Shown here: positions 1 to 42,291 of the stretch, piece after piece
How the letters are laid out: each line of letters opens with the position of its first letter
Position numbering within the stretch: the first letter of the stretch is position 1
Sequence record: NC_048177.1
Source: Escherichia phage Lidtsur
Length of the DNA: 42,291 bases
Direction: 5' to 3' (one strand)
The notes under the pieces: generated by a model
Seen by the model: only the letters and a program-made list of their open reading frames with translations
What the model was told of the DNA's origin: nothing
Databases searched by the model: none
Translations under genes and position numbers: made by a program

Positions 1-393
1 ATGTACCGTATCTATGCAAGCGCATATCGTCAGGCAAACGCTGAGTGTGTTAATCTGGCGCTTCATTGCAAGGCACTGCGAACGGTGCAGGATATGTTCG
101 GAGTGATTCCGGTCACACTGACAGGCAAGTTTAACGATGCGTATGAGTTAAGCATGGTCTTCCCTGTCGATGGAATCTACGAAATCAGACAGGCTGTTAA
201 GCTGTTCTGTAAAGCCTTTGAACAGGACTGCATCATGGTAGTGACCGATGATGATGATGCAATCTTCATGGATTCACCATATCCGGGCAAGCCTGCTGGC
301 AAGTTTGTCAGCAAGACTGAGGCCGAAATGGAAGCCGGGCAATTCACTGCTTGGACTTACGATGGTGAGCAATTTTGGGTAGTGGAGGCATAA
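1..393 (+). CDS. hypothetical early protein (130 aa)
   Basis: ORF starts at ATG at position 1; a GGAG Shine-Dalgarno (CAACTGGAGAAATAACT) lies at the last bases of the window, so the gene is intact only if the contig is circularly permuted; acidic DDDD stretch; no recognisable domain. Confidence 0.5.
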   Translation: MYRIYASAYRQANAECVNLALHCKALRTVQDMFGVIPVTLTGKFNDAYELSMVFPVDGIYEIRQAVKLFCKAFEQDCIMVVTDDDDAIFMDSPYPGKPAGKFVSKTEAEMEAGQFTAWTYDGEQFWVVEA

Positions 394-394
394 A

Positions 395-469
395 ATGTTC
401 GCAGCACTGTGTGTACTGGCTGCGCTCTGCTGGGTAGTAGACCAGCGCCTGAGCAAACGCCGTGGCTGA
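395..469 (+). CDS. possible 24-aa hydrophobic peptide (MFAALCVLAALCWVVDQRLSKRRG)
   Basis: ATG 7 nt after GGAGG; short hydrophobic stretch then basic tail; below track cutoff, read directly from sequence. Confidence 0.2.
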   Translation: MFAALCVLAALCWVVDQRLSKRRG

Positions 470-529
470 TAGCCTATAGCGTCCTACGGGGCGCTATGTG
501 AAATCAACCAAACCGACAAGGGGTTTATC

Positions 530-1054
530 ATGCAATTCAAATACACTAGCTTCAAAAACGTTGTCCAGCTCGACAAGGCTATCGCTGAGTCAATCAGCAG
601 CGCTAAAACACTGCGTGAAGGTATTCAGGACGTGGCTGTAGGCATTCTGATGCACGCTTACAAGCACGGTGACTACACTCGTGCTGAGCATTACGTCAAC
701 GGGCTTGGAACAGGCGTTCGCCAGAAAGCTCTGGTTGACTGGTTCGTCCAGTTTGGTGGCCTGACCATCGGCACCCGCAGCAACGGCAACGTTGGTTTCG
801 TGGGCTGGAAAGGCGCTGAGCACATCAAAGCCAACTTTGACAAGGCCAAAGAGACTGGCTGGTGGACTTGCAAGCCTGAATCTGCGTTCGAAGGGTTCGA
901 CCTGCAAGCTGCGCTCGACAAGCTGATTGCCAAAGCTGAAAAGGCAATGAACAAGGCAAACGAGCTGCGCCATGAAGGGCGTGATGAGGATGCGAACAAG
1001 GTTGTCGTGCCTCAGAACGTGCTGGACGGCCTGCGCAAGCTGAAAGCTGCGTGA
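530..1054 (+). CDS. hypothetical early protein (174 aa)
   Basis: Track ORF; ATG preceded by AAGGGG; no recognisable motif. Confidence 0.6.
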   Translation: MQFKYTSFKNVVQLDKAIAESISSAKTLREGIQDVAVGILMHAYKHGDYTRAEHYVNGLGTGVRQKALVDWFVQFGGLTIGTRSNGNVGFVGWKGAEHIKANFDKAKETGWWTCKPESAFEGFDLQAALDKLIAKAEKAMNKANELRHEGRDEDANKVVVPQNVLDGLRKLKAA

Positions 1055-1061
1055 TTACTGA

Positions 1062-1084
1062 CAGCCCATTCACTGAGTGGGCTG
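1062..1084 (+). promoter_or_regulatory. intergenic stem-loop, type A (CAGCCCA-9nt-TGGGCTG)
   Basis: Perfect 7-bp inverted repeat with TTCACTGAG loop immediately after the stop of the upstream gene; near-identical copy at 1453-1475. Confidence 0.45.
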
Positions 1085-1095
1085 GATTGTAACCA

Positions 1096-1108
1096 CGGCA
1101 ATAATGCC
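1096..1108 (+). promoter_or_regulatory. conserved 5'-leader motif CGGCAATAATGCC
   Basis: One of four copies of GGCAAT(C/A)(A/C)TGCC located ~25 nt upstream of the start codons of the paralogous acidic genes. Confidence 0.4.
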
Positions 1109-1129
1109 ACAAACCAACTGGAGATTACC

Positions 1130-1435
1130 ATGTCCAAAATTACTGTAGTCCTGCTGCGTGACCTGCCTGCCTCCGCTTTCTCTGGCGGCCACGTTGAAGA
1201 AATGCAACAGCGTGAATACGTGGCGCTGACCGATGGCAGCCGCTATCTGATTGCAGGCATCAACAAAGACCACGATAGCAAAGAGACTATCGAGGCGCAC
1301 TTCCGGGCGAATGGCATCGACCCTGACCTGCCGCTGCCGCTCGTCGCCATGATGAACAGCGTGCCGCTGCTGGATGCCGCCGATGTGGAAGGTGCGACCA
1401 TTGACGAAGTGTTCAGCGTTGAATCCGCAGCCTAA
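1130..1435 (+). CDS. small acidic early protein, paralogue family member 1 (101 aa)
   Basis: ATG with GGAG SD; N-terminus MSKITVVLL resembles MTKLVLI / MTKVTVLL / MAKVTAYF of neighbours; acidic composition. Confidence 0.65.
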   Translation: MSKITVVLLRDLPASAFSGGHVEEMQQREYVALTDGSRYLIAGINKDHDSKETIEAHFRANGIDPDLPLPLVAMMNSVPLLDAADVEGATIDEVFSVESAA

Positions 1436-1452
1436 CGAGCTGGATTAACTGA

Positions 1453-1475
1453 CAGGCCATTCAATGAGTGGCCTG
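1453..1475 (+). promoter_or_regulatory. intergenic stem-loop, type A (CAGGCCA-9nt-TGGCCTG)
   Basis: 7-bp inverted repeat, loop TTCAATGAG; flanks (CTGGATT..ACTGACAG / ATTGT.AACC) also match the 1062 copy. Confidence 0.45.
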
Positions 1476-1512
1476 AATTGTTAACCCAACCAATAGTCTA
1501 AGGAGACTTAAA

Positions 1513-1785
1513 ATGGCAAATGCGTACATTGCTCGCGGCGTAGATTCTCAGAAGGTTCTGGCCTACGTCCTGCGTGACAGCGACACTGAATCCCTGATTG
1601 CTCACACTCGTAAAGAGGGCGAGCCGGAAGAGGCCGAGGCTGTGCTGGCTGAACTGAAAAAGGTAGGCGTACCGCCTGCTATCGCTTTCCTGATTCACGG
1701 CATCCCGGAAGACACACTACAAGAGGTTGCTGAGCCGTTGTGGGGTGAGCGTGTGGAGCTGGAACACGTAGGCGTTGTTGAATAA
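1513..1785 (+). CDS. small acidic early protein, paralogue family member 2 (90 aa)
   Basis: AAGGAG SD; shares KK(V/L)G..(A/I)(F/G)FLIHG motif with the 2585 gene. Confidence 0.65.
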   Translation: MANAYIARGVDSQKVLAYVLRDSDTESLIAHTRKEGEPEEAEAVLAELKKVGVPPAIAFLIHGIPEDTLQEVAEPLWGERVELEHVGVVE

Positions 1786-1790
1786 CAGCG

Positions 1791-1836
1791 GGCTTGACTC
1801 AAGCCATCTTGCGAGGTGGCTTTATGGCAATCCTGC
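1791..1836 (+). promoter_or_regulatory. type B leader element: two short hairpins (loop TTGCGA) plus TGGCAATCCTGCC motif
   Basis: GGCTTG-ACT-CAAGCC and GCCAUC-TTGCGA-GGUGGC stems followed by the conserved GGCAAT..TGCC motif; repeated at 2164 and 2524. Confidence 0.45.
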
Positions 1837-1860
1837 CTCTTAAATTCTGGAGTAATTATC

Positions 1861-2157
1861 ATGACTAAACTCGTACTGATTCGCGGCATCGCTGCTGAAA
1901 AATTTGAAGACGGCGTATCCGCTCCGGTGCTGGCTATCGAGGGTGAAGATACCTTCGCAATCCTGCAAGGTCTGTCGGACGGCTACAACATCGACGAAAT
2001 CAAAGCTGGTGCTCTCGAACAGCTTGGCGAGTCGGGCGATGAGCTGCCGCCTGAGTTCCTGTGGCCTATGCTGTTCAGCAACGGAGTGAACAAAGACAGT
2101 GACGACCTGAAAGGCACGGAAGTTGAAGTGCTGCATGTGTTCGGCGCTGCTGCGTGA
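1861..2157 (+). CDS. small acidic early protein, paralogue family member 3 (98 aa)
   Basis: Internal ATG of track ORF 1816-2157 chosen because GGAG SD lies 8 nt upstream and N-terminus MTKLVLI matches paralogues. Confidence 0.65.
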   Translation: MTKLVLIRGIAAEKFEDGVSAPVLAIEGEDTFAILQGLSDGYNIDEIKAGALEQLGESGDELPPEFLWPMLFSNGVNKDSDDLKGTEVEVLHVFGAAA

Positions 2158-2163
2158 TGCCCG

Positions 2164-2201
2164 GTTGCCTCCTTGCGAGGGGGCAACATGGCAATCATGC
2201 C
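2164..2201 (+). promoter_or_regulatory. type B leader element: 9-bp stem hairpin (loop TTGCGA) plus TGGCAATCATGCC
   Basis: GTTGCCTCC-TTGCGA-GGGGGCAAC stem-loop followed by conserved motif. Confidence 0.45.
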
Positions 2202-2222
2202 CCAACCTATCGAGGATTTATC

Positions 2223-2516
2223 ATGACCAAAGTAACCGTACTGCTGACCAGTGACAAAGTAACCCTCATCGCTCTGCTGGGTGATGCTGTAGAAGATACG
2301 CCGTCACTGGCTCTGGATATCAAGCCGGGTTCCGACCTGTCTGCTGCTATCGCTGAACTGGAAACGCAGTTGAAGAAACCGACTGCGCCTATCATGTTCA
2401 TCGTGAATGGTGGCGGGTACAGCCCGGAAGCGGCAGCGCAGTACAGCCCGGAGAAAGTGGCTGAGTTCACTGTCGATAACCCGGCGCTGGATGAGTTCGT
2501 CGCTGCTGTAGCGTGA
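2223..2516 (+). CDS. small acidic early protein, paralogue family member 4 (97 aa)
   Basis: Internal ATG of track ORF 2154-2516; GAGGA SD; N-terminus MTKVTVLL. Confidence 0.65.
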   Translation: MTKVTVLLTSDKVTLIALLGDAVEDTPSLALDIKPGSDLSAAIAELETQLKKPTAPIMFIVNGGGYSPEAAAQYSPEKVAEFTVDNPALDEFVAAVA

Positions 2517-2523
2517 TTTCTGT

Positions 2524-2562
2524 CTGCCCTTGCATAGTCGAGGGCAGTAGGGCAATCATGCC
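2524..2562 (+). promoter_or_regulatory. type B leader element: hairpin CTGCCCT-10nt-AGGGCAG plus GGGCAATCATGCC
   Basis: 7-bp inverted repeat followed by conserved motif. Confidence 0.45.
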
Positions 2563-2584
2563 ACAACTAACTGAGGGTTCAATC

Positions 2585-2875
2585 ATGGCTAAAGTAACTG
2601 CGTACTTCTCTGCATCCCAAAAAGATATCATCGCTGTGGTCGGCGACGGTCTGGCTCAGGGCAACATGGCACTGTGCACCAGCGGCACCGAGAGCGGCGA
2701 CACTTTCGACACCAAAGAAAGCGCCATCGCTGGGCTGCCGACTCTGTTCGACGATATCAAAAAGCTGGGGGCTATTGGCTTCCTGATTCACGGTGGCGCG
2801 TTGAATGATGACGCTGCTGAGCGTATGGTCGCCGATGGTTATGAAGAAATCGGCTCTATCGAAATCGAAGAGTAA
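2585..2875 (+). CDS. small acidic early protein, paralogue family member 5 (96 aa)
   Basis: Internal ATG of track ORF 2513-2875; GAGGG SD; strongly acidic C-terminus. Confidence 0.65.
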   Translation: MAKVTAYFSASQKDIIAVVGDGLAQGNMALCTSGTESGDTFDTKESAIAGLPTLFDDIKKLGAIGFLIHGGALNDDAAERMVADGYEEIGSIEIEE

Positions 2876-2897
2876 TGCCAGCGCTTGAAGTGTTGGC

Positions 2898-2937
2898 GAT
2901 GATTAGCTGCCATGTAGGTGTTGGCACGCTAATCATC
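2898..2937 (+). promoter_or_regulatory. long imperfect stem-loop (about 15 bp stem), candidate RNase III site or early terminator
   Basis: GATGATTAGC+TGCCA pairs with TGGCA+c+GCTAATCATC around a 9-nt loop; lies in the only sizeable gap of the early region; no downstream U-tract. Confidence 0.4.
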
Positions 2938-2985
2938 TACATCGTTCGCGCTGCCCATAAATCATACAAACGTTAGGAGTTTTGC

Positions 2986-3162
2986 ATGAAGATTGCGGTA
3001 ACACGGAGCGGTGCGAGCCACGTTGCGCACAAGATGCACTTCCTGTTTCACTCGCTGTATCTCACAGCGGCTGCGCTCGAAGGGCATCTGTTCTATAGCA
3101 TCATGGCAGGGGGCACCTTACTGTTCATGTTAGGCACGGCGGTGCTTGGCGATGAACACTAA
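2986..3162 (+). CDS. small hydrophobic membrane protein (58 aa)
   Basis: ATG 8 nt after TAGGAG; translation MKIAVTRSGASHVAHKMHFLFHSLYLTAAALEGHLFYSIMAGGTLLFMLGTAVLGDEH; below track cutoff. Confidence 0.4.
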   Translation: MKIAVTRSGASHVAHKMHFLFHSLYLTAAALEGHLFYSIMAGGTLLFMLGTAVLGDEH

Positions 3163-3325
3163 TCTGCTGGGCTGGGTGAAGAGGGTGGAGCGTCGCCACT
3201 GGGAGACAGCCATCATTCTCAAGGTGGGTATCAGCGCTGGACTGGCTGCTGCTTACTTCTTGCCTACCTCCGCAGCAATAGCCGTTGGCATCAGCATCAA
3301 CTTGCTATGGTTGTGGAAGCTGTAA
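3152..3325 (+). CDS. small hydrophobic membrane protein (57 aa)
   Basis: ATG overlaps the stop region of the preceding small ORF; translation MNTNLLGWVKRVERRHWETAIILKVGISAGLAAAYFLPTSAAIAVGISINLLWLWKL has one clear TMD. Confidence 0.35.
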   Translation: MNTNLLGWVKRVERRHWETAIILKVGISAGLAAAYFLPTSAAIAVGISINLLWLWKL

Positions 3326-3396
3326 GCAGTGGATTACTCAAGGCTGTCCAGCGGGTAGCCTTTATGAAATCCATTCCACAAACAGAGGGTATTAAC

Positions 3397-3663
3397 ATGA
3401 GCAAATTAAAATTAGGTCAGCGCGTTAAATCAACTTGGTTCAACGACGCTGTAGGTGTGGTTGTGTACCGTGGCGATACTGGTGAGAGCCTGCCTGCATT
3501 CGATGCGCACCCGGATGTAGATATGTACCGTGGTCTGGCGTCTGATGACGATGACTTCATCGTCCTGTTCGACGACACGCAGGCCGAAGGTGTTAGCGGC
3601 GAACTGGCTGGCGTGCTGGGTTACGGCTACGACAATGACGGCGACTTCGAAGCGTTGGAGTAA
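3397..3663 (+). CDS. acidic hypothetical protein (88 aa)
   Basis: Internal ATG of track ORF 3307-3663 preceded by AGAGGG; very acidic (DDDD, DNDGD). Confidence 0.55.
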   Translation: MSKLKLGQRVKSTWFNDAVGVVVYRGDTGESLPAFDAHPDVDMYRGLASDDDDFIVLFDDTQAEGVSGELAGVLGYGYDNDGDFEALE

Positions 3664-3665
3664 GC

Positions 3666-3998
3666 ATGGCATTCCACAAAGTGAAAGTGTATCGCGGCAA
3701 GGACTTCGAGGATGGTGAGCACGTTGTCGTGCTGACCTACCTGTTGCCCGACTACCGCGAGGGTCTGGTTGTGTTTAACCAGTTTGAAATCTTAGGTCAT
3801 CACATGACCGCAGAAGATGCAACAGACGAACAGATTATTGAGCGTGTCAAGGCGTACACTGGTGGCCGCCCGTTCATCATTGACCTGCTGAATGACCAGC
3901 ACTTCAATGCTGCCGACCGCACGATGCGGCAATGGGTCGCTACCATGACGCCTATCTTTCAGGGCGACATGTATCTGTTCGGCATAGCCGAGGGATAA
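3666..3998 (+). CDS. hypothetical protein (110 aa)
   Basis: Track ORF, tightly packed behind upstream gene. Confidence 0.55.
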   Translation: MAFHKVKVYRGKDFEDGEHVVVLTYLLPDYREGLVVFNQFEILGHHMTAEDATDEQIIERVKAYTGGRPFIIDLLNDQHFNAADRTMRQWVATMTPIFQGDMYLFGIAEG

Positions 3999-4000
3999 TC

Positions 4001-4315
4001 ATGAAAGTAAGCAGAGGTTTCCTGTTTGTCCTGCTGGTACTGGCTACTCTGTATGTCAGCACCTGCACAATGGCACTGGCTGCCACTATGGAGAAGGTGC
4101 ATTTGGATGCGTATGATGTACCGCTGGGCGCACCTGATGGACAGGTGTACTCTGCTTGCGTCATTGACCTGCATCAAGGCGGCACCATTAGCACGCTGGC
4201 CTACGTTGGCGAGTGCGAAGCGGTGCTGCCACACCTCAAAGAAAAACTGGAGGGCGATGGCACGACCACCATCGTCACTCTATCAATCAATGGTCACAAT
4301 ATTAATCTGACATGA
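4001..4315 (+). CDS. predicted secreted or membrane-anchored early protein (104 aa)
   Basis: Internal ATG of track ORF with GAGGG SD; N-terminus MKVSRGFLFVLLVLATLYVSTCTMALA looks like a signal peptide. Confidence 0.55.
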   Translation: MKVSRGFLFVLLVLATLYVSTCTMALAATMEKVHLDAYDVPLGAPDGQVYSACVIDLHQGGTISTLAYVGECEAVLPHLKEKLEGDGTTTIVTLSINGHNINLT

Positions 4316-4322
4316 GGTGACT

Positions 4323-4472
4323 ATGGGTGGCAGCACATACAATGCCCACGCCAATCAGATAACCTACGCAGGTTACTGCGCACTTGGTGGGGCAAGCAAT
4401 CCAAATCTGGTGAGCCGTGCCGTGTATCTCGGCAGCCACTTCATGCACTGGGAATATTATTTAGTGAGGTAA
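4323..4472 (+). CDS. possible small ORF (49 aa)
   Basis: ATG after GAGGTGA; fills the gap between 4315 and 4478; below track cutoff. Confidence 0.3.
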   Translation: MGGSTYNAHANQITYAGYCALGGASNPNLVSRAVYLGSHFMHWEYYLVR

Positions 4473-4477
4473 CTATC

Positions 4478-4765
4478 ATGTCACTGGCAAGCGAATCAAT
4501 CGTGGATGTTGCTGCACTCATTCATGATGAAGAAGAACAGCGCGGCGTCGCCGCAACCCGTGGCCACCTTGCAGGTAATGGTGGGCTGCGTGGTCATTCA
4601 GTCGGCGGCGTATTCCCCTGCGTAATCTACGCGACGGGCAACATCCACGCAGCACCACCAGTCTGGAACTTCAAGTCACCGGATGGGGTGGAGCACACTG
4701 GCTTCATCAGTTATGAAGATGCGGAAGCAGCCGCGCAAATCTGGCTGGAAGAAAGAGAGGTATGA
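4478..4765 (+). CDS. hypothetical protein (95 aa)
   Basis: Track ORF; GTGAGG SD. Confidence 0.5.
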   Translation: MSLASESIVDVAALIHDEEEQRGVAATRGHLAGNGGLRGHSVGGVFPCVIYATGNIHAAPPVWNFKSPDGVEHTGFISYEDAEAAAQIWLEEREV

Positions 4766-4766
4766 T

Positions 4767-5066
4767 ATGTCCAATCCAAAATGGGAAGCGCTGGTACAGT
4801 GGGTGAAGGATGCCTTTGGGCCTATGCCAACTGCCGTGGCTGACCCGGAGCCGTTCGAGTACATCACCAAGACCAGTGAGCAACTGGAAATCGGTGACTA
4901 CATCGTCGCTTACTCTGGCTATGTGCAGCGCCTCGGTGCCGTCGAGTATGATGGCAAGCGCTTGGTAGTAACCAAGTCCGGTCACTCTCCTGAGTATGAG
5001 TTCTATGCTTACGAGAATGACAAGTTCTCAATCCGTAAAGTAAAAGGTAAATCACATGGCTATTAA
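4767..5066 (+). CDS. hypothetical protein (99 aa)
   Basis: Internal ATG of track ORF 4683-5066 after AGAGAGG SD, 2 nt past the upstream stop. Confidence 0.5.
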   Translation: MSNPKWEALVQWVKDAFGPMPTAVADPEPFEYITKTSEQLEIGDYIVAYSGYVQRLGAVEYDGKRLVVTKSGHSPEYEFYAYENDKFSIRKVKGKSHGY

Positions 5067-5571
5067 TTTTGAAAAGTTTAACAAGCAGCAGCTTGCAGTT
5101 GTGTGCCAGCTCGGTAATGAAATCGACGCCACCCCTGATGTGCACGATATTATCGAGTTCCGTGGCGGGTTCATCCCGAAGGTAGTGTACGTCGCTGCGG
5201 TGCGTAACAACCGTGTTGACAGCATCGGCATCATTCAGCCTACCCGTACGGGTGCAGTCCTTGCCCGCAACGTGACCCTCATCGCCAGCCTGAGCGCCAA
5301 GCAAATGGAACTGGAAGGTGACAGAGAGGGCGTCGTTGCTATGCAGATGGCAGCCAGCTTAGCGGTACGCTTTGCATGTGAAGAGACTGTGCATGATTCG
5401 TATCATGAATGGTTCCTCGCCTGCGAGCATGTGCCGTCCGACCTGACAGAGACGCAGCTCAGCCTCCTGTTCGCTGGCGAAGTTCTCGACCAGATGCTGC
5501 ACCAATTACAGGGTGGCCTGTCTGAATTAATGGAAGCGGCGCGGGGTGTCAAACGTGCTACGCTCCACTAA
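5056..5571 (+). CDS. hypothetical protein (171 aa)
   Basis: Track ORF; start overlaps upstream gene end. Confidence 0.55.
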   Translation: MAINFEKFNKQQLAVVCQLGNEIDATPDVHDIIEFRGGFIPKVVYVAAVRNNRVDSIGIIQPTRTGAVLARNVTLIASLSAKQMELEGDREGVVAMQMAASLAVRFACEETVHDSYHEWFLACEHVPSDLTETQLSLLFAGEVLDQMLHQLQGGLSELMEAARGVKRATLH

Positions 5572-5737
5572 TCTGGTGGTTCGTAAATCACCCACTGGTA
5601 AACACTGGTGGGTGGTTTATGAAGACCTGCCGACATATCCGTTCGCAGTGCGCGAAACAAAATGGGAGGCCGAAGCTAAGCGCGACGACCTTCAACGTAT
5701 AGTAAATAGCATGGGGATAAGTGAATGCCACGCATAA
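5546..5737 (+). CDS. hypothetical protein (63 aa); start uncertain (GTG)
   Basis: Track ORF with GTG start overlapping upstream gene by 26 nt; true start may be a downstream GTG. Confidence 0.35.
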   Translation: MSNVLRSTNLVVRKSPTGKHWWVVYEDLPTYPFAVRETKWEAEAKRDDLQRIVNSMGISECHA

Positions 5738-5964
5738 CAAAAGTGGAAGACCTGAAAGAAGGTGATGTGTATCAACTGTCCGGCGGTATCTTCTGCGCGG
5801 TTGTGCTCGACACCAATAAGAGTGGGTTTAATTATGTTGGCCTCGATAAAGAAGACAGCAACACTCTTGTATTCGTTGGGGTAGATAATGGCCAGCCTCA
5901 GTATTTCCCGGAGGGTTTACTTGACGACCCGGATACTGAATACGGAATGGTATCAAAGGCTTAG
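5725..5964 (+). CDS. hypothetical protein (79 aa)
   Basis: Track ORF. Confidence 0.45.
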   Translation: MPRITKVEDLKEGDVYQLSGGIFCAVVLDTNKSGFNYVGLDKEDSNTLVFVGVDNGQPQYFPEGLLDDPDTEYGMVSKA

Positions 5965-6032
5965 ATATTTACTCATGGCATTCTTGATGGATGCCATTAT
6001 GAAAGTATCTGTTAAGCACAACCGGAGGAAAT

Positions 6033-6233
6033 ATGCTCAAAGTATTAGCGCTGTTTGTAGCTGTAGTTATTTTGTGGGGTGTTGCGTGGGTAGGTATCGC
6101 CTATCTTATTGCACCCTATATCGGGACGCAGCTTACTGGTGTGTTAGGCACACTGCTTGGCTTCGTCGTGGGCGCAGTTGGTATGACCAAGTGCATCGAC
6201 TATGGCTGGGGTAAAGGGTGGATTAAATGGTAG
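6033..6233 (+). CDS. small membrane protein, two predicted TMDs (66 aa)
   Basis: CGGAGGAA SD; sequence is almost entirely two hydrophobic helices. Confidence 0.5.
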   Translation: MLKVLALFVAVVILWGVAWVGIAYLIAPYIGTQLTGVLGTLLGFVVGAVGMTKCIDYGWGKGWIKW

Positions 6234-6679
6234 ACAAGACTTATGCGATGGGCGACCGCATCCGACAGGTAGGCTCCAACTGTGGCACACGCCGTGGCTC
6301 TGAGGGTATCGTAATATATGCGCGGCCTGATGCCCCGAAGGGTGAAACGAAATACCTCGTTCACTGGTACATGTCAGAGAACGGCTACCGCAGGACTGAG
6401 CCAGAGATAGGGCGCTACAAATCTGACTGGCTGACGTCCAACACCATACTCATAGGCGAGCCTGAACCTGCACCTGAGCAGGGCCGGGGCAGATTCATGT
6501 GCCTCGTTGAAGGTGGTACGACGCCGCCGCGACTCATCCACACTACCGAAGAGTCAGCTCGCCGTGAAGCTGAGCGTCTATCCAGAGTGCATGGTGTCAC
6601 AGCCCGCGTCTTGCGTGTCGTTGGTAGTGTCAACATGAAGCGCATAGTGCAGTACGAGCCGGAGTGGGACAACGAATGA
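6227..6679 (+). CDS. hypothetical protein (150 aa)
   Basis: Track ORF. Confidence 0.55.
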   Translation: MVDKTYAMGDRIRQVGSNCGTRRGSEGIVIYARPDAPKGETKYLVHWYMSENGYRRTEPEIGRYKSDWLTSNTILIGEPEPAPEQGRGRFMCLVEGGTTPPRLIHTTEESARREAERLSRVHGVTARVLRVVGSVNMKRIVQYEPEWDNE

Positions 6680-7389
6680 GAAAGACAGTGAGCAATGACG
6701 AATGGCCGGAGCTGGCGAGGCGTCTGCCGATAGGACAAAAGCGTCGGACGTTTCACGCTTGCTCGCGCTCATTCAGTAAGACCAACTTTGAGTATGGCCG
6801 GAACAGCGAGGGCGTATGGTGCAAGTGCCACCGCTGCGGCCACTCTGATTTTCAACCCCTCAACCATGCACCATACATACCGCCAGCCAAAGAGCAGGTG
6901 AAGGTGCCGACTGATGTTGTCCCTCTCATTGAGGTGATAGCCAAACAGCCGGGACTTCTGCTGCCAGCGCTGGAGAAGAATGAGCTGCTGCCACACCTCA
7001 GTGTGCTGACTGCCAGCCCAACGTATGGGCGTATCTATCTGCCGGATAATTCGGCCAGCTACTGTGGTCTGGATTATACCGGGCGGCAGTTCATACCGTG
7101 GCGCTCGCCACACAACCACCTAATGGCAGTGACTGTCACCAACCACGATGAGGATGAGACGCGAGGCATATGGATTTACGATGCCGCCGCCGACTATCTT
7201 GAGCATGTGCGTAGAGGTGACAGAGTGGATGGCAACGCCGCGTTCGTAGCCAATGCAGATGATGCCACCATACGCGCTCTGGTTAGCGTTGTGCTGGCCA
7301 ATCGCTATGAAGTGATATCAATACACCACCACCAAAGCGACAGGCTCAGACGCGAGCTGAGAGTGTGTGGCAGGGTGCGAACAATATAG
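6676..7389 (+). CDS. putative DNA primase (zinc-binding N-terminus)
   Basis: ATG overlapping upstream stop (ATGA); Cys/His cluster HAC...CKCHRC near N-terminus; sits directly upstream of the helicase as in phages with split primase and helicase. Confidence 0.5.
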   Translation: MRKTVSNDEWPELARRLPIGQKRRTFHACSRSFSKTNFEYGRNSEGVWCKCHRCGHSDFQPLNHAPYIPPAKEQVKVPTDVVPLIEVIAKQPGLLLPALEKNELLPHLSVLTASPTYGRIYLPDNSASYCGLDYTGRQFIPWRSPHNHLMAVTVTNHDEDETRGIWIYDAAADYLEHVRRGDRVDGNAAFVANADDATIRALVSVVLANRYEVISIHHHQSDRLRRELRVCGRVRTI

Positions 7390-7398
7390 GAGGGTAAT

Positions 7399-8664
7399 GT
7401 GCTTGATAAACTGTTGCTCTCTGTCATGCGCGAGCGGGGTAAATACAATACCCTGCGACACGCCATTCCAGAGGACATGATGAGCCAGACTACCAGCTAC
7501 ATGCTGCGTGCATATGGCTCATACTTCGAGGCGTTTCCAGATTCAGACTATGTGGATATGGATACGCTTGGCACACACGTCCGGCTCAAGACGGGTAGCA
7601 CGCCTGAACAGATGGCGGCGTTTGAGTCTTTGTGCCAGCAGCTCCGGGAGTATCAACCAACCAAGCCGCAGGTAGAAGGAATCATTGACCAGTTAGTCGA
7701 GCTGGATACAGCGGGCAAGGTTAACCTCCTTGCTCAGAGGTACGACAATGGTGAGGAAATTGATTTTATCTACGAGCTTGGGCGTCTTGCTGAGGGCGCA
7801 CGTCGCAGCCGGGGGCAGTCATCTATCACTGATTACGTGGACGATGATGTGGTTGATATTATTAATCGCACGGATGACGACCACGGTTTCAAGTTCGGTC
7901 TTATCTGCTTGCAAGACAGTGTGCGCGTGCTTCTCCCCGGCGACTCAGTTGCCATCGGCGCTCGACCCGACAGCGGGAAGACTTCCTTCCTCGCGTTTAA
8001 CCTTACGAGAATGGCGGCGCAGGCGCACAAGCTGCATCCGGGCAGGCCAATCCTGTGGTTCAACAACGAGGGGCAGGGCATCAATATCATCCCGCGCATC
8101 TACCAAGCGGCGTTGAAGTGCACGCTCCCTGAGTTGAAGGAGCTGGGTAAGGACAGAAAGAAACTCCACGAGAAGTATGCCAAGGCCATCGGTGCGCCAG
8201 CCAACATCATCCGCGTCAAGGATATGCACGGCGCTACTCTGGCCAAGGCTGAGCAAGTCATTGAAGCAATGAATCCCTGCATCGTGGTATGGGATATGCT
8301 GGCCAACTTCAAGCTGTCCGTGGCTGACGCGAACAGTAACAAAGCCAGCCAAGTCGAGCAACTCTGGCAGGAGGTACGTGAGCTGGCGGTGCGGCATAAC
8401 TTCGTATCAATAGCTACGGTTCAAGTATCCGCAGATGGTGCCGACGATATGTTCCCTGCGCTGGATGCACTCAAGGATTCCAAGACTGGTATCCAAGGTG
8501 CGACCGATGTGATTGTCATGCTCGGTTCGGTTGACGACCCGGCGCTGGCAGCACGGCGCGGTGTGAGCACTCCGAAGAACAAGCGGCAGGTGGCTGGGCG
8601 TCCATCCAACATCCGGTCGCAGGTTCATTTCTATGCAGACAAATGCCAATTCGAGGATATGTAA
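7399..8664 (+). CDS. DnaB-like replicative DNA helicase
   Basis: GTG start after AGGAGGG; Walker A GARPDSGKTSFL (DnaB-type) and Walker B-like IVVWDML. Confidence 0.85.
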   Translation: MLDKLLLSVMRERGKYNTLRHAIPEDMMSQTTSYMLRAYGSYFEAFPDSDYVDMDTLGTHVRLKTGSTPEQMAAFESLCQQLREYQPTKPQVEGIIDQLVELDTAGKVNLLAQRYDNGEEIDFIYELGRLAEGARRSRGQSSITDYVDDDVVDIINRTDDDHGFKFGLICLQDSVRVLLPGDSVAIGARPDSGKTSFLAFNLTRMAAQAHKLHPGRPILWFNNEGQGINIIPRIYQAALKCTLPELKELGKDRKKLHEKYAKAIGAPANIIRVKDMHGATLAKAEQVIEAMNPCIVVWDMLANFKLSVADANSNKASQVEQLWQEVRELAVRHNFVSIATVQVSADGADDMFPALDALKDSKTGIQGATDVIVMLGSVDDPALAARRGVSTPKNKRQVAGRPSNIRSQVHFYADKCQFEDM

Positions 8665-9008
8665 TGAGCACAATCAAAGTAGGCGACCGCGTTCGTAACT
8701 GTGATACCAAGAGCGTGCACTACGGCGCGACTGGTACTGTCGTTGACATTGATGCCAAGTGCATCAGCATCAAGCGTGATGATGGCGCTCGCGGCTCCGG
8801 CATCTACGGCTCGTGGACTGCACGACCTGAATGCTGGGAGCTGCTGGTAGAGGCCGCAGAGCCTGTACCCCAGCCGGAAGACTGGAGCTATGGTGAGGCT
8901 GAGCGTCTCTATCAGGAAGCGTGCACTGCCATTGAGACGTACAATCAGTACGTTCTGCGCAAGCCGACGACCAGCTACATGACTGCTGGCCTGCCGAGCA
9001 AATGGTAA
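8664..9008 (+). CDS. hypothetical protein (114 aa)
   Basis: Internal ATG of track ORF overlapping the helicase stop by 1 nt; GAGGA SD. Confidence 0.5.
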   Translation: MSTIKVGDRVRNCDTKSVHYGATGTVVDIDAKCISIKRDDGARGSGIYGSWTARPECWELLVEAAEPVPQPEDWSYGEAERLYQEACTAIETYNQYVLRKPTTSYMTAGLPSKW

Positions 9009-9172
9009 AGGGGCGCAGCTACCGCCGTTGCTCTTGCGGCGGATGCCTGCTGGTCGAGCAGGTCAAGGGCAAGGCCACTGGCAAGACGCTGGTGATTTAT
9101 GAATGTGAGAAGTGTGGGGAGAAGCAGTATGGAAGAACGCACGTATCGAGCAGTACCTTTAAGCCTGCGTGA
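9002..9172 (+). CDS. possible small zinc-ribbon protein (56 aa)
   Basis: Read from sequence: MVKGRSYRRCSCGGCLLVEQVKGKATGKTLVIYECEKCGEK...; two Cys pairs (CSCGGC, CEKC); overlaps neighbours. Confidence 0.3.
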   Translation: MVKGRSYRRCSCGGCLLVEQVKGKATGKTLVIYECEKCGEKQYGRTHVSSSTFKPA

Positions 9173-9320
9173 GCAAGAGATAATCCGAGCGCAGTACCGC
9201 AAGGGTGACTCGTTCCGTGGCGCTGAGGCGCTGGCCGAGCGTTTCAATGTACCGCCTGCCGACGTAGTGGCAGTGGTTAACTACACCTACCGCAAGGGGA
9301 AAAAGAAAAATGTTCAGTAA
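9129..9320 (+). CDS. hypothetical protein (63 aa)
   Basis: Internal ATG of track ORF 9099-9320 after GGGGAG; overlaps the candidate zinc-ribbon ORF in another frame. Confidence 0.35.
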   Translation: MEERTYRAVPLSLREQEIIRAQYRKGDSFRGAEALAERFNVPPADVVAVVNYTYRKGKKKNVQ

Positions 9321-9981
9321 TGCAGAAGCAAAGCGTGCATGGGCGCGTGAGATTTGTCATGTGTTGCAGGGCGAAGGGTTGAGCTTTGTTGTCGCAGGGG
9401 GTGGGGCAAGGGACACTGCGCTTGGCATCGAGCCTAAAGACTTCGACGTTGTGGTGTATGGCTGGGGCAGCAACGTTGATGAGATAGCTCGTAAGCTGGA
9501 CTGGCTTGATAGTCTGCTTGAGCGGTATGCCCGCGAGCAGGAAATCAACTACGAGTACATGCCAAGCTATCATGATGCAGCAGAGGGTGGCGACTTCGGC
9601 TCCCGGCTGTACGGCGTGTACAAGGTTGGCCCGGTCGATGTAATCATAAGCAAGTGCGGCGCGTGGTCGCAGGTGCTGGCTGAGTTCGACTTAAACCTGA
9701 ACCAGTTCTACTTCCCGTCCAGCATCCCGCGTTACTCTGGTCAGTACAGCCGTGACCCCGGAGACTTCATGGCGTACCCGTACCATCCAGACCTGACGGC
9801 TGCGGATGTTGAATGGTATCCGGCTGTTGCCAATCAAGCTCAGTCGTATGATGAGCTGCTTACTCTGCGAGTCGTACGTCCTGATACCAGCCTCAGCCGC
9901 AGGGTGTACATCGAGCAGAAGCACCACGACAACTACGAAGCACTGGTCGCGTTTGTTAAGCGCAAGTCCGGTGCATCATGA
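9310..9981 (+). CDS. nucleotidyltransferase with CCA-adding enzyme / poly(A) polymerase-type head domain
   Basis: VVAGGGARDTALGIEPKDFDVVV closely matches the class II tRNA-NT/PAP signature (cf. E. coli PcnB [20 protein letters not shown]); only 223 aa, so head-domain-sized. Confidence 0.6.
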   Translation: MFSNAEAKRAWAREICHVLQGEGLSFVVAGGGARDTALGIEPKDFDVVVYGWGSNVDEIARKLDWLDSLLERYAREQEINYEYMPSYHDAAEGGDFGSRLYGVYKVGPVDVIISKCGAWSQVLAEFDLNLNQFYFPSSIPRYSGQYSRDPGDFMAYPYHPDLTAADVEWYPAVANQAQSYDELLTLRVVRPDTSLSRRVYIEQKHHDNYEALVAFVKRKSGAS

Positions 9982-10029
9982 TTACCTTCGTGGGGTTGTG
10001 TGCAGTTTTCCTGTTAGTGGAGTGGTACT

Positions 10030-12489
10030 GTGAGAGTGCAGATAATCGACGTCGAGACAGAGAACAATGATTGGTTCGGTGAGCTGGCATCGCCACGCTG
10101 CCCGGACAATTATGTTGTCATGCAAGGCCAACGAGACTGCGAACTGACCAAGGATGGCTGGGAGTTCTATGAGCGCGAAGAGTATCGGTACTCGTCTAAG
10201 GAAGACTGGGCAGAGAACAAGTCTCTGCACCTGCATCCTGATACGAAGATGCTGGTAGCCCATAACGCGCCGTACGAATTAAGCTGGTGGTTCATGCACT
10301 ATGGGGATGAGTTCATTGACTTCCTCAAACGTGGTGGCCGTGTGTTCTGTACAGCGTACGCCGAGTACCTGCTGACACACCAGCAATCCCAGTACCCATC
10401 CTTGAACGAGACTGCCCCGAAGTATGGCGGTACTCACAAGGTTGATGCAGTCAAAGCAATGTGGGAGGCAGGTTATCTCACAAGCCAGATTGACCCTGAG
10501 CTGTTGAGTGAATACTTATCAGGGCCGAGCGGCGATATCGAGAACACCACGAAGGTGTTCGTCGGGCAATGGAAGGAACTTGAAAAGCAAGGGATGTTGA
10601 AGATGGCGCTCACTCGCATGGAAGGTATGCTGATGTGGGCGTACATGATGCACTCCGGTCTGCACGTAGACCGCGAGGTTGCCGAGCGCAATCGCCAAGA
10701 GCTGATGACGCAAATCAATGAGCTGACTGATAAGCTGCTGGACTACCTGCCGGACGACATGCCGCAGGAAGCCCGCGAGCAATTCAAGTTCACGTCTGCT
10801 TATCACATGAGCGCATTCGTATTCGGCGGCGTGTTCAAATACAAAGCCCGTGTACCGCGCACGGACGACGGTGGCAATCCTATCTATGTGAAGGTTGACG
10901 CACCGCTGTTCAAGCGCGGCAAGGAGAAGTGGTTGAAGCACAAGGATGAGTGCGTGTTCGATGAAGAGTCCGGGCTATGGTATGACCCGGTAGAGAAGGT
11001 GCACCAGTGTCTTTACACGGCTGGCAAGTTCAAGGGTGAACCCAAGTACGAGCGGCTGGCCACCGATGAGGTGGACATGAAGTGGGGCGAGCTGACCTGT
11101 AAGCTGCCCGGTCTGCTGCGCGACAAAGATAGGCGAGCGCGTGAGATTGCAGACAACCTTCTGTGGGAAGACCCGAAGCGTCCGGGCGAATATCTGCGGC
11201 GCACTGGTGATTGGGTAGGTAAGCGTAAGCTGGCTGATGGCACCCCGGTGTTCAGTACAGCAGGCGAGGTGCTGGACATTCTGGCAGCGCGTAAGATTCC
11301 CGGCGTCGTTGAGATTGCCGACCGCGCTAAAGCACAGAAAGACCTTGGCACCTACTACCTGAGCGAGACGTTCGATGAGGAAGGTAATGTTACTGGTCAG
11401 TCTGGTATGATGCAGTTCATCCAGCCGGACGGTATCGTACACCACACCATCAACATGACCGCCACCGAAACTACTCGACTCTCATCGGCTCGACCAAATA
11501 GCCAGAACCTTCCACGCAAAGGCACGAGTAAAGTTAAGCAGATGTTCACCTCCCGGTTTGGGCCGGACGGTCGCATCGTTGAGGCTGACTACTCAGCGCT
11601 GGAAGTAGTAGGGCTGGCGGGATTCAGTAAGGACAGGAACCTCGTCAAAGCTCTGATGGATAACATCGACATGCACTGTATGCGTCTTGCCGCGCAGCTC
11701 AATGAGGACTACGAAGAGGTCAAGCGTAAGGCTAAGGATGAGTCACATCCTGAGCACGAGCGCTATAGCCAGATGCGTACAGACATTAAGCCCAAGGCAT
11801 TCTCGTATCAGTATGGTGCGACGGCGCGAGGTATCGCGTACTCCACTGGCTGCACTGAGGAAGAGGCGCAGGCATTCATCGACAACGAGAAAGCCCTGTT
11901 CCCGGAAGTGGAATCATGGTTTGAATCGGTTATCTTCCCGGCTGTGGAGCGCAGCGGTCAGAGCAATATCTTCAAGGAGCAGGATGAGAATGGACGGTGG
12001 TGCGTCTACCGCCGTGGCTTCTTCAAGTCTCCGGGTGGTACGTGTTACTCATTCCGTCAGTATGAGAAATGGGATAGCGCAGCCCGCAGTTACTTGATGA
12101 TGTACAAGCCAACCCAAATGCGTAACTATCCGATTCAGGGTGAGACAGCGTTTTGGGTGCAGGGTATCGGTGGCCTGTTGTTCCGCTGGCTGCTGGCCAA
12201 TGACTTCTTTGGTGGGCGCGTGGTTCCCATCAACCAAGTGCATGACGCATTCTATTTCGACATAGCGCCTGACTGCCCGCATGAGTTCTTCGTTGGACTC
12301 AAGGCAATCATGGAGTGCATCCCGGAATACTTCAACCACGTATGGCCTGAGTATGACCTGAGAGTTCCGTTCCCGGCAGAGGTGGAAGCAGGCCCAAGCA
12401 TGTATGAGAAGCACCACGTAGAGACGACAGCCGAAGAAGTGCTGGAGTTCAAATGTAATTTCCTGAAATCTAAGGGTATCAAGATATGA
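10030..12489 (+). CDS. family A DNA polymerase with 3'-5' exonuclease domain
   Basis: GTG start after GGAG; Exo I IIDVETE; Pol motif A DYSALEVV, motif B KAFSYQYGA, motif C QVHDAFYFD; 819 aa. Confidence 0.9.
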   Translation: MRVQIIDVETENNDWFGELASPRCPDNYVVMQGQRDCELTKDGWEFYEREEYRYSSKEDWAENKSLHLHPDTKMLVAHNAPYELSWWFMHYGDEFIDFLKRGGRVFCTAYAEYLLTHQQSQYPSLNETAPKYGGTHKVDAVKAMWEAGYLTSQIDPELLSEYLSGPSGDIENTTKVFVGQWKELEKQGMLKMALTRMEGMLMWAYMMHSGLHVDREVAERNRQELMTQINELTDKLLDYLPDDMPQEAREQFKFTSAYHMSAFVFGGVFKYKARVPRTDDGGNPIYVKVDAPLFKRGKEKWLKHKDECVFDEESGLWYDPVEKVHQCLYTAGKFKGEPKYERLATDEVDMKWGELTCKLPGLLRDKDRRAREIADNLLWEDPKRPGEYLRRTGDWVGKRKLADGTPVFSTAGEVLDILAARKIPGVVEIADRAKAQKDLGTYYLSETFDEEGNVTGQSGMMQFIQPDGIVHHTINMTATETTRLSSARPNSQNLPRKGTSKVKQMFTSRFGPDGRIVEADYSALEVVGLAGFSKDRNLVKALMDNIDMHCMRLAAQLNEDYEEVKRKAKDESHPEHERYSQMRTDIKPKAFSYQYGATARGIAYSTGCTEEEAQAFIDNEKALFPEVESWFESVIFPAVERSGQSNIFKEQDENGRWCVYRRGFFKSPGGTCYSFRQYEKWDSAARSYLMMYKPTQMRNYPIQGETAFWVQGIGGLLFRWLLANDFFGGRVVPINQVHDAFYFDIAPDCPHEFFVGLKAIMECIPEYFNHVWPEYDLRVPFPAEVEAGPSMYEKHHVETTAEEVLEFKCNFLKSKGIKI

Positions 12490-13418
12490 CCAAGCCGAGT
12501 GTATTGAATCGCTTTAATGCTACCGTAGAGCAGTTCGTTGAAGAAGAAGGTGTGGACTTTAACGAAGCCGTCGCTGGTGGTGGTGGTAAGCTGATGCCGG
12601 AAGGTAAGGCACTGGCACGCCTGATTCAGTATGTTGAAGTTGGGCCGCAGCCCATCAAGCAGGATGCAAGCAAGCCGCCTGTCAATAAGTTCTTCCTCAA
12701 GTTCGCAGTGTGGGGTAAGGGCAAAGACAAGCAATCCACCTTCCATGAAGTTGTGGATGGTAAGATGGTTCCCGGCGTAATCCGCACTCAGATGATTGCT
12801 GTGAAGAAAGACCTGAACAGTAAGTCAGGGGCATACAAGCTGTTCAAACGTATGAACCCGGACAAGACTGCTAAGCATTTCGCTCAGCTCATCAACGGCA
12901 CATTCATCCTGCCTATCGTCCACAACGAAAGCGGTGAGGGCGAGAACAAGAAAGTCTACGCTAACATTGACTTAGAGAATATCAGCCTCGCGGTCAACCC
13001 GGTAACTGACGAACCGTTTGACGTGCCGGAAGTGGAAGACGAATCTCTGTTCAAGCTGTTCCTGTGGAACCGTCCGAGCAAAGAGGACTGGGAATCCCTG
13101 TACATCGAAGGTAAGAACGATGAAGGGAAATCGAAGAACTGGATTCAGGATACCCTGCTGTCCAGCCCTGAGTTCCCCGGCTCTCCGCTCGACCTGCTGC
13201 TGAATGGCGGTGGCGCTGGTTCGGCTATCTCTGAACTGCCTGAGCTTGACGAGCCTGAGCAGGAAGAAGTCAAAGAGGTAACGCCGCCGCCGGAAGAGCT
13301 GCCAGTCAAAGGCAAGGGTGGTGCCAAGGGTGCCAAGGGTGCGAAGAAAGGTAGCGAAGAAGCCAAGCCTGAGCCAGACGTAACTGGTGAAGCTGACTTC
13401 GGACTGCCATCCCTGTAA
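12486..13418 (+). CDS. hypothetical protein with K/G-rich repeat and acidic C-terminal region (310 aa)
   Basis: ATG overlaps polymerase stop (ATGA); low-complexity GKGGAKGAKGAKKG followed by acidic tail; function unknown. Confidence 0.6.
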   Translation: MTKPSVLNRFNATVEQFVEEEGVDFNEAVAGGGGKLMPEGKALARLIQYVEVGPQPIKQDASKPPVNKFFLKFAVWGKGKDKQSTFHEVVDGKMVPGVIRTQMIAVKKDLNSKSGAYKLFKRMNPDKTAKHFAQLINGTFILPIVHNESGEGENKKVYANIDLENISLAVNPVTDEPFDVPEVEDESLFKLFLWNRPSKEDWESLYIEGKNDEGKSKNWIQDTLLSSPEFPGSPLDLLLNGGGAGSAISELPELDEPEQEEVKEVTPPPEELPVKGKGGAKGAKGAKKGSEEAKPEPDVTGEADFGLPSL

Positions 13419-13453
13419 TCGGTGTAGGCACAAGGATGTGCCGTGGAGGTTCC

Positions 13454-13651
13454 ATGCGTGAACTTGAAGAGGGCGAGGTCATCTACTACGACGACCCGCG
13501 CAGCATGTCAATAGTAATCAAAAGCCGAAACGAGAGAGTAGAGATGAGCTATGAGATGTTCTTCACGCTCAAGCGAATGTTTGAACAACAGGTAATGGAG
13601 AGAGTCGATGAGCAAATTAAGTCGCTTGTTGTCGGCGGCGGGGGCTATTGA
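13454..13651 (+). CDS. hypothetical protein (65 aa)
   Basis: Internal ATG of track ORF 13436-13651 preceded by GGAGG. Confidence 0.4.
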   Translation: MRELEEGEVIYYDDPRSMSIVIKSRNERVEMSYEMFFTLKRMFEQQVMERVDEQIKSLVVGGGGY

Positions 13652-14585
13652 TGAAGACCAATTCGACGGCTACGTCTCAGGGCGCATACTTCTTTGCGAC
13701 GCAGACTCAACAGTGTATGTGGCCGCAGCCACCACGAAGAGTATTGAGACGGCGAAGACGCGCTTCTGCTCCGGCGTGCTGACTGCTAAGTTCCTTGCCA
13801 ATGCACAATCGGTGCGTATCGAGCTGACTGCTGCGGAGTGCAAGAAAGCTGGCCGCTACAAGCTGCGGGGTGTCAAGCTGTATCAGGGCAACCGGGACAA
13901 AGAGAAGAAGCCGGGACTGGTTGAGCCATTGCGCAAAGCGATTGGCCGCAACATGTTCAACGTACCTGATGGTGAGGATTGGTACGTCCACCTGAACTTT
14001 GAGTTCGAGGCTGACGACACCTTAATCATGGACGCTTGGACTATCGGTATTGACGACGCTGTTATCTATAGCGCTGACAAAGACCTGCGTTGCTGGCCGG
14101 GTAGATTCCTTGACCCGTACGACAACAAAGTGCTGGAGCCATGCAAAGGTATCGGCACCTTGTGGTGGCATGAGACGAAGAGTGACAAGTCTCTGGTCGG
14201 CCACGGCCCCCTGTTCTTTTGGGCGCAGATGCTGATGGGCGATTCCGCCGACAACATCTCAGGCGTCAAGGGCATTGGCAAGCAGACAGCTTACGACATG
14301 CTTGAGCAATATTGCGAGAGCGATGATGAGTCTGCTGTTGCTGAGTTCGTGCTTCGTGAGTACATGAGGCGTGACCAAAATCCGTGGCCGGAAGCCGTAG
14401 CATTATGGCTGTACCGTACGCCGACCTACTCATTCGCAGCCCACTTAAACACGCTGACCTTGAGCAAGGAGCTGCGTGTCTGGCTGCATAAGAAACTGGG
14501 TGAGGAATGGTATGCAGAAAGTGACTGGCGCGACTCTATTGCAGCTTCGGAAGAATGCGATGGGTTGCAGTTGCCCGCTCTGTAA
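13608..14585 (+). CDS. 5'-3' exonuclease (FEN / RNase H-like flap endonuclease family)
   Basis: GDSADNISGVKGIGKQTA matches the helix-hairpin-helix signature of 5'-3' exonucleases; acidic EADD and SADKD clusters. Confidence 0.8.
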   Translation: MSKLSRLLSAAGAIDEDQFDGYVSGRILLCDADSTVYVAAATTKSIETAKTRFCSGVLTAKFLANAQSVRIELTAAECKKAGRYKLRGVKLYQGNRDKEKKPGLVEPLRKAIGRNMFNVPDGEDWYVHLNFEFEADDTLIMDAWTIGIDDAVIYSADKDLRCWPGRFLDPYDNKVLEPCKGIGTLWWHETKSDKSLVGHGPLFFWAQMLMGDSADNISGVKGIGKQTAYDMLEQYCESDDESAVAEFVLREYMRRDQNPWPEAVALWLYRTPTYSFAAHLNTLTLSKELRVWLHKKLGEEWYAESDWRDSIAASEECDGLQLPAL

Positions 14586-14892
14586 TCAGCCAATGACAGA
14601 CCTCAAGCTGATGGTTGTTGACCACGACCACAAGACTGGGGAAATCAGGGGTGTCATTTGCAGGTGGTGCAATGCGCAGCTTGGCAAGATGGAGAACGCC
14701 GCGAACAGAGCCAAGCGGGAACTGACCGTCGAAGAGTGGTTGGCCAATGCCATGACGTGGCGGCTGACCGCTCGCAGTGGTTTGATGTATCCGACCCACA
14801 AGTCGGAAGCAGAGAAGAAAGAGGCCGCCGCGCTTAAACGTAAGAAAGCGGCAGCGACAAAGGCACGCGCTGTAATCACGAAGGGGAAATAA
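14512..14892 (+). CDS. endonuclease VII-like Holliday junction resolvase
   Basis: CPLCN...VVDHDHKTGEIRGVICRWCNAQLG matches the endonuclease VII zinc-binding His-Me finger pattern; internal ATG with GAGGA SD preferred over the track GTG at 14476. Confidence 0.75.
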   Translation: MQKVTGATLLQLRKNAMGCSCPLCNQPMTDLKLMVVDHDHKTGEIRGVICRWCNAQLGKMENAANRAKRELTVEEWLANAMTWRLTARSGLMYPTHKSEAEKKEAAALKRKKAAATKARAVITKGK

Positions 14893-16013
14893 TGAAGCTG
14901 TCCGATGAGCAGTTGAAAGAAGATATGCTGGCAGGTCTTGGCACCAAGGCCATCGCCGACAAGCACGACATGACAGAAAGCGCTATCCGCTACCGTAAGC
15001 GCCAGCTTGCAAAGGGTGGTTGGAGTCCTGACCACGACATGACCAAGCAGGTGCCTGAGCCGTACATGGTTAAGGGTACGTCAACGCTGTATGACAAAGA
15101 CGGCAACGTCGCACTCCAGTGGGTTAAGACGGCGATAGACCATGAGCGTGAGCTGGCTCTGTTGCAGGAAGCAGTCGATGCTATCTGTGAAGAGATTAAG
15201 CCGGAGCAACCACGCCAGTACCGTGGCGGGCCAGCACCGAAAGAGTTGCTCGACCTGTTCATCCTGACAGACTACCACCTCGGTATGCTGTCTTGGGCGG
15301 AAGAGACTGGCGCTGACTGGGATATGAAGATTGCGGAAGACCTGCTGGTCAAGTGGTTCGCTGCTGCAATCGAAGCCGCGCCCCCGGCGCAAGTGGCCAT
15401 CCTCGGTCAGCTCGGCGACTTCCTGCACTGGGATGGTCTGGACGCAGTGACCCCATCGAGTGGTCATGTGCTGGATGCAGACACCCGGTTCCAGAAGCTG
15501 GTGCGTGTAGCCATTCGTGCGCAGCGCCGCATCATCGCAATGCTGCTGGACAAGTTCCCGCAGGTTCATGTGGTGTGTGCTGAGGGCAACCACGATATGG
15601 CCAGCTCTATCTGGTTACGTGAGATGCTGTACACGCTGTACGCTGATGAGCCTCGCGTCACTGTTGACCGTAGCCCTGACCCGTACTACTGCTATGAGCA
15701 CGGCGAGACTGCGCTGTTCTTCCACCACGGCCACAAGCGCAAAGCTGAGCAGCTTGAGACTGTGCTGGTGGCGAAGTTCCGCGAAGTGTATGGCAGAACC
15801 AAACATGCTTACGCTCACGTCGGGCACCTCCACCATAAGAAAGTGTTGGAGACTCCGGTGATGATTATCGAGCAGCACCAGACGCTGGCAGCTAAGGATG
15901 CTTATGCCTCGCGTGGCGGCTGGTTGAGTGAGCGTAGCGCCAGCGTTATTACTTATCACACACGATATGGTGAGGTTGCTCGCTTCACTATCAGCCCGGA
16001 GATGTTAAGTTGA
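14892..16013 (+). CDS. metallophosphoesterase-type DNA exonuclease with N-terminal HTH-like segment
   Basis: GNHD and FFHHGH motifs typical of calcineurin-like phosphoesterases; N-terminal LGTKAIADKHDMTESAIRYRKRQL resembles a helix-turn-helix. Confidence 0.6.
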   Translation: MKLSDEQLKEDMLAGLGTKAIADKHDMTESAIRYRKRQLAKGGWSPDHDMTKQVPEPYMVKGTSTLYDKDGNVALQWVKTAIDHERELALLQEAVDAICEEIKPEQPRQYRGGPAPKELLDLFILTDYHLGMLSWAEETGADWDMKIAEDLLVKWFAAAIEAAPPAQVAILGQLGDFLHWDGLDAVTPSSGHVLDADTRFQKLVRVAIRAQRRIIAMLLDKFPQVHVVCAEGNHDMASSIWLREMLYTLYADEPRVTVDRSPDPYYCYEHGETALFFHHGHKRKAEQLETVLVAKFREVYGRTKHAYAHVGHLHHKKVLETPVMIIEQHQTLAAKDAYASRGGWLSERSASVITYHTRYGEVARFTISPEMLS

Positions 16014-16228
16014 GCAGGACACTGTACTCAGATAGTGTGGTGCAGCTCAAAGAGGACGGCCTCTCGATTGACTGGGAGGCTCGTACTCAGGTTGACCTGT
16101 ATCCCGATGGCACCGTCTGCATCTCGCAGGACGGAGAAGAAGTATGGCTCCCTTGGGCCTACGTCAAAGATATCATCTTTGCTTTAGAGGAAGCTCACGA
16201 TGCAACTGAAAGACACCGTGGTTGTTGA
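16010..16228 (+). CDS. hypothetical protein (72 aa), TTG start, doubtful
   Basis: Track ORF with non-ATG start overlapping both neighbours. Confidence 0.25.
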   Translation: MSRTLYSDSVVQLKEDGLSIDWEARTQVDLYPDGTVCISQDGEEVWLPWAYVKDIIFALEEAHDATERHRGC

Positions 16229-16715
16229 CCTTGATGGTACGCTGGCCGATGGCCGCTGGCGATTACACCTGATGCCGCCGCCTGAACGCCGCCACTTAGA
16301 CGAGGCTTGGGCTGAGTTCAATCTGGCTGGTATTGATGACCCGCCGTTTCAGGACACCATTGATATTGTGAACGCACTGGCCCTAACGTATCGCATTATC
16401 ATCCTGACCGGGCGCGGGGCTATTGCTCGTGAAGTAACTGAGCAGTGGCTTGAAGACAACGGCGTCGTTTATGACAAGCTCATCATGCGTGAGATTGGCG
16501 ATTGCCGTCAGGACACCGAGGTCAAGCGTACCGCGCTGGAAGACATTGGCCTCGACAACATCGTATGCGCATTCGACGACCTACCGCACATCGTTGACTT
16601 CATGCGCAGCCTTGGCCTGACCGTGTACGAGGTTACTCGCTATGAGGATGGCCACGATTATGTGCGTGCAAATGCCAAGTACAAAGATGGGGAGTATCAG
16701 GATGAGCAAGCGTAA
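16200..16715 (+). CDS. HAD-superfamily phosphatase
   Basis: HAD motif I VVVDLDGTL, motif II IIILTGR, C-terminal FDD; GAGGAA SD. Confidence 0.6.
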   Translation: MQLKDTVVVDLDGTLADGRWRLHLMPPPERRHLDEAWAEFNLAGIDDPPFQDTIDIVNALALTYRIIILTGRGAIAREVTEQWLEDNGVVYDKLIMREIGDCRQDTEVKRTALEDIGLDNIVCAFDDLPHIVDFMRSLGLTVYEVTRYEDGHDYVRANAKYKDGEYQDEQA

Positions 16716-17067
16716 TGAGGCAGCACCTGAAAACAAAGTAGCAGGTGGCCCCGGTGGTATGAAGTATGATGGCGGCAAGCCTCGCATGGCGCTGGTGTTC
16801 GACGGTATGCCACGAGCGCTGGAAGCTGTCGGGCAGGTGCTGACCTTCGGTGCTCAGAAGTATGCAGCTCATTCGTGGCAGACCGTGCCGGAAGGTGAGG
16901 AACGCTACAAGTCTGCGCTGCTGCGCCACCTGACGGCGGTTGGCCGGGGTGAGGAACTGGACAGTGAATCTGGCCTGCACCACCTCGCACATGCAGCGTG
17001 CAACGCGCTGTTCATTCTGGAACTGGAACTGAGGAAACGTGATGAGTCGTTATCAAAAAGCAATTGA
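16702..17067 (+). CDS. hypothetical protein, possibly nucleotide diphosphohydrolase-like N-terminal domain
   Basis: Internal ATG after GGGGAG; MKYDGGKPRMALVF...VLTFGAQKYAAHSWQ matches from memory a phage domain annotated as dATP/dGTP diphosphohydrolase N-terminal; unverified. Confidence 0.4.
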   Translation: MSKRNEAAPENKVAGGPGGMKYDGGKPRMALVFDGMPRALEAVGQVLTFGAQKYAAHSWQTVPEGEERYKSALLRHLTAVGRGEELDSESGLHHLAHAACNALFILELELRKRDESLSKSN

Positions 17068-17308
17068 AGACACAGTGTTAGACCAGAAAGAGTGCGCTGC
17101 CTGCCACGGCAGTGGCACCTTCACGGGCATGACTATCCGGCATGAAATCGTGCAGATGGAGTGTGAAGCCTGTGGTGGTACTGGTACGTGTGACTCCCTG
17201 CTGCAACTCTCTGTGCTGCGCGATTTAGGTATGCGCAAACGTGTTGAGCCGGGTTACGCCGAACCAACATTCATTGATGTGCCGAACAACAAAGACGATT
17301 ACGAGTAA
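17042..17308 (+). CDS. small zinc-ribbon protein (88 aa)
   Basis: Two CxxC pairs (CAACHGSG, CEACGG); GAGGA SD. Confidence 0.45.
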   Translation: MSRYQKAIEDTVLDQKECAACHGSGTFTGMTIRHEIVQMECEACGGTGTCDSLLQLSVLRDLGMRKRVEPGYAEPTFIDVPNNKDDYE

Positions 17309-17314
17309 GGGGAT

Positions 17315-19747
17315 ATGATGGATTTGCTGGCAGAACAGATTCGACTGGAAGAAGAAGCCCGCGCACGCCATCGCGCGGGGTGGTTAGACAACATCAAAGC
17401 AGCGATGGATGAAGGGCGGGCATCGGCTGTGCCGCTGTTGCAGCGTGCAATGGTTAAGGCTTATCCGACTGTCGAAGCAGCTATGCAGGAAATCCTGAAT
17501 GAGAATACTCGCGGCTTTGGTGCGCAGTACCGGACGCACATGCGGGAGATTGGGGTGAAGACCTGCGCTACTCTGGCGCTCAGCATGGCAATGTCAGGGG
17601 CGGTAGAGAAGGTCGCTGTTACGCAGCACCTACGCAGCATGGGGCAGGCTCTAATGGCTGAGGTGGTGTACCACAAAGCCTCAGCCAGAGGTGCGCGTGA
17701 AGCGGCTTACATGCAGCGTGTGGGGCAAGACGTTAAGCGCTCCAAGTCGAAGTCTCCCAATCACATCTACAACAAGGCCCGCGCATCGGCGGCTAACGTT
17801 GGGGTGCACATGGATGTGTTGCCTCAGCGTGCGCTCATCACAATCGGTAAGATGATGATGCGTGCAGTCGAACCAACAGGTCTGGTCAAGACTATCCGTA
17901 TCGGTGGCAGCGCCAGACAGCGTGGCACTGCACACTTCGCTCTGCATGATGATGTGATTATCATGCTCAACGACTGGATTAAGCTGCCCGATATGACAGT
18001 AGGCTGCTACCCAGTGATGATTATCCCGCCTGCGGAAATTAATCCCAATGGGCTTGGTGGTATGTGGCACTCTCCGGGGCAGGCGGCGACGTATCAGGCA
18101 ATCAGCCGACTGCGCCACAAAGAGTACCGCGCTCAGAAGGTAGACCCGCTACCCATTATCGAGCCGTGTATGATGCTCAGTGGCACGCCGTTCCGTATCA
18201 ATAAGATGGTGCTGGAGTTCCTACAAAACAACCACACTGGCGTTATGGGCCTGCCTGCTGCGCCAGTGGAACCTAAGCTGCCATTCACAATCCCGGAAGG
18301 TGTGAGCTTTGCTCAGTACATCAGCAGGTTCCCGCCTGAAATGCAGCAGAGGATGGACGCTGAGGCGCATGAATTTAAGGTTAAAACCCGCATGTACCAT
18401 AATGAGTACCGCAGGTTTACAACCAAGGTGCAGGCGCTCGGAAGTGCGCTGGCTGAGGCTAAGCGCTACTGTGCATACGAGCGTATCTACCTGCCGACAT
18501 ACGCCGACACTCGTGGCCGAATCTACTACGCATCGTCTCTGAATCCTCAAGGTATCGACGCAATAAGGGCGCTGCTAGAATTAGCCGACGCTGTGCCGCT
18601 TGGCAGTGAAGGGTTGTTCTGGCTGAAAGTGCATGTGGCCAACTGCTTCGGCTATGACGCCACTGACTTTGAAGACCGGGCGGCTTGGACTGACAAGACC
18701 CTGCCAAGACTTCGTGAAGCCTGCCGACTGCCGGAGGCTTACGACTCATTCTGGTCTGAGGCCGATAGTCCTCTGTGTGCATGGGCAGCTTCTGTAGAGC
18801 TGGTGCGTGCGCTGGATAGCGGCAACCCGGAAGAGTACCCGTGCCGCGTTGTTACGCAGTGGGATGCAACTTGCTCAGGTCTACAGCACCTGTCGGCTAT
18901 GCTCCGTGATGAGGTGGGCGGTGCTGCCGTCAACCTGATTAACTCGCCGGGGCGCAAAGCCGATATCTACCTCAAGACTGCTGACGCAGCAATGGCAGCA
19001 CTGCGCGAGTCTGAGGCATCCTGCAAGACTGAGCTGGGGCAGTGGCTGTTGAAGATTGGCATCCAGCGTGCGATGGCCAAGAAGCCTGTAATGACCTACG
19101 TTTACGGGGCAACCCGCCACGGTATGGTTGATTACTATGCCCTGTACCTGCGCGAGAACAACATCCCATTGCCTCCCGGACACAGCCTGTTCGAGTGTGC
19201 GATGTTCATTGCCGGGATTATGTGGGACGCTATACCGCGAGTGGTTCCTAAAGCGGCAGAGCTTATGGCTTGGTTGCAATCTCTGGCGACTATGGTGGCA
19301 GAGAAAGGAGAGTACGTTGAGGTGATAGCTCCGTCAGGCTTACGGATGGTTAATCTGTATCAGGCTTCGAAAGAGGCAGCTATGGGCCTGAACCTAATGG
19401 GTGTGCACGGCATTAAGATTAGGGAATGGCTGGATAAGCCGGACTCCCGTAAGTGTGCAGCAGCTATCTCACCCAACTTTGTGCACGCTATGGATGCCAG
19501 CCACATGATGAAAGTGCTGTGGGAAATGTGGAATAACGGGGTTTACATGGTGTCTATCCATGACTCCTTCGGCGTTGCGGCAGCACACGCTGGGCTGTTG
19601 CACAGAGTCATCCGTGAAAAATTCGTGCAGATGTACGAGGAACATGACCCTATTCAGCAACTTGCTGAAAGATATGGTGTTGAGCCTCCGGCTAAAGGCC
19701 AGTTGGATATCAAAGAGGTGCTGAAATCTACCAAGTTTTTCTGCTGA
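17315..19747 (+). CDS. single-subunit DNA-dependent RNA polymerase (T7-like)
   Basis: WDATCSGLQH (motif A), AKKPVMTYVYGATRHG (motif B) and VSIHDSFGV (motif C) parallel T7 RNAP catalytic motifs; 810 aa. Confidence 0.9.
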   Translation: MMDLLAEQIRLEEEARARHRAGWLDNIKAAMDEGRASAVPLLQRAMVKAYPTVEAAMQEILNENTRGFGAQYRTHMREIGVKTCATLALSMAMSGAVEKVAVTQHLRSMGQALMAEVVYHKASARGAREAAYMQRVGQDVKRSKSKSPNHIYNKARASAANVGVHMDVLPQRALITIGKMMMRAVEPTGLVKTIRIGGSARQRGTAHFALHDDVIIMLNDWIKLPDMTVGCYPVMIIPPAEINPNGLGGMWHSPGQAATYQAISRLRHKEYRAQKVDPLPIIEPCMMLSGTPFRINKMVLEFLQNNHTGVMGLPAAPVEPKLPFTIPEGVSFAQYISRFPPEMQQRMDAEAHEFKVKTRMYHNEYRRFTTKVQALGSALAEAKRYCAYERIYLPTYADTRGRIYYASSLNPQGIDAIRALLELADAVPLGSEGLFWLKVHVANCFGYDATDFEDRAAWTDKTLPRLREACRLPEAYDSFWSEADSPLCAWAASVELVRALDSGNPEEYPCRVVTQWDATCSGLQHLSAMLRDEVGGAAVNLINSPGRKADIYLKTADAAMAALRESEASCKTELGQWLLKIGIQRAMAKKPVMTYVYGATRHGMVDYYALYLRENNIPLPPGHSLFECAMFIAGIMWDAIPRVVPKAAELMAWLQSLATMVAEKGEYVEVIAPSGLRMVNLYQASKEAAMGLNLMGVHGIKIREWLDKPDSRKCAAAISPNFVHAMDASHMMKVLWEMWNNGVYMVSIHDSFGVAAAHAGLLHRVIREKFVQMYEEHDPIQQLAERYGVEPPAKGQLDIKEVLKSTKFFC

Positions 19748-19832
19748 AAAAAGTGTTATATTCTATTGACTTAAATGAAAGTAACTGAAAGTGGTATACC
19801 CTGTATGATTATCATCATTGAGAGAGTGACTC
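19748..19832 (+). promoter_or_regulatory. intergenic region between RNAP and late genes; candidate phage-RNAP late promoter
   Basis: One of only two non-coding gaps in the late half; AT-rich with TTGACT and GGTATACC elements; promoter consensus not determinable from one genome. Confidence 0.3.
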
Positions 19833-20015
19833 ATGAAAGAATCTCCAGTTGATAGAGTAACCTTCAACAAAGCTCAGTTAGCTTACCTTGAGAAACGGTT
19901 CGGTACGTGGTCTGATGTAGGTAAGACGATAGTACCAGAGACAAACCTGACTCAGCTCAATAGGGAAGCAGGTAAGCAAGAGGTGCTGGACTGTATCCGT
20001 GAGAGGACAGTGTAA
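19833..20015 (+). CDS. hypothetical protein (60 aa)
   Basis: Track ORF; GAGAGAG SD. Confidence 0.4.
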   Translation: MKESPVDRVTFNKAQLAYLEKRFGTWSDVGKTIVPETNLTQLNREAGKQEVLDCIRERTV

Positions 20016-20434
20016 TGAGAGTGACTGCTAAGGATAACCTACAACACACAACGATGCCTCTCGATATTAGGGAGGCTGTAGCTCAAGGTATTCAGCATGA
20101 GAGAACATGGTCTGACTTGCCTTGCGATGTGATTGTGGAAGAGATGTACAAAGCAACAGCCAACGGTTGCACAGATGTGTATGTCACAGATGATGACGAT
20201 TCACTGATGGGTGTAGCTCACATCGGTCAACTGTTCGATATCCATGTCGGCGATATGGCTGTAGTGATGGCCTCCTATGTGTGGCCTCAGTATCGTAATC
20301 GCGGAGTGATGCGTGCCATTCTCCGCGAGTTGAAGAAAGCTGCCCGCAGAGCCGGGTTGCGCTGGTGCGGTTACTCCCACATGGTACGTCCTTATGTTCA
20401 GGAGTACCGCTTTATTGATTTGGAGAAACCGTAA
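20015..20434 (+). CDS. hypothetical protein with weak GNAT acetyltransferase-like motif
   Basis: VWPQYRNRGVMRAILREL resembles the acetyl-CoA-binding motif A of GNAT enzymes; weak. Confidence 0.35.
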   Translation: MRVTAKDNLQHTTMPLDIREAVAQGIQHERTWSDLPCDVIVEEMYKATANGCTDVYVTDDDDSLMGVAHIGQLFDIHVGDMAVVMASYVWPQYRNRGVMRAILRELKKAARRAGLRWCGYSHMVRPYVQEYRFIDLEKP

Positions 20435-20694
20435 TGGGCGCAGTTAAAAGCGTATTCAAGGGCATTGGCTCCGTCTTCGGACTGGGTAGCCAAGCGCCGA
20501 AGTACACCATCAAGACAGACCCGCAGCAGGTAGCAGCGCAGACTATGCAAGCTAACTTGGCTGCCGACCTGTCTAACCAGAACACCCCCACGATTGAGTC
20601 TGGCGGTCAGGTCAGCTCTGCTTCTGATACGCTGTCTGCACGCCGCCGCCGTACAGGTACAGGTGTTGCAAGCAATCTTGGAATCGGGAGCTAA
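20434..20694 (+). CDS. hypothetical, possibly virion-associated protein (86 aa)
   Basis: Gly-rich N-terminus; immediately upstream of portal gene. Confidence 0.45.
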   Translation: MGAVKSVFKGIGSVFGLGSQAPKYTIKTDPQQVAAQTMQANLAADLSNQNTPTIESGGQVSSASDTLSARRRRTGTGVASNLGIGS

Positions 20695-20696
20695 GC

Positions 20697-22262
20697 ATGG
20701 TTCAAGACGCGCAGAACGTCAGCTATGAGTCTCTGTGGCAGAAGTACCGGGATAGCAACGTTGTCACCAAAGCGCGAGAGTACAGCCGATACACGCTGGC
20801 CAAACTGGTTAGCGAGTACGACCGCTCTGACGTTGACGATGTAAACCGCCAGCAGGTCACTCGTGACTACCAATCTGTGGGCGCTCTGCTCGTCAACAAC
20901 CTTGTCGCTCGACTCGGTGAGTTTCTGTTCCCGGCATCTGCCCGGTTCGTAAAGCTGAAATTAAACAAAGTCACTGATGCCATGCGGCAGAAAATGTCGC
21001 AGGTCAATCAGGCTTTAATCACTATTGAGAAAGCCATCGTCGATAAAGCTAAAGAGAACGGTGGCTATGCAGACCTACTGCAAACACTAGCCCAGCAAGC
21101 AGTCACTGGTAACGCCGCGCTGTACCGCGATATGGAAACTGGTTCGTACCGAGTGTACGGATTGGAATCCTTCGTGGTGCAGCGCGACGGTCGTGGCGTT
21201 GTTACGGACGCGATTATCAAAGAGCGCCTGCAATGGGACTCCCTGCCAAAAGACTTTCAGAACATGCTGAACGCCAAGGGATTCCGTTGTGGTGGCAACA
21301 AGCGTGTGTGGCTTTATACCCGCGTGCTCCGCGTCCAGAAGGAAAGTGGCAAGTACGGTTATGAGATTACCCAGCAGATTGGTAACTACCAAGGCTGCGT
21401 CTATACCCCCGGTAAAGATTACTACCCTGAAAAAGTATGCCCTTGGTTATTCCCAGTGTGGTCTTTGAAGTCTGGCGAGCATTATGGTCGCGGGATTGTC
21501 GAAGACCACGCTGGGGATTTCGCACGTCTGTCGCTTCTGTCTGAGCACAGCGCACTGTACATGCAAGAAGCCTTGCGCGTGCTGTGGCTGATGACTGGCT
21601 CTGGCGGCAACGCTGACGATATCGAGAACGCTGAGACAGGGCAGGTGGTTCCACTCCAGAGCGGCACAACGCTGGCTGGCTTGGAGGTCGGGGATTACAA
21701 CAAAGTTCAGCAGGCTCGTGACGAAATCAACCAGATTGTGCAGCGACTCGCGCAAGCGTTCATGTACACTGGCGAGTTCCGTGATTCCGAGCGTACCACC
21801 GCAACCGAAGTGCAGCAGGTAGCAACCAGCGCCGAGCGCGGGTTAGGTGGGCCATACTCCATGCAGGCTAAGACGCTCCAGATTCCTCTGGCATACGTCC
21901 TGCTCGCCGAACTGGATGAGGCAAACGTACCTGACATTGTGGGCGACGTACTTTCGCTTCAAGTTGAAGCAGGCTTAGACGCCCTCGGTCGCAGTATCGA
22001 GGCAGAGACGCTCATTCGTGCGTTGACTGACTCGCAGGCAGCAATGGTTGCTGTCCAAAATATCAACACGGTAGCGAACGTGATTGACCCTCAGCAGGTG
22101 CTGGAGACAATCTTCGCTTCTAATGGCGTTGCGCTGGATGACTATCGTAAATCCGCACAAGACTTGGCCAATGAAGGTCAGGCAATCGACAATGCAGCAG
22201 CCGCTGCCGCTGGCGTACAGCCCGGTGTAGTCGATACCGCGCCCAACGTCTCACAGATTTAA
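20697..22262 (+). CDS. head-tail connector (portal) protein
   Basis: 521 aa ORF immediately upstream of scaffold and capsid, matching T7 gp8 in size and position; GGGAG SD. Confidence 0.75.
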   Translation: MVQDAQNVSYESLWQKYRDSNVVTKAREYSRYTLAKLVSEYDRSDVDDVNRQQVTRDYQSVGALLVNNLVARLGEFLFPASARFVKLKLNKVTDAMRQKMSQVNQALITIEKAIVDKAKENGGYADLLQTLAQQAVTGNAALYRDMETGSYRVYGLESFVVQRDGRGVVTDAIIKERLQWDSLPKDFQNMLNAKGFRCGGNKRVWLYTRVLRVQKESGKYGYEITQQIGNYQGCVYTPGKDYYPEKVCPWLFPVWSLKSGEHYGRGIVEDHAGDFARLSLLSEHSALYMQEALRVLWLMTGSGGNADDIENAETGQVVPLQSGTTLAGLEVGDYNKVQQARDEINQIVQRLAQAFMYTGEFRDSERTTATEVQQVATSAERGLGGPYSMQAKTLQIPLAYVLLAELDEANVPDIVGDVLSLQVEAGLDALGRSIEAETLIRALTDSQAAMVAVQNINTVANVIDPQQVLETIFASNGVALDDYRKSAQDLANEGQAIDNAAAAAAGVQPGVVDTAPNVSQI

Positions 22263-22274
22263 TTTGGAGATTAC

Positions 22275-23510
22275 ATGACTGGTGAATACCAACCTACTGC
22301 CGCACACGCTCCCCAAAACGTACCCGCTGGCCCGACCTATACTCCCTCTGGTCACGGCGGTGCTGATTATGCTGGCGGCGGCCAAGTGGTACAGAACCCA
22401 GCGCTCGGACGCTTAGGCACTCCGATTGAACTTCCTCGCGGCGGCGCTACTCCGCAGCCGCAGGTTCCGTTCGCGCAACCGGGCCTGCTCCCGAATCAGG
22501 AGTACAACCCGTATGCACCACAACCACAGGGCAATCCATCTCCATACGCGCCTAGCCAGCAAGCCAACCCTTATGGCCCAGCGCAGATGCAAAGCCCTTA
22601 TGCGGCTCCGCCTATTCCGGTTAATGGGTATCCGCAACCGGGCGTCACGCCTCCGGGCCAAGTCGCTCCGGCGCAGCAGTTCCAGCAGCCGCAGGTAGCT
22701 CCGCAGCCTTACGCTTTCGACCCATATGGTCGCCAGCCACAGCCGCAGCAGCAACAGCAGCCGCAACCATTCCAGCAGCTACAGCAGCCTCAGCAGCAGC
22801 CACAGCAGCAGAAGCCTCAGATTCAGCCAGTGCTGGCTAATCAGAACCTGACGGCTGATAAGTTGGCACAGCAGGAGGGTGGCCTGACGCCGGAGCAGGT
22901 TGCACAGATTTTCCCTGACCAAACCAGTCAGGCAGTATTCCAAGGGATGGACACAATCGCTCGCGGTCATAACATCGACCTGCTGGCAGCGTTCGGTAGT
23001 GCGTACGAACGTCGTGACCCTACCCTCGTGAATGAGCGTTATCTTGCCCAGTTCGACCCGCAGACTGTTCAGATTTTGAAAGGCCAGTTCAGCGCGTTAG
23101 TAGCGGCAGGTGAGGCTCGTGATGCTCAGATTGAGCAGCAAGTCTACCAGATGGCTGGTGGTGAGCAGCGTTGGAATCTCGCGGTACAGGCATTCAATAC
23201 CGCAGCCGACAAGTCCACCATTGAGGCCGTCATCGCCGCCGTAAACTCCGGCGACCCGAATCAGGTTCATCTTGCCGTGAACACTATCCTCCAGTTCGTC
23301 GGCAAGCAAGGCAACATGATTCAGCGTAGTGGTCAAAGTTTGACTCCCGGTGGTGGAGGCCAAGCACCTCAAGAGGTGATGACCAACGAGGCGTTTCGCC
23401 AACACTTAACGTGGCTTGAGCAGGCATTCCCTGTTGGCTCTCCGCAGTACAACCAGCATTACAACGTACTGGTAGAGCAACGGAAGCAGGCTAAGGCATT
23501 GGGTTACTAA
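22275..23510 (+). CDS. scaffolding protein with extended Pro/Gln-rich low-complexity N-terminal half
   Basis: Between portal and capsid; residues ~50-185 are P/Q/Y-rich (QPQPQQQQQPQPFQQLQQPQQQPQQQ). Confidence 0.6.
   Translation: MTGEYQPTAAHAPQNVPAGPTYTPSGHGGADYAGGGQVVQNPALGRLGTPIELPRGGATPQPQVPFAQPGLLPNQEYNPYAPQPQGNPSPYAPSQQANPYGPAQMQSPYAAPPIPVNGYPQPGVTPPGQVAPAQQFQQPQVAPQPYAFDPYGRQPQPQQQQQPQPFQQLQQPQQQPQQQKPQIQPVLANQNLTADKLAQQEGGLTPEQVAQIFPDQTSQAVFQGMDTIARGHNIDLLAAFGSAYERRDPTLVNERYLAQFDPQTVQILKGQFSALVAAGEARDAQIEQQVYQMAGGEQRWNLAVQAFNTAADKSTIEAVIAAVNSGDPNQVHLAVNTILQFVGKQGNMIQRSGQSLTPGGGGQAPQEVMTNEAFRQHLTWLEQAFPVGSPQYNQHYNVLVEQRKQAKALGY
22735..22822 (+). repeat. CAG/CCG-rich simple-sequence tract inside scaffolding gene
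   Basis: cagcagcaacagcagccgcaacc...cagcagcctcagcagcagccacagcagcag encodes the poly-Q/P segment. Confidence 0.7.
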
Positions 23511-23530
23511 TTTCTTCGTAAGGATTTCAC

Positions 23531-24523
23531 ATGGCCGACAACTACTATCAGCCGAATCAGTTCCGTCCACACTGGGGTGGCGCGAACTCTGATAACGACA
23601 TTCACCTTGAGGTGTATGACCGTGATGTTCAGACCCAGTTCATCTACAACTCCATCTTCCGTTCCGGCCTGACCAACTTCAAGTCTGTGGCTAACCAGTC
23701 CAACACTTGGCGTGGCGACCGCCTCGGCTCCGTGACCGTCAAAGGTCGTAAGTCTGGTCAGTCTCTGGAGAACCAGCCAGTTCGCTCCGAGAAGCTGATT
23801 GTCACTGTTGATACGGTGTCTTATATCCGTATCCCGATTGACTATCAGGACGACTGGACTGCGCCGGACTTCCGTGCTGAGCTGACCCGTAACATGGGTA
23901 CATCTCAGGCGAAAGCGTTCGACCAAGCGCACGTCATCCAGCTCCAGAAGTCTGCTGACTTCGTACCGCCTGCATCTCTGGCTGGTGCGTTCAACGCAGG
24001 CATCAAGGAGAAAGTGACGCTGACTGGTACTGTAGCTTCTGAGGAAGACGACGCCAGCGCACTGGTTCACGGTCACAAGAAAGTGATTGAGGCATTCATC
24101 CGCCGCGACGCAGACCTTGGCCGTCTGGTTACGCTGATTGACCCGGCGTGGTTCAGCATTCTGCTGGAGCACAAGAAACTGATGAACGTTGAGTTCACTG
24201 GTGGCCGTGGCGTCAACGACTTCGCTATGCGCCGCGTAGCTTACGTCAACGGCGTACGCCTGATTGAGAGCAACGCTTTCCCGCAGGCTGCAATCACTGA
24301 CCACATTCTCGGCCCTGACTTCAACGTCACCGCTGAGGAAGTGAAGCGTAAGATGATTATCTTCGACCCGTCTCTGGCGCTGGTCACTGTCGAAGCCCAA
24401 CCGCTGTTCAACCGCGTGTGGGATGACGAACGTGAGATGACCAACGTACTGGACAGCTTCCACATGTACACCGTGGGTCAGAAGCGTCCTGACGTGGTTG
24501 GTGTAGTCACCACCGAAGCCTAA
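23531..24523 (+). CDS. major capsid protein
   Basis: 330 aa ORF following scaffold gene, T7 gp10-like size and position; followed by a hairpin. Confidence 0.8.
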   Translation: MADNYYQPNQFRPHWGGANSDNDIHLEVYDRDVQTQFIYNSIFRSGLTNFKSVANQSNTWRGDRLGSVTVKGRKSGQSLENQPVRSEKLIVTVDTVSYIRIPIDYQDDWTAPDFRAELTRNMGTSQAKAFDQAHVIQLQKSADFVPPASLAGAFNAGIKEKVTLTGTVASEEDDASALVHGHKKVIEAFIRRDADLGRLVTLIDPAWFSILLEHKKLMNVEFTGGRGVNDFAMRRVAYVNGVRLIESNAFPQAAITDHILGPDFNVTAEEVKRKMIIFDPSLALVTVEAQPLFNRVWDDEREMTNVLDSFHMYTVGQKRPDVVGVVTTEA

Positions 24524-24533
24524 TGGCAAACTC

Positions 24534-24557
24534 GAAGCCCTTCGCAAGAGGGGCTTC
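24534..24557 (+). terminator. stem-loop downstream of capsid gene (GAAGCCC-10nt-GGGCTTC)
   Basis: 7-bp GC-rich inverted repeat 11 nt after the capsid stop; position parallels the T7 post-capsid terminator; no strong U-tract. Confidence 0.35.
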
Positions 24558-24579
24558 TATGATTGTCACTGGAGGTTTT

Positions 24580-25128
24580 ATGACTTTACTCGAAGCAGTT
24601 AACATTGTTCTTCGGGCATTGTCGGAGCACACCGTATCCTCGACTGAGATTCGTAACCCGTCCGTAACCCTTGCACTTGACAAGATTAACGTAGCGACGG
24701 AGGAAGTTCTCACCGATGGGTGGTGGTTCAACAATATCCGAATCACCATCCCCCGCGAGGCAGATGGTAGAGTTAAATACCCCGCAGACGCACTGAGCTT
24801 CATCCCCGATGGGTTTGAGTGTATTGTGCGAGGCGGGTATCTTTACAACGCAACGTCGCAAACCTTTGTATTTACAGAGGATGTTAGCGGTGTTGTGACT
24901 TATGACCTTGAGTGGGATGACCTGCCAAGCCCGGTACAGCGCCTCATTGCGTACTCTGCCGCTGGCTCCGCATATGCCGACGACATGGGCGATAACTTGC
25001 CGCAGAGCGTGCAGGTTGGGTTCGCCACTGCGTTGCAGCAATGCCAGTCCATCCACATTCGTCAACGTCGATTTAATGCCCGCCAGCGCAAAGCGTGGTG
25101 GCGCTATGAGAGTGCTCGGAGAGGATAA
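24580..25128 (+). CDS. tail tubular protein A
   Basis: Internal ATG of track ORF after GGAGG; 182 aa; T7 gp11-like position. Confidence 0.7.
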   Translation: MTLLEAVNIVLRALSEHTVSSTEIRNPSVTLALDKINVATEEVLTDGWWFNNIRITIPREADGRVKYPADALSFIPDGFECIVRGGYLYNATSQTFVFTEDVSGVVTYDLEWDDLPSPVQRLIAYSAAGSAYADDMGDNLPQSVQVGFATALQQCQSIHIRQRRFNARQRKAWWRYESARRG

Positions 25129-27572
25129 TGCCAGTCTATCAAGGCTCTTACAAATCCATCCTCGGCGGCGTCAGCCAGCAGGTCTATACTGACCGTCAGC
25201 TATCGCAGGTTGAGGAACAGGTCAACATGACCTCTGATACCGTGCGTGGCCTCCGCAAACGCCCCGGCACCCGCCATAACCGCGACGTAAGCTCGACTAA
25301 CGTTAGCGTGTGGAGCCTTGGGAATTTTGGCCACCTCCGCTTTTACACAACCAACTTAGGCTGGGGCATCACCACGTTCGTAGTCAATACGCTGACTGGT
25401 TATGTCACTGCCATCGTAGAGACTGAAACAGTCCAGTTCATGGGCCAGTCCTCGTATCTTGTTACCTCCAACCCTGACGACATTGTGTTCACGACTGTCG
25501 GCAACACCATGTACGTTGCTAACTGTTCCAAGCTGCCTGTGCTGCTTGAGAACGAGACTCGAATGAATCCCGGTCGCCGGGGTTACTTTTTCGTCTTGGC
25601 TGGTGCATACGGCAAGACCTACTCCGTACGAATCCAGACCAGTGGCGGGGCTTACTCCGCCTCATACAAGACTCCAGAGGCCAACGCCACCAACGCCGCC
25701 ACAGAGTCCACCCCTGAGTACATCATTGGCCAGTTATCCTCTCAGCTTAACAGCCAGATTGGTGGGGCTACCGGGCTTGAGGTGGTGCAAACTGACGGCG
25801 CTTACATGTACCTGCAAATTGATGCAGCACATGGCGACCTCAACGTGTCTACTGGTACAGGCTCCACGTATGCAATAGCGTCGAATACCCACACAGTAGA
25901 CCTCACCACCAAGTTGCCTGCCCGTCTGCCATCTCAGGCTGGTGGATTCATCATGACAGTTGGTGACGCCAGTTTCGCCCAATACTTCCAGTGGAGTTAC
26001 GGAGACTCTCGCTGGATTGAGAAGAGTGCTTATGGCTCGCCGACAGGGATTAACCCAAGCGGTATGCCGCTCGTGTTCAAGACCACCACTACTCAGAACC
26101 AGCATTCGTTTGCACAGGGTACGTGGCCGGGGCGAACCGCTGGAGACGACAACAACAACCCAATCCCAGCATTCACTGATGCCAATGGCGTCGGGATTAC
26201 TGGGCTGGCGTCGTTCCAAGGCCGCCTGATTATCTTCTCCGGGCCGTACATCTGCATGGGTTCCAGCAATAAGGATGACCGTCAGAACTTCTTCCGCACC
26301 ACTGTTACGCAGGTGCTGGACGACGACCGTATTGAGTTCACTGCATCCAGCTTCGCCGGGGCATCGTTCCGGTATGGGGTGCCGTTCAACTCTGACCTGA
26401 TTCTGGCGAGTGAGGAACACCAAGCGGTAATCCCCGGACGCAACCAGATTCTGACGCCGAACAACGCCACCGCAGTGCTGACTTCGACGTATCAGATGGA
26501 CACTGGAGTAGCGCCTACTACCTCTGGCCGCAGCCTGTATTACTCGTACCCGCGCTCCAATAGCTCGTTCTCCGTGAAAGAGATGGTGCCGTCTGGCTAC
26601 ACCGACTTGCAGTATGTGAGTCAGGATGTGACAGACCACCTGCCGACCTATCTGGAGGGTGCGAACAGCTACATCTCTGCCAGCACCACGAACAACATTG
26701 TTGTGTTCGGCTCCAACTCTGAGCGGTCTACTCTGTACATCAACGAGTACCTGTGGTCTGGTGATGAGAAGGTGCTGTCTTCTTGGCATCGCTGGGAAGT
26801 GTATGGCACTATCCATGCTGCATGGTTCGTGCGCGAGGTGCTGGTGATGCTGGTCGAGCAGAATGGACACATGAACATGCTCACGCTGTCCATGCGAGAT
26901 TCCCCTGACCCGACCGACCCGGCGCGATTCCTGCCCGCTGTTGACTATGCTCAACTGATGACAGTAACCAACCCGGCCACTGATACCTCATACATCCAGT
27001 TCGCTGCTGATGGGGTGCAGAAAGCGCTGTGGGATATCATTGCCTCCCGGTACACGGCTGATGGAAATACTGATTTCCTCACAACTGTGGTGCCATCCGG
27101 CAGCTACATCGGTGCTGAGGTGGGCGTGCTGTCTGTGGACACTACCAATCGCCGACTGTACTTGCAGCCATCTTACGGCAGCACATCGCTGTATGTTGGG
27201 CTTCGGTTCACTGCGACGTTCAGCCCGACGCCACCACGAGTGTTCAACCAAGACGGCTCGTACATGGATGTGAACAAGATGATTATCATGGACTACAACT
27301 TCACGTTGCGGTACACCAGCTTGTTCAACATCACAGCCAGTGACCGGGGAGCGTACTCTGCGCTCAACATCATCTCCAGCCCGATTCGGTACACGAGTCA
27401 GGAGCTTGGCCTTGAGTCTGCTATGCTGGCGAAGCGTGCGCACCTGAAAGTCCGTATGGGCCTTGAGGTCGAGTCGAGCAGCATGGTTGTCACATCGAAC
27501 ACGGCAGGCGACCTGAACATTCAGGGTTTGGGTTACTACATCAAGTTCTACAATCGCACTCGGAGAATCTAA
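25128..27572 (+). CDS. tail tubular protein B
   Basis: 814 aa ORF overlapping upstream stop (TAATG); T7 gp12-like size and position. Confidence 0.75.
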   Translation: MPVYQGSYKSILGGVSQQVYTDRQLSQVEEQVNMTSDTVRGLRKRPGTRHNRDVSSTNVSVWSLGNFGHLRFYTTNLGWGITTFVVNTLTGYVTAIVETETVQFMGQSSYLVTSNPDDIVFTTVGNTMYVANCSKLPVLLENETRMNPGRRGYFFVLAGAYGKTYSVRIQTSGGAYSASYKTPEANATNAATESTPEYIIGQLSSQLNSQIGGATGLEVVQTDGAYMYLQIDAAHGDLNVSTGTGSTYAIASNTHTVDLTTKLPARLPSQAGGFIMTVGDASFAQYFQWSYGDSRWIEKSAYGSPTGINPSGMPLVFKTTTTQNQHSFAQGTWPGRTAGDDNNNPIPAFTDANGVGITGLASFQGRLIIFSGPYICMGSSNKDDRQNFFRTTVTQVLDDDRIEFTASSFAGASFRYGVPFNSDLILASEEHQAVIPGRNQILTPNNATAVLTSTYQMDTGVAPTTSGRSLYYSYPRSNSSFSVKEMVPSGYTDLQYVSQDVTDHLPTYLEGANSYISASTTNNIVVFGSNSERSTLYINEYLWSGDEKVLSSWHRWEVYGTIHAAWFVREVLVMLVEQNGHMNMLTLSMRDSPDPTDPARFLPAVDYAQLMTVTNPATDTSYIQFAADGVQKALWDIIASRYTADGNTDFLTTVVPSGSYIGAEVGVLSVDTTNRRLYLQPSYGSTSLYVGLRFTATFSPTPPRVFNQDGSYMDVNKMIIMDYNFTLRYTSLFNITASDRGAYSALNIISSPIRYTSQELGLESAMLAKRAHLKVRMGLEVESSSMVVTSNTAGDLNIQGLGYYIKFYNRTRRI

Positions 27573-27573
27573 T

Positions 27574-28302
27574 ATGGGTTGGGCAGTCTTCGCCAAAGCT
27601 GGCGCTGATGCGACTAACTCGTTCATTACCACGTATGCTCAGGGACGGGCTGAGCGTGCTCAGATGAAAGCTGTGCAAGCTGAGAATGAGCGCCTCAACA
27701 AGCAGACGTGGCAGGCAATGGGACAACGCATCAACACCGTCAATTTACAACGCGGCCTACTCCGGCAGCAGACTGGCACCGACCTGTATAACATTGGCAA
27801 GGAAGCCAACCGAGCCGCTGGCGCAAGCATCAACAACGCGGCAGCGGCAGGTATCGAGGGTGCGTCTGTGGACGAAGCCGTTCAGGATATCAGCCGTCAG
27901 AATCAGGAAAGCCAAGCAGCTACCCGCTTCAACGAGCAGATTCAGGAAATGAACCTCGACACCAGTATTCAGGATATCGTCAGCACTGCCGTGGCAGCTC
28001 AGCGGTACTCGCAGAAGCCAGCCAGCAATAGCCAGATTCTTGGCCGCGCTATTGGCGTATCCAGTATGCAGTTCCTGTCGAGCCTTGCTCAGACCAGCTT
28101 CGACTATATGCCGACTGAGGGAGCTAAGGGTACGGGTACTCAAGGCGGTTCCGGGGCTACAGCATCGACATTCTCCAATCTTGGTTCGAGCTATAGCACC
28201 ACCAATTGGATGCAGAAAGCTGGGGAGTTCGACCCGGTTCCTGCTCAGTACAGTTCTAATCGCTACACGGGCTACAGCTCCGGTAGCTTCTATGGGGGCT
28301 AA
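27574..28302 (+). CDS. internal virion protein A
   Basis: 242 aa; first of three consecutive ORFs between tail tubular B and tail fibre. Confidence 0.55.
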   Translation: MGWAVFAKAGADATNSFITTYAQGRAERAQMKAVQAENERLNKQTWQAMGQRINTVNLQRGLLRQQTGTDLYNIGKEANRAAGASINNAAAAGIEGASVDEAVQDISRQNQESQAATRFNEQIQEMNLDTSIQDIVSTAVAAQRYSQKPASNSQILGRAIGVSSMQFLSSLAQTSFDYMPTEGAKGTGTQGGSGATASTFSNLGSSYSTTNWMQKAGEFDPVPAQYSSNRYTGYSSGSFYGG

Positions 28303-28304
28303 TC

Positions 28305-31001
28305 ATGCCAATTATGCGTGACCAGCGTGGCGCTAACCTCAACGCTGCGCAACAGGGCGTACCGAATGTGCAGCAGGCTCAGACTCCGTTTAGTCTCGCA
28401 GGCCGCGACACAAGCATCGATACGTTCCCTACAGAATCCATCTCCCGCATCATGAACATGGCCAGCCAGTTGGCTGGTCGTGTCACTGAGCGTGCGGTGG
28501 AAGAAGAGTATTTGAAAGGTGCTAACGCGGCTGCTTCCGGCCAAGCAGTGGAGGATTTGGACTCCAACTGGTTGACAGCCGAGTTTCACAAGGCTGGTTA
28601 CAATGACCAGTACAAGCGTATGCAGATGGCCAACGTAGCCTCTGAAATCTCAGCCAACATGACTGAGTACGCTAAGATGAATCCGCAGGACTTCCTGAAA
28701 GTCATCGACCAGAAGACCACAGGGTTGTTCGACAATACTGATGGCATGACGCTCAAAGGGCGTCAGGCTCTGTTAGAGAACCAACTGACATTCAGCAATA
28801 CGCTGATTCGCACGCAGGCTGCACAGCACGGTAAGTACCTTGTCGAGCAGCGTGCATCAATGTACAACTCGCAGGGTAACACCCTCGTTACTCTGGCGGC
28901 TCAAGCCAAAGCATCCGGCGACGGTGGCGCGTACGCGAACGCTACGGCTGCTACGCTGGCATGGGCCAAGTCCATCATGGCTGACGACAAGCTGCCACTG
29001 GACGTGCGCCAGAAGCAGGTCACGTCGATGATGAGCAACATGCTCTCGCAAGACCTGCGCACCCCGGTAGAGACTGCTGTTAACTCCGGTCTGTTCAACG
29101 ATTTGCCTGCTGATGATTTGGCCAAATTACAGGGCCAGATTCGTGAGTCAAAGAACCGCACTGAGGTGCAGGACAACATGGGTCTGCTGGAGCAGTATGG
29201 CCAGCTCAATGCTCGTCAGGCTGTGTTCGGTGACGTTGACCCTAAGACTTACAGCAGCATCCTCCAGCAGCTCGCCGACAAGAAGCTAATCTCTGCATCT
29301 GGCTACAGCTCTGCTATCGAGGGTTATTACAAAGACTACGAGAAGCAAGCCAAGACCAGCCAGCTCGGTCAGGCTTATGCCACCGGGAACCAGACGTACA
29401 TGTTGCAGAAGGGCGCGAGCGAGCAAGACGGTGCCGACGCATTCATCAAAGCTCGAATGAAGCAGCCGGGGGCAACAGCAAGCTCCGTGGCGTTCGACCT
29501 GCTACAGATTGGTGCGCAGACTGGCTTCCCTACTGCGTACAAATCCGCAGCCAAACTGCTGGAGCCATCGCTGTCTAACTTCGGCACCGTCGAGCAGATG
29601 AACCCTGACGCAGCTCAGTCCATCACTGGTATGATTGACCGCATCACTGTGGCCGAGAATCAGGGTGACAAGACTGCGTGGACTAAACTGCTGTCTGGTC
29701 TGTCGGAAGAGAACCAAGAAAAGATGGTCTACATGCGCGAGCAGATTAAGGCTGGCAAGACCATTGACCAAGCAGGGCAGGGCTACATCAAGCAGCAGGA
29801 AGCGTATGCTGGGCTGACCCCTGCACAGAAGTCTCAGGTGCTGACTCAGCGCCAGAAAGACGTGAACAGCGCAGTCCAAGAGATGGACTCTATGGGCTGG
29901 TGGTCGCGCACAGGTCTGGCTATCGCTGGTATTTTCAGTGATGACGCACGCAACGAGTATATGGCTCGCGTGTCTGCCGGGGATGTGAGCGCACATGACC
30001 AGCTTGCAGAGGTGCAGGCTGCGTACAAAGAAGAGTTACAGGCTGTTCTGCTGAATAGCCCGAACCTCAGCGTGGAAGGTATGAAGAGCCGCGCCGCCGC
30101 TAACTTGGCGAACCGAGTTCTTCGTGTGGGTGAATCCACATTCAGCGCTGGACAAGTTCTGATTGCGCCGCGTGGTCGCACTGTACAGAGCATGTTGGGG
30201 CTTGACCCGAACGTTGCGCCTGACCGTGTGGGACGCGCCATCGCAGAGCTTGACCAGACGAAGCCACCAGAAGGGTACTCGCCAATCTACCAGTTCTATC
30301 CTGACGGTAGCTTGGGTGTTACCTTTTCCAATAAAGACGGCATTGCTACTGGCGAGATTCGTAAAATCTCTCCGCAGGTTATTCAGGAGCGCATCCGTGA
30401 GGATGACCGTGCTGCGGCTACAGCCAACAATGAAGTCTATGGCGATGGGAAACTCTTCGTAGACAGTTCGAGCAACATCGGTATTCGCGTTAACGGTATG
30501 AACACCGCTGGCGTTGAAGAAAGTTATATGCTGCAAGCTCGCGGCAAGCTCATTGAGTTCGAGGGTATCCGCAACCAGACGTATCGTGACAGCCATGGTG
30601 TAGAAACCAATGGCGTAGGCATCTCTAACCGTAGCCCGTACTTCGCAGAAGGTCAGGCTGCCGGGATGCGCGGCGGTACAGAATGGTCTGCGAGAACTAT
30701 CCACGATACGTTCGTGAACCATACCAACATGGTCGCCCGTCAAATGCCCGGTCAGGCATCTGCTTTGGGGTGGAGTCGTGATAACGACGCCCAGTTCCAA
30801 TTCATGATGCAGATGGGTTATCAGGCTGGCTCTGATTGGTATCGTTCTCCGGGCGCGTACAGTAAGCTCGCTGATGCCATCCGGCTCGGCGAACGTGAGC
30901 AAGCAGTGCAGGCACTGGCAGAGACGCCAGCGTTTAAGCTCTCTCAAGACGACCGTAAGCGGTACTACATCCAAACACTACTCGCAGGTATGCAGGAATG
31001 A
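28305..31001 (+). CDS. internal virion protein B
   Basis: 898 aa, same length as I recall for phiKMV gp36; position; no domain verified. Confidence 0.6.
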   Translation: MPIMRDQRGANLNAAQQGVPNVQQAQTPFSLAGRDTSIDTFPTESISRIMNMASQLAGRVTERAVEEEYLKGANAAASGQAVEDLDSNWLTAEFHKAGYNDQYKRMQMANVASEISANMTEYAKMNPQDFLKVIDQKTTGLFDNTDGMTLKGRQALLENQLTFSNTLIRTQAAQHGKYLVEQRASMYNSQGNTLVTLAAQAKASGDGGAYANATAATLAWAKSIMADDKLPLDVRQKQVTSMMSNMLSQDLRTPVETAVNSGLFNDLPADDLAKLQGQIRESKNRTEVQDNMGLLEQYGQLNARQAVFGDVDPKTYSSILQQLADKKLISASGYSSAIEGYYKDYEKQAKTSQLGQAYATGNQTYMLQKGASEQDGADAFIKARMKQPGATASSVAFDLLQIGAQTGFPTAYKSAAKLLEPSLSNFGTVEQMNPDAAQSITGMIDRITVAENQGDKTAWTKLLSGLSEENQEKMVYMREQIKAGKTIDQAGQGYIKQQEAYAGLTPAQKSQVLTQRQKDVNSAVQEMDSMGWWSRTGLAIAGIFSDDARNEYMARVSAGDVSAHDQLAEVQAAYKEELQAVLLNSPNLSVEGMKSRAAANLANRVLRVGESTFSAGQVLIAPRGRTVQSMLGLDPNVAPDRVGRAIAELDQTKPPEGYSPIYQFYPDGSLGVTFSNKDGIATGEIRKISPQVIQERIREDDRAAATANNEVYGDGKLFVDSSSNIGIRVNGMNTAGVEESYMLQARGKLIEFEGIRNQTYRDSHGVETNGVGISNRSPYFAEGQAAGMRGGTEWSARTIHDTFVNHTNMVARQMPGQASALGWSRDNDAQFQFMMQMGYQAGSDWYRSPGAYSKLADAIRLGEREQAVQALAETPAFKLSQDDRKRYYIQTLLAGMQE

Positions 31002-34000
31002 TTACTCAAGAATCGCTCGACAAGTTCATGGCTCCCAAGCAGGGGGCCAATGCCCCCACGCTGGTGATTCCGGCTCCGGTGCAGGCTGAGACTCTCAGCA
31101 CCCCACTGCAAGAGGCTACCCGTCAGGGGGCCATCGAGCAGTTTGAAAGAATGCAGGAACTGGAAGCGACGCCAATGTCAACGGCACTGAGCGCTTCTGT
31201 TAAGAACTGGGATACGACTCAGCTATTTGATGCTGCAATCAACAAGCCCACATTCCAAGTAGACCCGAACTTCAAGCCCAACGAGGCTTTACAGAATGTC
31301 CAGTTCCCAGTTACTGAGGATGACCGGACGTTCCTGTTCAAGTCCAAATCTATGGACGAGTTTAACTGGAGGACTCAGCAGTTGCAGGAGATGCGCGACC
31401 GCAGTGAGCTGGCTCGTACAGCTCCTGTCATGAACGCTGTCGTGCAATTCGCTGACCCTCTATATCTCGCCACTGACCTGCTCTCTATGGGAGCAGGCAC
31501 TGCCCTGAAACTTGGCCGAATCGGAACCGCAGCCATTGGCGCGGCCACCACTGCTGCGACTATGGCGACAGTGGGTAGCGAGGCTCGCCCGGTATCGGAC
31601 AACGAGATTATCTTCGCTGCTGCACTGCATGGTGCTGCTACTGCCGCTGTGTTCAAGCCAGCCAAAGCAGAGCGCTCACTGGCTGACATGTCGCCGGAAG
31701 AGTTCGCAGCAGAGATGCAGCGCCGCAACGGTATTGACCCTAACAACCCACCGCAGTTCGACCCGAACAATGCCATGTCTCCATTGGCAATGTCGCTCGG
31801 TGTCGGGCCTCGTGGAGCAGTGGTGACTGATGAAGTGCCAGCCGCTATCCGTGACGCTGCCCAGCGCGGCCTTGACCTTGCCCGCCGTGGTGAGCAGACG
31901 AACCCGAAACGTCCGTGGCTTGAGTGGTCACTGTACAAGACGTTCTCTGGTCACTCTGAGGACTCCAAAGCTCTGGCAGACCGACTGCTTGATGACCCGC
32001 TTAATCCTAACGCTACGTCTGCCGCAGCTATCCAGCGCGAGACTCAGGCTCGGTTCGGCGTGCTGCTCAACCAGTACGAAGACACCCTGCGTGTGTCACT
32101 CGCCAATCAGGGATGGGGCAACTTGCGTCGCTTCTATGACCCGGTGGGCTACCGCCGTGCTCAGCAGGAGTTCGAGTCTGCCGTTCGTATGGAACTCGAC
32201 AAGCGCATGATTGACCCTAACTTCCGTGGCGCTAACACTGACGTGGCCAACGCTGTTGACCGACTGGGTGAATACTCTCGTGCTGTCGGTAAAGAGCTGG
32301 AGCGCAAAGGTATGGTTGAACCGGGCTTCGTTGAGAAGAACCCGTATTACTATCCGCGCCGCATGAACGTAGCCAAAGTCGAGGAAGCTGAGCGCCTGCT
32401 CGGTAAGAAAGCGTTCATGAAGCAGATGACTACAGCAGTGCAGCGTGGCCTCAGCTCTGACCGCCCGACTGCCAACGTCATCGCCCATGCGATGGTTGAG
32501 CGTGCTCGGCGCAAAGGCTACGGTATCGACAACTCAGGTCACATCATCAACAAGGAGGGCCGTGATGAGCTGCTCGAAATTATCAACAACGCGAAGGGTT
32601 TCGATGAGGCTGCCAAGGCCCGTGCATCCGCATTGCTTCGTCCCGCTGGCGAGGACGCTGGCCGACCGTCGATGCTCAAGGCTCGTATCAACATTGACAT
32701 GATGCACCAGCTTGGCCCTAACTTGCAGGTGCGCGACCTGTTCGATGACAGCATCACCAGTATGATGGACAGCTACAACCGCCGCATTACCGGGCGACTG
32801 GCTCTGCATGAGGCTGGGTTGGGTACTGACGCTGAACGTGCGGCTGCTCGTGAGGCTCTGGCCAAATCTATTGCTGACGGCACTAAGCGCCGGGAAGCAT
32901 TACAGCAGTACGACAACATCGTCAACTATTACATGGGTGCGCCTGTTGGTGAAGAGATGCCGCAGTTCATGCGCCAGCTCTCTGCACTGACTCAGGCTAC
33001 TGGTCTGGCTGCATCCGGCCTGTGGCAGCTCGTGGAGTATGGTACGATGATGCAGAGGTTCGGTGCCATGAACACGTTCAAGGCCATGCTGCGTACGCTG
33101 CCGGAGGCTCGTGCACTTCTTAAACAGATGAAGGTATCTGCTAAGGATGGACGGCAATTGGCTCTGGACACAGAGGAAGCACTGACCGCTGCCGTGGCTG
33201 GTGATATCCGTATGCGCCCAATCTTGCAGCACTACGATGATATGTTCTCTGCTGACAAGTCTCCGTGGGTTATGCGCCTTGAGCACGCCCGTGACGCCAC
33301 CATGTTCATCAACATGCAGAAGTACATCCACTTCCACCAGACCCGCACCAATGCGGCGCTGGTAATGCAGACACTGCGCAAGGCTGCTGAGGGTGATGCC
33401 AAGGCTATCGCTGCCATGAAGACCTACGGTGCCAACGATGCACTGCTGGCTGATGTGCGCAAAGAGGTGGCCAAGTCCGGCACCAAGCCTGAGTCTTGGG
33501 ATGAGGGTGTATTCAACCGTACCCGTACTGTGATGATGAATGCTATGGACGATGCCATTGTACGCGCCCGCGTAGGCGAGCTGCCTGCATTCGCTGAGTT
33601 CAGTACACTCGGTAAGTTCCTGTTCACGTTCCGCCGCTTTGTGGCAGCGACGCATAACAAGACACTGGTTGGTACATGGAATCGTGATGGTGCTCGTGGT
33701 ATGGCCACACTTATGGCGTATCAGTTCCCACTGGCTATGATGGCTACGGCTGCGAATAACGTAATCTCTGGTAAGGCTTTCAAAGACCCTACCACGATGA
33801 CTCCGGGTAAACTGGCTGGCCAAGCCCTGAACTACATCGGTGCAATCGGCTTTGCATCCGAGTTCACTGGTGTCCTGACTGGGCAGCAGCGCAGCTTCGG
33901 TGCACCGGGCCTGTTGTTCCTTGACCGCATGTACGGCGTTGCTGGCGCAACCACTGGTGCTGCTGGTAATCTCCTGACCGGAGATACTGACCAAGCGGTT

Positions 34001-34102
34001 AACGATGCGCGTAGAGCGGCTGGTAACATCATTCAAGCACTTCCTCTCATCTCCATTGTGCCGGGTGTCCGTGCACTCAATGAAGCAGTTAAGGGCGAAT
34101 AA
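30998..34102 (+). CDS. internal virion protein C (ejectosome component)
   Basis: 1034 aa ORF overlapping upstream stop (ATGA); T7 gp16-like position. Confidence 0.6.
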   Translation: MITQESLDKFMAPKQGANAPTLVIPAPVQAETLSTPLQEATRQGAIEQFERMQELEATPMSTALSASVKNWDTTQLFDAAINKPTFQVDPNFKPNEALQNVQFPVTEDDRTFLFKSKSMDEFNWRTQQLQEMRDRSELARTAPVMNAVVQFADPLYLATDLLSMGAGTALKLGRIGTAAIGAATTAATMATVGSEARPVSDNEIIFAAALHGAATAAVFKPAKAERSLADMSPEEFAAEMQRRNGIDPNNPPQFDPNNAMSPLAMSLGVGPRGAVVTDEVPAAIRDAAQRGLDLARRGEQTNPKRPWLEWSLYKTFSGHSEDSKALADRLLDDPLNPNATSAAAIQRETQARFGVLLNQYEDTLRVSLANQGWGNLRRFYDPVGYRRAQQEFESAVRMELDKRMIDPNFRGANTDVANAVDRLGEYSRAVGKELERKGMVEPGFVEKNPYYYPRRMNVAKVEEAERLLGKKAFMKQMTTAVQRGLSSDRPTANVIAHAMVERARRKGYGIDNSGHIINKEGRDELLEIINNAKGFDEAAKARASALLRPAGEDAGRPSMLKARINIDMMHQLGPNLQVRDLFDDSITSMMDSYNRRITGRLALHEAGLGTDAERAAAREALAKSIADGTKRREALQQYDNIVNYYMGAPVGEEMPQFMRQLSALTQATGLAASGLWQLVEYGTMMQRFGAMNTFKAMLRTLPEARALLKQMKVSAKDGRQLALDTEEALTAAVAGDIRMRPILQHYDDMFSADKSPWVMRLEHARDATMFINMQKYIHFHQTRTNAALVMQTLRKAAEGDAKAIAAMKTYGANDALLADVRKEVAKSGTKPESWDEGVFNRTRTVMMNAMDDAIVRARVGELPAFAEFSTLGKFLFTFRRFVAATHNKTLVGTWNRDGARGMATLMAYQFPLAMMATAANNVISGKAFKDPTTMTPGKLAGQALNYIGAIGFASEFTGVLTGQQRSFGAPGLLFLDRMYGVAGATTGAAGNLLTGDTDQAVNDARRAAGNIIQALPLISIVPGVRALNEAVKGE

Positions 34103-36483
34103 TGGCGAACAGCTATAACACCTATGTGGCGAACGGGACGCAGACTGCGTTCCTCGTCACCTTTGAACAACGAGTGTTCACGCAGATTCAGGTGTACGTC
34201 AACTCTGAGCTACAGACTGGCGGCTACACCTACAACTCCGTGACCAAGCAAATCGTATTCACATATCCACCGACTGCTGGCGCTATTATCCGCTTGCAGC
34301 GGTACACTGACGAAACCCTGCTCAACAAGTTTGGGCAGGACGCCGCATTCACCGGGCAGAACCTTGATGAGAACTTTGAGCAGATTCTGTTCAAAGCAGA
34401 AGAGACTCAGGAGGCGTGGCAAGCTCCGTTAGACCGGGCGCTGCGCATCCCTAACTCTGAGGTGTCCATCAGTGCGCTGCCGACCGTGGCATTCCGTAAG
34501 AACAAGGCACTGGGCTTTGACGATAATGGTCAGCCCTTCATGATTCCTCTGGTGGATATTCCAGACTCCGCACTGGCTATCGCGCTGGCTATGCCGGACG
34601 GCGGCAAGTGGATTGGTACTCTGGCTGGTGGCACGTTCCTGAACCGTCAGGATACGGTGTGCCTGTCCGAGTTCACCAACAACTCTGCGTACGCTACTGT
34701 GTCTGCGGCGGTGCAGGCTTGCTTCGATTATGCAGCAGCCAACAACAAAGTCGTTGATGCTCGCGGCTGGGTAGGGACTCTCAATGCCAACGTTACCATG
34801 ACCAATATTGAGGTGGTAGGCGGTACGTGGAAAGGCACCTCTGACGTATTCATCGTCAACTCACTGTTCCGCAACTTCAAAATCAACAACCTTCGTCTGC
34901 GTCCATACGGCGGCGACACTCGTATCCGCAACGGTCTATTTGATGGTAAGCCTACGCTGAGCAAGGTAGCGAGTATTATGCTCCAAGCAATCCCTGCCAC
35001 TGGCACCATTGAGGTAACTGACTGTGAGTTCCGCAACGGTCTGTATGGTATCTTGCAGCAGGGTACTGGTTCAGTTATGACTCGTGGGCTGTTCCGCAAC
35101 CTGTCGTTCTATGACATGGGCGGTGACGGTATTGAGCTTAACGTTGTCCAGAACCACTATGACGACGGCTGCTTGATTGAGAACATCGTGCTTGAGAATA
35201 TCGACAGCACTGGTCAGGCTCCGATTAACAACTCCAACTGGGGTATTGGTATCGGCGTGGCTGGTAGCTCTCCGTATGGCCTCGACACGCCAGACAGCTA
35301 TTACGCCAAGAACATCACTATCCGCAACGTCAAAGCGCGGCGCTGCCGTCAGGTTGTGCACTTCGAGCAGGTTCGTGACTCTCTGATTGAGAACATCGAC
35401 GGCGACCCTGACCAGAACGTATCGAACGGCTCTGGCCTTACTATGGCTACTGTGCTGTGCTATGGTGCGCGTCGCGTAACCATCAATGGTGTGCGCGGTG
35501 AGCCTGTAGTCACGTCAGGTACTGACCCGCACAGCATCCGTATTGTGATGCTGGAGTGGGGTACTAACGCAGGTGTTGGTGCTCGCGGGCCATGTCAGCA
35601 CATGACTGTGCGTAACGTGTCCTCGCGCAACGGGCGCTTCTATGCTGGCGTTGGCTGTCAGGACGTTGGGCTGGATAACACAGCTACGTTCGAGAACATC
35701 GACTGCTACAACTTCCGGCTGTTCGGTGTTGCTCGTGAGCTGAATCTGGCAAACATTACCTGCACAGTGTTCGACTGCATTGGCGATGACTCTGCTGGCG
35801 GTACGTCCTCTAACGGTTATCTGGCCGTAGGCCGCACCACACTCAACATGACCAACGTTAATGCGTTGTCTGAGGACTTGGTTGCTAACCAAGGATGGAG
35901 CCGCTGTGCGTACTCGTACGTGTCCAGCATTGCATCCAACGTGTATGCCCGTCCATATCCCCGTCAAGGTATTGACGGTGGTATCGGCGTACCCGTGTGG
36001 CCGAGCAACCGAGTGTACGTGATGCCTGATGCCACTGACGTAAACATCACTAACTGGGACGGTACTCAATTCCCTGCTGGACGCGAGTTCGTAGAGGGCG
36101 ATTTGATTATCCGTACGGACGGTAAGTTCTTCACAGTAACCCGTAGCGGTGCTTATATCCCAGCTATTGCTGAGTATCAGGTTAAGGCTGCTGCTGTTGG
36201 ACAGACTTATCTGGCAAGTAACTACCCAATGGACGGTAACAAAGGCACGATGGTCTGGATTTACAGGTACATGTTGACTCCGGGCACCCACATCAACATT
36301 CCGGGTGCTGGTGCTGGCGGTAGCGTATTGCAGACCACCATCGCTCGCGGGCCGTACCGTACGGATGTGAACAACCCAACCAGTGAGATTCGTGTCGGTA
36401 TCTCTGACCCAATCCAGACGGCGATTCCGGCAGGTACGCAGCTCTCTGCGACTTACCCAATCTCGTTCCGTTCACCAGCATAA
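34102..36483 (+). CDS. tail fibre / tailspike with T7-type N-terminal anchor and beta-helix C-terminal region
   Basis: N-terminal ~150 aa (MANSYNTYVANGTQTAFLVTFEQRVF...) resembles the T7 gp17 anchor; remainder shows periodic ENI/NIT/RNV motifs typical of a right-handed beta-helix. Confidence 0.8.
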   Translation: MANSYNTYVANGTQTAFLVTFEQRVFTQIQVYVNSELQTGGYTYNSVTKQIVFTYPPTAGAIIRLQRYTDETLLNKFGQDAAFTGQNLDENFEQILFKAEETQEAWQAPLDRALRIPNSEVSISALPTVAFRKNKALGFDDNGQPFMIPLVDIPDSALAIALAMPDGGKWIGTLAGGTFLNRQDTVCLSEFTNNSAYATVSAAVQACFDYAAANNKVVDARGWVGTLNANVTMTNIEVVGGTWKGTSDVFIVNSLFRNFKINNLRLRPYGGDTRIRNGLFDGKPTLSKVASIMLQAIPATGTIEVTDCEFRNGLYGILQQGTGSVMTRGLFRNLSFYDMGGDGIELNVVQNHYDDGCLIENIVLENIDSTGQAPINNSNWGIGIGVAGSSPYGLDTPDSYYAKNITIRNVKARRCRQVVHFEQVRDSLIENIDGDPDQNVSNGSGLTMATVLCYGARRVTINGVRGEPVVTSGTDPHSIRIVMLEWGTNAGVGARGPCQHMTVRNVSSRNGRFYAGVGCQDVGLDNTATFENIDCYNFRLFGVARELNLANITCTVFDCIGDDSAGGTSSNGYLAVGRTTLNMTNVNALSEDLVANQGWSRCAYSYVSSIASNVYARPYPRQGIDGGIGVPVWPSNRVYVMPDATDVNITNWDGTQFPAGREFVEGDLIIRTDGKFFTVTRSGAYIPAIAEYQVKAAAVGQTYLASNYPMDGNKGTMVWIYRYMLTPGTHINIPGAGAGGSVLQTTIARGPYRTDVNNPTSEIRVGISDPIQTAIPAGTQLSATYPISFRSPA

Positions 36484-36492
36484 GGAGTAATC

Positions 36493-36798
36493 ATGGCATC
36501 CGCTAACAAGCAGCTCGACGCGCTGCATCGGATGCTGGTTGAGTACCTTACTGACCGCTTGGTTGAGGCCCGGAAGAAAGATGAGGATGGCAACATCCTC
36601 GCTCCGATGGCCGCAGCCGAGCTGTCGGTACTTCGCCAGTTCCTCAAAGACAATGGCATCGCTGCTGATGCTGACCACGCCGACGACCTGCTGGCTCTCC
36701 AAGAGCAGCTCAAGCAGGAGAAATCGGATACTGCACGAAAGTCCATTATGGACGCTGCGATCACTTCAATCGCAGAAGATAGCGGGATGATGCACTAA
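36493..36798 (+). CDS. terminase small subunit (DNA maturase A)
   Basis: 101 aa helical protein directly upstream of the large terminase; AAGGAG SD. Confidence 0.55.
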   Translation: MASANKQLDALHRMLVEYLTDRLVEARKKDEDGNILAPMAAAELSVLRQFLKDNGIAADADHADDLLALQEQLKQEKSDTARKSIMDAAITSIAEDSGMMH

Positions 36799-38558
36799 TG
36801 GATTTACAACGCCGCATGGTGATGGCAGGAATCGTTCGCGCTCACTACGAGAACAACTTCCCGCTGTTCCTGCATGACTACTTCGCATGGCTGGGCTTTG
36901 ACCTCACTGAAATGCAGCTCGACATTGGCCGCTACATGGCCGACCGGACGCTCAAGAACAAGTGCGTCATGGCTCAGCGCGGTGAGGCTAAGTCCACCAT
37001 CGGTATTGCTCGCGCCCTGTATGAGTTCGTCCAGATGCCAAACGCCACTGTGCTGCTGGTATCTGGTTCGGACGATTACGCAGGTACGCTCTCGCACGCT
37101 ATCGTGTCTGCCATTATGCAGTGGGAGCGCCTTGAGTGGCTGCGCCCTGAGACTCGCGCTGGCGCACGTACGTCCTATACGGACGGCTTCGACGTGCACC
37201 ACGCATTCCGTATCCCTGACAAACAGCCCTCTGTCAAAGCGGTCGGTATCTTCGGCCAGTTGCAGGGGAACCACGTATCATTGCTGATTGCGGATGACGT
37301 GGAGACTACCAGTAACGGTAGCTCTCCTGCCAACCGCGCCCGTATCGCTACCCTGACCAAAGAGTTCGCCGCTATCGCCAACGACGGTGCAGAGATTCTA
37401 TACCTCGGCACGCCTCAGACTCAGGATTCCATCTATAACTCGCTGCCACAGCGTGGCTTTGACGTACGCATCTGGCCCGGTCGCTTCCCTACGCCGGAAG
37501 AAGAAGAGCGGTACGGAGGCTGTCTGGCCCCGTGGATTAAGCAGAAGATGGATGGCCACCCTGAGCTGCGCACTGGATACGGCATTCTTGGTAATCGCGG
37601 TGCTCAGACTGACCCGCAGCGCTACTCAGAAGAGAAGCAGTTGCAGAACGAACGTGACTATCAGCAGGCAGGCTTCCAGCTCCAGTTCATGCTGGACACG
37701 TCGCTGTCTGACGCGCTCAAACAGACACTGCAACTTCGTGACTTAATCCTGTTCCACGGCTCTCCGCAGTCGGCACCGGAGTATTTGCACTGGTCTAATC
37801 ATCCGCGTCATCTGGCAGAGCTGCCTATGGACTTCCCGCTCGCCCGCGCCCAGCTTTATCTGGCCGCTGATTTCTCGGAGACTTATGTACCATTCACGAA
37901 TACCAAGGCGTTTCTTGACCCTGCTGGTGGTGGGACGGACGAATCAGTTATCTTTGCCACAGCTTCTATCGGCCCGTTTATCCATGTCCTCGGTATGCAC
38001 GTCTACCACGGAGGGCAGACGGAAGAGAACATCAAGACGGCGGTAGAATGGCTGCATAAGATGGGCGTTCTGCACATCACCATTGAAGACAACATGGGCC
38101 ACGGTGCAGTAACCAACATGTATCGTGGTGAAATTAAGCGGCAGGGATTGGCCATCGGCTGCGAGGGTACTTACTCCAGCGGCCAGAAAGAAGTGCGTGT
38201 GATTAGCCGACTCAGCCCAATCCTCCAGCGCCACCGCGTGGTGATGCACTGGTCTGTGCTTGAGGAAGACTTGCGCCTATGCCGCAACATGCACAATGGC
38301 GGGCGGGAATACAGCTTGTTCTGGCAGATGCAGAACATCACGCAGGACAAGAACGCAATACCGCACGATGACCGAATTGAAACCCTATCCGCTGCCGTGT
38401 ACCTCCATGCTGAGGTGCTCCAGCAAGACGAACATGAAGAGGCCCAGCGCCGTGAGGCTAAGGCTGCCAAAGAGTTCTTGGCTAACCCAATGGGTTACGA
38501 TGACTCTAAATGGCGCAGCCACAAACCCGTGCGCGGAACTCGTCGGAGAATTAGATAA
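36798..38558 (+). CDS. terminase large subunit (DNA maturase B)
   Basis: 586 aa, same length as T7 gp19; Walker A-like QRGEAKST and Walker B-like LLIADDVE. Confidence 0.85.
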   Translation: MDLQRRMVMAGIVRAHYENNFPLFLHDYFAWLGFDLTEMQLDIGRYMADRTLKNKCVMAQRGEAKSTIGIARALYEFVQMPNATVLLVSGSDDYAGTLSHAIVSAIMQWERLEWLRPETRAGARTSYTDGFDVHHAFRIPDKQPSVKAVGIFGQLQGNHVSLLIADDVETTSNGSSPANRARIATLTKEFAAIANDGAEILYLGTPQTQDSIYNSLPQRGFDVRIWPGRFPTPEEEERYGGCLAPWIKQKMDGHPELRTGYGILGNRGAQTDPQRYSEEKQLQNERDYQQAGFQLQFMLDTSLSDALKQTLQLRDLILFHGSPQSAPEYLHWSNHPRHLAELPMDFPLARAQLYLAADFSETYVPFTNTKAFLDPAGGGTDESVIFATASIGPFIHVLGMHVYHGGQTEENIKTAVEWLHKMGVLHITIEDNMGHGAVTNMYRGEIKRQGLAIGCEGTYSSGQKEVRVISRLSPILQRHRVVMHWSVLEEDLRLCRNMHNGGREYSLFWQMQNITQDKNAIPHDDRIETLSAAVYLHAEVLQQDEHEEAQRREAKAAKEFLANPMGYDDSKWRSHKPVRGTRRRIR

Positions 38559-39238
38559 TGTCCCTCGCTTCCATCACAAACGCCCAACGCTACAACGTGG
38601 GTAATGCAGTGAACATCGCGGCGCATAATACTCAGCGCTTCATCAACAACACCAAGGCACCAACAGCGGCTCAGGAAGCTCTGATTGCTGACAGTATGCA
38701 GGACGCAGCAGATGCCCTTGCCGTTGCCGGGTACTTCGCACTGCCCGCTGGCACTGTCACCGTAAGCGACGGCGCAGCCACTGCCGTGCTCAACTCTGCT
38801 GGTGCAGACAGTCACCCAGCCACTGCCGTTGTTACTGGCGGTGCACTGACTGGTGTGAAGATTACGGCAGACACCACGGCTATCGTTGACCTGAACGATA
38901 CGGTCGAGATTCGTCGGGCTGACGGCTCCGTGACTGGTATCACTACTGGCTCTACCCGTGTAGCCGCTGGAGTGCTGGCCAACGTCCGGCTGCCTATCAC
39001 TGCTGATGCGGTGGTCAACAACGGTACTGTGTCTGTGCGCAACTCTGCCGCAGCAGACCCGCACAACGCCACCGTCGTAGTCAACAACCAAGGTGTCCTG
39101 CAAGGTGTGAACCTCGCGGCCACTGCTGCTATCGTCGATAACGGCGATGCACTCACTGTGCCTGTAACTGGCACGTACACAACCACTGCCACCATCTCCG
39201 TTGCTAACGGTGTGGTTACTGGCATCGTACTGTCCTAA
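38558..39238 (+). CDS. Ala/Thr/Val/Gly-rich repeat protein of unknown function (226 aa)
   Basis: GGAGA SD; internally repetitive (ATAVLNSAGAD / ATAVVTGGALTGV / VTGITTGS / ANGVVTGIVLS); N-terminus shares a motif with the next ORF. Confidence 0.5.
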   Translation: MSLASITNAQRYNVGNAVNIAAHNTQRFINNTKAPTAAQEALIADSMQDAADALAVAGYFALPAGTVTVSDGAATAVLNSAGADSHPATAVVTGGALTGVKITADTTAIVDLNDTVEIRRADGSVTGITTGSTRVAAGVLANVRLPITADAVVNNGTVSVRNSAAADPHNATVVVNNQGVLQGVNLAATAAIVDNGDALTVPVTGTYTTTATISVANGVVTGIVLS

Positions 39239-39250
39239 TGGAGAATACTC

Positions 39251-39442
39251 ATGGCTCTTTCTGCATCCACGCCAGCTCAGCGCTACGAGCTGATTAACGC
39301 CTGCAACAACCTGACCAAAGTGTGCCACAAGTTTGAAGAAGACGGCTATCTGGCCACTGGCAACACTGCGCTCATGACTAAGCTGCAAGCAGCTATCACC
39401 CGCGTGCAGACTGCACTGACGGCTATCGCTAACGCCGCATAA
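39251..39442 (+). CDS. small protein paralogous to the N-terminus of the preceding ORF (63 aa)
   Basis: MALSASTPAQRYELINACNNLTK vs MSLASITNAQRYNVGNAVNIAAH; GGAGA SD. Confidence 0.45.
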   Translation: MALSASTPAQRYELINACNNLTKVCHKFEEDGYLATGNTALMTKLQAAITRVQTALTAIANAA

Positions 39443-39453
39443 GAGGTACTCGC

Positions 39454-39942
39454 ATGAAACTGTCTCGGCTAATGGCCGGGGCAGTCCTCTCACTGTCACT
39501 GACATTGACGGGCTGCTCCGCGACAAGCGCACTCTCTGCCGCTGCCTCTGTTATCTCGCCTGACAAACCAGAGCTGACGGCTCAGGTCGGTGCTGAGAAT
39601 ACCAAGCAGGGTATCGGTGTCACTGCAAAGCAGTCCGACGATACCAAAGTCGGCGACGTATCTGGTAACGCGAAAGTGGATACCGCTAAACAAGGTAGCG
39701 ACTCGACAACTGTGAAGGACGTCACAGGAGGCTCTGTAAACGCTTCTAAGCAGGGTCAGCAGATGAGTAATGGAAACGTGCAGGCTCGCACTGTAAACGT
39801 CTCTCAGAGCGACCCACGCAGTCTCCTGTGGGCTTTTGCAATGGGCCTTGCAACTATTCTTGGTCTGGTAATGTGGTTCGTACCATCTCCGTGGAAAAGG
39901 AAGGTGAAAGATGACGGAGCAAAAGAAGGAGCCAACTCCTAA
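39454..39942 (+). CDS. candidate unimolecular spanin (lipoprotein with C-terminal TMD)
   Basis: Lipoprotein signal with lipobox LTGC; periplasmic K/Q/S/D repeat region; C-terminal TMD LLWAFAMGLATILGLVMWFV followed by basic KRKVK tail; adjacent to endolysin. Confidence 0.5.
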   Translation: MKLSRLMAGAVLSLSLTLTGCSATSALSAAASVISPDKPELTAQVGAENTKQGIGVTAKQSDDTKVGDVSGNAKVDTAKQGSDSTTVKDVTGGSVNASKQGQQMSNGNVQARTVNVSQSDPRSLLWAFAMGLATILGLVMWFVPSPWKRKVKDDGAKEGANS

Positions 39943-40294
39943 CAACCATTCGCGTATGGGCGCGGTGGAGGCTCGTATGCAATCCGTAGAAACTCGCCTC
40001 GACAAACACGAGATTCAAATTGCCAACCTCGAAAAAGGTGACGCTGCCATGATTGCTAAGCTGGCGGAGAACGACTCCCGCTGGGTTGAGATTCAGCAGC
40101 AATTGCGCGTTGTCGAGCAAATTCAGGATATCCAAAAGACAATGAGCCATATCGGTAAACTGTTCACGTACACGGCTCATGCCGTCAAGTGGTGCCTGCT
40201 AACCGCATCCCTTGTTAGCGGTATCTACCTCGCTATCAAAGCTGGCGACTTAGCATCGTTGCTGGCATTCATTCAAGCTCTAATGGGGATGTAA
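39911..40294 (+). CDS. membrane-anchored coiled-coil protein, candidate holin or lysis regulator
   Basis: AGGAAGG SD; N-terminal heptad-like region then C-terminal hydrophobic segments (WCLLTASLVSGIYLAI, LASLLAFIQALMGM); immediately upstream of endolysin. Confidence 0.4.
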   Translation: MTEQKKEPTPNNHSRMGAVEARMQSVETRLDKHEIQIANLEKGDAAMIAKLAENDSRWVEIQQQLRVVEQIQDIQKTMSHIGKLFTYTAHAVKWCLLTASLVSGIYLAIKAGDLASLLAFIQALMGM

Positions 40295-40830
40295 TGACTA
40301 ACTTTGAAATCTGTATGAAGTTCACCGGGCTGGCTGAGGGTGGCTATACCAAGCTGCCCGGTGACACTGGAGGGGAAACCAATCATGGAATTAGTGACGC
40401 TCGTGATGGAAAGCTGGATGGTCGAGCTTGCGGTGTCCCTACTGGGCTTGGCGGGACTATTTGTGTTCCTATCAAGCAGCTCACCAAAGAGCAAGCCGAA
40501 GCTATCTATCGCCGGGACTACTTCACCCCAATCCGTGGTGACGAGTTACACCCTGCGATTGCATGTGCCGTGTTCGACTTCGGTGTCAACTCCGGCGTCG
40601 CCCGCGCAGCTAAAGCTCTACAGCGGGTATGCGGTGTTGCACAGGACGGTGTTATCGGTGCTGCAACCGTGGCAGCGGCCAAGCGTCTGGAACCTCACTC
40701 CGCAGCAGCATCCATCTGTGACATTCGTATTGAGTTCCTAAAGGCTTCTACAGCCCCGACAATCGTTCGGTATAGGGATGCCTTGGTTGCTCGTGCAAAA
40801 CGCTGTAGCGCTTACTGTGCGACGTTATAG
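40294..40830 (+). CDS. endolysin, GH108-type N-terminal domain
   Basis: FTGLAEGGYTKLPGDTGGETNHGIS matches the EGGY...GG.T..GI signature of GH108 muramidases; last gene before the terminal non-coding region; no N-terminal TMD. Confidence 0.75.
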   Translation: MTNFEICMKFTGLAEGGYTKLPGDTGGETNHGISDARDGKLDGRACGVPTGLGGTICVPIKQLTKEQAEAIYRRDYFTPIRGDELHPAIACAVFDFGVNSGVARAAKALQRVCGVAQDGVIGAATVAAAKRLEPHSAAASICDIRIEFLKASTAPTIVRYRDALVARAKRCSAYCATL

Positions 40831-40899
40831 GGGCATTGAAAGCTGGGACATTGAACAGGCGTAATACCCCGGCTTGAAAATTGACTATTTGTGCGTGGG

Positions 40900-41410
40900 C
40901 CTCCCTCGACTCGAAGGAGCGCCTGCGCCCCCGTACGCCTGTGCGCGTGCGCGTGCATGACGTGTGCGCATTATGCGCGTGTGCCTGCGCGTGCGGTATT
41001 GCTCGCGTGCGTGCGGTAACAGCTCGCGCGTGCCCGTTTCCATTGTCGCGGTGTGGCGTGCTGTGCTCTGCGCGGTGCTGTGCCACTGCTGGCTGTGCCA
41101 CTGCTACCACTGGACGCGCCTGCGCTGGCCTGCGCTGGTATCGGCTCCGGTCGTGGCGGGTATCTATCTCTTTTGCCTGCGTGCTGCGCCTGCGTCCTGT
41201 CACTGCCTGCTAGCGCCTGCTATCTGCCTGCGCTCGCCTGCCTCCAGCTACTCCAGCTAATCGCGTCACTGCTACTAGCCGTTGCTAGCCGTGATACTTG
41301 CTATCCGTTCGCGTTCTCTCGCTATCCACTGCGTGTCCAGCTCGCTCCGCTCCGCGCTCCGCTACCGCACTGCGTGCTGCGTCGCTTACGCTGCGTATCG
41401 CTTACAGCTT
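40900..41410 (+). repeat. A-depleted GC-rich short-repeat tract, probable terminal-repeat / packaging region
   Basis: About 500 bp almost free of A on the + strand, built from reiterated TGCGCG, CCTGCGC, GCTGCG, GCTCCGC units; non-coding; sits between last and first gene. Confidence 0.5.
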
Positions 41411-41570
41411 ATACTGTAACAGTTACTTTCATTTACTCACTGATTTATAAAGAGTTTTAGACGGTTATTAGCTACTGATTGAGCTATTCAAGTATCTATC
41501 CAATCAAATATTTAATCCTATTGAATACATACACTTACCTACATTTTGAGCTATTCAGTGAAAATAATTC

Positions 41571-41599
41571 TTGCAATGCTGTTTGTGATTTGCTGTAAT
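41571..41599 (+). promoter_or_regulatory. sigma70-type early promoter candidate P1
   Basis: -35 TTGCAA (41571-41576), 17-bp spacer, -10 TGTAAT (41594-41599). Confidence 0.55.
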
Positions 41600-41675
41600 T
41601 CATCTCGCCGGGTAGCAATGCAGCGCTACACGGTGGGCTAGATGGTTAGCCAGCTCTTTAACAATCTGGAGTGTA

Positions 41676-41704
41676 TTGACAAGCGAGTCTCACTATGCTG
41701 TAAT
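41676..41704 (+). promoter_or_regulatory. sigma70-type early promoter candidate P2
   Basis: -35 TTGACA (41676-41681), 17-bp spacer, -10 TGTAAT (41699-41704). Confidence 0.65.
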
Positions 41705-41756
41705 ACGCTCCAGATTGACAGGGCAAGCAAGCCTGACAGTCAGTAGTAAAAAGTGG

Positions 41757-41786
41757 TTGACAAGCCGATTCAAGATGTGATGTAAT
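41757..41786 (+). promoter_or_regulatory. sigma70-type early promoter candidate P3
   Basis: -35 TTGACA (41757-41762), 18-bp spacer, -10 TGTAAT (41781-41786); P2 and P3 share the TTGACAAGC core. Confidence 0.6.
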
Positions 41787-42291
41787 CGGCACCGAGTTGA
41801 AAGGATGAAAAGCATCCTGCTCTGAGTGAACGCAAACTGGCCGCGTAGTGTCACGGCTCACTGGGTATCCGCCGCAGGTTGGAACTGGGTGAGGCATCGC
41901 CGAAAGGCAACGGTATCGCAACATTGCTAACGCCGTAGGGGTAGCGCCCGATGCAGGGAACAGAGAAGCGCGATAGACGCAGCGCAGTATCAGTACAATC
42001 CCAAACGTCTTATAAGCATTGTAGACAGTAGGGGACGTAGCAAAACACACTCGACTTTGAGCTGGCGCGTAGCAGGTTGCGCAGGGTATGACTGAGTGTT
42101 GAGCGGAGTCGCTGAAAGATACTTGAATCCGATGATAAATGCCGGATTATGCGAAATGGGCGGGGCGATTTTTCAGGGTAGTGAATCCGACAAGCCATTC
42201 CATGCCGAACAAACCTAGTACGCTACTGGTACGGCGCGTCACAATGGGTTCACTATCCACCTGAAAATAGCCAACAACTGGAGAAATAACT

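Follow-up and report, generated by a model that had tools for sequence, protein, structure and literature searches.

A unimolecular spanin, a candidate tail-anchored holin and a soluble GH108 endolysin encoded at the genome end of Escherichia phage Lidtsur

Escherichia phage Lidtsur (NC_048177.1) is a published podovirus of E. coli and belongs to the genus Bonnellvirus. The window analyzed here is its entire genome of 42,291 nucleotides, which has a G+C content of 55%; long open reading frames (ORFs) in alternative frames are common in it. The lysis module consists of three ORFs on the plus strand between positions 39454 and 40830, namely a 162-aa ORF (39454-39942), a 127-aa ORF (39911-40294) and a 178-aa ORF (40294-40830), originally predicted to encode a spanin, a holin candidate and an endolysin, respectively, and present exactly as described. 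The first two overlap by 32 nt, and the start codon of the third overlaps the stop codon of the second in the sequence TAATG. The endolysin gene is the final gene before the physical end of the genome. The DNA past it is a non-coding genome end, which from about position 40906 downstream matches the left end of phage J8-65. ORFs past the endolysin gene with hydrophobic translations (40881-41460) were set aside, as they lie in G+C-rich, mostly unannotated left-end genome DNA. A scan of positions 38300-42291 for consensus promoters and terminators yielded nothing exceeding the expectation from shuffled sequences.

The 162-aa protein clearly belongs, from its sequence, to the T1 gp11 family of unimolecular spanins (u-spanins), and the lipoprotein signal and the transmembrane domain (TMD) on which the original prediction of such a spanin was based are both present. 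The N-terminus (MKLSRLMAGAVLSLSLTLTGC) forms a lipoprotein signal peptide (39454-39516) ending in the canonical lipobox L-T-G-C, with Cys21 encoded at positions 39514-39516 and Ser22 at position +2. An Asp at +2 is the established rule for Lol avoidance; the Ser found here, not Asp, is compatible with sorting to the outer membrane. The single strong C-terminal hydrophobic segment comprises residues 122-146 (39817-39891; mean Kyte-Doolittle hydropathy 2.08) and is followed by a basic tail (KRKVKDDGAKEGANS). With all six frames considered and every nested start counted, this is the sole ORF with a canonical lipoprotein signal; a relaxed lipobox scan added only one plausible plus-strand gene, the unrelated early ORF 4001-4315 with the non-canonical VSTC. 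An o-spanin or Rz1-like ORF, the finding of which had been named as evidence against a one-component spanin, was sought in embedded, overlapping and separate positions in the six frames of the window, and none was found.

Regarding similarity to known proteins, the 162-aa protein matched PHROG 1804 ('Rz-like spanin') with an E-value of 3.4e-37 and, in BLASTP, T1 gp11 over its full length with 33% identity (E 8e-16). The latter alignment includes the lipoboxes (LSGC/LTGC), the motif AQVGAENTKQ and the C-terminal TMD. Lipobox and Cys are kept in 12 homologues, among them those of KP34-like and PhiM1 phages, and the C-terminal TMD is kept in all aligned homologues, including T1 gp11. Orthologues carry the annotation Rz-like spanin or u-spanin, and those of J8-65 and LIMEzero already appear as T1gp11-family u-spanins in the catalogue of Kongari et al. 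2018 (PMC6139136). They were described there as unusually long, as preserving the beta-strand-rich periplasmic pattern and as the sole members of the family that are not paired with a pinholin and a SAR endolysin; T1 gene 11 itself complements a lambda RzRz1 defect (PMC6139136).

The Lidtsur spanin shares with the T1 gp11 family the lipobox signal, the AQVGAENTKQ motif, a Ser/Thr-rich, non-coiled-coil periplasmic domain, and the C-terminal TMD. It is longer than T1 gp11 (162 vs 133 aa) because a periplasmic unit of approximately 21 residues is duplicated. The repetitive character that had been noted for this region is real: two tandem copies (S61-G81 and S82-G101; 39634-39756) give a self-alignment score of 45, compared with 27.9 +/- 5.1 for shuffled sequences, and none of 200 shuffles reached it. 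LIMEzero carries three copies of the unit, and KP34-like phages, PhiM1 and T1 carry one. Two further differences concern the genomic setting, as the spanin gene precedes the holin and endolysin genes in Lidtsur whereas it comes after them in T1, and the Lidtsur spanin is paired with a soluble endolysin whereas the family is otherwise found with a pinholin and a SAR endolysin. The lysis step served, the connection of inner and outer membrane, is the same as for lambda Rz/Rz1, which has two components, whereas the Lidtsur spanin is one polypeptide and differs from that pair also in having no coiled coil in its periplasmic part.

The evidence supports assignment of the 178-aa protein (40294-40830, plus strand) as a soluble GH108 muramidase that would depend on a holin, in agreement with the original prediction. 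The Glyco_hydro_108 profile (PF05838) scored 79.5 bits (cut-off 21.2), and matches were obtained to PHROG 315 (endolysin; E 2.5e-39) and to PDB entry 7dnp (E 1.4e-24), with 2is5 and 2ikb as further structural homologues. The structure alignment spans residues 11-157, and AEGGY (residues 14-18, EGGY being 15-18) aligns with DEGGY of 7dnp. A C-terminal match to PG_binding_3 is below threshold (19.3 bits vs 24.6). Neither a SAR nor a signal sequence was detected in the protein; the N-terminus is not hydrophobic, and no 19-residue window reaches a hydropathy of 1.4. The Lidtsur endolysin shows no notable difference from other GH108 N-acetylmuramidases.

The 127-aa protein encoded between the two (39911-40294, plus strand) falls in PHROG 35530, which is annotated as 'unknown function', and a search of Pfam, PHROGs and NCBIfam for a described holin family matching it returned none. 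Its AlphaFold model (pLDDT 83) shows a helix of residues 12-110 and a short helix of residues 114-125. Comparison of the model with viral structures using Foldseek gave no match (best E 1.8), as is to be expected for a single long helix. A regular 3-4 heptad pattern extends over residues 16 to 68, with 12 of the 16 a/d positions hydrophobic. The TMD has one 16-residue hydrophobic core, W94-I109 (40190-40237), located between K93 and K110, the latter opening the sequence K110-A-G-D. After the core, the C-terminus is a near-neutral tail of 18 residues; a tail of 14 residues is amphipathic in the relatives and does not form a second TMD, and the GD motif (G112/D113) is invariant in the family. 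Accordingly, the N-terminal coiled coil originally proposed for this protein stands, but the 'C-terminal hydrophobic segments' are really one TMD and an amphipathic tail. Across 12 family members, the 15 residues preceding the core contain 34 K/R and 2 D/E and the C-terminal part ranges from neutral to acidic, a distribution which in all 12 fits a predicted N-in/C-out topology with the coiled coil in the cytoplasm.

An internal ATG at Met23 (39977-39979) is conserved, and in the alignment a GGAGG located 6 nt upstream of it is invariant. The shorter form beginning at Met23 is used in the annotation of J8-65 and in PHROG 35530, and the long start is likewise invariant, together with residues 1-3; Met23 is a possible second start, of a putative 105-aa product. 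A highly charged C-terminal tail is typical of class I and class II holins; the 127-aa protein is without a highly charged hydrophilic tail of this kind, its hydrophilic domain being N-terminal. In one relative (P0046) the TMD core is barely hydrophobic. Among the observations counted against the reading as a holin are the missing charged tail, the core of only 16 residues and its low hydrophobicity in P0046, the lack of a match to a described family, and the fact that no partner for an XhlA-like action is visible.

The gene for the 127-aa protein adjoins the endolysin gene in each of the 20 records of bonnellviruses and LIMEzero, and apart from its product and the spanin no membrane protein is present throughout the clade. 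A profile search of the whole library, together with a second homologue search, yielded full-length remote relatives sharing 20-31% identity with the Lidtsur protein; pattern scans of IMG/VR and a metagenome collection added one extra locus only (L024). An endolysin gene follows immediately downstream in each of the 11 remote lineages examined. The endolysins in question belong to PF00959, in contrast to the GH108 type of Lidtsur, and all are without an N-terminal hydrophobic segment. In several of the remote contigs a T7-type terminase is encoded shortly upstream, in two of these contigs a T1gp11-like u-spanin is encoded immediately upstream, and no lipoprotein gene adjoins most of the remote relatives. 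None of the 11 contexts has a small membrane ORF as a neighbor of the gene; most of them are short metagenomic contigs, so that a second holin encoded elsewhere could escape view.

In the literature searched, no named holin was found for Bonnellvirus, J8-65 or LIMEzero, and database records and profile libraries likewise gave no holin name for the 127-aa family. One published genome description could identify only the endolysin and no holin (PMC8402661). Conservation and the synteny with soluble endolysins make the 127-aa protein the best holin candidate, and no other candidate is conserved; its original nomination is upheld. On the basis of position and topology, the family is probably the missing holin of this phage group.

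Several other ORFs were considered for this role. Small membrane ORFs are located at 2875-2976, 2986-3162, 3146-3325, 3932-4315 and 6033-6233; they belong to no PHROG family and occur in a minority (2-7) of the relatives, and hence do not represent a conserved holin. In SP6 and JG068 the holin gene lies between the tailspike and small terminase genes (PMC3765740), an arrangement for which Lidtsur has no room (36483 to 36493).

The explanation we favor, and consider fairly probable, is that the three genes together encode all three steps of lysis in a T7-like podovirus, with the 127-aa protein as the holin. The genes would be transcribed late, as the last three of the genome, and translation of the endolysin may be coupled to that of the 127-aa protein, because its start overlaps the preceding stop (TAATG). 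The u-spanin would be anchored beforehand in both membranes, the outer one through the lipidated Cys21 and the inner one through the C-terminal TMD. In the holin step, the 127-aa protein would insert in the inner membrane by its C-terminal TMD, with the coiled coil in the cytoplasm, and oligomerize; at a critical level, holes would open, through which the GH108 endolysin would leave the cytoplasm and degrade the murein. Once the murein is gone, the u-spanin would be free to join the two membranes and thereby destroy the outer membrane. For Lidtsur we infer holin activity, N-in/C-out topology, translational coupling and membrane fusion alike, the fusion mechanism being carried over from studies of T1 gp11 and lambda Rz/Rz1.

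The cassette had been called atypical, its order spanin-holin-endolysin being regarded as the reverse of the usual one. The order is real, but the adjective overstates the case, since the u-spanin of the sister phages J8-65 and LIMEzero was catalogued before and the same arrangement of genes is annotated in PhiM1 and LIMEzero and has been described as the norm of KP34-like viruses (Eriksson et al. 2015, PMC4411677). The cassettes of KP34-like viruses (Drulisvirus) and Phimunavirus, which consist of a u-spanin, a pinholin and a SAR endolysin (PMC4411677), share with that of Lidtsur the site after the terminase, the gene order and a homologous u-spanin. They differ in the other two genes: the holin of KP34-like phages and PhiM1 has 83-88 aa and is not homologous to the 127-aa coiled-coil protein, and their endolysin has a hydrophobic, SAR-like N-terminus and is not homologous to the soluble GH108 enzyme of Lidtsur. 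Because the spanin is the same and the holin and endolysin are different, it seems that the latter two were exchanged together.

The closest analogue of the 127-aa protein is XhlA of PBSX together with SPP1 gp24.1 (PF10779), which likewise have a coiled coil at the N-terminus, a single TMD at the C-terminus and a gene located directly upstream of the endolysin gene. SPP1 gp24.1 has an internal start that is in frame and is served by a separate ribosome-binding site (PMC6316719), so that a possible dual-start motif is common to it and to the Lidtsur gene. The similarity in sequence is weak. PF10779 scored 15.3 bits on the 127-aa protein, compared with a gathering threshold of 34.7 and with 53 bits for SPP1 gp24.1 as a control; among 10 members of the family, five gave sub-threshold matches (best E 0.0019) and none a match above the threshold. 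Using hhalign, the family alignment matched SPP1 gp24.1 with a probability of 56%, over 30 coiled-coil columns only. A motif EN-x-x-(x)-W is common to the XhlA type and the 127-aa family. The Lidtsur protein is approximately 40 residues longer, has an extra helical stretch between this motif and the TMD, and differs also in its GD motif and its C-terminal amphipathic helix. The hosts differ as well, as the XhlA lineage is found in Gram-positive phages and Lidtsur infects a Gram-negative bacterium.

These likenesses are the basis of an alternative that gives the 127-aa protein the part of a holin component or timer of the XhlA type, unable to make holes alone. Its partner would be the spanin's TMD, one of the variable early membrane proteins or the product of an unannotated small ORF. 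XhlA and gp24.1 reportedly do no harm by themselves, and in Bacillus they are reported to require the two-TMD partners XhlB and gp26, respectively (PMC6316719). Against such a dependence, no two-TMD ORF of the XhlB/gp26 type was found in or beside the Lidtsur cassette, which is followed by the non-coding genome end, and none is conserved in the clade: the only two-TMD ORF of the window (6033-6233) occurs in just 5 of about 20 relatives. The 11 remote contexts are equally free of a small membrane ORF alongside the gene, and the similarity to XhlA is limited to the coiled coil and stays under the Pfam threshold. We regard a dependent component of this type as unlikely, although it is the most probable of the alternatives.

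A more specific form of the favored reading, in which the 127-aa family acts as holin on its own, is put forward tentatively, with somewhat less than even confidence. The family would then be a self-sufficient, tail-anchored holin with a topology unrepresented among characterized holins of Gram-negative phages, combining a short TMD, a cytoplasmic coiled coil of approximately 90 residues that drives oligomerization, and a periplasmic GD motif with an amphipathic helix. It may be a distant offshoot of the XhlA lineage that is independent of a partner, and it may be regulated by a dual start (Met1 and Met23).

It is improbable that the 127-aa protein plays no part in lysis and instead serves, anchored in the membrane, in assembly, exclusion or regulation, with another gene encoding the holin or the endolysin leaving the cell by another route. 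The lack of homology to described holin families, the unusual topology and the functional diversity of coiled-coil proteins would fit such a role. However, the position beside soluble endolysins of two unrelated families is invariant across relatives of 20-31% identity, the stop codon of the gene overlaps the endolysin start, and the clade has no other conserved membrane protein that could serve as holin.

Coiled coil plus single TMD is also the hallmark of Rz, and the 127-aa protein might on that account be an i-spanin-like periplasmic protein acting with or instead of the lipoprotein. This is very improbable, as its TMD is at the C-terminus, the reverse of Rz, no signal sequence able to export the charged N-terminal domain of about 90 residues is present, and the positive-inside charges place the coiled coil in the cytoplasm in 12 of 12 members; moreover, the lipoprotein has an inner-membrane TMD of its own and is homologous to a self-sufficient u-spanin, and most remote relatives have no neighboring lipoprotein gene. 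Least probable of all is that the true holin is a +1-frame ORF with one TMD inside the endolysin gene (ATG at 40385, to 40741), as in the embedded holin of Staphylococcus phage 187: its open frame, ATG and hydrophobic segment are kept in Lidtsur and in 8 of 8 bonnellvirus relatives examined, but it was rejected on its substitution patterns, with an amino acid identity to the relatives (71-77%) lower than that of the nucleotides (86-90%) and of the endolysin (88-93%) and third codon positions of the endolysin that vary freely across the ORF (0.33-0.6) with no sign of dual-coding constraint, and furthermore the hydrophobic segment is lost in LIMEzero and long alternative-frame ORFs are common in this genome of 55% G+C.

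The u-spanin, its pairing with a soluble endolysin (in J8-65 and LIMEzero) and the gene order in related podoviruses were already known; what is new is a specific and testable family of holin candidates for bonnellviruses and LIMEzero. Should the candidate prove able to act alone, it would extend the holins of Gram-negative hosts by a tail-anchored type with a coiled coil and provide a simple system for studying how a cytoplasmic coiled coil sets the timing of lysis. The copy number of the spanin repeat (1, 2 or 3) offers a natural series on the length of the periplasmic span of u-spanins.

The lysis region of Escherichia phage Lidtsur, which belongs to the genus Bonnellvirus of the Autographiviridae (PMC7552041), comprises three ORFs of 162 aa (39454-39942), 127 aa (39911-40294) and 178 aa (40294-40830) on the + strand, which carries all large genes of the window. 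The coordinates and sizes are as first proposed, and the accompanying sequence reading, a unimolecular spanin (u-spanin), a holin candidate and an endolysin, was correct overall; the lipobox, both transmembrane domains (TMDs), the repeats, the coiled coil and the lack of an export signal in the endolysin were each checked directly. The spanin and 127-aa ORFs overlap by 32 nt, and the stop codon of the latter overlaps the endolysin start in the sequence TAATG. The region is matched by J8-65, the '-sur' phages, ROV85, Kc261 and others at approximately 83-87% nucleotide identity. Several papers dealing with defence against phages and with anti-defence proteins also cite Lidtsur.

Upstream of the cassette, the genes for the terminase subunits (36493-36798 and 36798-38558) are separated from it by two ORFs, of 226 aa (38558-39238) and 63 aa (39251-39442). 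These two seemingly belong to one modular family, also represented at loci L014, L023, L024, L026, L028 and L030, whose members measure 40 to 226 aa depending on the phage and share an LTNAQLQ...QQFAQGT-like motif at the N-terminus and one resembling G-A-I-T-A-I-A-L-S at the C-terminus; the C-terminus matches PHROG 10405 ('virion structural protein'). The order spanin, holin, endolysin was read correctly in the original prediction, which called it the reverse of the usual one. KP34-like Klebsiella phages and PhiM1 have the terminase followed by annotated spanin, holin and endolysin genes, LIMEzero fills the equivalent positions with a middle gene annotated as 'hypothetical', and a published account treats the order as characteristic of the genus of KP34-like viruses (PMC4411677). 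It is thus typical of the clade and no peculiarity of Lidtsur. In T1 the order is holin, endolysin, spanin.

The 162-aa protein is very likely a u-spanin of the T1 gp11 type. It hits PHROG 1804 ('Rz-like spanin') with E 3.4e-37, and its alignment to T1 gp11 runs over the full length (33% identity, E 8e-16), taking in the lipobox (LTGC here, LSGC in T1), an AQVGAENTKQ motif and the C-terminal TMD, all in agreement with the u-spanin call. T1 gene 11, which defines the class, complements a lambda RzRz1 defect, and u-spanins occurred in 58 of 677 phages surveyed (PMC6139136). In the same survey J8-65 and LIMEzero were placed in the T1gp11 family as 'unusually long' and as the only members without a pinholin and SAR endolysin (PMC6139136). 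The extra length results from tandem duplication of a periplasmic unit of about 21 residues (39634-39756; LIMEzero counterpart L004:1966-2532). KP34-like phages, PhiM1 and T1 have a single copy, the window and bonnellviruses two, and LIMEzero three. A six-frame scan of the whole window, considering every nested start, found no other canonical lipoprotein ORF, embedded or separate, and hence no hidden Rz1; when the lipobox was relaxed, the only plausible + strand gene to emerge was an early ORF bearing VSTC, which is non-canonical. The spanin is an ordinary member of a known family; earlier literature already covers its unusual length and its pairing with a soluble endolysin and, separately, the gene order.

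The 178-aa protein is almost certainly a GH108 endolysin, likewise an ordinary family member: it matches PF05838 (Glyco_hydro_108, 79.5 bits) and PHROG 315 and is homologous to the solved GH108 structures 7dnp, 2is5 and 2ikb, including the EGGY motif. A hydrophobic N-terminus was sought and not found, in line with the predicted absence of a SAR or signal sequence; the enzyme thus needs a holin whose holes let a folded protein through.

What the cassette chiefly adds is a well-supported candidate holin assignment for an unnamed family of unusual topology. The 127-aa protein, whose sequence is that of a Lidtsur hypothetical protein (100% identity), is a putative holin whose proposed action we consider somewhat more probable than the alternatives taken together. 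All 20 phage records with the family (bonnellviruses and LIMEzero) read 'hypothetical protein', PHROG 35530 gives no function, and Pfam and NCBIfam returned sub-threshold coiled-coil matches only; one bonnellvirus genome paper named the endolysin only (PMC8402661), and a named holin for the bonnellvirus/LIMEzero group was not found in the literature searched. The AlphaFold model (pLDDT 83) consists of a single helix (residues 12-110) and a short helix (114-125), with a regular heptad from residue 16 to 68. The predicted N-terminal coiled coil is thus present, but the several C-terminal hydrophobic segments reduce to one 16-residue core, rich in small residues and flanked by K93 and K110. An invariant G112-D113 comes next, and then a tail of 14 residues, which in relatives is amphipathic. 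Among 12 members, the 15 residues ahead of the core total 34 K/R and 2 D/E, with a neutral to acidic C-terminal part; this charge pattern fits a coiled coil in the cytoplasm and a tail in the periplasm.

A word-indexed search with the 127-aa protein yielded close relatives only. A whole-library profile search recovered relatives of full length (126-149 aa), 20-31% identical to the window protein, to which a second search with the resulting alignment added more; reciprocal tblastn from two remote relatives returned LIMEzero and, for one of them, bonnellviruses too (E about 1e-10). The endolysin gene lies immediately downstream in all 11 lineages with readable context, several contigs have a T7-type terminase shortly upstream, and two (L015 and L016) carry a T1gp11-like u-spanin directly 5'. 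The endolysins beside the remote relatives belong to PF00959, a family other than GH108, and all lack a hydrophobic segment at the N-terminus. In KP34-like phages and PhiM1 the spanin is homologous, but the holin is short and unrelated and the endolysin's N-terminus is hydrophobic, so that holin and endolysin appear to travel as a matched pair.

The long form of the gene is annotated in most records and its M1-T2-E3 is invariant; in LIMEzero an in-frame ATG directly follows a TGA at the equivalent place. Bonnellviruses and LIMEzero without exception have both Met23 (39977-39979), the start used in the J8-65 annotation, and a GGAGG 6 nt ahead of it, so a second product of 105 aa is possible; remote relatives do not conserve Met23. 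Such a dual start would resemble those of lambda S and SPP1 gp24.1 (for the latter, PMC6316719). SPP1 gp24.1, a bona fide XhlA-family protein, is the closest analogue, with an N-terminal coiled coil, a C-terminal TMD and a gene directly upstream of the endolysin. Similarity to XhlA is slight and limited to the coiled coil (sub-threshold Pfam matches in 5 of 10 members; hhalign 56% over 30 columns with gp24.1). In Bacillus, XhlA and gp24.1 require a two-TMD partner (PMC6316719), whereas none is visible in Lidtsur; XhlA membership is therefore not established, and the resemblance is one of analogy.

Among competing holin candidates, a +1-frame ORF inside the endolysin gene (40385-40741, + strand) has an ATG preceded by a GGAGG-like sequence and one hydrophobic segment (MELVTLVMESWMVELAVSLLGLAGLFVFL...), and its frame remains uninterrupted in the window and in each of the eight bonnellvirus relatives examined. 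At the protein level it is 71-77% identical, less than at the nucleotide level, and the endolysin third codon positions vary freely across it; it evolves like non-coding frame sequence and looks like a by-product. Other small membrane ORFs were rejected as holins, since they have no PHROG family and few relatives carry them. They comprise early ORFs of 33, 58 and 59 aa with predicted TMDs (2875-3325), a 104-aa ORF whose N-terminus resembles a signal peptide and ends in VSTC (4001-4315) and a 66-aa ORF with two predicted TMDs (6033-6233), each found in some bonnellviruses only; they may serve as accessory genes in host takeover or exclusion. Between tailspike and small terminase there is no room for a gene.

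A holin 3' of the endolysin was dismissed because the DNA there is the non-coding genome end. The stretch from about 40906 to 42291 matches J8-65 positions 1-1463 (terminal repeat and unannotated left end); the window is the complete Lidtsur genome in permuted form, so the endolysin is the last gene of the physical genome, and hydrophobic 'ORFs' in 40906-42291 are probably not genes. Within the endolysin gene, codons 136-150 (40699-40743) show a third-position variability of 0.07 versus 0.2-0.6 elsewhere in the small sample of the window and eight bonnellvirus relatives, which may reflect a conserved nucleotide element near the genome end or chance. Further downstream, short, G+C-rich tandem repeats (40941-41368) precede an A+T-rich stretch.

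Follow-up and report, generated by a model that had tools for sequence, protein, structure and literature searches.

Non-coding junction with a probable terminal repeat and an A-poor spacer at the predicted T7-like genome start/end of Escherichia phage Lidtsur

The sequence record of Escherichia phage Lidtsur (NC_048177.1) opens with a SAM lyase gene, and the endolysin gene stands before the 1461-nt intergenic region that leads back to it. The window considered here is the whole stretch of DNA analysed, 42,291 nt in length, and within this intergenic region the + strand at 40900-41410 displays a composition found nowhere else in the genome. Of the 511 nt, 46 are A, 182 C, 150 G and 133 T, which corresponds to an A share of 9.0% versus 23.5% genome-wide (binomial P(A ≤ 46) = 1e-17) and to a G+C share of 65.0% versus 54.6%, with C enriched at 35%. 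When A was counted per 500 nt, the genome minimum was 42, at 40888, whereas the next lowest value elsewhere was 89 and the genome mean was 117.5 (sd 12.5). The maximal-scoring A-poor segment spans 40888-41403, so that the limits given in a preliminary description of the sequence are accurate to about 10 nt. The GC-rich character noted in that description was also confirmed, and the A-depletion is real, but the expression ‘almost devoid of A’ was too strong for a depletion that is 2.6-fold overall; A goes down to 1.4-4.4% only in hypervariable sub-segments of the tract. The tract begins 70 nt downstream of the endolysin stop codon, and 881 nt separate its end from the first gene's ATG; it therefore lies between the last and the first gene, as had been stated, although it takes up only the first third of the intergenic region. 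The features of the locus, together with the genes for the enzymes that may act on it, are collected in Table 1.

Table 1. Features of the Lidtsur junction and associated genes (positions refer to the window; a dot means that no strand is assigned)
Feature	Position	Strand	Basis or remark
SAM lyase	1-393		PF23780
Single-subunit phage RNA polymerase	17315..19747	+	PF00940, 2e-87
Terminase small subunit	36484-36800	+	PF11123 DNA_Packaging_2, 2e-17
Terminase large subunit	36798-38558	+	PF22530 T7 terminase RNaseH-like domain, 1e-22
Endolysin	40294-40830		PF05838
Invariant block CCCGGCTTGAAAATTG, 16 nt	40868..40883	+	Identical in 11/11 aligned Bonnellvirus genomes
CCTCCC/TCGAC, predicted left end and left repeat boundary at 40905/40906	40900..40910	+	Invariant in 11 genomes
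Direct terminal repeat (predicted), one collapsed copy	40906..41161	.	J8-65 homology; G+T+C-rich, 8% A
Left-end hallmark motif CCCCCGTA	40928..40935	+	CCCCC(A/G)T; 23 nt from 40906
Alternating purine-pyrimidine (CG/TG) run cluster	40940..41015	.	Inside the terminal repeat
Conserved island GGACGCGCCTGCGCTGG	41112..41128	+	41112-41117 and 41120-41128 identical in 11 genomes
Conserved island TATCTATCTCTTTTGCC (TATCTGTCTCTTTT in 8 relatives)	41161..41177	+	At or just past the right repeat boundary
A-poor, C-rich spacer, predicted at the left genome end only	41166..41410	+	Composition, conservation map
AT-rich block (72% A+T)	41411..41570	.	Between spacer and early promoters
Early promoter-like site 1, TTGCAA-17 nt-TGTAAT	41571..41599	+	Read from sequence
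Early promoter-like site 2, TTGACA-17 nt-TGTAAT	41676..41704	+	Read from sequence
Early promoter-like site 3, TTGACA-18 nt-TGTAAT	41757..41786	+	Read from sequence

Several ORFs fall within the tract, of 110, 98 and 135 aa on the + strand and of 151 aa on the - strand, and all three + frames are free of stops over 99-143 codons. This simultaneous openness is an effect of composition, in agreement with the earlier remark that the ORFs are spurious. The idea that one or more of these ORFs of 98-151 aa encodes a small protein could draw on the hypothetical proteins annotated there in forsur (forsur_28), Kc261 (QQM15444), glasur, HHU8 and ROV85 (gp21-23), but the annotated ORFs of the relatives share no frame or position. 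Moreover, no reading frame is preserved among the relatives: of 827 pairwise indel runs, 694 have lengths not divisible by three, among them four 1-nt indels in the tract between forsur and Kc261, which are 93% identical. A Pfam search of the tract ORFs gave no match. Indel phase, the three open frames and the absent Pfam match effectively refute a protein-coding tract, and such a function is now scarcely credible. The hypothetical proteins annotated over the equivalent tract in several relatives are, by the same evidence, base-composition artefacts.

The nature of this non-coding DNA emerged from the comparison with related termini that had been proposed as a check. The Lidtsur record is a circularly permuted genome, and its nearest relatives are all members of Bonnellvirus (phiKMV-like Autographiviridae). 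In one genome of this genus, that of phage J8-65 (Bonnellvirus J865; KM247287/NC_025445), a 259-bp repeat_region is annotated at 1..259 and 40723..40981, both ends being identical. Base 1 of J8-65 (TCGACCCGAAGG...) aligns to 40906 and the last base of its repeat to ~41149, and the segment 40906-41161 displays 85.9% identity with J8-65 1-272. This alignment places the left genome end at 40905/40906 and the right repeat boundary at ~41149-41165. For the latter, three positions come into consideration: 41149 from the J8-65 alignment, 41161 (5′ of ATCTAT) by likeness to T7/T3 and 41165 by analogy with LKA1. The uncertainty of ~15 nt arises because the annotated J8-65 end is located 13 nt upstream of the TATCT island described below. 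The literature search retrieved no published basis for the mapping of the J8-65 repeat and ends, and the authors who isolated Lidtsur reported that the abundance of reads agreed with repeats a few hundred bp long. There is no second repeat copy elsewhere in the 42,291-nt window, and the repeat is unmarked in Lidtsur because the record is collapsed and permuted. Homology thus supports the initial proposal that the genome ends here, in a direct terminal repeat accompanied by signals of a concatemer junction, but the repeat accounts only for the first 244-260 bp, that is, for the first half of the tract. The physical ends of Lidtsur would lie at the sites predicted by this homology. If the true genome start is 40906, the record can be re-oriented and a repeat of ~250 bp added to the length of the virion genome.

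The left end is surrounded by sequences under evident constraint. The block CCCGGCTTGAAAATTG is located 22 nt upstream of the predicted left-end cut site, in DNA of normal composition between the endolysin stop and the repeat, and LIMEzero carries a similar block, CCGACCTAAAAATTGAA, at the corresponding place. Its position and invariance make it a candidate terminase recognition element. The block CCTCCC/TCGAC is present beyond the genus as well, in LIMEzero and in Pectobacterium phage Khlen. Further inside, CCCCC(A/G)T stands at a distance of 23-27 nt from the left end annotated for T7, T3, SP6, phiKMV, LKA1, JG068, KP34, LIMElight and J8-65, a spacing that is repeated in the window, and it also occurs at the left end of K1-5, gh-1, K11, LKD16 and RSB1; the hallmark is empirical and derives from these 14 reference genomes. 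The island GGACGCGCCTGCGCTGG stands out from the right half of the repeat, the remainder of which is hypervariable.

A second set of constrained positions lies at the other side of the repeat. The core TATCT(A/G)TCTCTTTT (41161-41174) is found 0-13 nt beyond the predicted right boundary and belongs to an island at 41161..41177 that is unique in the genome and in which 60% of columns are invariant across the 11 genomes, whereas its flanks are indel-rich. It includes the element TATCTATC, whose G variant is TATCTGTC; the window carries A. The island is similar to ATCTGTT, the signal that pauses RNA polymerase at the T7 concatemer junction. This class II signal consists of ATCTGTT in the non-template strand, preceded by A, C or T and followed by a downstream U-run, and the U-run requirement has been described (PMC11617373). 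In the window, the T-rich run TCTCTTTT (41167-41174) comes directly after the ATCT(A/G) part. The exact heptamer is not found in the island, which reads T-ATCTATC in the window (5/7) and T-ATCTGTC in eight relatives (6/7). Any base change in the heptamer has been reported to abolish termination by T7 RNA polymerase, but the agreement with the exact heptamer bears on class membership and not on analogous function, because the cognate polymerase of Lidtsur is very different. Within early genes, the + strand contains three exact copies of ATCTGTT, a frequency that chance alone would give. Among other phages, ATCTGT(T) occurs at the right repeat boundary of T7 (161), T3 (232), SP6 (174), JG068 (216), K11 (182, annotated as ‘concatemeric junction’), gh-1 (210/220), K1-5 (234) and RSB1 (325). 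LIMEzero has CTACTCTACCTCTTTT at the position equivalent to the island, and phiKMV, LKA1, LIMElight and KP34 have sequences of the TGCCT(C)TTTT type in place of ATCTGT. The island is best described as a candidate signal that would make the phage RNA polymerase pause at the concatemer junction. If it acts in this way for a divergent polymerase of phiKMV type, the transcription-coupled packaging of T7 would extend across the family.

Downstream of the repeat, the spacer contains two semi-conserved islands (41253-41267 and 41344-41401) with indel-rich stretches between them. It is followed by the AT-rich block and then by three promoter-like sites of sigma-70 type, located 666-852 nt from the left end; the T7 promoters A1-A3 are at 498-750. 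Site 1 is conserved in relatives, and the homologous site of LIMEzero is annotated as a putative host promoter. Scanning of 40300-42291 for consensus promoters and terminators gave no matches; the strict consensus missed the promoter-like sites because their -10 element is TGTAAT, with G at position 2. The genome also encodes the enzymes that a junction of this kind calls for. The T7-type terminase, with its gp19-like large and gp18-like small subunits, presumably acts on the junction, and the gene for the single-subunit RNA polymerase is located just upstream of the portal gene. Together, these observations indicate that the tract is a non-coding junction at a T7-like genome start/end, formed by a terminal repeat and an adjoining spacer, of a known kind and left unmarked in Lidtsur. 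More specifically, it very probably (roughly 0.85) represents the concatemer-junction region of a phiKMV-type Bonnellvirus genome whose circular assembly was linearised at the first gene.

According to the T7/T3 paradigm, replicating Lidtsur genomes would be joined head to tail through a single copy of the repeat. The virion DNA would then carry the ~250-bp repeat at both ends and the spacer (~41166-41410) at the left end only. Cutting by the terminase (36484-38558) at CCTCCC/TCGAC would generate left ends, cutting near the TATCT(A/G)TCTCTTTT island would generate right ends, and re-synthesis of the repeat would provide two copies per packaged genome. The TATCTRTC island is most likely T7 class II-like; it would make the polymerase pause on its way from the late genes and in this manner tag the junction for processing, the phage RNA polymerase being the enzyme that reads through the junction and answers the signal. 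Both the cleavage positions and the pausing are predictions by analogy. In the rest of this non-coding DNA, sequence constraint would rest on the few single-copy islands; the intervals between them would turn over by slippage of A-less words of the CTG/GTG/GCG type, while the A-poor state itself would be maintained.

The short words that build the tract required separate consideration. The units listed in the preliminary description are all present (TGCGCG and CCTGCGC five times each, GCTGCG and GCTCCGC three times each, CTATCC twice), and identical k-mer pairs for k = 5-9 exceed those of 500 dinucleotide-preserving shuffles (z = 5.4-8.0, 0/500 shuffles equalling the observed number). The most striking word is GCCTGCG, with seven of its 11 genome copies inside the tract. 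This excess, together with the array of CCTAAAG type that T7 has beside its terminal repeat, could indicate that the reiterated units form an array of sites bound by the small terminase subunit or by a host factor, as had been suggested. However, the repeats of the tract are of 10-23 nt, mostly in two copies and at irregular spacing, and thus form no regular array. The over-represented words, with 4-10 copies each, also differ by clade: the predominant ones are GCCTGCG and CACTGC in the window, smaasur and J8-65, but GGTGCTG, GTGGTG and CTGTCC in the remaining eight genomes, in which GCCTGCG is found once. Because the words change between clades, they do not constitute a conserved binding-site array; they fall in hypervariable, indel-rich segments, and the conserved elements are single-copy islands. 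A recognition array is consequently improbable, and this part of the initial proposal was abandoned.

Other properties of the tract were also surveyed. The alternating purine-pyrimidine run of 20 nt at 40940-40959 is the longest of the genome, and five of its eight runs of at least 12 nt are located at 40940..41015. G/T-rich words similar to Chi, GCTGGTGG, could have suggested a cluster that guards the DNA end from RecBCD, but no exact Chi octamer was found on either strand in the tracts of the window and 10 relatives, and this candidate was rejected. A structured RNA or single-stranded DNA was discarded as well: neither half of the tract folds better than shuffles (z = +1.25 and 0.0), the sole match in an Rfam search of the tract was a chance-level miRNA (E = 0.82), and the search for long inverted repeats or hairpins at the junction gave a single weak pair (18 nt, 78%, 324 nt apart). 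A host origin of the tract was dismissed after a distant-mode search of 5,426 complete E. coli genomes returned no match.

The depletion of A extends beyond Lidtsur. All 11 Bonnellvirus genomes contain an A-poor tract of 492-580 bp with 6.3-8.5% A, and a tract of this kind starts 1-16 nt from the left end in phiKMV, LKD16, LKA1, LIMElight, SP6, K1-5, JG068 and RSB1; A-depletion from the left end recurs in KP34 too. No earlier description of A-depletion at these termini was found in the literature searched. That the A-poor state is conserved, from the left end onwards, between genera with hardly any sequence in common suggests either selection on first-entering DNA for freedom from signals that require A or T, or a strand-specific role in repeat duplication. 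In the former case, the leading DNA, which enters first and waits until phage genes are expressed, would serve as an inert leader of suitable length upstream of the early promoters: a strand without A would lack sigma-70 -10 and -35 elements in either orientation, restriction sites that depend on adenine methylation and AT-rich sites for protein binding. In agreement with this, the tract of 10 phages belonging to several subfamilies starts within 1-16 nt of the left end and stops before the early promoters; the same direction is indicated by the 1.4-4.4% A kept in segments that lack sequence conservation, the empty promoter and terminator scans of the tract and the match between the promoter distances of Lidtsur and those of T7 A1-A3. 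Contrary to this expectation, T7 and T3, which share the entry mechanism, have no A-poor tract save ~100 nt in T7. Selection would also be weak, because 500 bp rarely hold a given restriction site anyway. Selection for an inert leader is therefore a possible but tentative explanation.

If the strand asymmetry serves instead to duplicate the repeat, the polymerase would traverse the G/T-rich, A-poor repeat and pause at TATCTRTC, and the nascent RNA or the displaced strand, as an R-loop or single-stranded intermediate, would help the terminase to nick and the repeat to be re-synthesised. The pause-like island at the repeat boundary fits this role, the hypervariable parts of the repeat contain 36-51% G, and in the window, T7, T3, SP6 and phiKMV the GC skew changes from positive or neutral over the last 100 nt before the boundary to negative beyond it. 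The switch is nevertheless absent or delayed in LIMElight, JG068, KP34, LKA1 and J8-65, so that a universal GC-skew switch was reduced to a trend (5/10 phages); moreover, the A-poor tract runs well beyond the pause island, and the RNA of both halves folds like shuffles. A role in duplication is accordingly rather unlikely. Neutral change was judged unlikely to a somewhat greater degree. Unconstrained DNA seeded with A-less words and altered by replication slippage would account for the minimum of A in hypervariable segments that are rich in indels and composed of short words particular to each clade, but the same strand bias begins at the same landmark in phiKMV, LKA1, LIMElight, KP34 and SP6, with little nucleotide similarity among them, and a bias that recurs in nearly unrelated genera is hard to explain without selection. 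Deamination of single strands, as a mutational source, was rejected because it would deplete C too, and C is enriched in the tract.

A broader possibility, held to be speculative and on balance unlikely, is that selection has made the A-depleted leader a hallmark of phiKMV-like and SP6-like Autographiviridae and that, together with the boundary island, it is part of the machinery that processes the junction. Such a leader would extend from within ~15 nt of the left end through the repeat and for a further 150-500 bp, and the Bonnellvirus island would unite an ATCTGT element of T7 type with a CTCTTTTG element of phiKMV type; pausing of the polymerase at the island would create a strand-asymmetric intermediate from which the repeat is duplicated. 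If this were true, composition alone could predict genome ends and repeat boundaries in collapsed assemblies. In practical terms, the combination of an A-poor tract at the left end, C5RTA ~25 nt in and a pyrimidine-rich boundary island offers a termini locator that works from sequence only and suits T7-like phage assemblies with a collapsed repeat.

Compared with known systems, the Lidtsur junction is ordinary in kind and contributes one modest new comparative point. The closest counterpart is J8-65, where the repeat is flanked by the same invariant islands, the junction is positioned after a GH108 endolysin and before a SAM-lyase gene, and the A-poor tract continues for ~250 bp past the repeat. 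The two phages differ in the internal hypervariable segments, by several indels of 10-21 nt, and in the end of the repeat, which is TCGACTCG in the window and TCGACCCG in J8-65. With T7, T3 and K11, Lidtsur is collinear: the elements follow in the same order and at similar distances, with the C5RTA motif ~25 nt from the end, a conserved T/C-rich signal with ATCT(G/A)T at the right repeat boundary, three host promoters at a distance of 500-850 nt and, as the first gene, one for anti-restriction. The AT-rich block is equivalent to the AT-rich stretch at T7 344-473. In contrast, there is no nucleotide homology with these phages, the heptamer of Lidtsur and its relatives is inexact (ATCTATC or ATCTGTC), and the RNA polymerase, encoded beside the structural genes, belongs to the divergent phiKMV type. 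The region past the repeat is also different, being A-poor, C-rich and devoid of a consensus unit in the window, whereas the T7 SRL, with its reiterated CCTAAAG, is rich in A and poor in G; no unit is shared with a T7 SRL/SRR-type array, and the spacer is the counterpart of SRL in position only. Further, phiKMV, LKD16, LKA1, LIMElight and KP34, for which repeats of 414, 428, 298, 277 and 216 bp, respectively, have been reported experimentally (lengths from the annotations and as cited in PMC3765740), differ from the window in lacking ATCT(G/A)T and are similar to it only in short motifs. They nevertheless have in common with it a pyrimidine-rich motif, CCTCT/CTCTTTTG, immediately to the right of the boundary and an A-poor + strand tract that starts at ~15 nt, continues for 180-530 bp past the repeat and is non-coding up to the host promoters.

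Comparison with related phages supports the terminus that the preliminary description had placed in the A-poor + strand stretch between the endolysin and SAM-lyase genes (40900-41410, here called the tract), and a terminal repeat with the concatemer junction, as in other T7-like phages, is predicted for the region. In database searches, the closest relatives of 40700-41700 all belong to the genus Bonnellvirus (Autographiviridae), including smaasur, forsur, J8-65, Kc261 and RZ4. Escherichia phage Lidtsur itself (MK629528 / NC_048177; published genome 42,291 bp, PMC7552041) has been reported as an outlier within its genus. Its RNA polymerase gene lies just before the portal gene, which is the phiKMV-type arrangement. 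Because the last 12 bases of the record (GGAGAAATAACT) are the ribosome-binding site of the first ATG, the record is circularly permuted, having been opened at the first gene.

Terminal repeats are a well-known kind of feature, already annotated in J8-65, the closest named relative, whose record carries two identical copies (repeat_region 1..259 and 40723..40981); no account of how these ends were mapped was found in the literature searched. A four-way alignment places J8-65 base 1 (TCGACCCGAAGG) on window position 40906 and the last repeat base on approximately 41149. The identity of 40906-41161 to J8-65 1-272 is 85.9%, which fits the terminus reading. No second copy of the repeat sequence is present in the window, as expected if the assembly collapsed the repeat. 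The reading is also supported by the motif CCCCC(A/G)T, found about 23-27 nt from the left end in all 14 reference genomes whose physical ends are annotated or coincide with the start of the record (T7, T3, K11, gh-1, SP6, K1-5, phiKMV, LKD16, LKA1, LIMElight, KP34, JG068, RSB1 and J8-65); its window counterpart, CCCCCGTA at 40928-40935, lies 23 nt from 40906. The record of LIMEzero (NC_015585, positions 1-60) begins about 40 nt upstream of the CCTCCC/TCGAC block and has no repeat annotated; judged from this block, the genome itself probably begins at record position 41 and has an unmarked terminal repeat.

The A-depletion is clear, with 46 A in 511 nt (9.0% vs 23.5% genome-wide; binomial probability 1e-17) and a G+C content of 65.0% vs 54.6%, although the tract taken whole is less poor in A than the wording 'almost devoid of A' suggests. 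Per 500 nt, the genome averages 117.5 A (sd 12.5); the minimum, 42, is reached in the interval starting at 40888, and no interval outside the tract region has fewer than 89. Only G shows a comparable outlier, with its minimum in the adjoining AT-rich block. An A-poor tract of 492-580 bp with 6.3-8.5% A is kept in all 11 Bonnellvirus genomes (the window and 10 relatives), and its presence in independently sequenced genomes rejects an assembly artefact. The lowest A content falls in the least conserved segments of their alignment. The short-word repetition is also real, since identical 5- to 9-mer pairs exceed those of all 500 dinucleotide-preserving shuffles (z=5.4-8.0); seven of the 11 genome copies of GCCTGCG lie inside the tract. 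The repeats are short, irregularly spaced and mostly in two copies. GCCTGCG and CACTGC prevail in the tracts of the window, smaasur and J8-65, and GGTGCTG, GTGGTG and CTGTCC in those of the other eight genomes. Because the over-represented words differ between these two clades, the repeats seem to have arisen by slippage within spacer DNA of constrained composition, and the proposed recognition array of conserved binding words is rejected. Inside the repeat, runs of alternating purine and pyrimidine (CG/TG) are clustered at 40940-41015, where five of the eight genome runs of at least 12 nt are found, including the longest (20 nt); LKA1, LIMEzero and LIMElight have shorter equivalents 35-100 nt from the left end.

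The ORFs of the tract (110, 98 and 135 aa on the + strand, 151 aa on the - strand) proved spurious, as had been suspected. The three + frames are simultaneously open, and 694 of the 827 pairwise indel runs in the aligned homologous region of the 11 genomes have lengths not divisible by three. Closely related pairs are separated by 1-nt indels, four of them in the case of forsur and Kc261 (93% identity). The indel phase, together with the lack of a Pfam match for the tract ORFs, rejects a protein-coding gene. With all frames open, the hypothetical proteins annotated over the tract in the GenBank records of forsur, glasur, Kc261, HHU8 and ROV85 are, on the same grounds, best explained as composition artefacts. 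Folding of either tract half was no better than that of shuffles; a known RNA family and a host-derived sequence were rejected for the tract. All nine genome copies of the E. coli Chi octamer GCTGGTGG are on the + strand (858, 10283, 12573, 15764, 23154, 25938, 29896, 34624 and 37923), with none on the - strand, and all lie outside the tract, which rejects a Chi cluster within it. This strand skew could come from codon usage (CTG-GTG; all genes are on the + strand) or could be a RecBCD-related feature, the orientation being that recognised by RecBCD entering from the right end.

Features of the window and of related phages (conservation in the window as seen in the alignment of 11 Bonnellvirus genomes; positions refer to each record, except that A-poor segments are numbered from the left end, 40906 in the window; a slash marks the predicted cut)
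Genome	Feature	Position	Remark
Window	S-adenosylmethionine lyase	1-393	very first ORF
Window	Single-subunit RNA polymerase	17315-19747	just upstream of portal gene
Window	Portal gene	20697-22262	
Window	Family A DNA polymerase		encoded
Window	Small terminase	36484-36800	T7 gp18-like
Window	Large terminase	36798-38558	T7-type
Window	GH108 endolysin	40294-40830	
Window	Invariant block CCCGGCTTGAAAATTG	40868-40883	before repeat, normal-composition DNA
Window	Invariant block CCTCCC/TCGAC	40900-40910	spans predicted cut
Window	Initial ~130 bp of repeat	40906-41035	45-80% invariant columns; 12% A, most of the remaining A
Window	Hypervariable, indel-rich	41036-41111	4.4% A
Window	Conserved island GGACGC..CTGCGCTGG	41112-41128	
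Window	Variable	41137-41159	1.4% A, 51% G
Window	Predicted repeat end	41149	rule: J8-65 annotation
Window	Predicted repeat end	41161	rule: directly 5' of ATCT (T7/T3 pattern)
Window	Predicted repeat end	41165	rule: LKA1 analogy
Window	Conserved island TATCT(A/G)TCTCTTTT(GCC)	41161-41177	
Window	Hypervariable	41180-41227	3.0% A
Window	Semi-conserved islands between variable DNA	41228-41410	CCAGCT..CGCGTC at 41253-41267; 41344-41401
Window	AT-rich block	41411-41570	72% A+T; conserved cores ACTTTCAT, AATCAAATATTTA
Window	Promoter-like sites	41571-41599, 41676-41704, 41757-41786	all with TGTAAT -10 hexamer
T7	ATCTGT	161	160-bp repeat
T3	ATCTGT	232	231-bp repeat
K11	ATCTGT	182	180-bp repeat
gh-1	ATCTGT	210 and 220	216-bp repeat
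SP6	ATCTGT	174	174-bp repeat, not annotated in record
K1-5	ATCTGT	234	repeat not annotated
JG068	ATCTGT	216	216-bp repeat
RSB1	ATCTGT	325	repeat not annotated
Window	A-poor segment	14-498	485 bp, 8.2% A
J8-65	A-poor segment	14-521	508 bp, 7.7% A
phiKMV	A-poor segment	15-944	930 bp, 9.1% A
LKD16	A-poor segment	15-849	835 bp, 10.1% A
LKA1	A-poor segment	16-470	455 bp, 6.4% A
LIMElight	A-poor segment	15-476	462 bp, 11.5% A
KP34	A-poor segment	58-454	397 bp, 13.1% A
SP6	A-poor segment	1-254	254 bp, 13.0% A
K1-5	A-poor segment	1-302	302 bp, 16.2% A
RSB1	A-poor segment	1-402	402 bp, 12.4% A
JG068	A-poor segment	16-232	217 bp, 14.3% A
forsur (L005)	Spurious annotation	2200-2715	forsur_28
Kc261 (L006)	Spurious annotation	2273-2812	QQM15444.1
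ROV85 (L012)	Spurious annotation	2664-3411	gp21-23

The predicted length of the repeat is 244-260 bp, depending on the rule by which its right boundary is placed. In T7, the natural site of the class II pause/termination signal of the RNA polymerase, ATCTGTT, is at the concatemer junction; the signal acts in the non-template strand, requires A, C or T as the preceding base, and is helped by a U-run downstream (PMC11617373). ATCTGT lies at the right boundary of the repeat in eight phages (Table), and this rule could serve to place repeat boundaries in unannotated records. Klebsiella phage K11 (NC_011043) has a 'concatemeric junction' annotated at 180-188, directly after its repeat and overlapping TATCTGTT. 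Instead of ATCTGT, phiKMV, LKD16, LKA1, LIMElight and KP34 carry CCTTGCCTCT or TGCCT(C)TTTTG directly after the boundary. The Bonnellvirus island, TATCTGTCTCTTTTGCC, holds both T7-type and phiKMV-type elements, and this bridging is a modestly new comparative point. The window's version of this conserved block reads TATCTATCTCTTTTGCC, a 14-mer unique in the genome. It matches ATCTGTT at five of seven positions (six in most relatives), which, on sequence grounds, rejects membership of the T7 class II family; exact ATCTGTT occurs elsewhere in the genome at chance frequency. Its position, conservation and U-run make it plausible, at somewhat less than even odds, that the island is an analogous signal for the divergent cognate polymerase.

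The element is non-coding, homologous to an annotated terminal repeat and flanked by invariant single-copy islands, and the genome encodes both a terminase of the T7 type and a single-subunit RNA polymerase. Following the T7/T3 paradigm, concatemers would contain one repeat per junction, the terminase would cut between 40905 and 40906 and near 41149-41165, and DNA synthesis would duplicate the repeat; a polymerase pause at the boundary island may help to mark the junction. Three non-exclusive ideas on the cause of the A-depletion were weighed. The tract may serve as a leader free of signals on the first DNA to enter the cell, a tentative and rather doubtful proposal. The segment positions across phages (Table) bear on it, because they indicate that the A-poor tract starts from the physical end and in every case extends beyond the repeat. 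LIMEzero is A-poor over approximately the first 650 nt of its record, 40 nt of which precede the cut-site block, whereas the A-poor stretch of T7 is only 97 nt and T3, K11 and gh-1 are essentially without one. No earlier description of this leader was found in the literature searched, where coverage of phiKMV-like termini is incomplete; that phiKMV-like and SP6-like phages share a leader anchored at the left end is a modestly new comparative point. A strand-specific intermediate in repeat duplication is an unlikely cause, and neutral slippage a slightly less likely one still. GC skew is positive or neutral upstream of the boundary and negative downstream in the window, T7, T3, SP6 and phiKMV, a pattern that not all phages share.

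Just past the endolysin stop (window 40853-40883 against L005, L006 and L008-L012), hairpin-capable GCCGTGGG-TGCAATA-CCCCGGC adjoins the upstream side of invariant TTGAAAATTG in eight relatives. A deletion has removed the 5' arm in the window, smaasur and J8-65 (CAGGCG-TAATA-CCCCGGC); a role of the hairpin in termination or processing, if it has one, would be dispensable.

On the other side of the tract, the three promoter-like sites, 666-852 nt from the predicted left end, were missed by a strict consensus promoter scan. They are followed by a leader of some 500 nt whose folding is unremarkable (z=-0.76) and then by the SAM-lyase gene. This order is collinear with the left end of T7/T3. In the T7 record, the 160-bp repeat is followed by ATCTGTTACAG at base 161 and by reiterated CCTAAAG units; further right lie an AT-rich stretch containing phiOL, the A1-A3 promoters (498, 626 and 750) and, at 925, the anti-restriction gene. 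The AT-rich block of the window (41411-41570) occupies the same position as the phiOL secondary-origin region of T7.

Follow-up and report, generated by a model that had tools for sequence, protein, structure and literature searches.

A direct repeat ahead of the first early promoter of Escherichia phage Lidtsur probably reflects lineage-restricted sequence turnover in an AT-rich spacer

Results

Layout of the left end

The DNA analysed here, referred to throughout as the window, is the whole 42,291-nucleotide sequence of record NC_048177.1 (Escherichia phage Lidtsur), and in its left-end region it is 81-92% identical to phages of the genus Bonnellvirus (Autographiviridae, phiKMV-like), among them J8-65, smaasur and usur. 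The J8-65 record, which annotates a repeat_region at 1-259, a 259-bp terminal repeat, has its first position aligned to 40906 of the window. The first gene of the window, encoding a SAM lyase (PF23780), begins at position 1, and this, together with the alignment to J8-65, identifies the window as the whole genome rotated to gene 1. In the order of the sequence, the endolysin gene ends at 40830, ahead of the terminal-repeat homologue, and GC-rich short repeats fill the interval from this homologue to ~41400, followed by an AT-rich segment, three tandem host-type promoters (P1-P3) and a leader of ~500 nt (Table 1). The direct repeat that is the subject of this work lies in the AT-rich segment, ~570-650 bp from the true left end.

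Taken together, the terminal-repeat homologue and the short-repeat region (40906-41400) contain 8.9% A on the plus strand, and C exceeds G over 41166-41400 (GC skew -0.25). Because of this base bias a transcript from the leftward phage promoter-like element described below would contain little U and, over its first ~250 nt (41166-41400), much G, which could conceivably have a bearing on R-loop formation, priming or junction processing. An Rfam search of 40800-42291 returned sub-threshold miRNA noise only, and in the literature searched we found no published description of the Bonnellvirus spacer.

Table 1. Features of the left end and related sites, in window coordinates; positions relative to P1 refer to its predicted start.
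Feature	Position	Strand	Basis or remark
Element E in sense orientation, in the spacer that separates the RNA polymerase gene from the late genes	19773..19799	+	exact 15-mer at 19773-87
Homologue of the J8-65 direct terminal repeat, genome left end	40906..41165		alignment to the J8-65 record
Element E, AAATGAAAGTAACTG ... GTATA, predicted to point to the genome end; left boundary of the AT-rich spacer	41434-41409	-	copies and co-variation
Extended imperfect unit, distal, TTAGCTACTGATTGAGCTATTCA	41468..41490	+	23 nt, 83% identity to the proximal unit
Distal 12-mer, TTGAGCTATTCA	41479..41490	+	about -127..-116 of the predicted P1 start
AATCAAATATTTA, exact IHF-consensus match between the copies	41502..41514	+	consensus WATCAANNNNTTR; about -104..-92 of P1
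Degenerate element E, AAATGTAGGTAAGTG, 3 mismatches, abutting the proximal 12-mer	41532..41546	-	15-mer search
Extended imperfect unit, proximal, TTACCTACATTTTGAGCTATTCA	41535..41557	+	5' half overlaps the degenerate minus-strand phage-promoter-like copy
Proximal 12-mer, TTGAGCTATTCA	41546..41557	+	11-mer part at -59..-49 of P1
A-tract, GTGAAAATAAT, candidate proximal UP subsite	41558..41568	+	-48..-38 of P1; identity 0.955
Predicted promoter P1: -35 TTGCAA (41571-76), 17-bp spacer, TGc and -10 TGTAAT (41594-99)	41571..41599	+	hexamer conservation
Predicted promoter P2: TTGACA-17-TGTAAT	41676..41704	+	read from sequence
Predicted promoter P3: TTGACA-18-TGTAAT	41757..41786	+	read from sequence

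Early promoters P1-P3

P1-P3 were identified by eye and by conservation, not by a consensus scan. A simple promoter and terminator consensus scan of 40800-42291 called nothing, and it misses these promoters because it demands A at position 2 of the -10 hexamer, where they have G. Among 26 relatives the -35 hexamer of P1 has an identity of 0.99 to the window and the -10 hexamer an identity of 1.0, with a variable spacer (0.65), and the record of LIMEzero, our outgroup, annotates the homologous sites as promoters. The stretch 41571-41786 is thus predicted to hold three early promoters of host type, arranged in tandem close to the left terminal repeat. The preliminary description of this DNA had put the repeat just upstream of P1, and that placement holds. 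Throughout, the -35 hexamer of P1 is placed at -35..-30, with the start predicted from the hexamers.

All early promoters that we read in both genera have TGTAAT preceded by TGn, the second base of the -10 hexamer, normally invariant, being G in each (41594-99, 41699-704 and 41781-86 in the window; 837-842 and 1429-1434 in LIMEzero, L119). P2 lies inside the loop of an inverted repeat (41662-41717; 16-bp stem, 94% complementary), and the RNA between P1 and P3 (within 41606-41792) folds far better than shuffled sequence (z = -5.0, with 0 of 200 shuffles as stable); the hairpin enclosing P2 might serve RNase III-type processing or act like an attenuator. An extra sigma70-like promoter using the TTGAGC of the repeat as its -35 was considered by eye and discarded, there being no acceptable -10 or spacing on either strand.

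A leftward phage promoter-like element

The AT-rich spacer is bounded on its left by element E, whose 15-mer AAATGAAAGTAACTG lies on the minus strand at 41434-41420 and has an exact second copy on the plus strand in the only other AT-rich intergenic spacer. This second spacer (~19700-19870, the only other place in the window of similar AT-richness) separates the RNA polymerase gene (17315-19747, confirmed by Pfam PF00940) from a long late gene block, and a third copy with 3 mismatches is found on the plus strand at 5997-6011, downstream of a hairpin, with a gene starting 22 bp further on. At the 3-mismatch level the window holds 6 AAATGAAAGTAACTG-like matches against 0.58 expected. The element has a variable core with four variants by lineage (TAA, TGT, TGA and CTA), which is identical at the left-end and post-RNA-polymerase loci within all seven of the genomes compared (7/7); HHU8 has a core variant of its own, the same at all three loci. 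Identity to the window among the relatives is 0.87.

This pattern suggests that element E behaves as a promoter for the phage's own polymerase. Two sense copies sit upstream of gene blocks, and the left-end copy is for this reason read as oriented leftwards; as element E then points left and P1 right, the AT-rich segment would be a spacer between divergent promoters, with an antisense phage-specific promoter at the left end that shares its motif with the predicted promoter following the RNA polymerase gene. We had initially read TATCACTATAG in the relatives as a rightward, T7-type phiOL-like promoter. That orientation was rejected since the J8-65-clade copies share ATGAAAGTAACTG, which is on the other strand, since the other two copies are sense-oriented upstream of gene blocks, and since the arrangement in phage LUZ19 is also antisense.

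Anatomy of the repeat

A search of both strands of the window allowing up to one mismatch found the 11-mer TGAGCTATTCA at two sites, both exact and both on the plus strand (41480-41490 and 41547-41557), with a start-to-start distance of 67 bp. The two 11-bp copies 67 bp apart that had been described at the outset are therefore real, and the longest exact match is even one of 12 bp, TTGAGCTATTCA, within a unit that stretches to 23 nt at lower identity. Relative to P1 the distal 11-mer occupies -126..-116 and the proximal one -59..-49. GC content is ~28-29% around the repeat (29% over the 171 bp of 41400-41570), and the lowest-GC 150-bp windows of the whole sequence (0.28-0.30) all fall within 41401-41600, bearing out the earlier statement that the repeat lies in the most AT-rich part of the window.

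When the 171-bp AT-rich segment was simulated with a Markov-1 model, 1.4% of runs produced an exact 11-mer repeat and 0.5% a 12-mer; the pair is real, and pure coincidence is improbable as its source. It is not exceptional for this genome, however, because close repeats of at least 11 bp no more than 100 bp apart number 8 in the real window against 0.78 expected, of which six lie inside ORFs on an approximate gene map; short local repeats are thus ~10 times commoner in the genome than the Markov model predicts. Repetition of another kind is seen at 22672-22820, where CAGCAGCC-type repeats with a 9-bp period lie within a coding region and specify a Gln/Pro-rich stretch; by synteny with J8-65 this region probably encodes the scaffolding protein. 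The 3' end of the distal copy also has an inverted counterpart in the early leader 613 nt away, as part of a 15-nt inverted repeat (41486-41500 versus 42114-42128, 93% complementary), which is probably due to chance because its upstream arm lies outside the P1 transcript.

Conservation of the two copies

Twenty-eight distinct left ends were aligned, comprising 15 relatives from GenBank, a contig from IMG/VR, 11 assemblies of metagenomes or runs found through SAM-lyase homologues, and the window itself; identities to the window were computed per feature over 26 relatives. An IMG/VR scan with the P1 upstream pattern returned 79 loci, among them two true relatives (J8-65 and one relative without the proximal block), a JGI metagenome scan gave no match, and exact-protein look-ups with the SAMase and the endolysin of the window returned no record.

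Both exact copies are present in the window and in a single relative, L105 (2 of the 28 distinct sequences, 1 of the 27 relatives). The preliminary description had named conservation in related phages as a check on a functional pair, and lack of conservation together with lack of effect on promoter activity as grounds for giving it up; for the pair, lack of conservation is largely what we see. The proximal 11-mer is exact in 10 of the 27 relatives, carries one or two changes in 7 and is replaced by a clean 11-bp gap in the remaining 10, HHU8 and LF82-23 among them. The distal site is exact in L105 only, and the other members of the J8-65 clade form a graded series, from TAAGCTACGCA in J8-65 through TAAGCTATGCA in the smaasur-like phages and TAAGCTATTCA in L107-109 to the TGAGCTATTCA of the window and L105, the nearest relatives having TAAGCTAYGCA at this place. 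With identities to the window of 0.51 for the distal 12-mer and 0.62, with 32% gaps, for the proximal one, the repeat copies fall within the least conserved stretches of the spacer. The identity of the copies may have arisen by a few point changes, or by conversion, at a distal site that was already similar.

The conserved ATCAAA core between the copies stands 68 bp from the -35 hexamer where the proximal block is present (18 sequences) and 56 bp from it where the block is absent (10 sequences); in LIMEzero the distance is 67 bp. Since the outgroup has the long spacing, the proximal block is probably ancestral, and these distances make its loss, which amounts to about one helical turn, a derived and tolerated change. 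The same spacer holds a different and longer direct repeat, (CT)AATGATTACAGTAACTTAT, in 13 of the 15 GenBank relatives, with its copies 79-80 bp apart, and this repeat is decayed in the clade of J8-65 and the window; it follows that repeats come and go in the spacer. Where present (L003, L006, L009, L012 and others) it is exact over 11-21 bp and lies at about -168/-88 or -156/-77 of the respective P1. In addition, every relative that keeps the proximal block has a heptamer of the CTAT(T/K)CA type at three homologous positions, ~12 and 55 bp apart.

L105 (Logan SRR21707704), a metagenome assembly of 43,194 bp, is a mosaic relative, its SAM lyase sharing 89% identity with that of the window. It is 100% identical to the window over the 200 bp of 41373-41572, between flanks of 87-91% identity with indels. 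This island may be a recently exchanged module or may reflect strong constraint, and recombination would explain it equally well.

Conserved sequences beside and between the copies

The IHF consensus WATCAANNNNTTR has two matches in the window, both strands counted, and the only one in the AT-rich segment is AATCAAATATTTA, which lies between the copies. The local chance of such a match is 0.019, its identity to the window among the relatives is 0.94, and its core ATCAAA is kept even in LIMEzero at a near-equal distance to the -35 hexamer. The other exact match, TATCAAAGGCTTA (5951-63), stands 34 bp before the middle phage-promoter-like copy (46 bp start to start), just before a hairpin with a 7-bp stem (5977-5999).

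Immediately upstream of P1, the conserved A-tract includes GAAAATAAT, which by eye agrees with the proximal UP consensus AAAAAARNR at 7 of 9 positions and is therefore not an exact match; exact consensus sequences for UP, Fis, DnaA and CRP have no match in the AT-rich segment (41400-41570). The two repeat copies fit none of the UP, IHF, Fis, DnaA and CRP consensus patterns. For the UP consensus (distal AWWWWWTTTTT, proximal AAAAAARNR) the 11-mer has G or C at 4 of its 11 positions, and of the two copies the proximal lies inside the UP range of ~-38..-60 and the distal outside it, as counted from the predicted start. The copies likewise do not make up a conserved or co-varying operator pair, the distal varying independently of the proximal, and they lack the composition of iterons, which comprise at least three regular copies of 17-22 bp, an unwinding element and initiator or DnaA sites. 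A candidate DnaA box, TTATCCACT, noticed in some relatives was set aside, being neither conserved there nor matched by the consensus in the window.

Discussion

We propose that the repeat is the product of lineage-restricted, ordinary sequence turnover in a generic AT-rich spacer and not a dedicated pair of protein sites, a reading to which we assign a probability of about 0.6. Small duplications, deletions and point changes would have produced a lineage-specific repeat in the spacer between the divergent promoters. The proximal 11-bp block at -59..-49, probably ancestral, would have been cleanly lost in about a third of the genus, and the distal sequence, homologous and formerly only similar, would have become identical to the proximal one in the lineage of the window. 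The spacer itself would serve as generic A+T-rich upstream DNA for the host RNA polymerase, in the portion of the genome that enters the cell first, with the A-tract at -48..-38 contacted by the C-terminal domain of the alpha subunit (alpha-CTD) and the DNA bent at the IHF-consensus core at about -98; the proximal block would be at most filler at the position of the distal UP subsite. The location, anatomy and conservation pattern of the repeat are direct observations, and the identity of the promoters, the involvement of alpha-CTD and IHF and the lack of function of the repeats are suggested by position, consensus and conservation. Three observations sit less easily with neutral turnover: the 12-mer repeat is locally improbable, the complete identity of the L105 island between more divergent flanks could reflect selection, and the heptamers at three homologous positions would fit a degenerate repeated site.

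The preliminary description had suggested that the copies might be UP-element-like enhancers, and in one respect the idea stands, as the region does contain a conserved UP-like A-tract with the proximal copy at the distal-subsite position, directly upstream of it; the distal copy is too far away. The proximal copy might accordingly be a functional distal UP subsite of P1, bound by a second alpha-CTD, with the distal copy incidental. UP elements (Estrem et al. 1998/1999, cited in PMC7552054) provide upstream alpha-CTD contacts, which are common at strong phage early promoters, and the established reliance of such promoters on these contacts lends the idea some weight, as does the retention of the block in 17 of the 27 relatives and at the same spacing in LIMEzero. 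Even so we consider it unlikely. The sequence fits AWWWWWTTTTT poorly (no match in the scan and ~5 of 11 positions by eye), the block is deleted in 10 relatives with intact P1 hexamers and carries one or two mutations in 7 others, and the proximal copy is less conserved than every neighbouring functional island.

The alternative suggestion, that the copies are sites for a host nucleoid protein or a phage regulator, survives in part, in that the segment contains a conserved exact IHF match, although the copies themselves fit no consensus. In its fullest form both copies would bind one host nucleoid-associated or transcription factor, or a phage early regulator, and an IHF-type bend would juxtapose them so as to switch the divergent promoters on or off. 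The identical 12-mers do flank the conserved IHF consensus, the spacer of 200 bp is invariant between the window and L105, and related heptamers stand at homologous positions in the relatives that keep the block. Against this, the pair is restricted to two distinct sequences and shows no co-variation, the proximal site is absent from 10 relatives, and the motif is without dyad symmetry and matches none of the consensus motifs tested; furthermore, 67 bp corresponds to ~6.4 helical turns, so that the copies face different sides of the helix. We regard a shared factor as quite improbable.

Very unlikely, in our estimation, is that the 23-nt units descend, in decayed form, from duplications of the leftward phage-promoter module, acting as weak extra promoters or decoys or persisting as inert relics. 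The minus strand of the proximal unit carries AAATGTAGGTAAGTG, 3 positions away from AAATGAAAGTAACTG, among an excess of such matches in the window, and this degenerate copy aligns with the proximal copy of the ...ACAGTAACTTAT repeat of the relatives. The 11-mer itself, however, falls outside the promoter-like part, and nothing corresponding to it stands beside the three good copies of element E; the distal unit is only weakly similar to the element, and the mismatches affect the core, which does not vary among the good copies. More speculative still is a bent nucleoprotein complex in which degenerate repeats (the 12-mer here, AATGATTACAGTAACTTAT in most relatives) and the IHF-type core couple the divergent promoters. 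If true, the complex would be a switch from rightward early transcription by the host polymerase to leftward antisense transcription by the phage polymerase across the genome junction, and the repeat sequence would be free to drift as long as two matching sites flank the bend. That the repeats are replication-origin iterons in an AT-rich unwinding region is extremely improbable: T7 does define replication origins by a promoter next to an AT-rich region, and 29% GC, direct repeats, an IHF-like site and a nearby phage promoter are all found here, but there are just two 12-bp copies, neither conserved nor regularly phased, with no DnaA box nearby, and the AT-rich DNA is upstream, not downstream, of the leftward phage promoter.

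Turnover in a generic spacer is thus the reading that we carry forward, and the setting in which it would take place is a left end of the phiKMV/LUZ19 type, with a looser resemblance to that of T7 with UP-like upstream DNA. The T7 left end consists of a terminal repeat, short repeat arrays, phiOL, AT-rich DNA and the A1-A3 promoters, and the overall order of elements is the same here. By analogy with T7 the region, entering the cell first, is presumed to capture host RNA polymerase rapidly. The two differ in that the phage promoter is predicted to point leftward here whereas phiOL points rightward, in the TGTAAT -10 hexamers with their TGn extension, and in the absence of sequence similarity to T7. 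The candidate upstream elements likewise compare with known systems only in part. As at rrnB P1-type UP elements, -38..-59 is A+T-rich with a conserved A-tract at -48..-38, and the proximal copy occupies the position of the distal subsite; unlike UP elements, the 11-mer is dispensable in a third of the relatives as well as poor in consensus fit, and the distal copy is far outside their range. The exact, conserved IHF consensus in AT-rich DNA ~100 bp upstream of a strong early promoter recalls lambda pL and Mu Pe, which are assisted by IHF, except that the candidate site here lies between repeats, not within them.

The parallel with LUZ19 is closer. In that phage a mapped antisense phage-specific promoter, P001, lies upstream of the host promoters P002-P006 (Putzeys et al. 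2024, PMC10914365), further phage promoters directly follow the polymerase gene (PMC10914365), and a matching motif was found computationally at the corresponding positions in 15 of 15 other Phikmvvirus species (PMC10914365). The window repeats this arrangement: a terminal repeat is followed by a predicted leftward promoter for the phage RNA polymerase and then by rightward early promoters of the sigma70 type in tandem, the start sites here being predicted ones. In both, more copies of the phage-promoter motif come right after the RNA polymerase gene, and the genome has few phage promoters. The genus, the host and the motif differ (AAATGAAAGTAACTG-type here versus GgtTATGTCACacACAnnGG in LUZ19), and the LUZ19 publication (PMC10914365) describes no spacer repeats. 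A further point of contact is a GNAT acetyltransferase gene of the window (20015-20434, plus strand; PF00583, E = 1.7e-6), two genes after the RNA polymerase gene. Its counterpart in LIMEzero, ORF36, is listed as a weak homologue of LUZ19 Rac (PMC7552054), and Rac of LUZ19 triggers cleavage of the alpha subunit of the host polymerase (PMC7552054). Were the GNAT protein active as Rac, UP-dependent promoters such as P1 would be preferentially silenced.

The preliminary description is thus partly supported: it read the region rightly, but the repeats are not what is constrained there. The repeat itself matters little, being lineage-specific in a weakly constrained spacer, and its history guards against over-reading such repeats as operators or iterons. 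The comparison does single out the constrained bases upstream of the first Bonnellvirus early promoter, which are the A-tract at -48..-38 and the IHF-consensus core ~100 bp upstream. Finally, the Bonnellviruses appear to share with LUZ19 a leftward phage-polymerase promoter facing the genome end, and this arrangement would offer concrete targets for promoter engineering and for tests of antisense-transcript function.

Follow-up and report, generated by a model that had tools for sequence, protein, structure and literature searches.

Tandem predicted sigma-70 promoters with an invariant G at -11 upstream of the first gene of Escherichia phage Lidtsur and its Bonnellvirus relatives

The early region of phages T7 and T3 contains tandem rightward sigma-70 promoters, which are located a few hundred nucleotides inside the left terminal repeat and are separated from one another by ~80–140 nt. 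In T7, the promoters A1, A2, and A3 are found at positions 498, 626, and 750, and gene 0.3 begins at 925. Their -10 elements (GATACT, TAAGAT, and TACGAT) keep A at position -11 and are not preceded by TG. A boxA 17-mer is present at 813–829, i.e., after all three promoters and between A3 and gene 0.3, the leader from A3 comprises ~175 nt, and a long hairpin (R0.3) precedes the first gene. The latter has an anti-restriction function in these phages, and gene 0.3 of T3 encodes a SAM lyase. A related arrangement is found in the Pantoea phage LIMEzero (Waewaevirus, Stentvirinae), wherein two sites, TTGTCA-17-TGTAAT (807–835) and TTGACG-17-TGA-TGTAAT (1405–1433), carry the annotation 'putative Pantoea specific promoter', while a third annotated 'promoter' (928–974) is a boxA-like string (CGCTCTTTATACAATCTGG). 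Sigma-70 promoters of the extended -10 kind carry TG at -15/-14, separated from the hexamer by a single base, and the classical members of this group thereby make up for a poor -35 element. Furthermore, an Escherichia coli transcription start has been experimentally mapped behind a TGTAAT -10 element in the AhdI C/R promoter (TGGACT-18-TGTAAT; PMC2275141), which is a single, weak promoter of unrelated origin that depends on the C-protein activator and is devoid of the extended -10 TG.

The window, i.e., the whole 42,291-nt stretch of DNA of Escherichia phage Lidtsur analyzed here (NC_048177.1; 54.6% GC), is a circularly permuted genome of the genus Bonnellvirus (Autographiviridae, now Autoscriptoviridae/Stentvirinae). 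Its closest relatives are members of the same genus, including J8-65, smaasur, forsur, usur, glasur, megetsur, and Kc261. Promoters are unmentioned in the two papers on the genus, and a literature search on J8-65 yielded nothing on transcription. All long open reading frames (ORFs) of the window are located on the + strand, and the promoter sites described below are co-directional with all genes, three of which are relevant here:

1..393, + strand: gene 1, S-adenosylmethionine lyase (SAMase, anti-restriction; Pfam PF23780, E=1.3e-26)
10030..12489, + strand: family A DNA polymerase gene
17315..19747, + strand: single-subunit RNA polymerase gene (PF00940, E=2.4e-87)

Gene 1 opens the early transcription unit, and its homologues in J8-65 and the '-sur' phages are annotated as anti-restriction SAMase; an anti-restriction gene is thus placed first as in T7 and T3, and it is a SAM lyase as in T3. 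The J8-65 record begins at the physical end of the genome, with a terminal repeat at 1–259, the homologous promoter sites at 687–1036, and gene 1 at 1468. The window being permuted, the left-end position of the Lidtsur cluster is derived from this homology, whereby the cluster is placed just inside the left terminal repeat, is directed into the first (early) genes, and is predicted to lie about 650–900 nt from the physical left end. The region at 40900–41400 is G+C-rich and A-poor, and contains short degenerate repeats (GCCTGCGCTGG, two copies of GCTGTGCCACTGCT, and two copies of GCGTGCGGTA). Its counterpart in J8-65 is the terminal repeat (1–259) and the sequence beyond it, and the 'hypothetical proteins' that ORF callers have annotated in the counterpart of some relatives are probably spurious.

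Three sites are recognized ahead of the window junction:

41571..41599, + strand: P1; -35 TTGCAA (41571–41576), 17-nt spacer, TG (41591–41592), -10 TGTAAT (41594–41599), predicted start ~41606–41607
41676..41704, + strand: P2; -35 TTGACA (41676–41681), 17-nt spacer, TG (41696–41697), -10 TGTAAT (41699–41704), predicted start ~41711–41712
41757..41786, + strand: P3 (P4 of the relatives); -35 TTGACA (41757–41762), 18-nt spacer, TG (41778–41779), -10 TGTAAT (41781–41786), predicted start ~41793–41794

The initial annotation, made from the letters of the window, had described three + strand promoters combining TTGCAA, TTGACA, and TTGACA with a 17–18 bp spacer and one and the same TGTAAT, and reading of the sequence returned the same coordinates and hexamers; the spacing, given as about 80–105 bp, corresponds to start-to-start distances of 105 and 81 nt. 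The sites had also been said to point across the window junction to the gene at position 1. The junction is indeed contiguous, since the end of the window (...CAACTGGAGAAATAACT) and its start (ATGTACCGT) form a string that is unbroken in the relatives, and the gene reached is the SAM lyase gene. Likewise, the leader, estimated at roughly 500 nt, measures 505 nt from the last -10 element to the ATG. The proposed resemblance to the tandem host promoters at the left end of T7-like genomes is supported by the assignment of the genome to Autographiviridae, the position of the sites in J8-65, the co-directional genes, and the retention of the hexamers in 16 relatives.

All three sites additionally carry the extended -10 TG at -15/-14, reading TGCTGTAAT in P1, TGCTGTAAT in P2, and TGATGTAAT in P3, and the triplet before TGTAAT is TGC, TGC, and TGA, respectively. 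They resemble extended -10 promoters in this respect, although they differ from them in having a consensus -35 element as well, together with G at -11; the -35 element matches the consensus at only 4/6 positions in P1, which tells against the promoter reading, and at 6/6 in P2 and P3. On the + strand of the whole 42,291-nt window, TGNTGTAAT occurs only at P1, P2, and P3; on both strands, five matches were found versus 0.98 +/- 1.0 expected from shuffles. With up to two mismatches permitted, the fixed 29-nt pattern TTGACA-N14-TGNTGTAAT is found in the window only at P1 and P2 versus 0.15 expected from shuffles, P3 falling outside this pattern because of its 18-nt spacer. In a both-strand count over the 12 positions of TTGACA/TATAAT and 42 kb, at least 10 of 12 matches were reached on the + strand only by P2 and P3 (both 11/12). 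Canonical sigma-70 sites are fewer than expected in 1–20000 (7 versus 12.9 +/- 4.3 in shuffles), so that the P1–P3 cluster constitutes the only strong sigma-70-like signal before the early genes. A consensus promoter scanner did not list P1–P3, which would be in line with mere chance matches to a loose consensus; however, the sole cause of this omission is the demand of the scanner for A at position 2 of the -10 hexamer, while the expectation of 0.15 for the full pattern, the clustering of the three sites inside 216 nt, and their retention in 16 further genomes as well as in another genus all speak against chance. This explanation is refuted by the conservation, and its probability is considered negligible.

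Conservation was assessed on 66 promoter instances in 17 genomes, i.e., the window and 16 relatives, with the P2 site of the window, which is a fused site (see below), left out of the -35 count. The same promoter motif is carried by 16/16 relatives. The -35 element of P1 is TTGCAA in 16/17 genomes and TTGCCA in the remaining one, and both TGTAAT and TG are kept at P1 in 17/17. At P2–P4, the -35 element is TTGACA in 49/49 instances; P4, which corresponds to P3 of the window, has TTGACA in 17/17 genomes and TGTAAT in 16/17. Over the whole set, the -10 hexamer is TGTAAT in 65/66 instances and TGAAAT once (P4 of smaasur), and TG precedes the hexamer in 66/66, most instances also fitting TRTG. The spacers, by contrast, have been replaced in sequence (10 variants at P1 and 7 at P4), although their length is always 17 or 18 nt, and the information content per column is highest precisely at the -35 element, the TG, and the -10 element. 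An A-rich stretch is located 5′ of the -35 element at each site, and the hexamer is followed by a pyrimidine-rich discriminator and a purine 7–8 nt downstream of the -10 element. Kept hexamers and TG with free spacers are the pattern expected of functional sigma-70 promoters, and other causes of such a pattern are hard to invoke. TGTAAT sites are also present in two LIMEzero-like IMG/VR contigs. Among the matches listed in an IMG/VR scan for TTGACA-N14-TGNTGTAAT, most were single and scattered.

The A-rich sequences 5′ of the -35 elements are a further likeness to T7, since AAAACGGTTGACA of Bonnellvirus is identical to T7 A3 and GTATTGACAA to T7 A2. At P1, they are part of a longer block:

41400..41570, + strand: AT-rich block upstream of P1, with a 23-nt direct repeat and, abutting the P1 -35 element on its 5′ side, an A-rich stretch (GTGAAAATAATTC)

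The sequence GAAAATAAT is kept 5′ of P1 in all relatives, and the AT-rich block looks like a putative UP element. The 23-nt direct repeat (family D1; 41468–41490 and 41535–41557, TT..CTAC....TTGAGCTATTCA) is present 5′ of P1 in only some relatives, others having CTTATCACTTTTCTTG at the same place; it may serve as a UP element, as an origin, or as a site for a host factor.

Most relatives carry four sites, whereas the window carries three. In an alignment of this region (A2; columns 183–320, window 41682–41704), the window has a 137-column gap, which extends from one shared copy of TATGCTGTAAT, in ancestral promoter 2, to the identical copy in promoter 3. P2 of the window accordingly has its upstream half and its spacer from promoter 2, and its downstream flank from promoter 3; the two ancestral promoters have been fused by a 137-bp deletion between these TATGCTGTAAT copies. 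In smaasur, the fourth -10 element is mutated instead (to TGAAAT), so that members of the genus have either three or four intact promoters. The fused site is enclosed by an inverted repeat:

41662..41677 (CAATCTGGAGTGTATT) and 41702..41717 (AATACGCTCCAGATTG), + strand: 16-nt inverted repeat I1 enclosing P2, arms 94% complementary

In the relatives, the arms of this repeat bracket P2 and P3 and are ~170 nt apart. The arms covary as two haplotypes, GGAGTG/CGCTCC in 8 genomes and GGTGTG/CACACC in 9.

On this evidence, P1–P3 are most likely early host-polymerase promoters of a podovirus of the phiKMV/T7 type, at which transcription would be started by the host polymerase; initiation by the sigma-70 holoenzyme and the start positions listed above are predicted from the sequence. 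They belong to a known kind of element, as the homologous LIMEzero sites have already been annotated as putative host promoters. Promoters for sigma-S, 32, 28, 54, and E were ruled out on consensus grounds, C at -13 in P1 and P2 being the only feature that recalls sigma-S. Phage-polymerase promoters were likewise ruled out, the motif being found nowhere else on the + strand.

The most peculiar feature of the sites is the -10 element itself. TGTAAT matches TATAAT at 5/6 positions, with T present at -7, and differs from it at position 2 only, which places G at -11 in all three sites. G is found at -11 in 66/66 instances and is never replaced by A, though neighbouring spacer positions vary freely. 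At the same position, A is found in T7 A1–A3 and in the best sigma-70-like left-end sites of LIMElight and KP34; all three sites of the window, unlike those of T7, read TGnTGTAAT. A at -11 is the most conserved and most critical base of the -10 element, and the base at this position is flipped out by sigma-70 to nucleate melting. TGTAAT is therefore not functionally 'near-consensus', because G occupies this most critical position. Alternative -10 registers that would restore A at -11 were considered, i.e., TAATNN with a 19–20 nt spacer, and AATNNN with TG at -15/-14 and a 20–21 nt spacer; both were rejected since they have no conserved T at -7 and their spacers are off the optimum.

The consequence of such a substitution has been reported for a promoter with a consensus -35 element and a consensus extended -10 element, wherein a change of -11A to G altered closed-complex binding less than 2-fold but the stable heparin-resistant complex was 'very low' (Schroeder et al.; PMC1919498). 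The architecture of this mutant promoter is exactly that of the Bonnellvirus sites. Difficulty in promoter escape is to be expected of a fully consensus promoter. The lack of any G-to-A change at -11 while adjacent spacer positions vary is read here as selection against completing the consensus, and the most likely role of G at -11 would be to prevent excessive tightness or strength in a promoter that otherwise matches the consensus fully; no other step of the interpretation is as uncertain, and as an alternative, G may be specifically required at -11. A different reading of the same base is that the sites bind the polymerase tightly and open poorly, acting either as conditional or 'parked' sites in need of a trigger (candidates being a protein ejected from the virion, an activator supplied by the host, or the topology of the DNA while the genome enters), or as polymerase sinks. 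Such behaviour would follow that of a similarly designed artificial promoter (consensus -35, TGn, T-G-TAAT), which binds the polymerase but forms little heparin-resistant complex, although the in vitro defect was obtained with truncated templates at room temperature, i.e., under conditions chosen to exaggerate effects (PMC1919498). The invariance of G is also in its favour, G to A being a transition, as are the activator dependence of the AhdI promoter, the sole mapped TGTAAT promoter found, and the long latent period (~60 min) of the bonnellvirus Kc261. However, the spacers contain no conserved candidate activator site, and no other good sigma-70 site is present upstream of the RNA polymerase gene, so that something at this locus must fire early. 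We regard poorly opening sites as unlikely and retain the reading of P1–P3 as early promoters.

The transcript predicted to start at P1 differs from those of P2 and P3 in carrying a boxA element:

41653..41664, + strand: rrn-type boxA (GCTCTTTAACAA), the only exact match in the window, between P1 and P2 and 11 nt 5′ of the P2 -35 element

The string GCTCTTTAACA at 41653–41663, ~47 nt past the predicted P1 start, fits the gamma-proteobacterial boxA consensus GYTCTTTAANA (PMC5725501). boxA is present in 15/16 relatives, and 11/16 read CACTGCTCTTTAACAAT, which is identical over 17 nt to the cac-boxA-spacer RNA of rrn (PMC2724277). The 17-mer GCTCTTTAACAATCTGG is identical in the T7 leader, where it is the boxA 17-mer at 813–829, and is common in viral contigs (>120 IMG/VR contigs). 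We infer that boxA serves as a NusB/NusE loading site on the P1 transcript. Unlike in T7, it is located between the first and second promoters and is thus carried by predicted P1 transcripts only.

Downstream of P3, the region up to gene 1 is occupied by a conserved leader:

41787..42291, + strand: non-coding conserved structured 5′ leader (alignment A1; 431–505 nt in the family, 505 nt here)
42164..42272, + strand: long imperfect hairpin of ~100 nt (helices 17–22), directly 5′ of the ribosome-binding site
42280..42283, + strand: Shine-Dalgarno sequence GGAG, 8 nt before the ATG at position 1, invariant in alignment A1

The leader of the transcripts would thus measure ~500 nt from P3 and ~690 nt from P1, and it is regarded as non-coding because of indels of 25 and 8 nt. 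RNAalifold on alignment A1 returned 109 pairs, 29 of which show compensatory (double) changes; 97% of the alignment cells are paired, versus 32–39% when the partners are slid by 1–3 columns, and the observed values are reached in 0/500 shuffles. For the window leader alone, the minimum-energy z-score is -0.56, which is not significant, and the case for the structure is consequently made by the covariation alone. Whole blocks of the leader are shared with LIMEzero, a member of another genus, in which the homologous leader and hairpin are likewise found downstream of the TGTAAT sites. A search of Rfam at E<=1 on 40800–42291 gave no match to the leader, the two matches obtained being chance miRNA matches in the terminal-repeat region only. 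The small ORF at 42139–42264 was rejected as coding in view of the absence of a ribosome-binding site, non-triplet indels, and non-synonymous changes in the alignment. The hairpin at 42164–42272 is kept into LIMEzero and the IMG/VR contigs L263 and L268, with compensatory changes in LIMEzero (GTAGTGAATCC/GGGTTCACTAT to GTAGTTCATCC/GGGTGAACTAT) and in L268 (UUUUCAGG/CCUGAAAA to CUUUCAGG/CCUGAGAG); two further IMG/VR matches to the anchor 17-mer (L265 and L267) lie inside genes and were dismissed as chance. By its position before the first gene and its form, this hairpin is probably an RNase III processing site comparable to T7 R0.3.

The structured RNA also bears on the reading of the sites as promoters. 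P2 and P3 are located inside the conserved structured RNA predicted to be transcribed from P1, which is a point against the promoter reading, because part of their conservation could serve the RNA. Carried further, TTGACA...TGTAAT might be kept for the leader RNA, for a replication origin or packaging signal, or as sites of another protein, with its promoter likeness being incidental. Such a role would account for the position of P2 between covarying inverted-repeat arms, the 80–90% conservation of the region from P2 to the ATG, and the strong covariation of the leader. Nevertheless, four independent copies keep the sigma-70 geometry, the upstream A-tract, and the downstream purine while their spacers share no sequence, and the hexamers lie outside the predicted covarying helices, save for 2–3 edge bases in this genome. 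Moreover, the same layout is found in T7, whose promoters are experimentally known. A role unrelated to promoters is considered very improbable.

With P1–P3 taken as early promoters, the following course of events is proposed. Once the linear genome has entered the cell with its left end, the -35/TG/TGTAAT sites with their A-rich, UP-like stretch would be bound by the sigma-70 RNA polymerase of the host, which would transcribe rightward via the ~500-nt structured untranslated leader into the SAM-lyase gene and onward across early and middle genes until the RNA polymerase gene is reached. The hairpin before the ribosome-binding site would be processed by RNase III, as T7 R0.3. A long untranslated leader is normally open to Rho termination. 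On P1 transcripts only, loading of NusB/NusE at boxA would render the polymerase resistant to Rho. The leader differs from that of T7 in its conserved structure and in its length, ~500 nt from P3, and the RNA polymerase gene is found 17 kb downstream, in the phiKMV-type order, and the host polymerase must therefore travel much further than in T7. The dense leader structure and boxA are a plausible counter-measure to Rho, the polymerase gene being so distant. A more far-reaching and rather doubtful proposal is that G at -11 defines a natural class of its own among phage early promoters, wherein the host polymerase would be captured tightly in a closed complex by way of the consensus -35 element, the extended -10 TG, and the UP-like tract, with opening only under a specific condition. 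This condition may be provided by a virion-ejected protein or by the topology or tension of the genome upon entry. The sites, boxA, and the leader would together constitute an entry module that is both timed and termination-proof.

Taken as promoters, the sites establish where the early transcription unit begins in Bonnellvirus phages, which are candidates for phage therapy against E. coli, Enterobacter, Kosakonia, and Cronobacter. They also extend the T7 layout of tandem host promoters, boxA, a processing hairpin, and an anti-restriction gene to the phiKMV-type lineage. The apparent selection for G at -11 sets the locus apart from an ordinary promoter cluster, and ~70 natural, otherwise-consensus extended -10 promoters with this base offer a ready test of the need for -11A in vivo. 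The conserved structured leader is unusual as well, and the RNA merits separate study.

LIMEzero differs from Bonnellvirus in the number of TGTAAT sites, which is two as against three or four, and in an extra ORF-like insert between the sites. The latter is an unannotated ORF at 990–1336 with a plausible ribosome-binding site (tgaggtaactatcATG), which is located between the annotated early promoters and is absent from Bonnellvirus. In the window, the first three genes are each followed by similar 3′ hairpin elements at 470–500, 1058–1100, and 1446–1490, one example being CTGACAGCCCATTCACTGAGTGGGCTGGATTGTAACC and a second copy CTGACAGGCCATTCAATGAGTGGCCTGAATTGTTAACC; these post-gene hairpins may be RNA processing sites or phage-polymerase signals.
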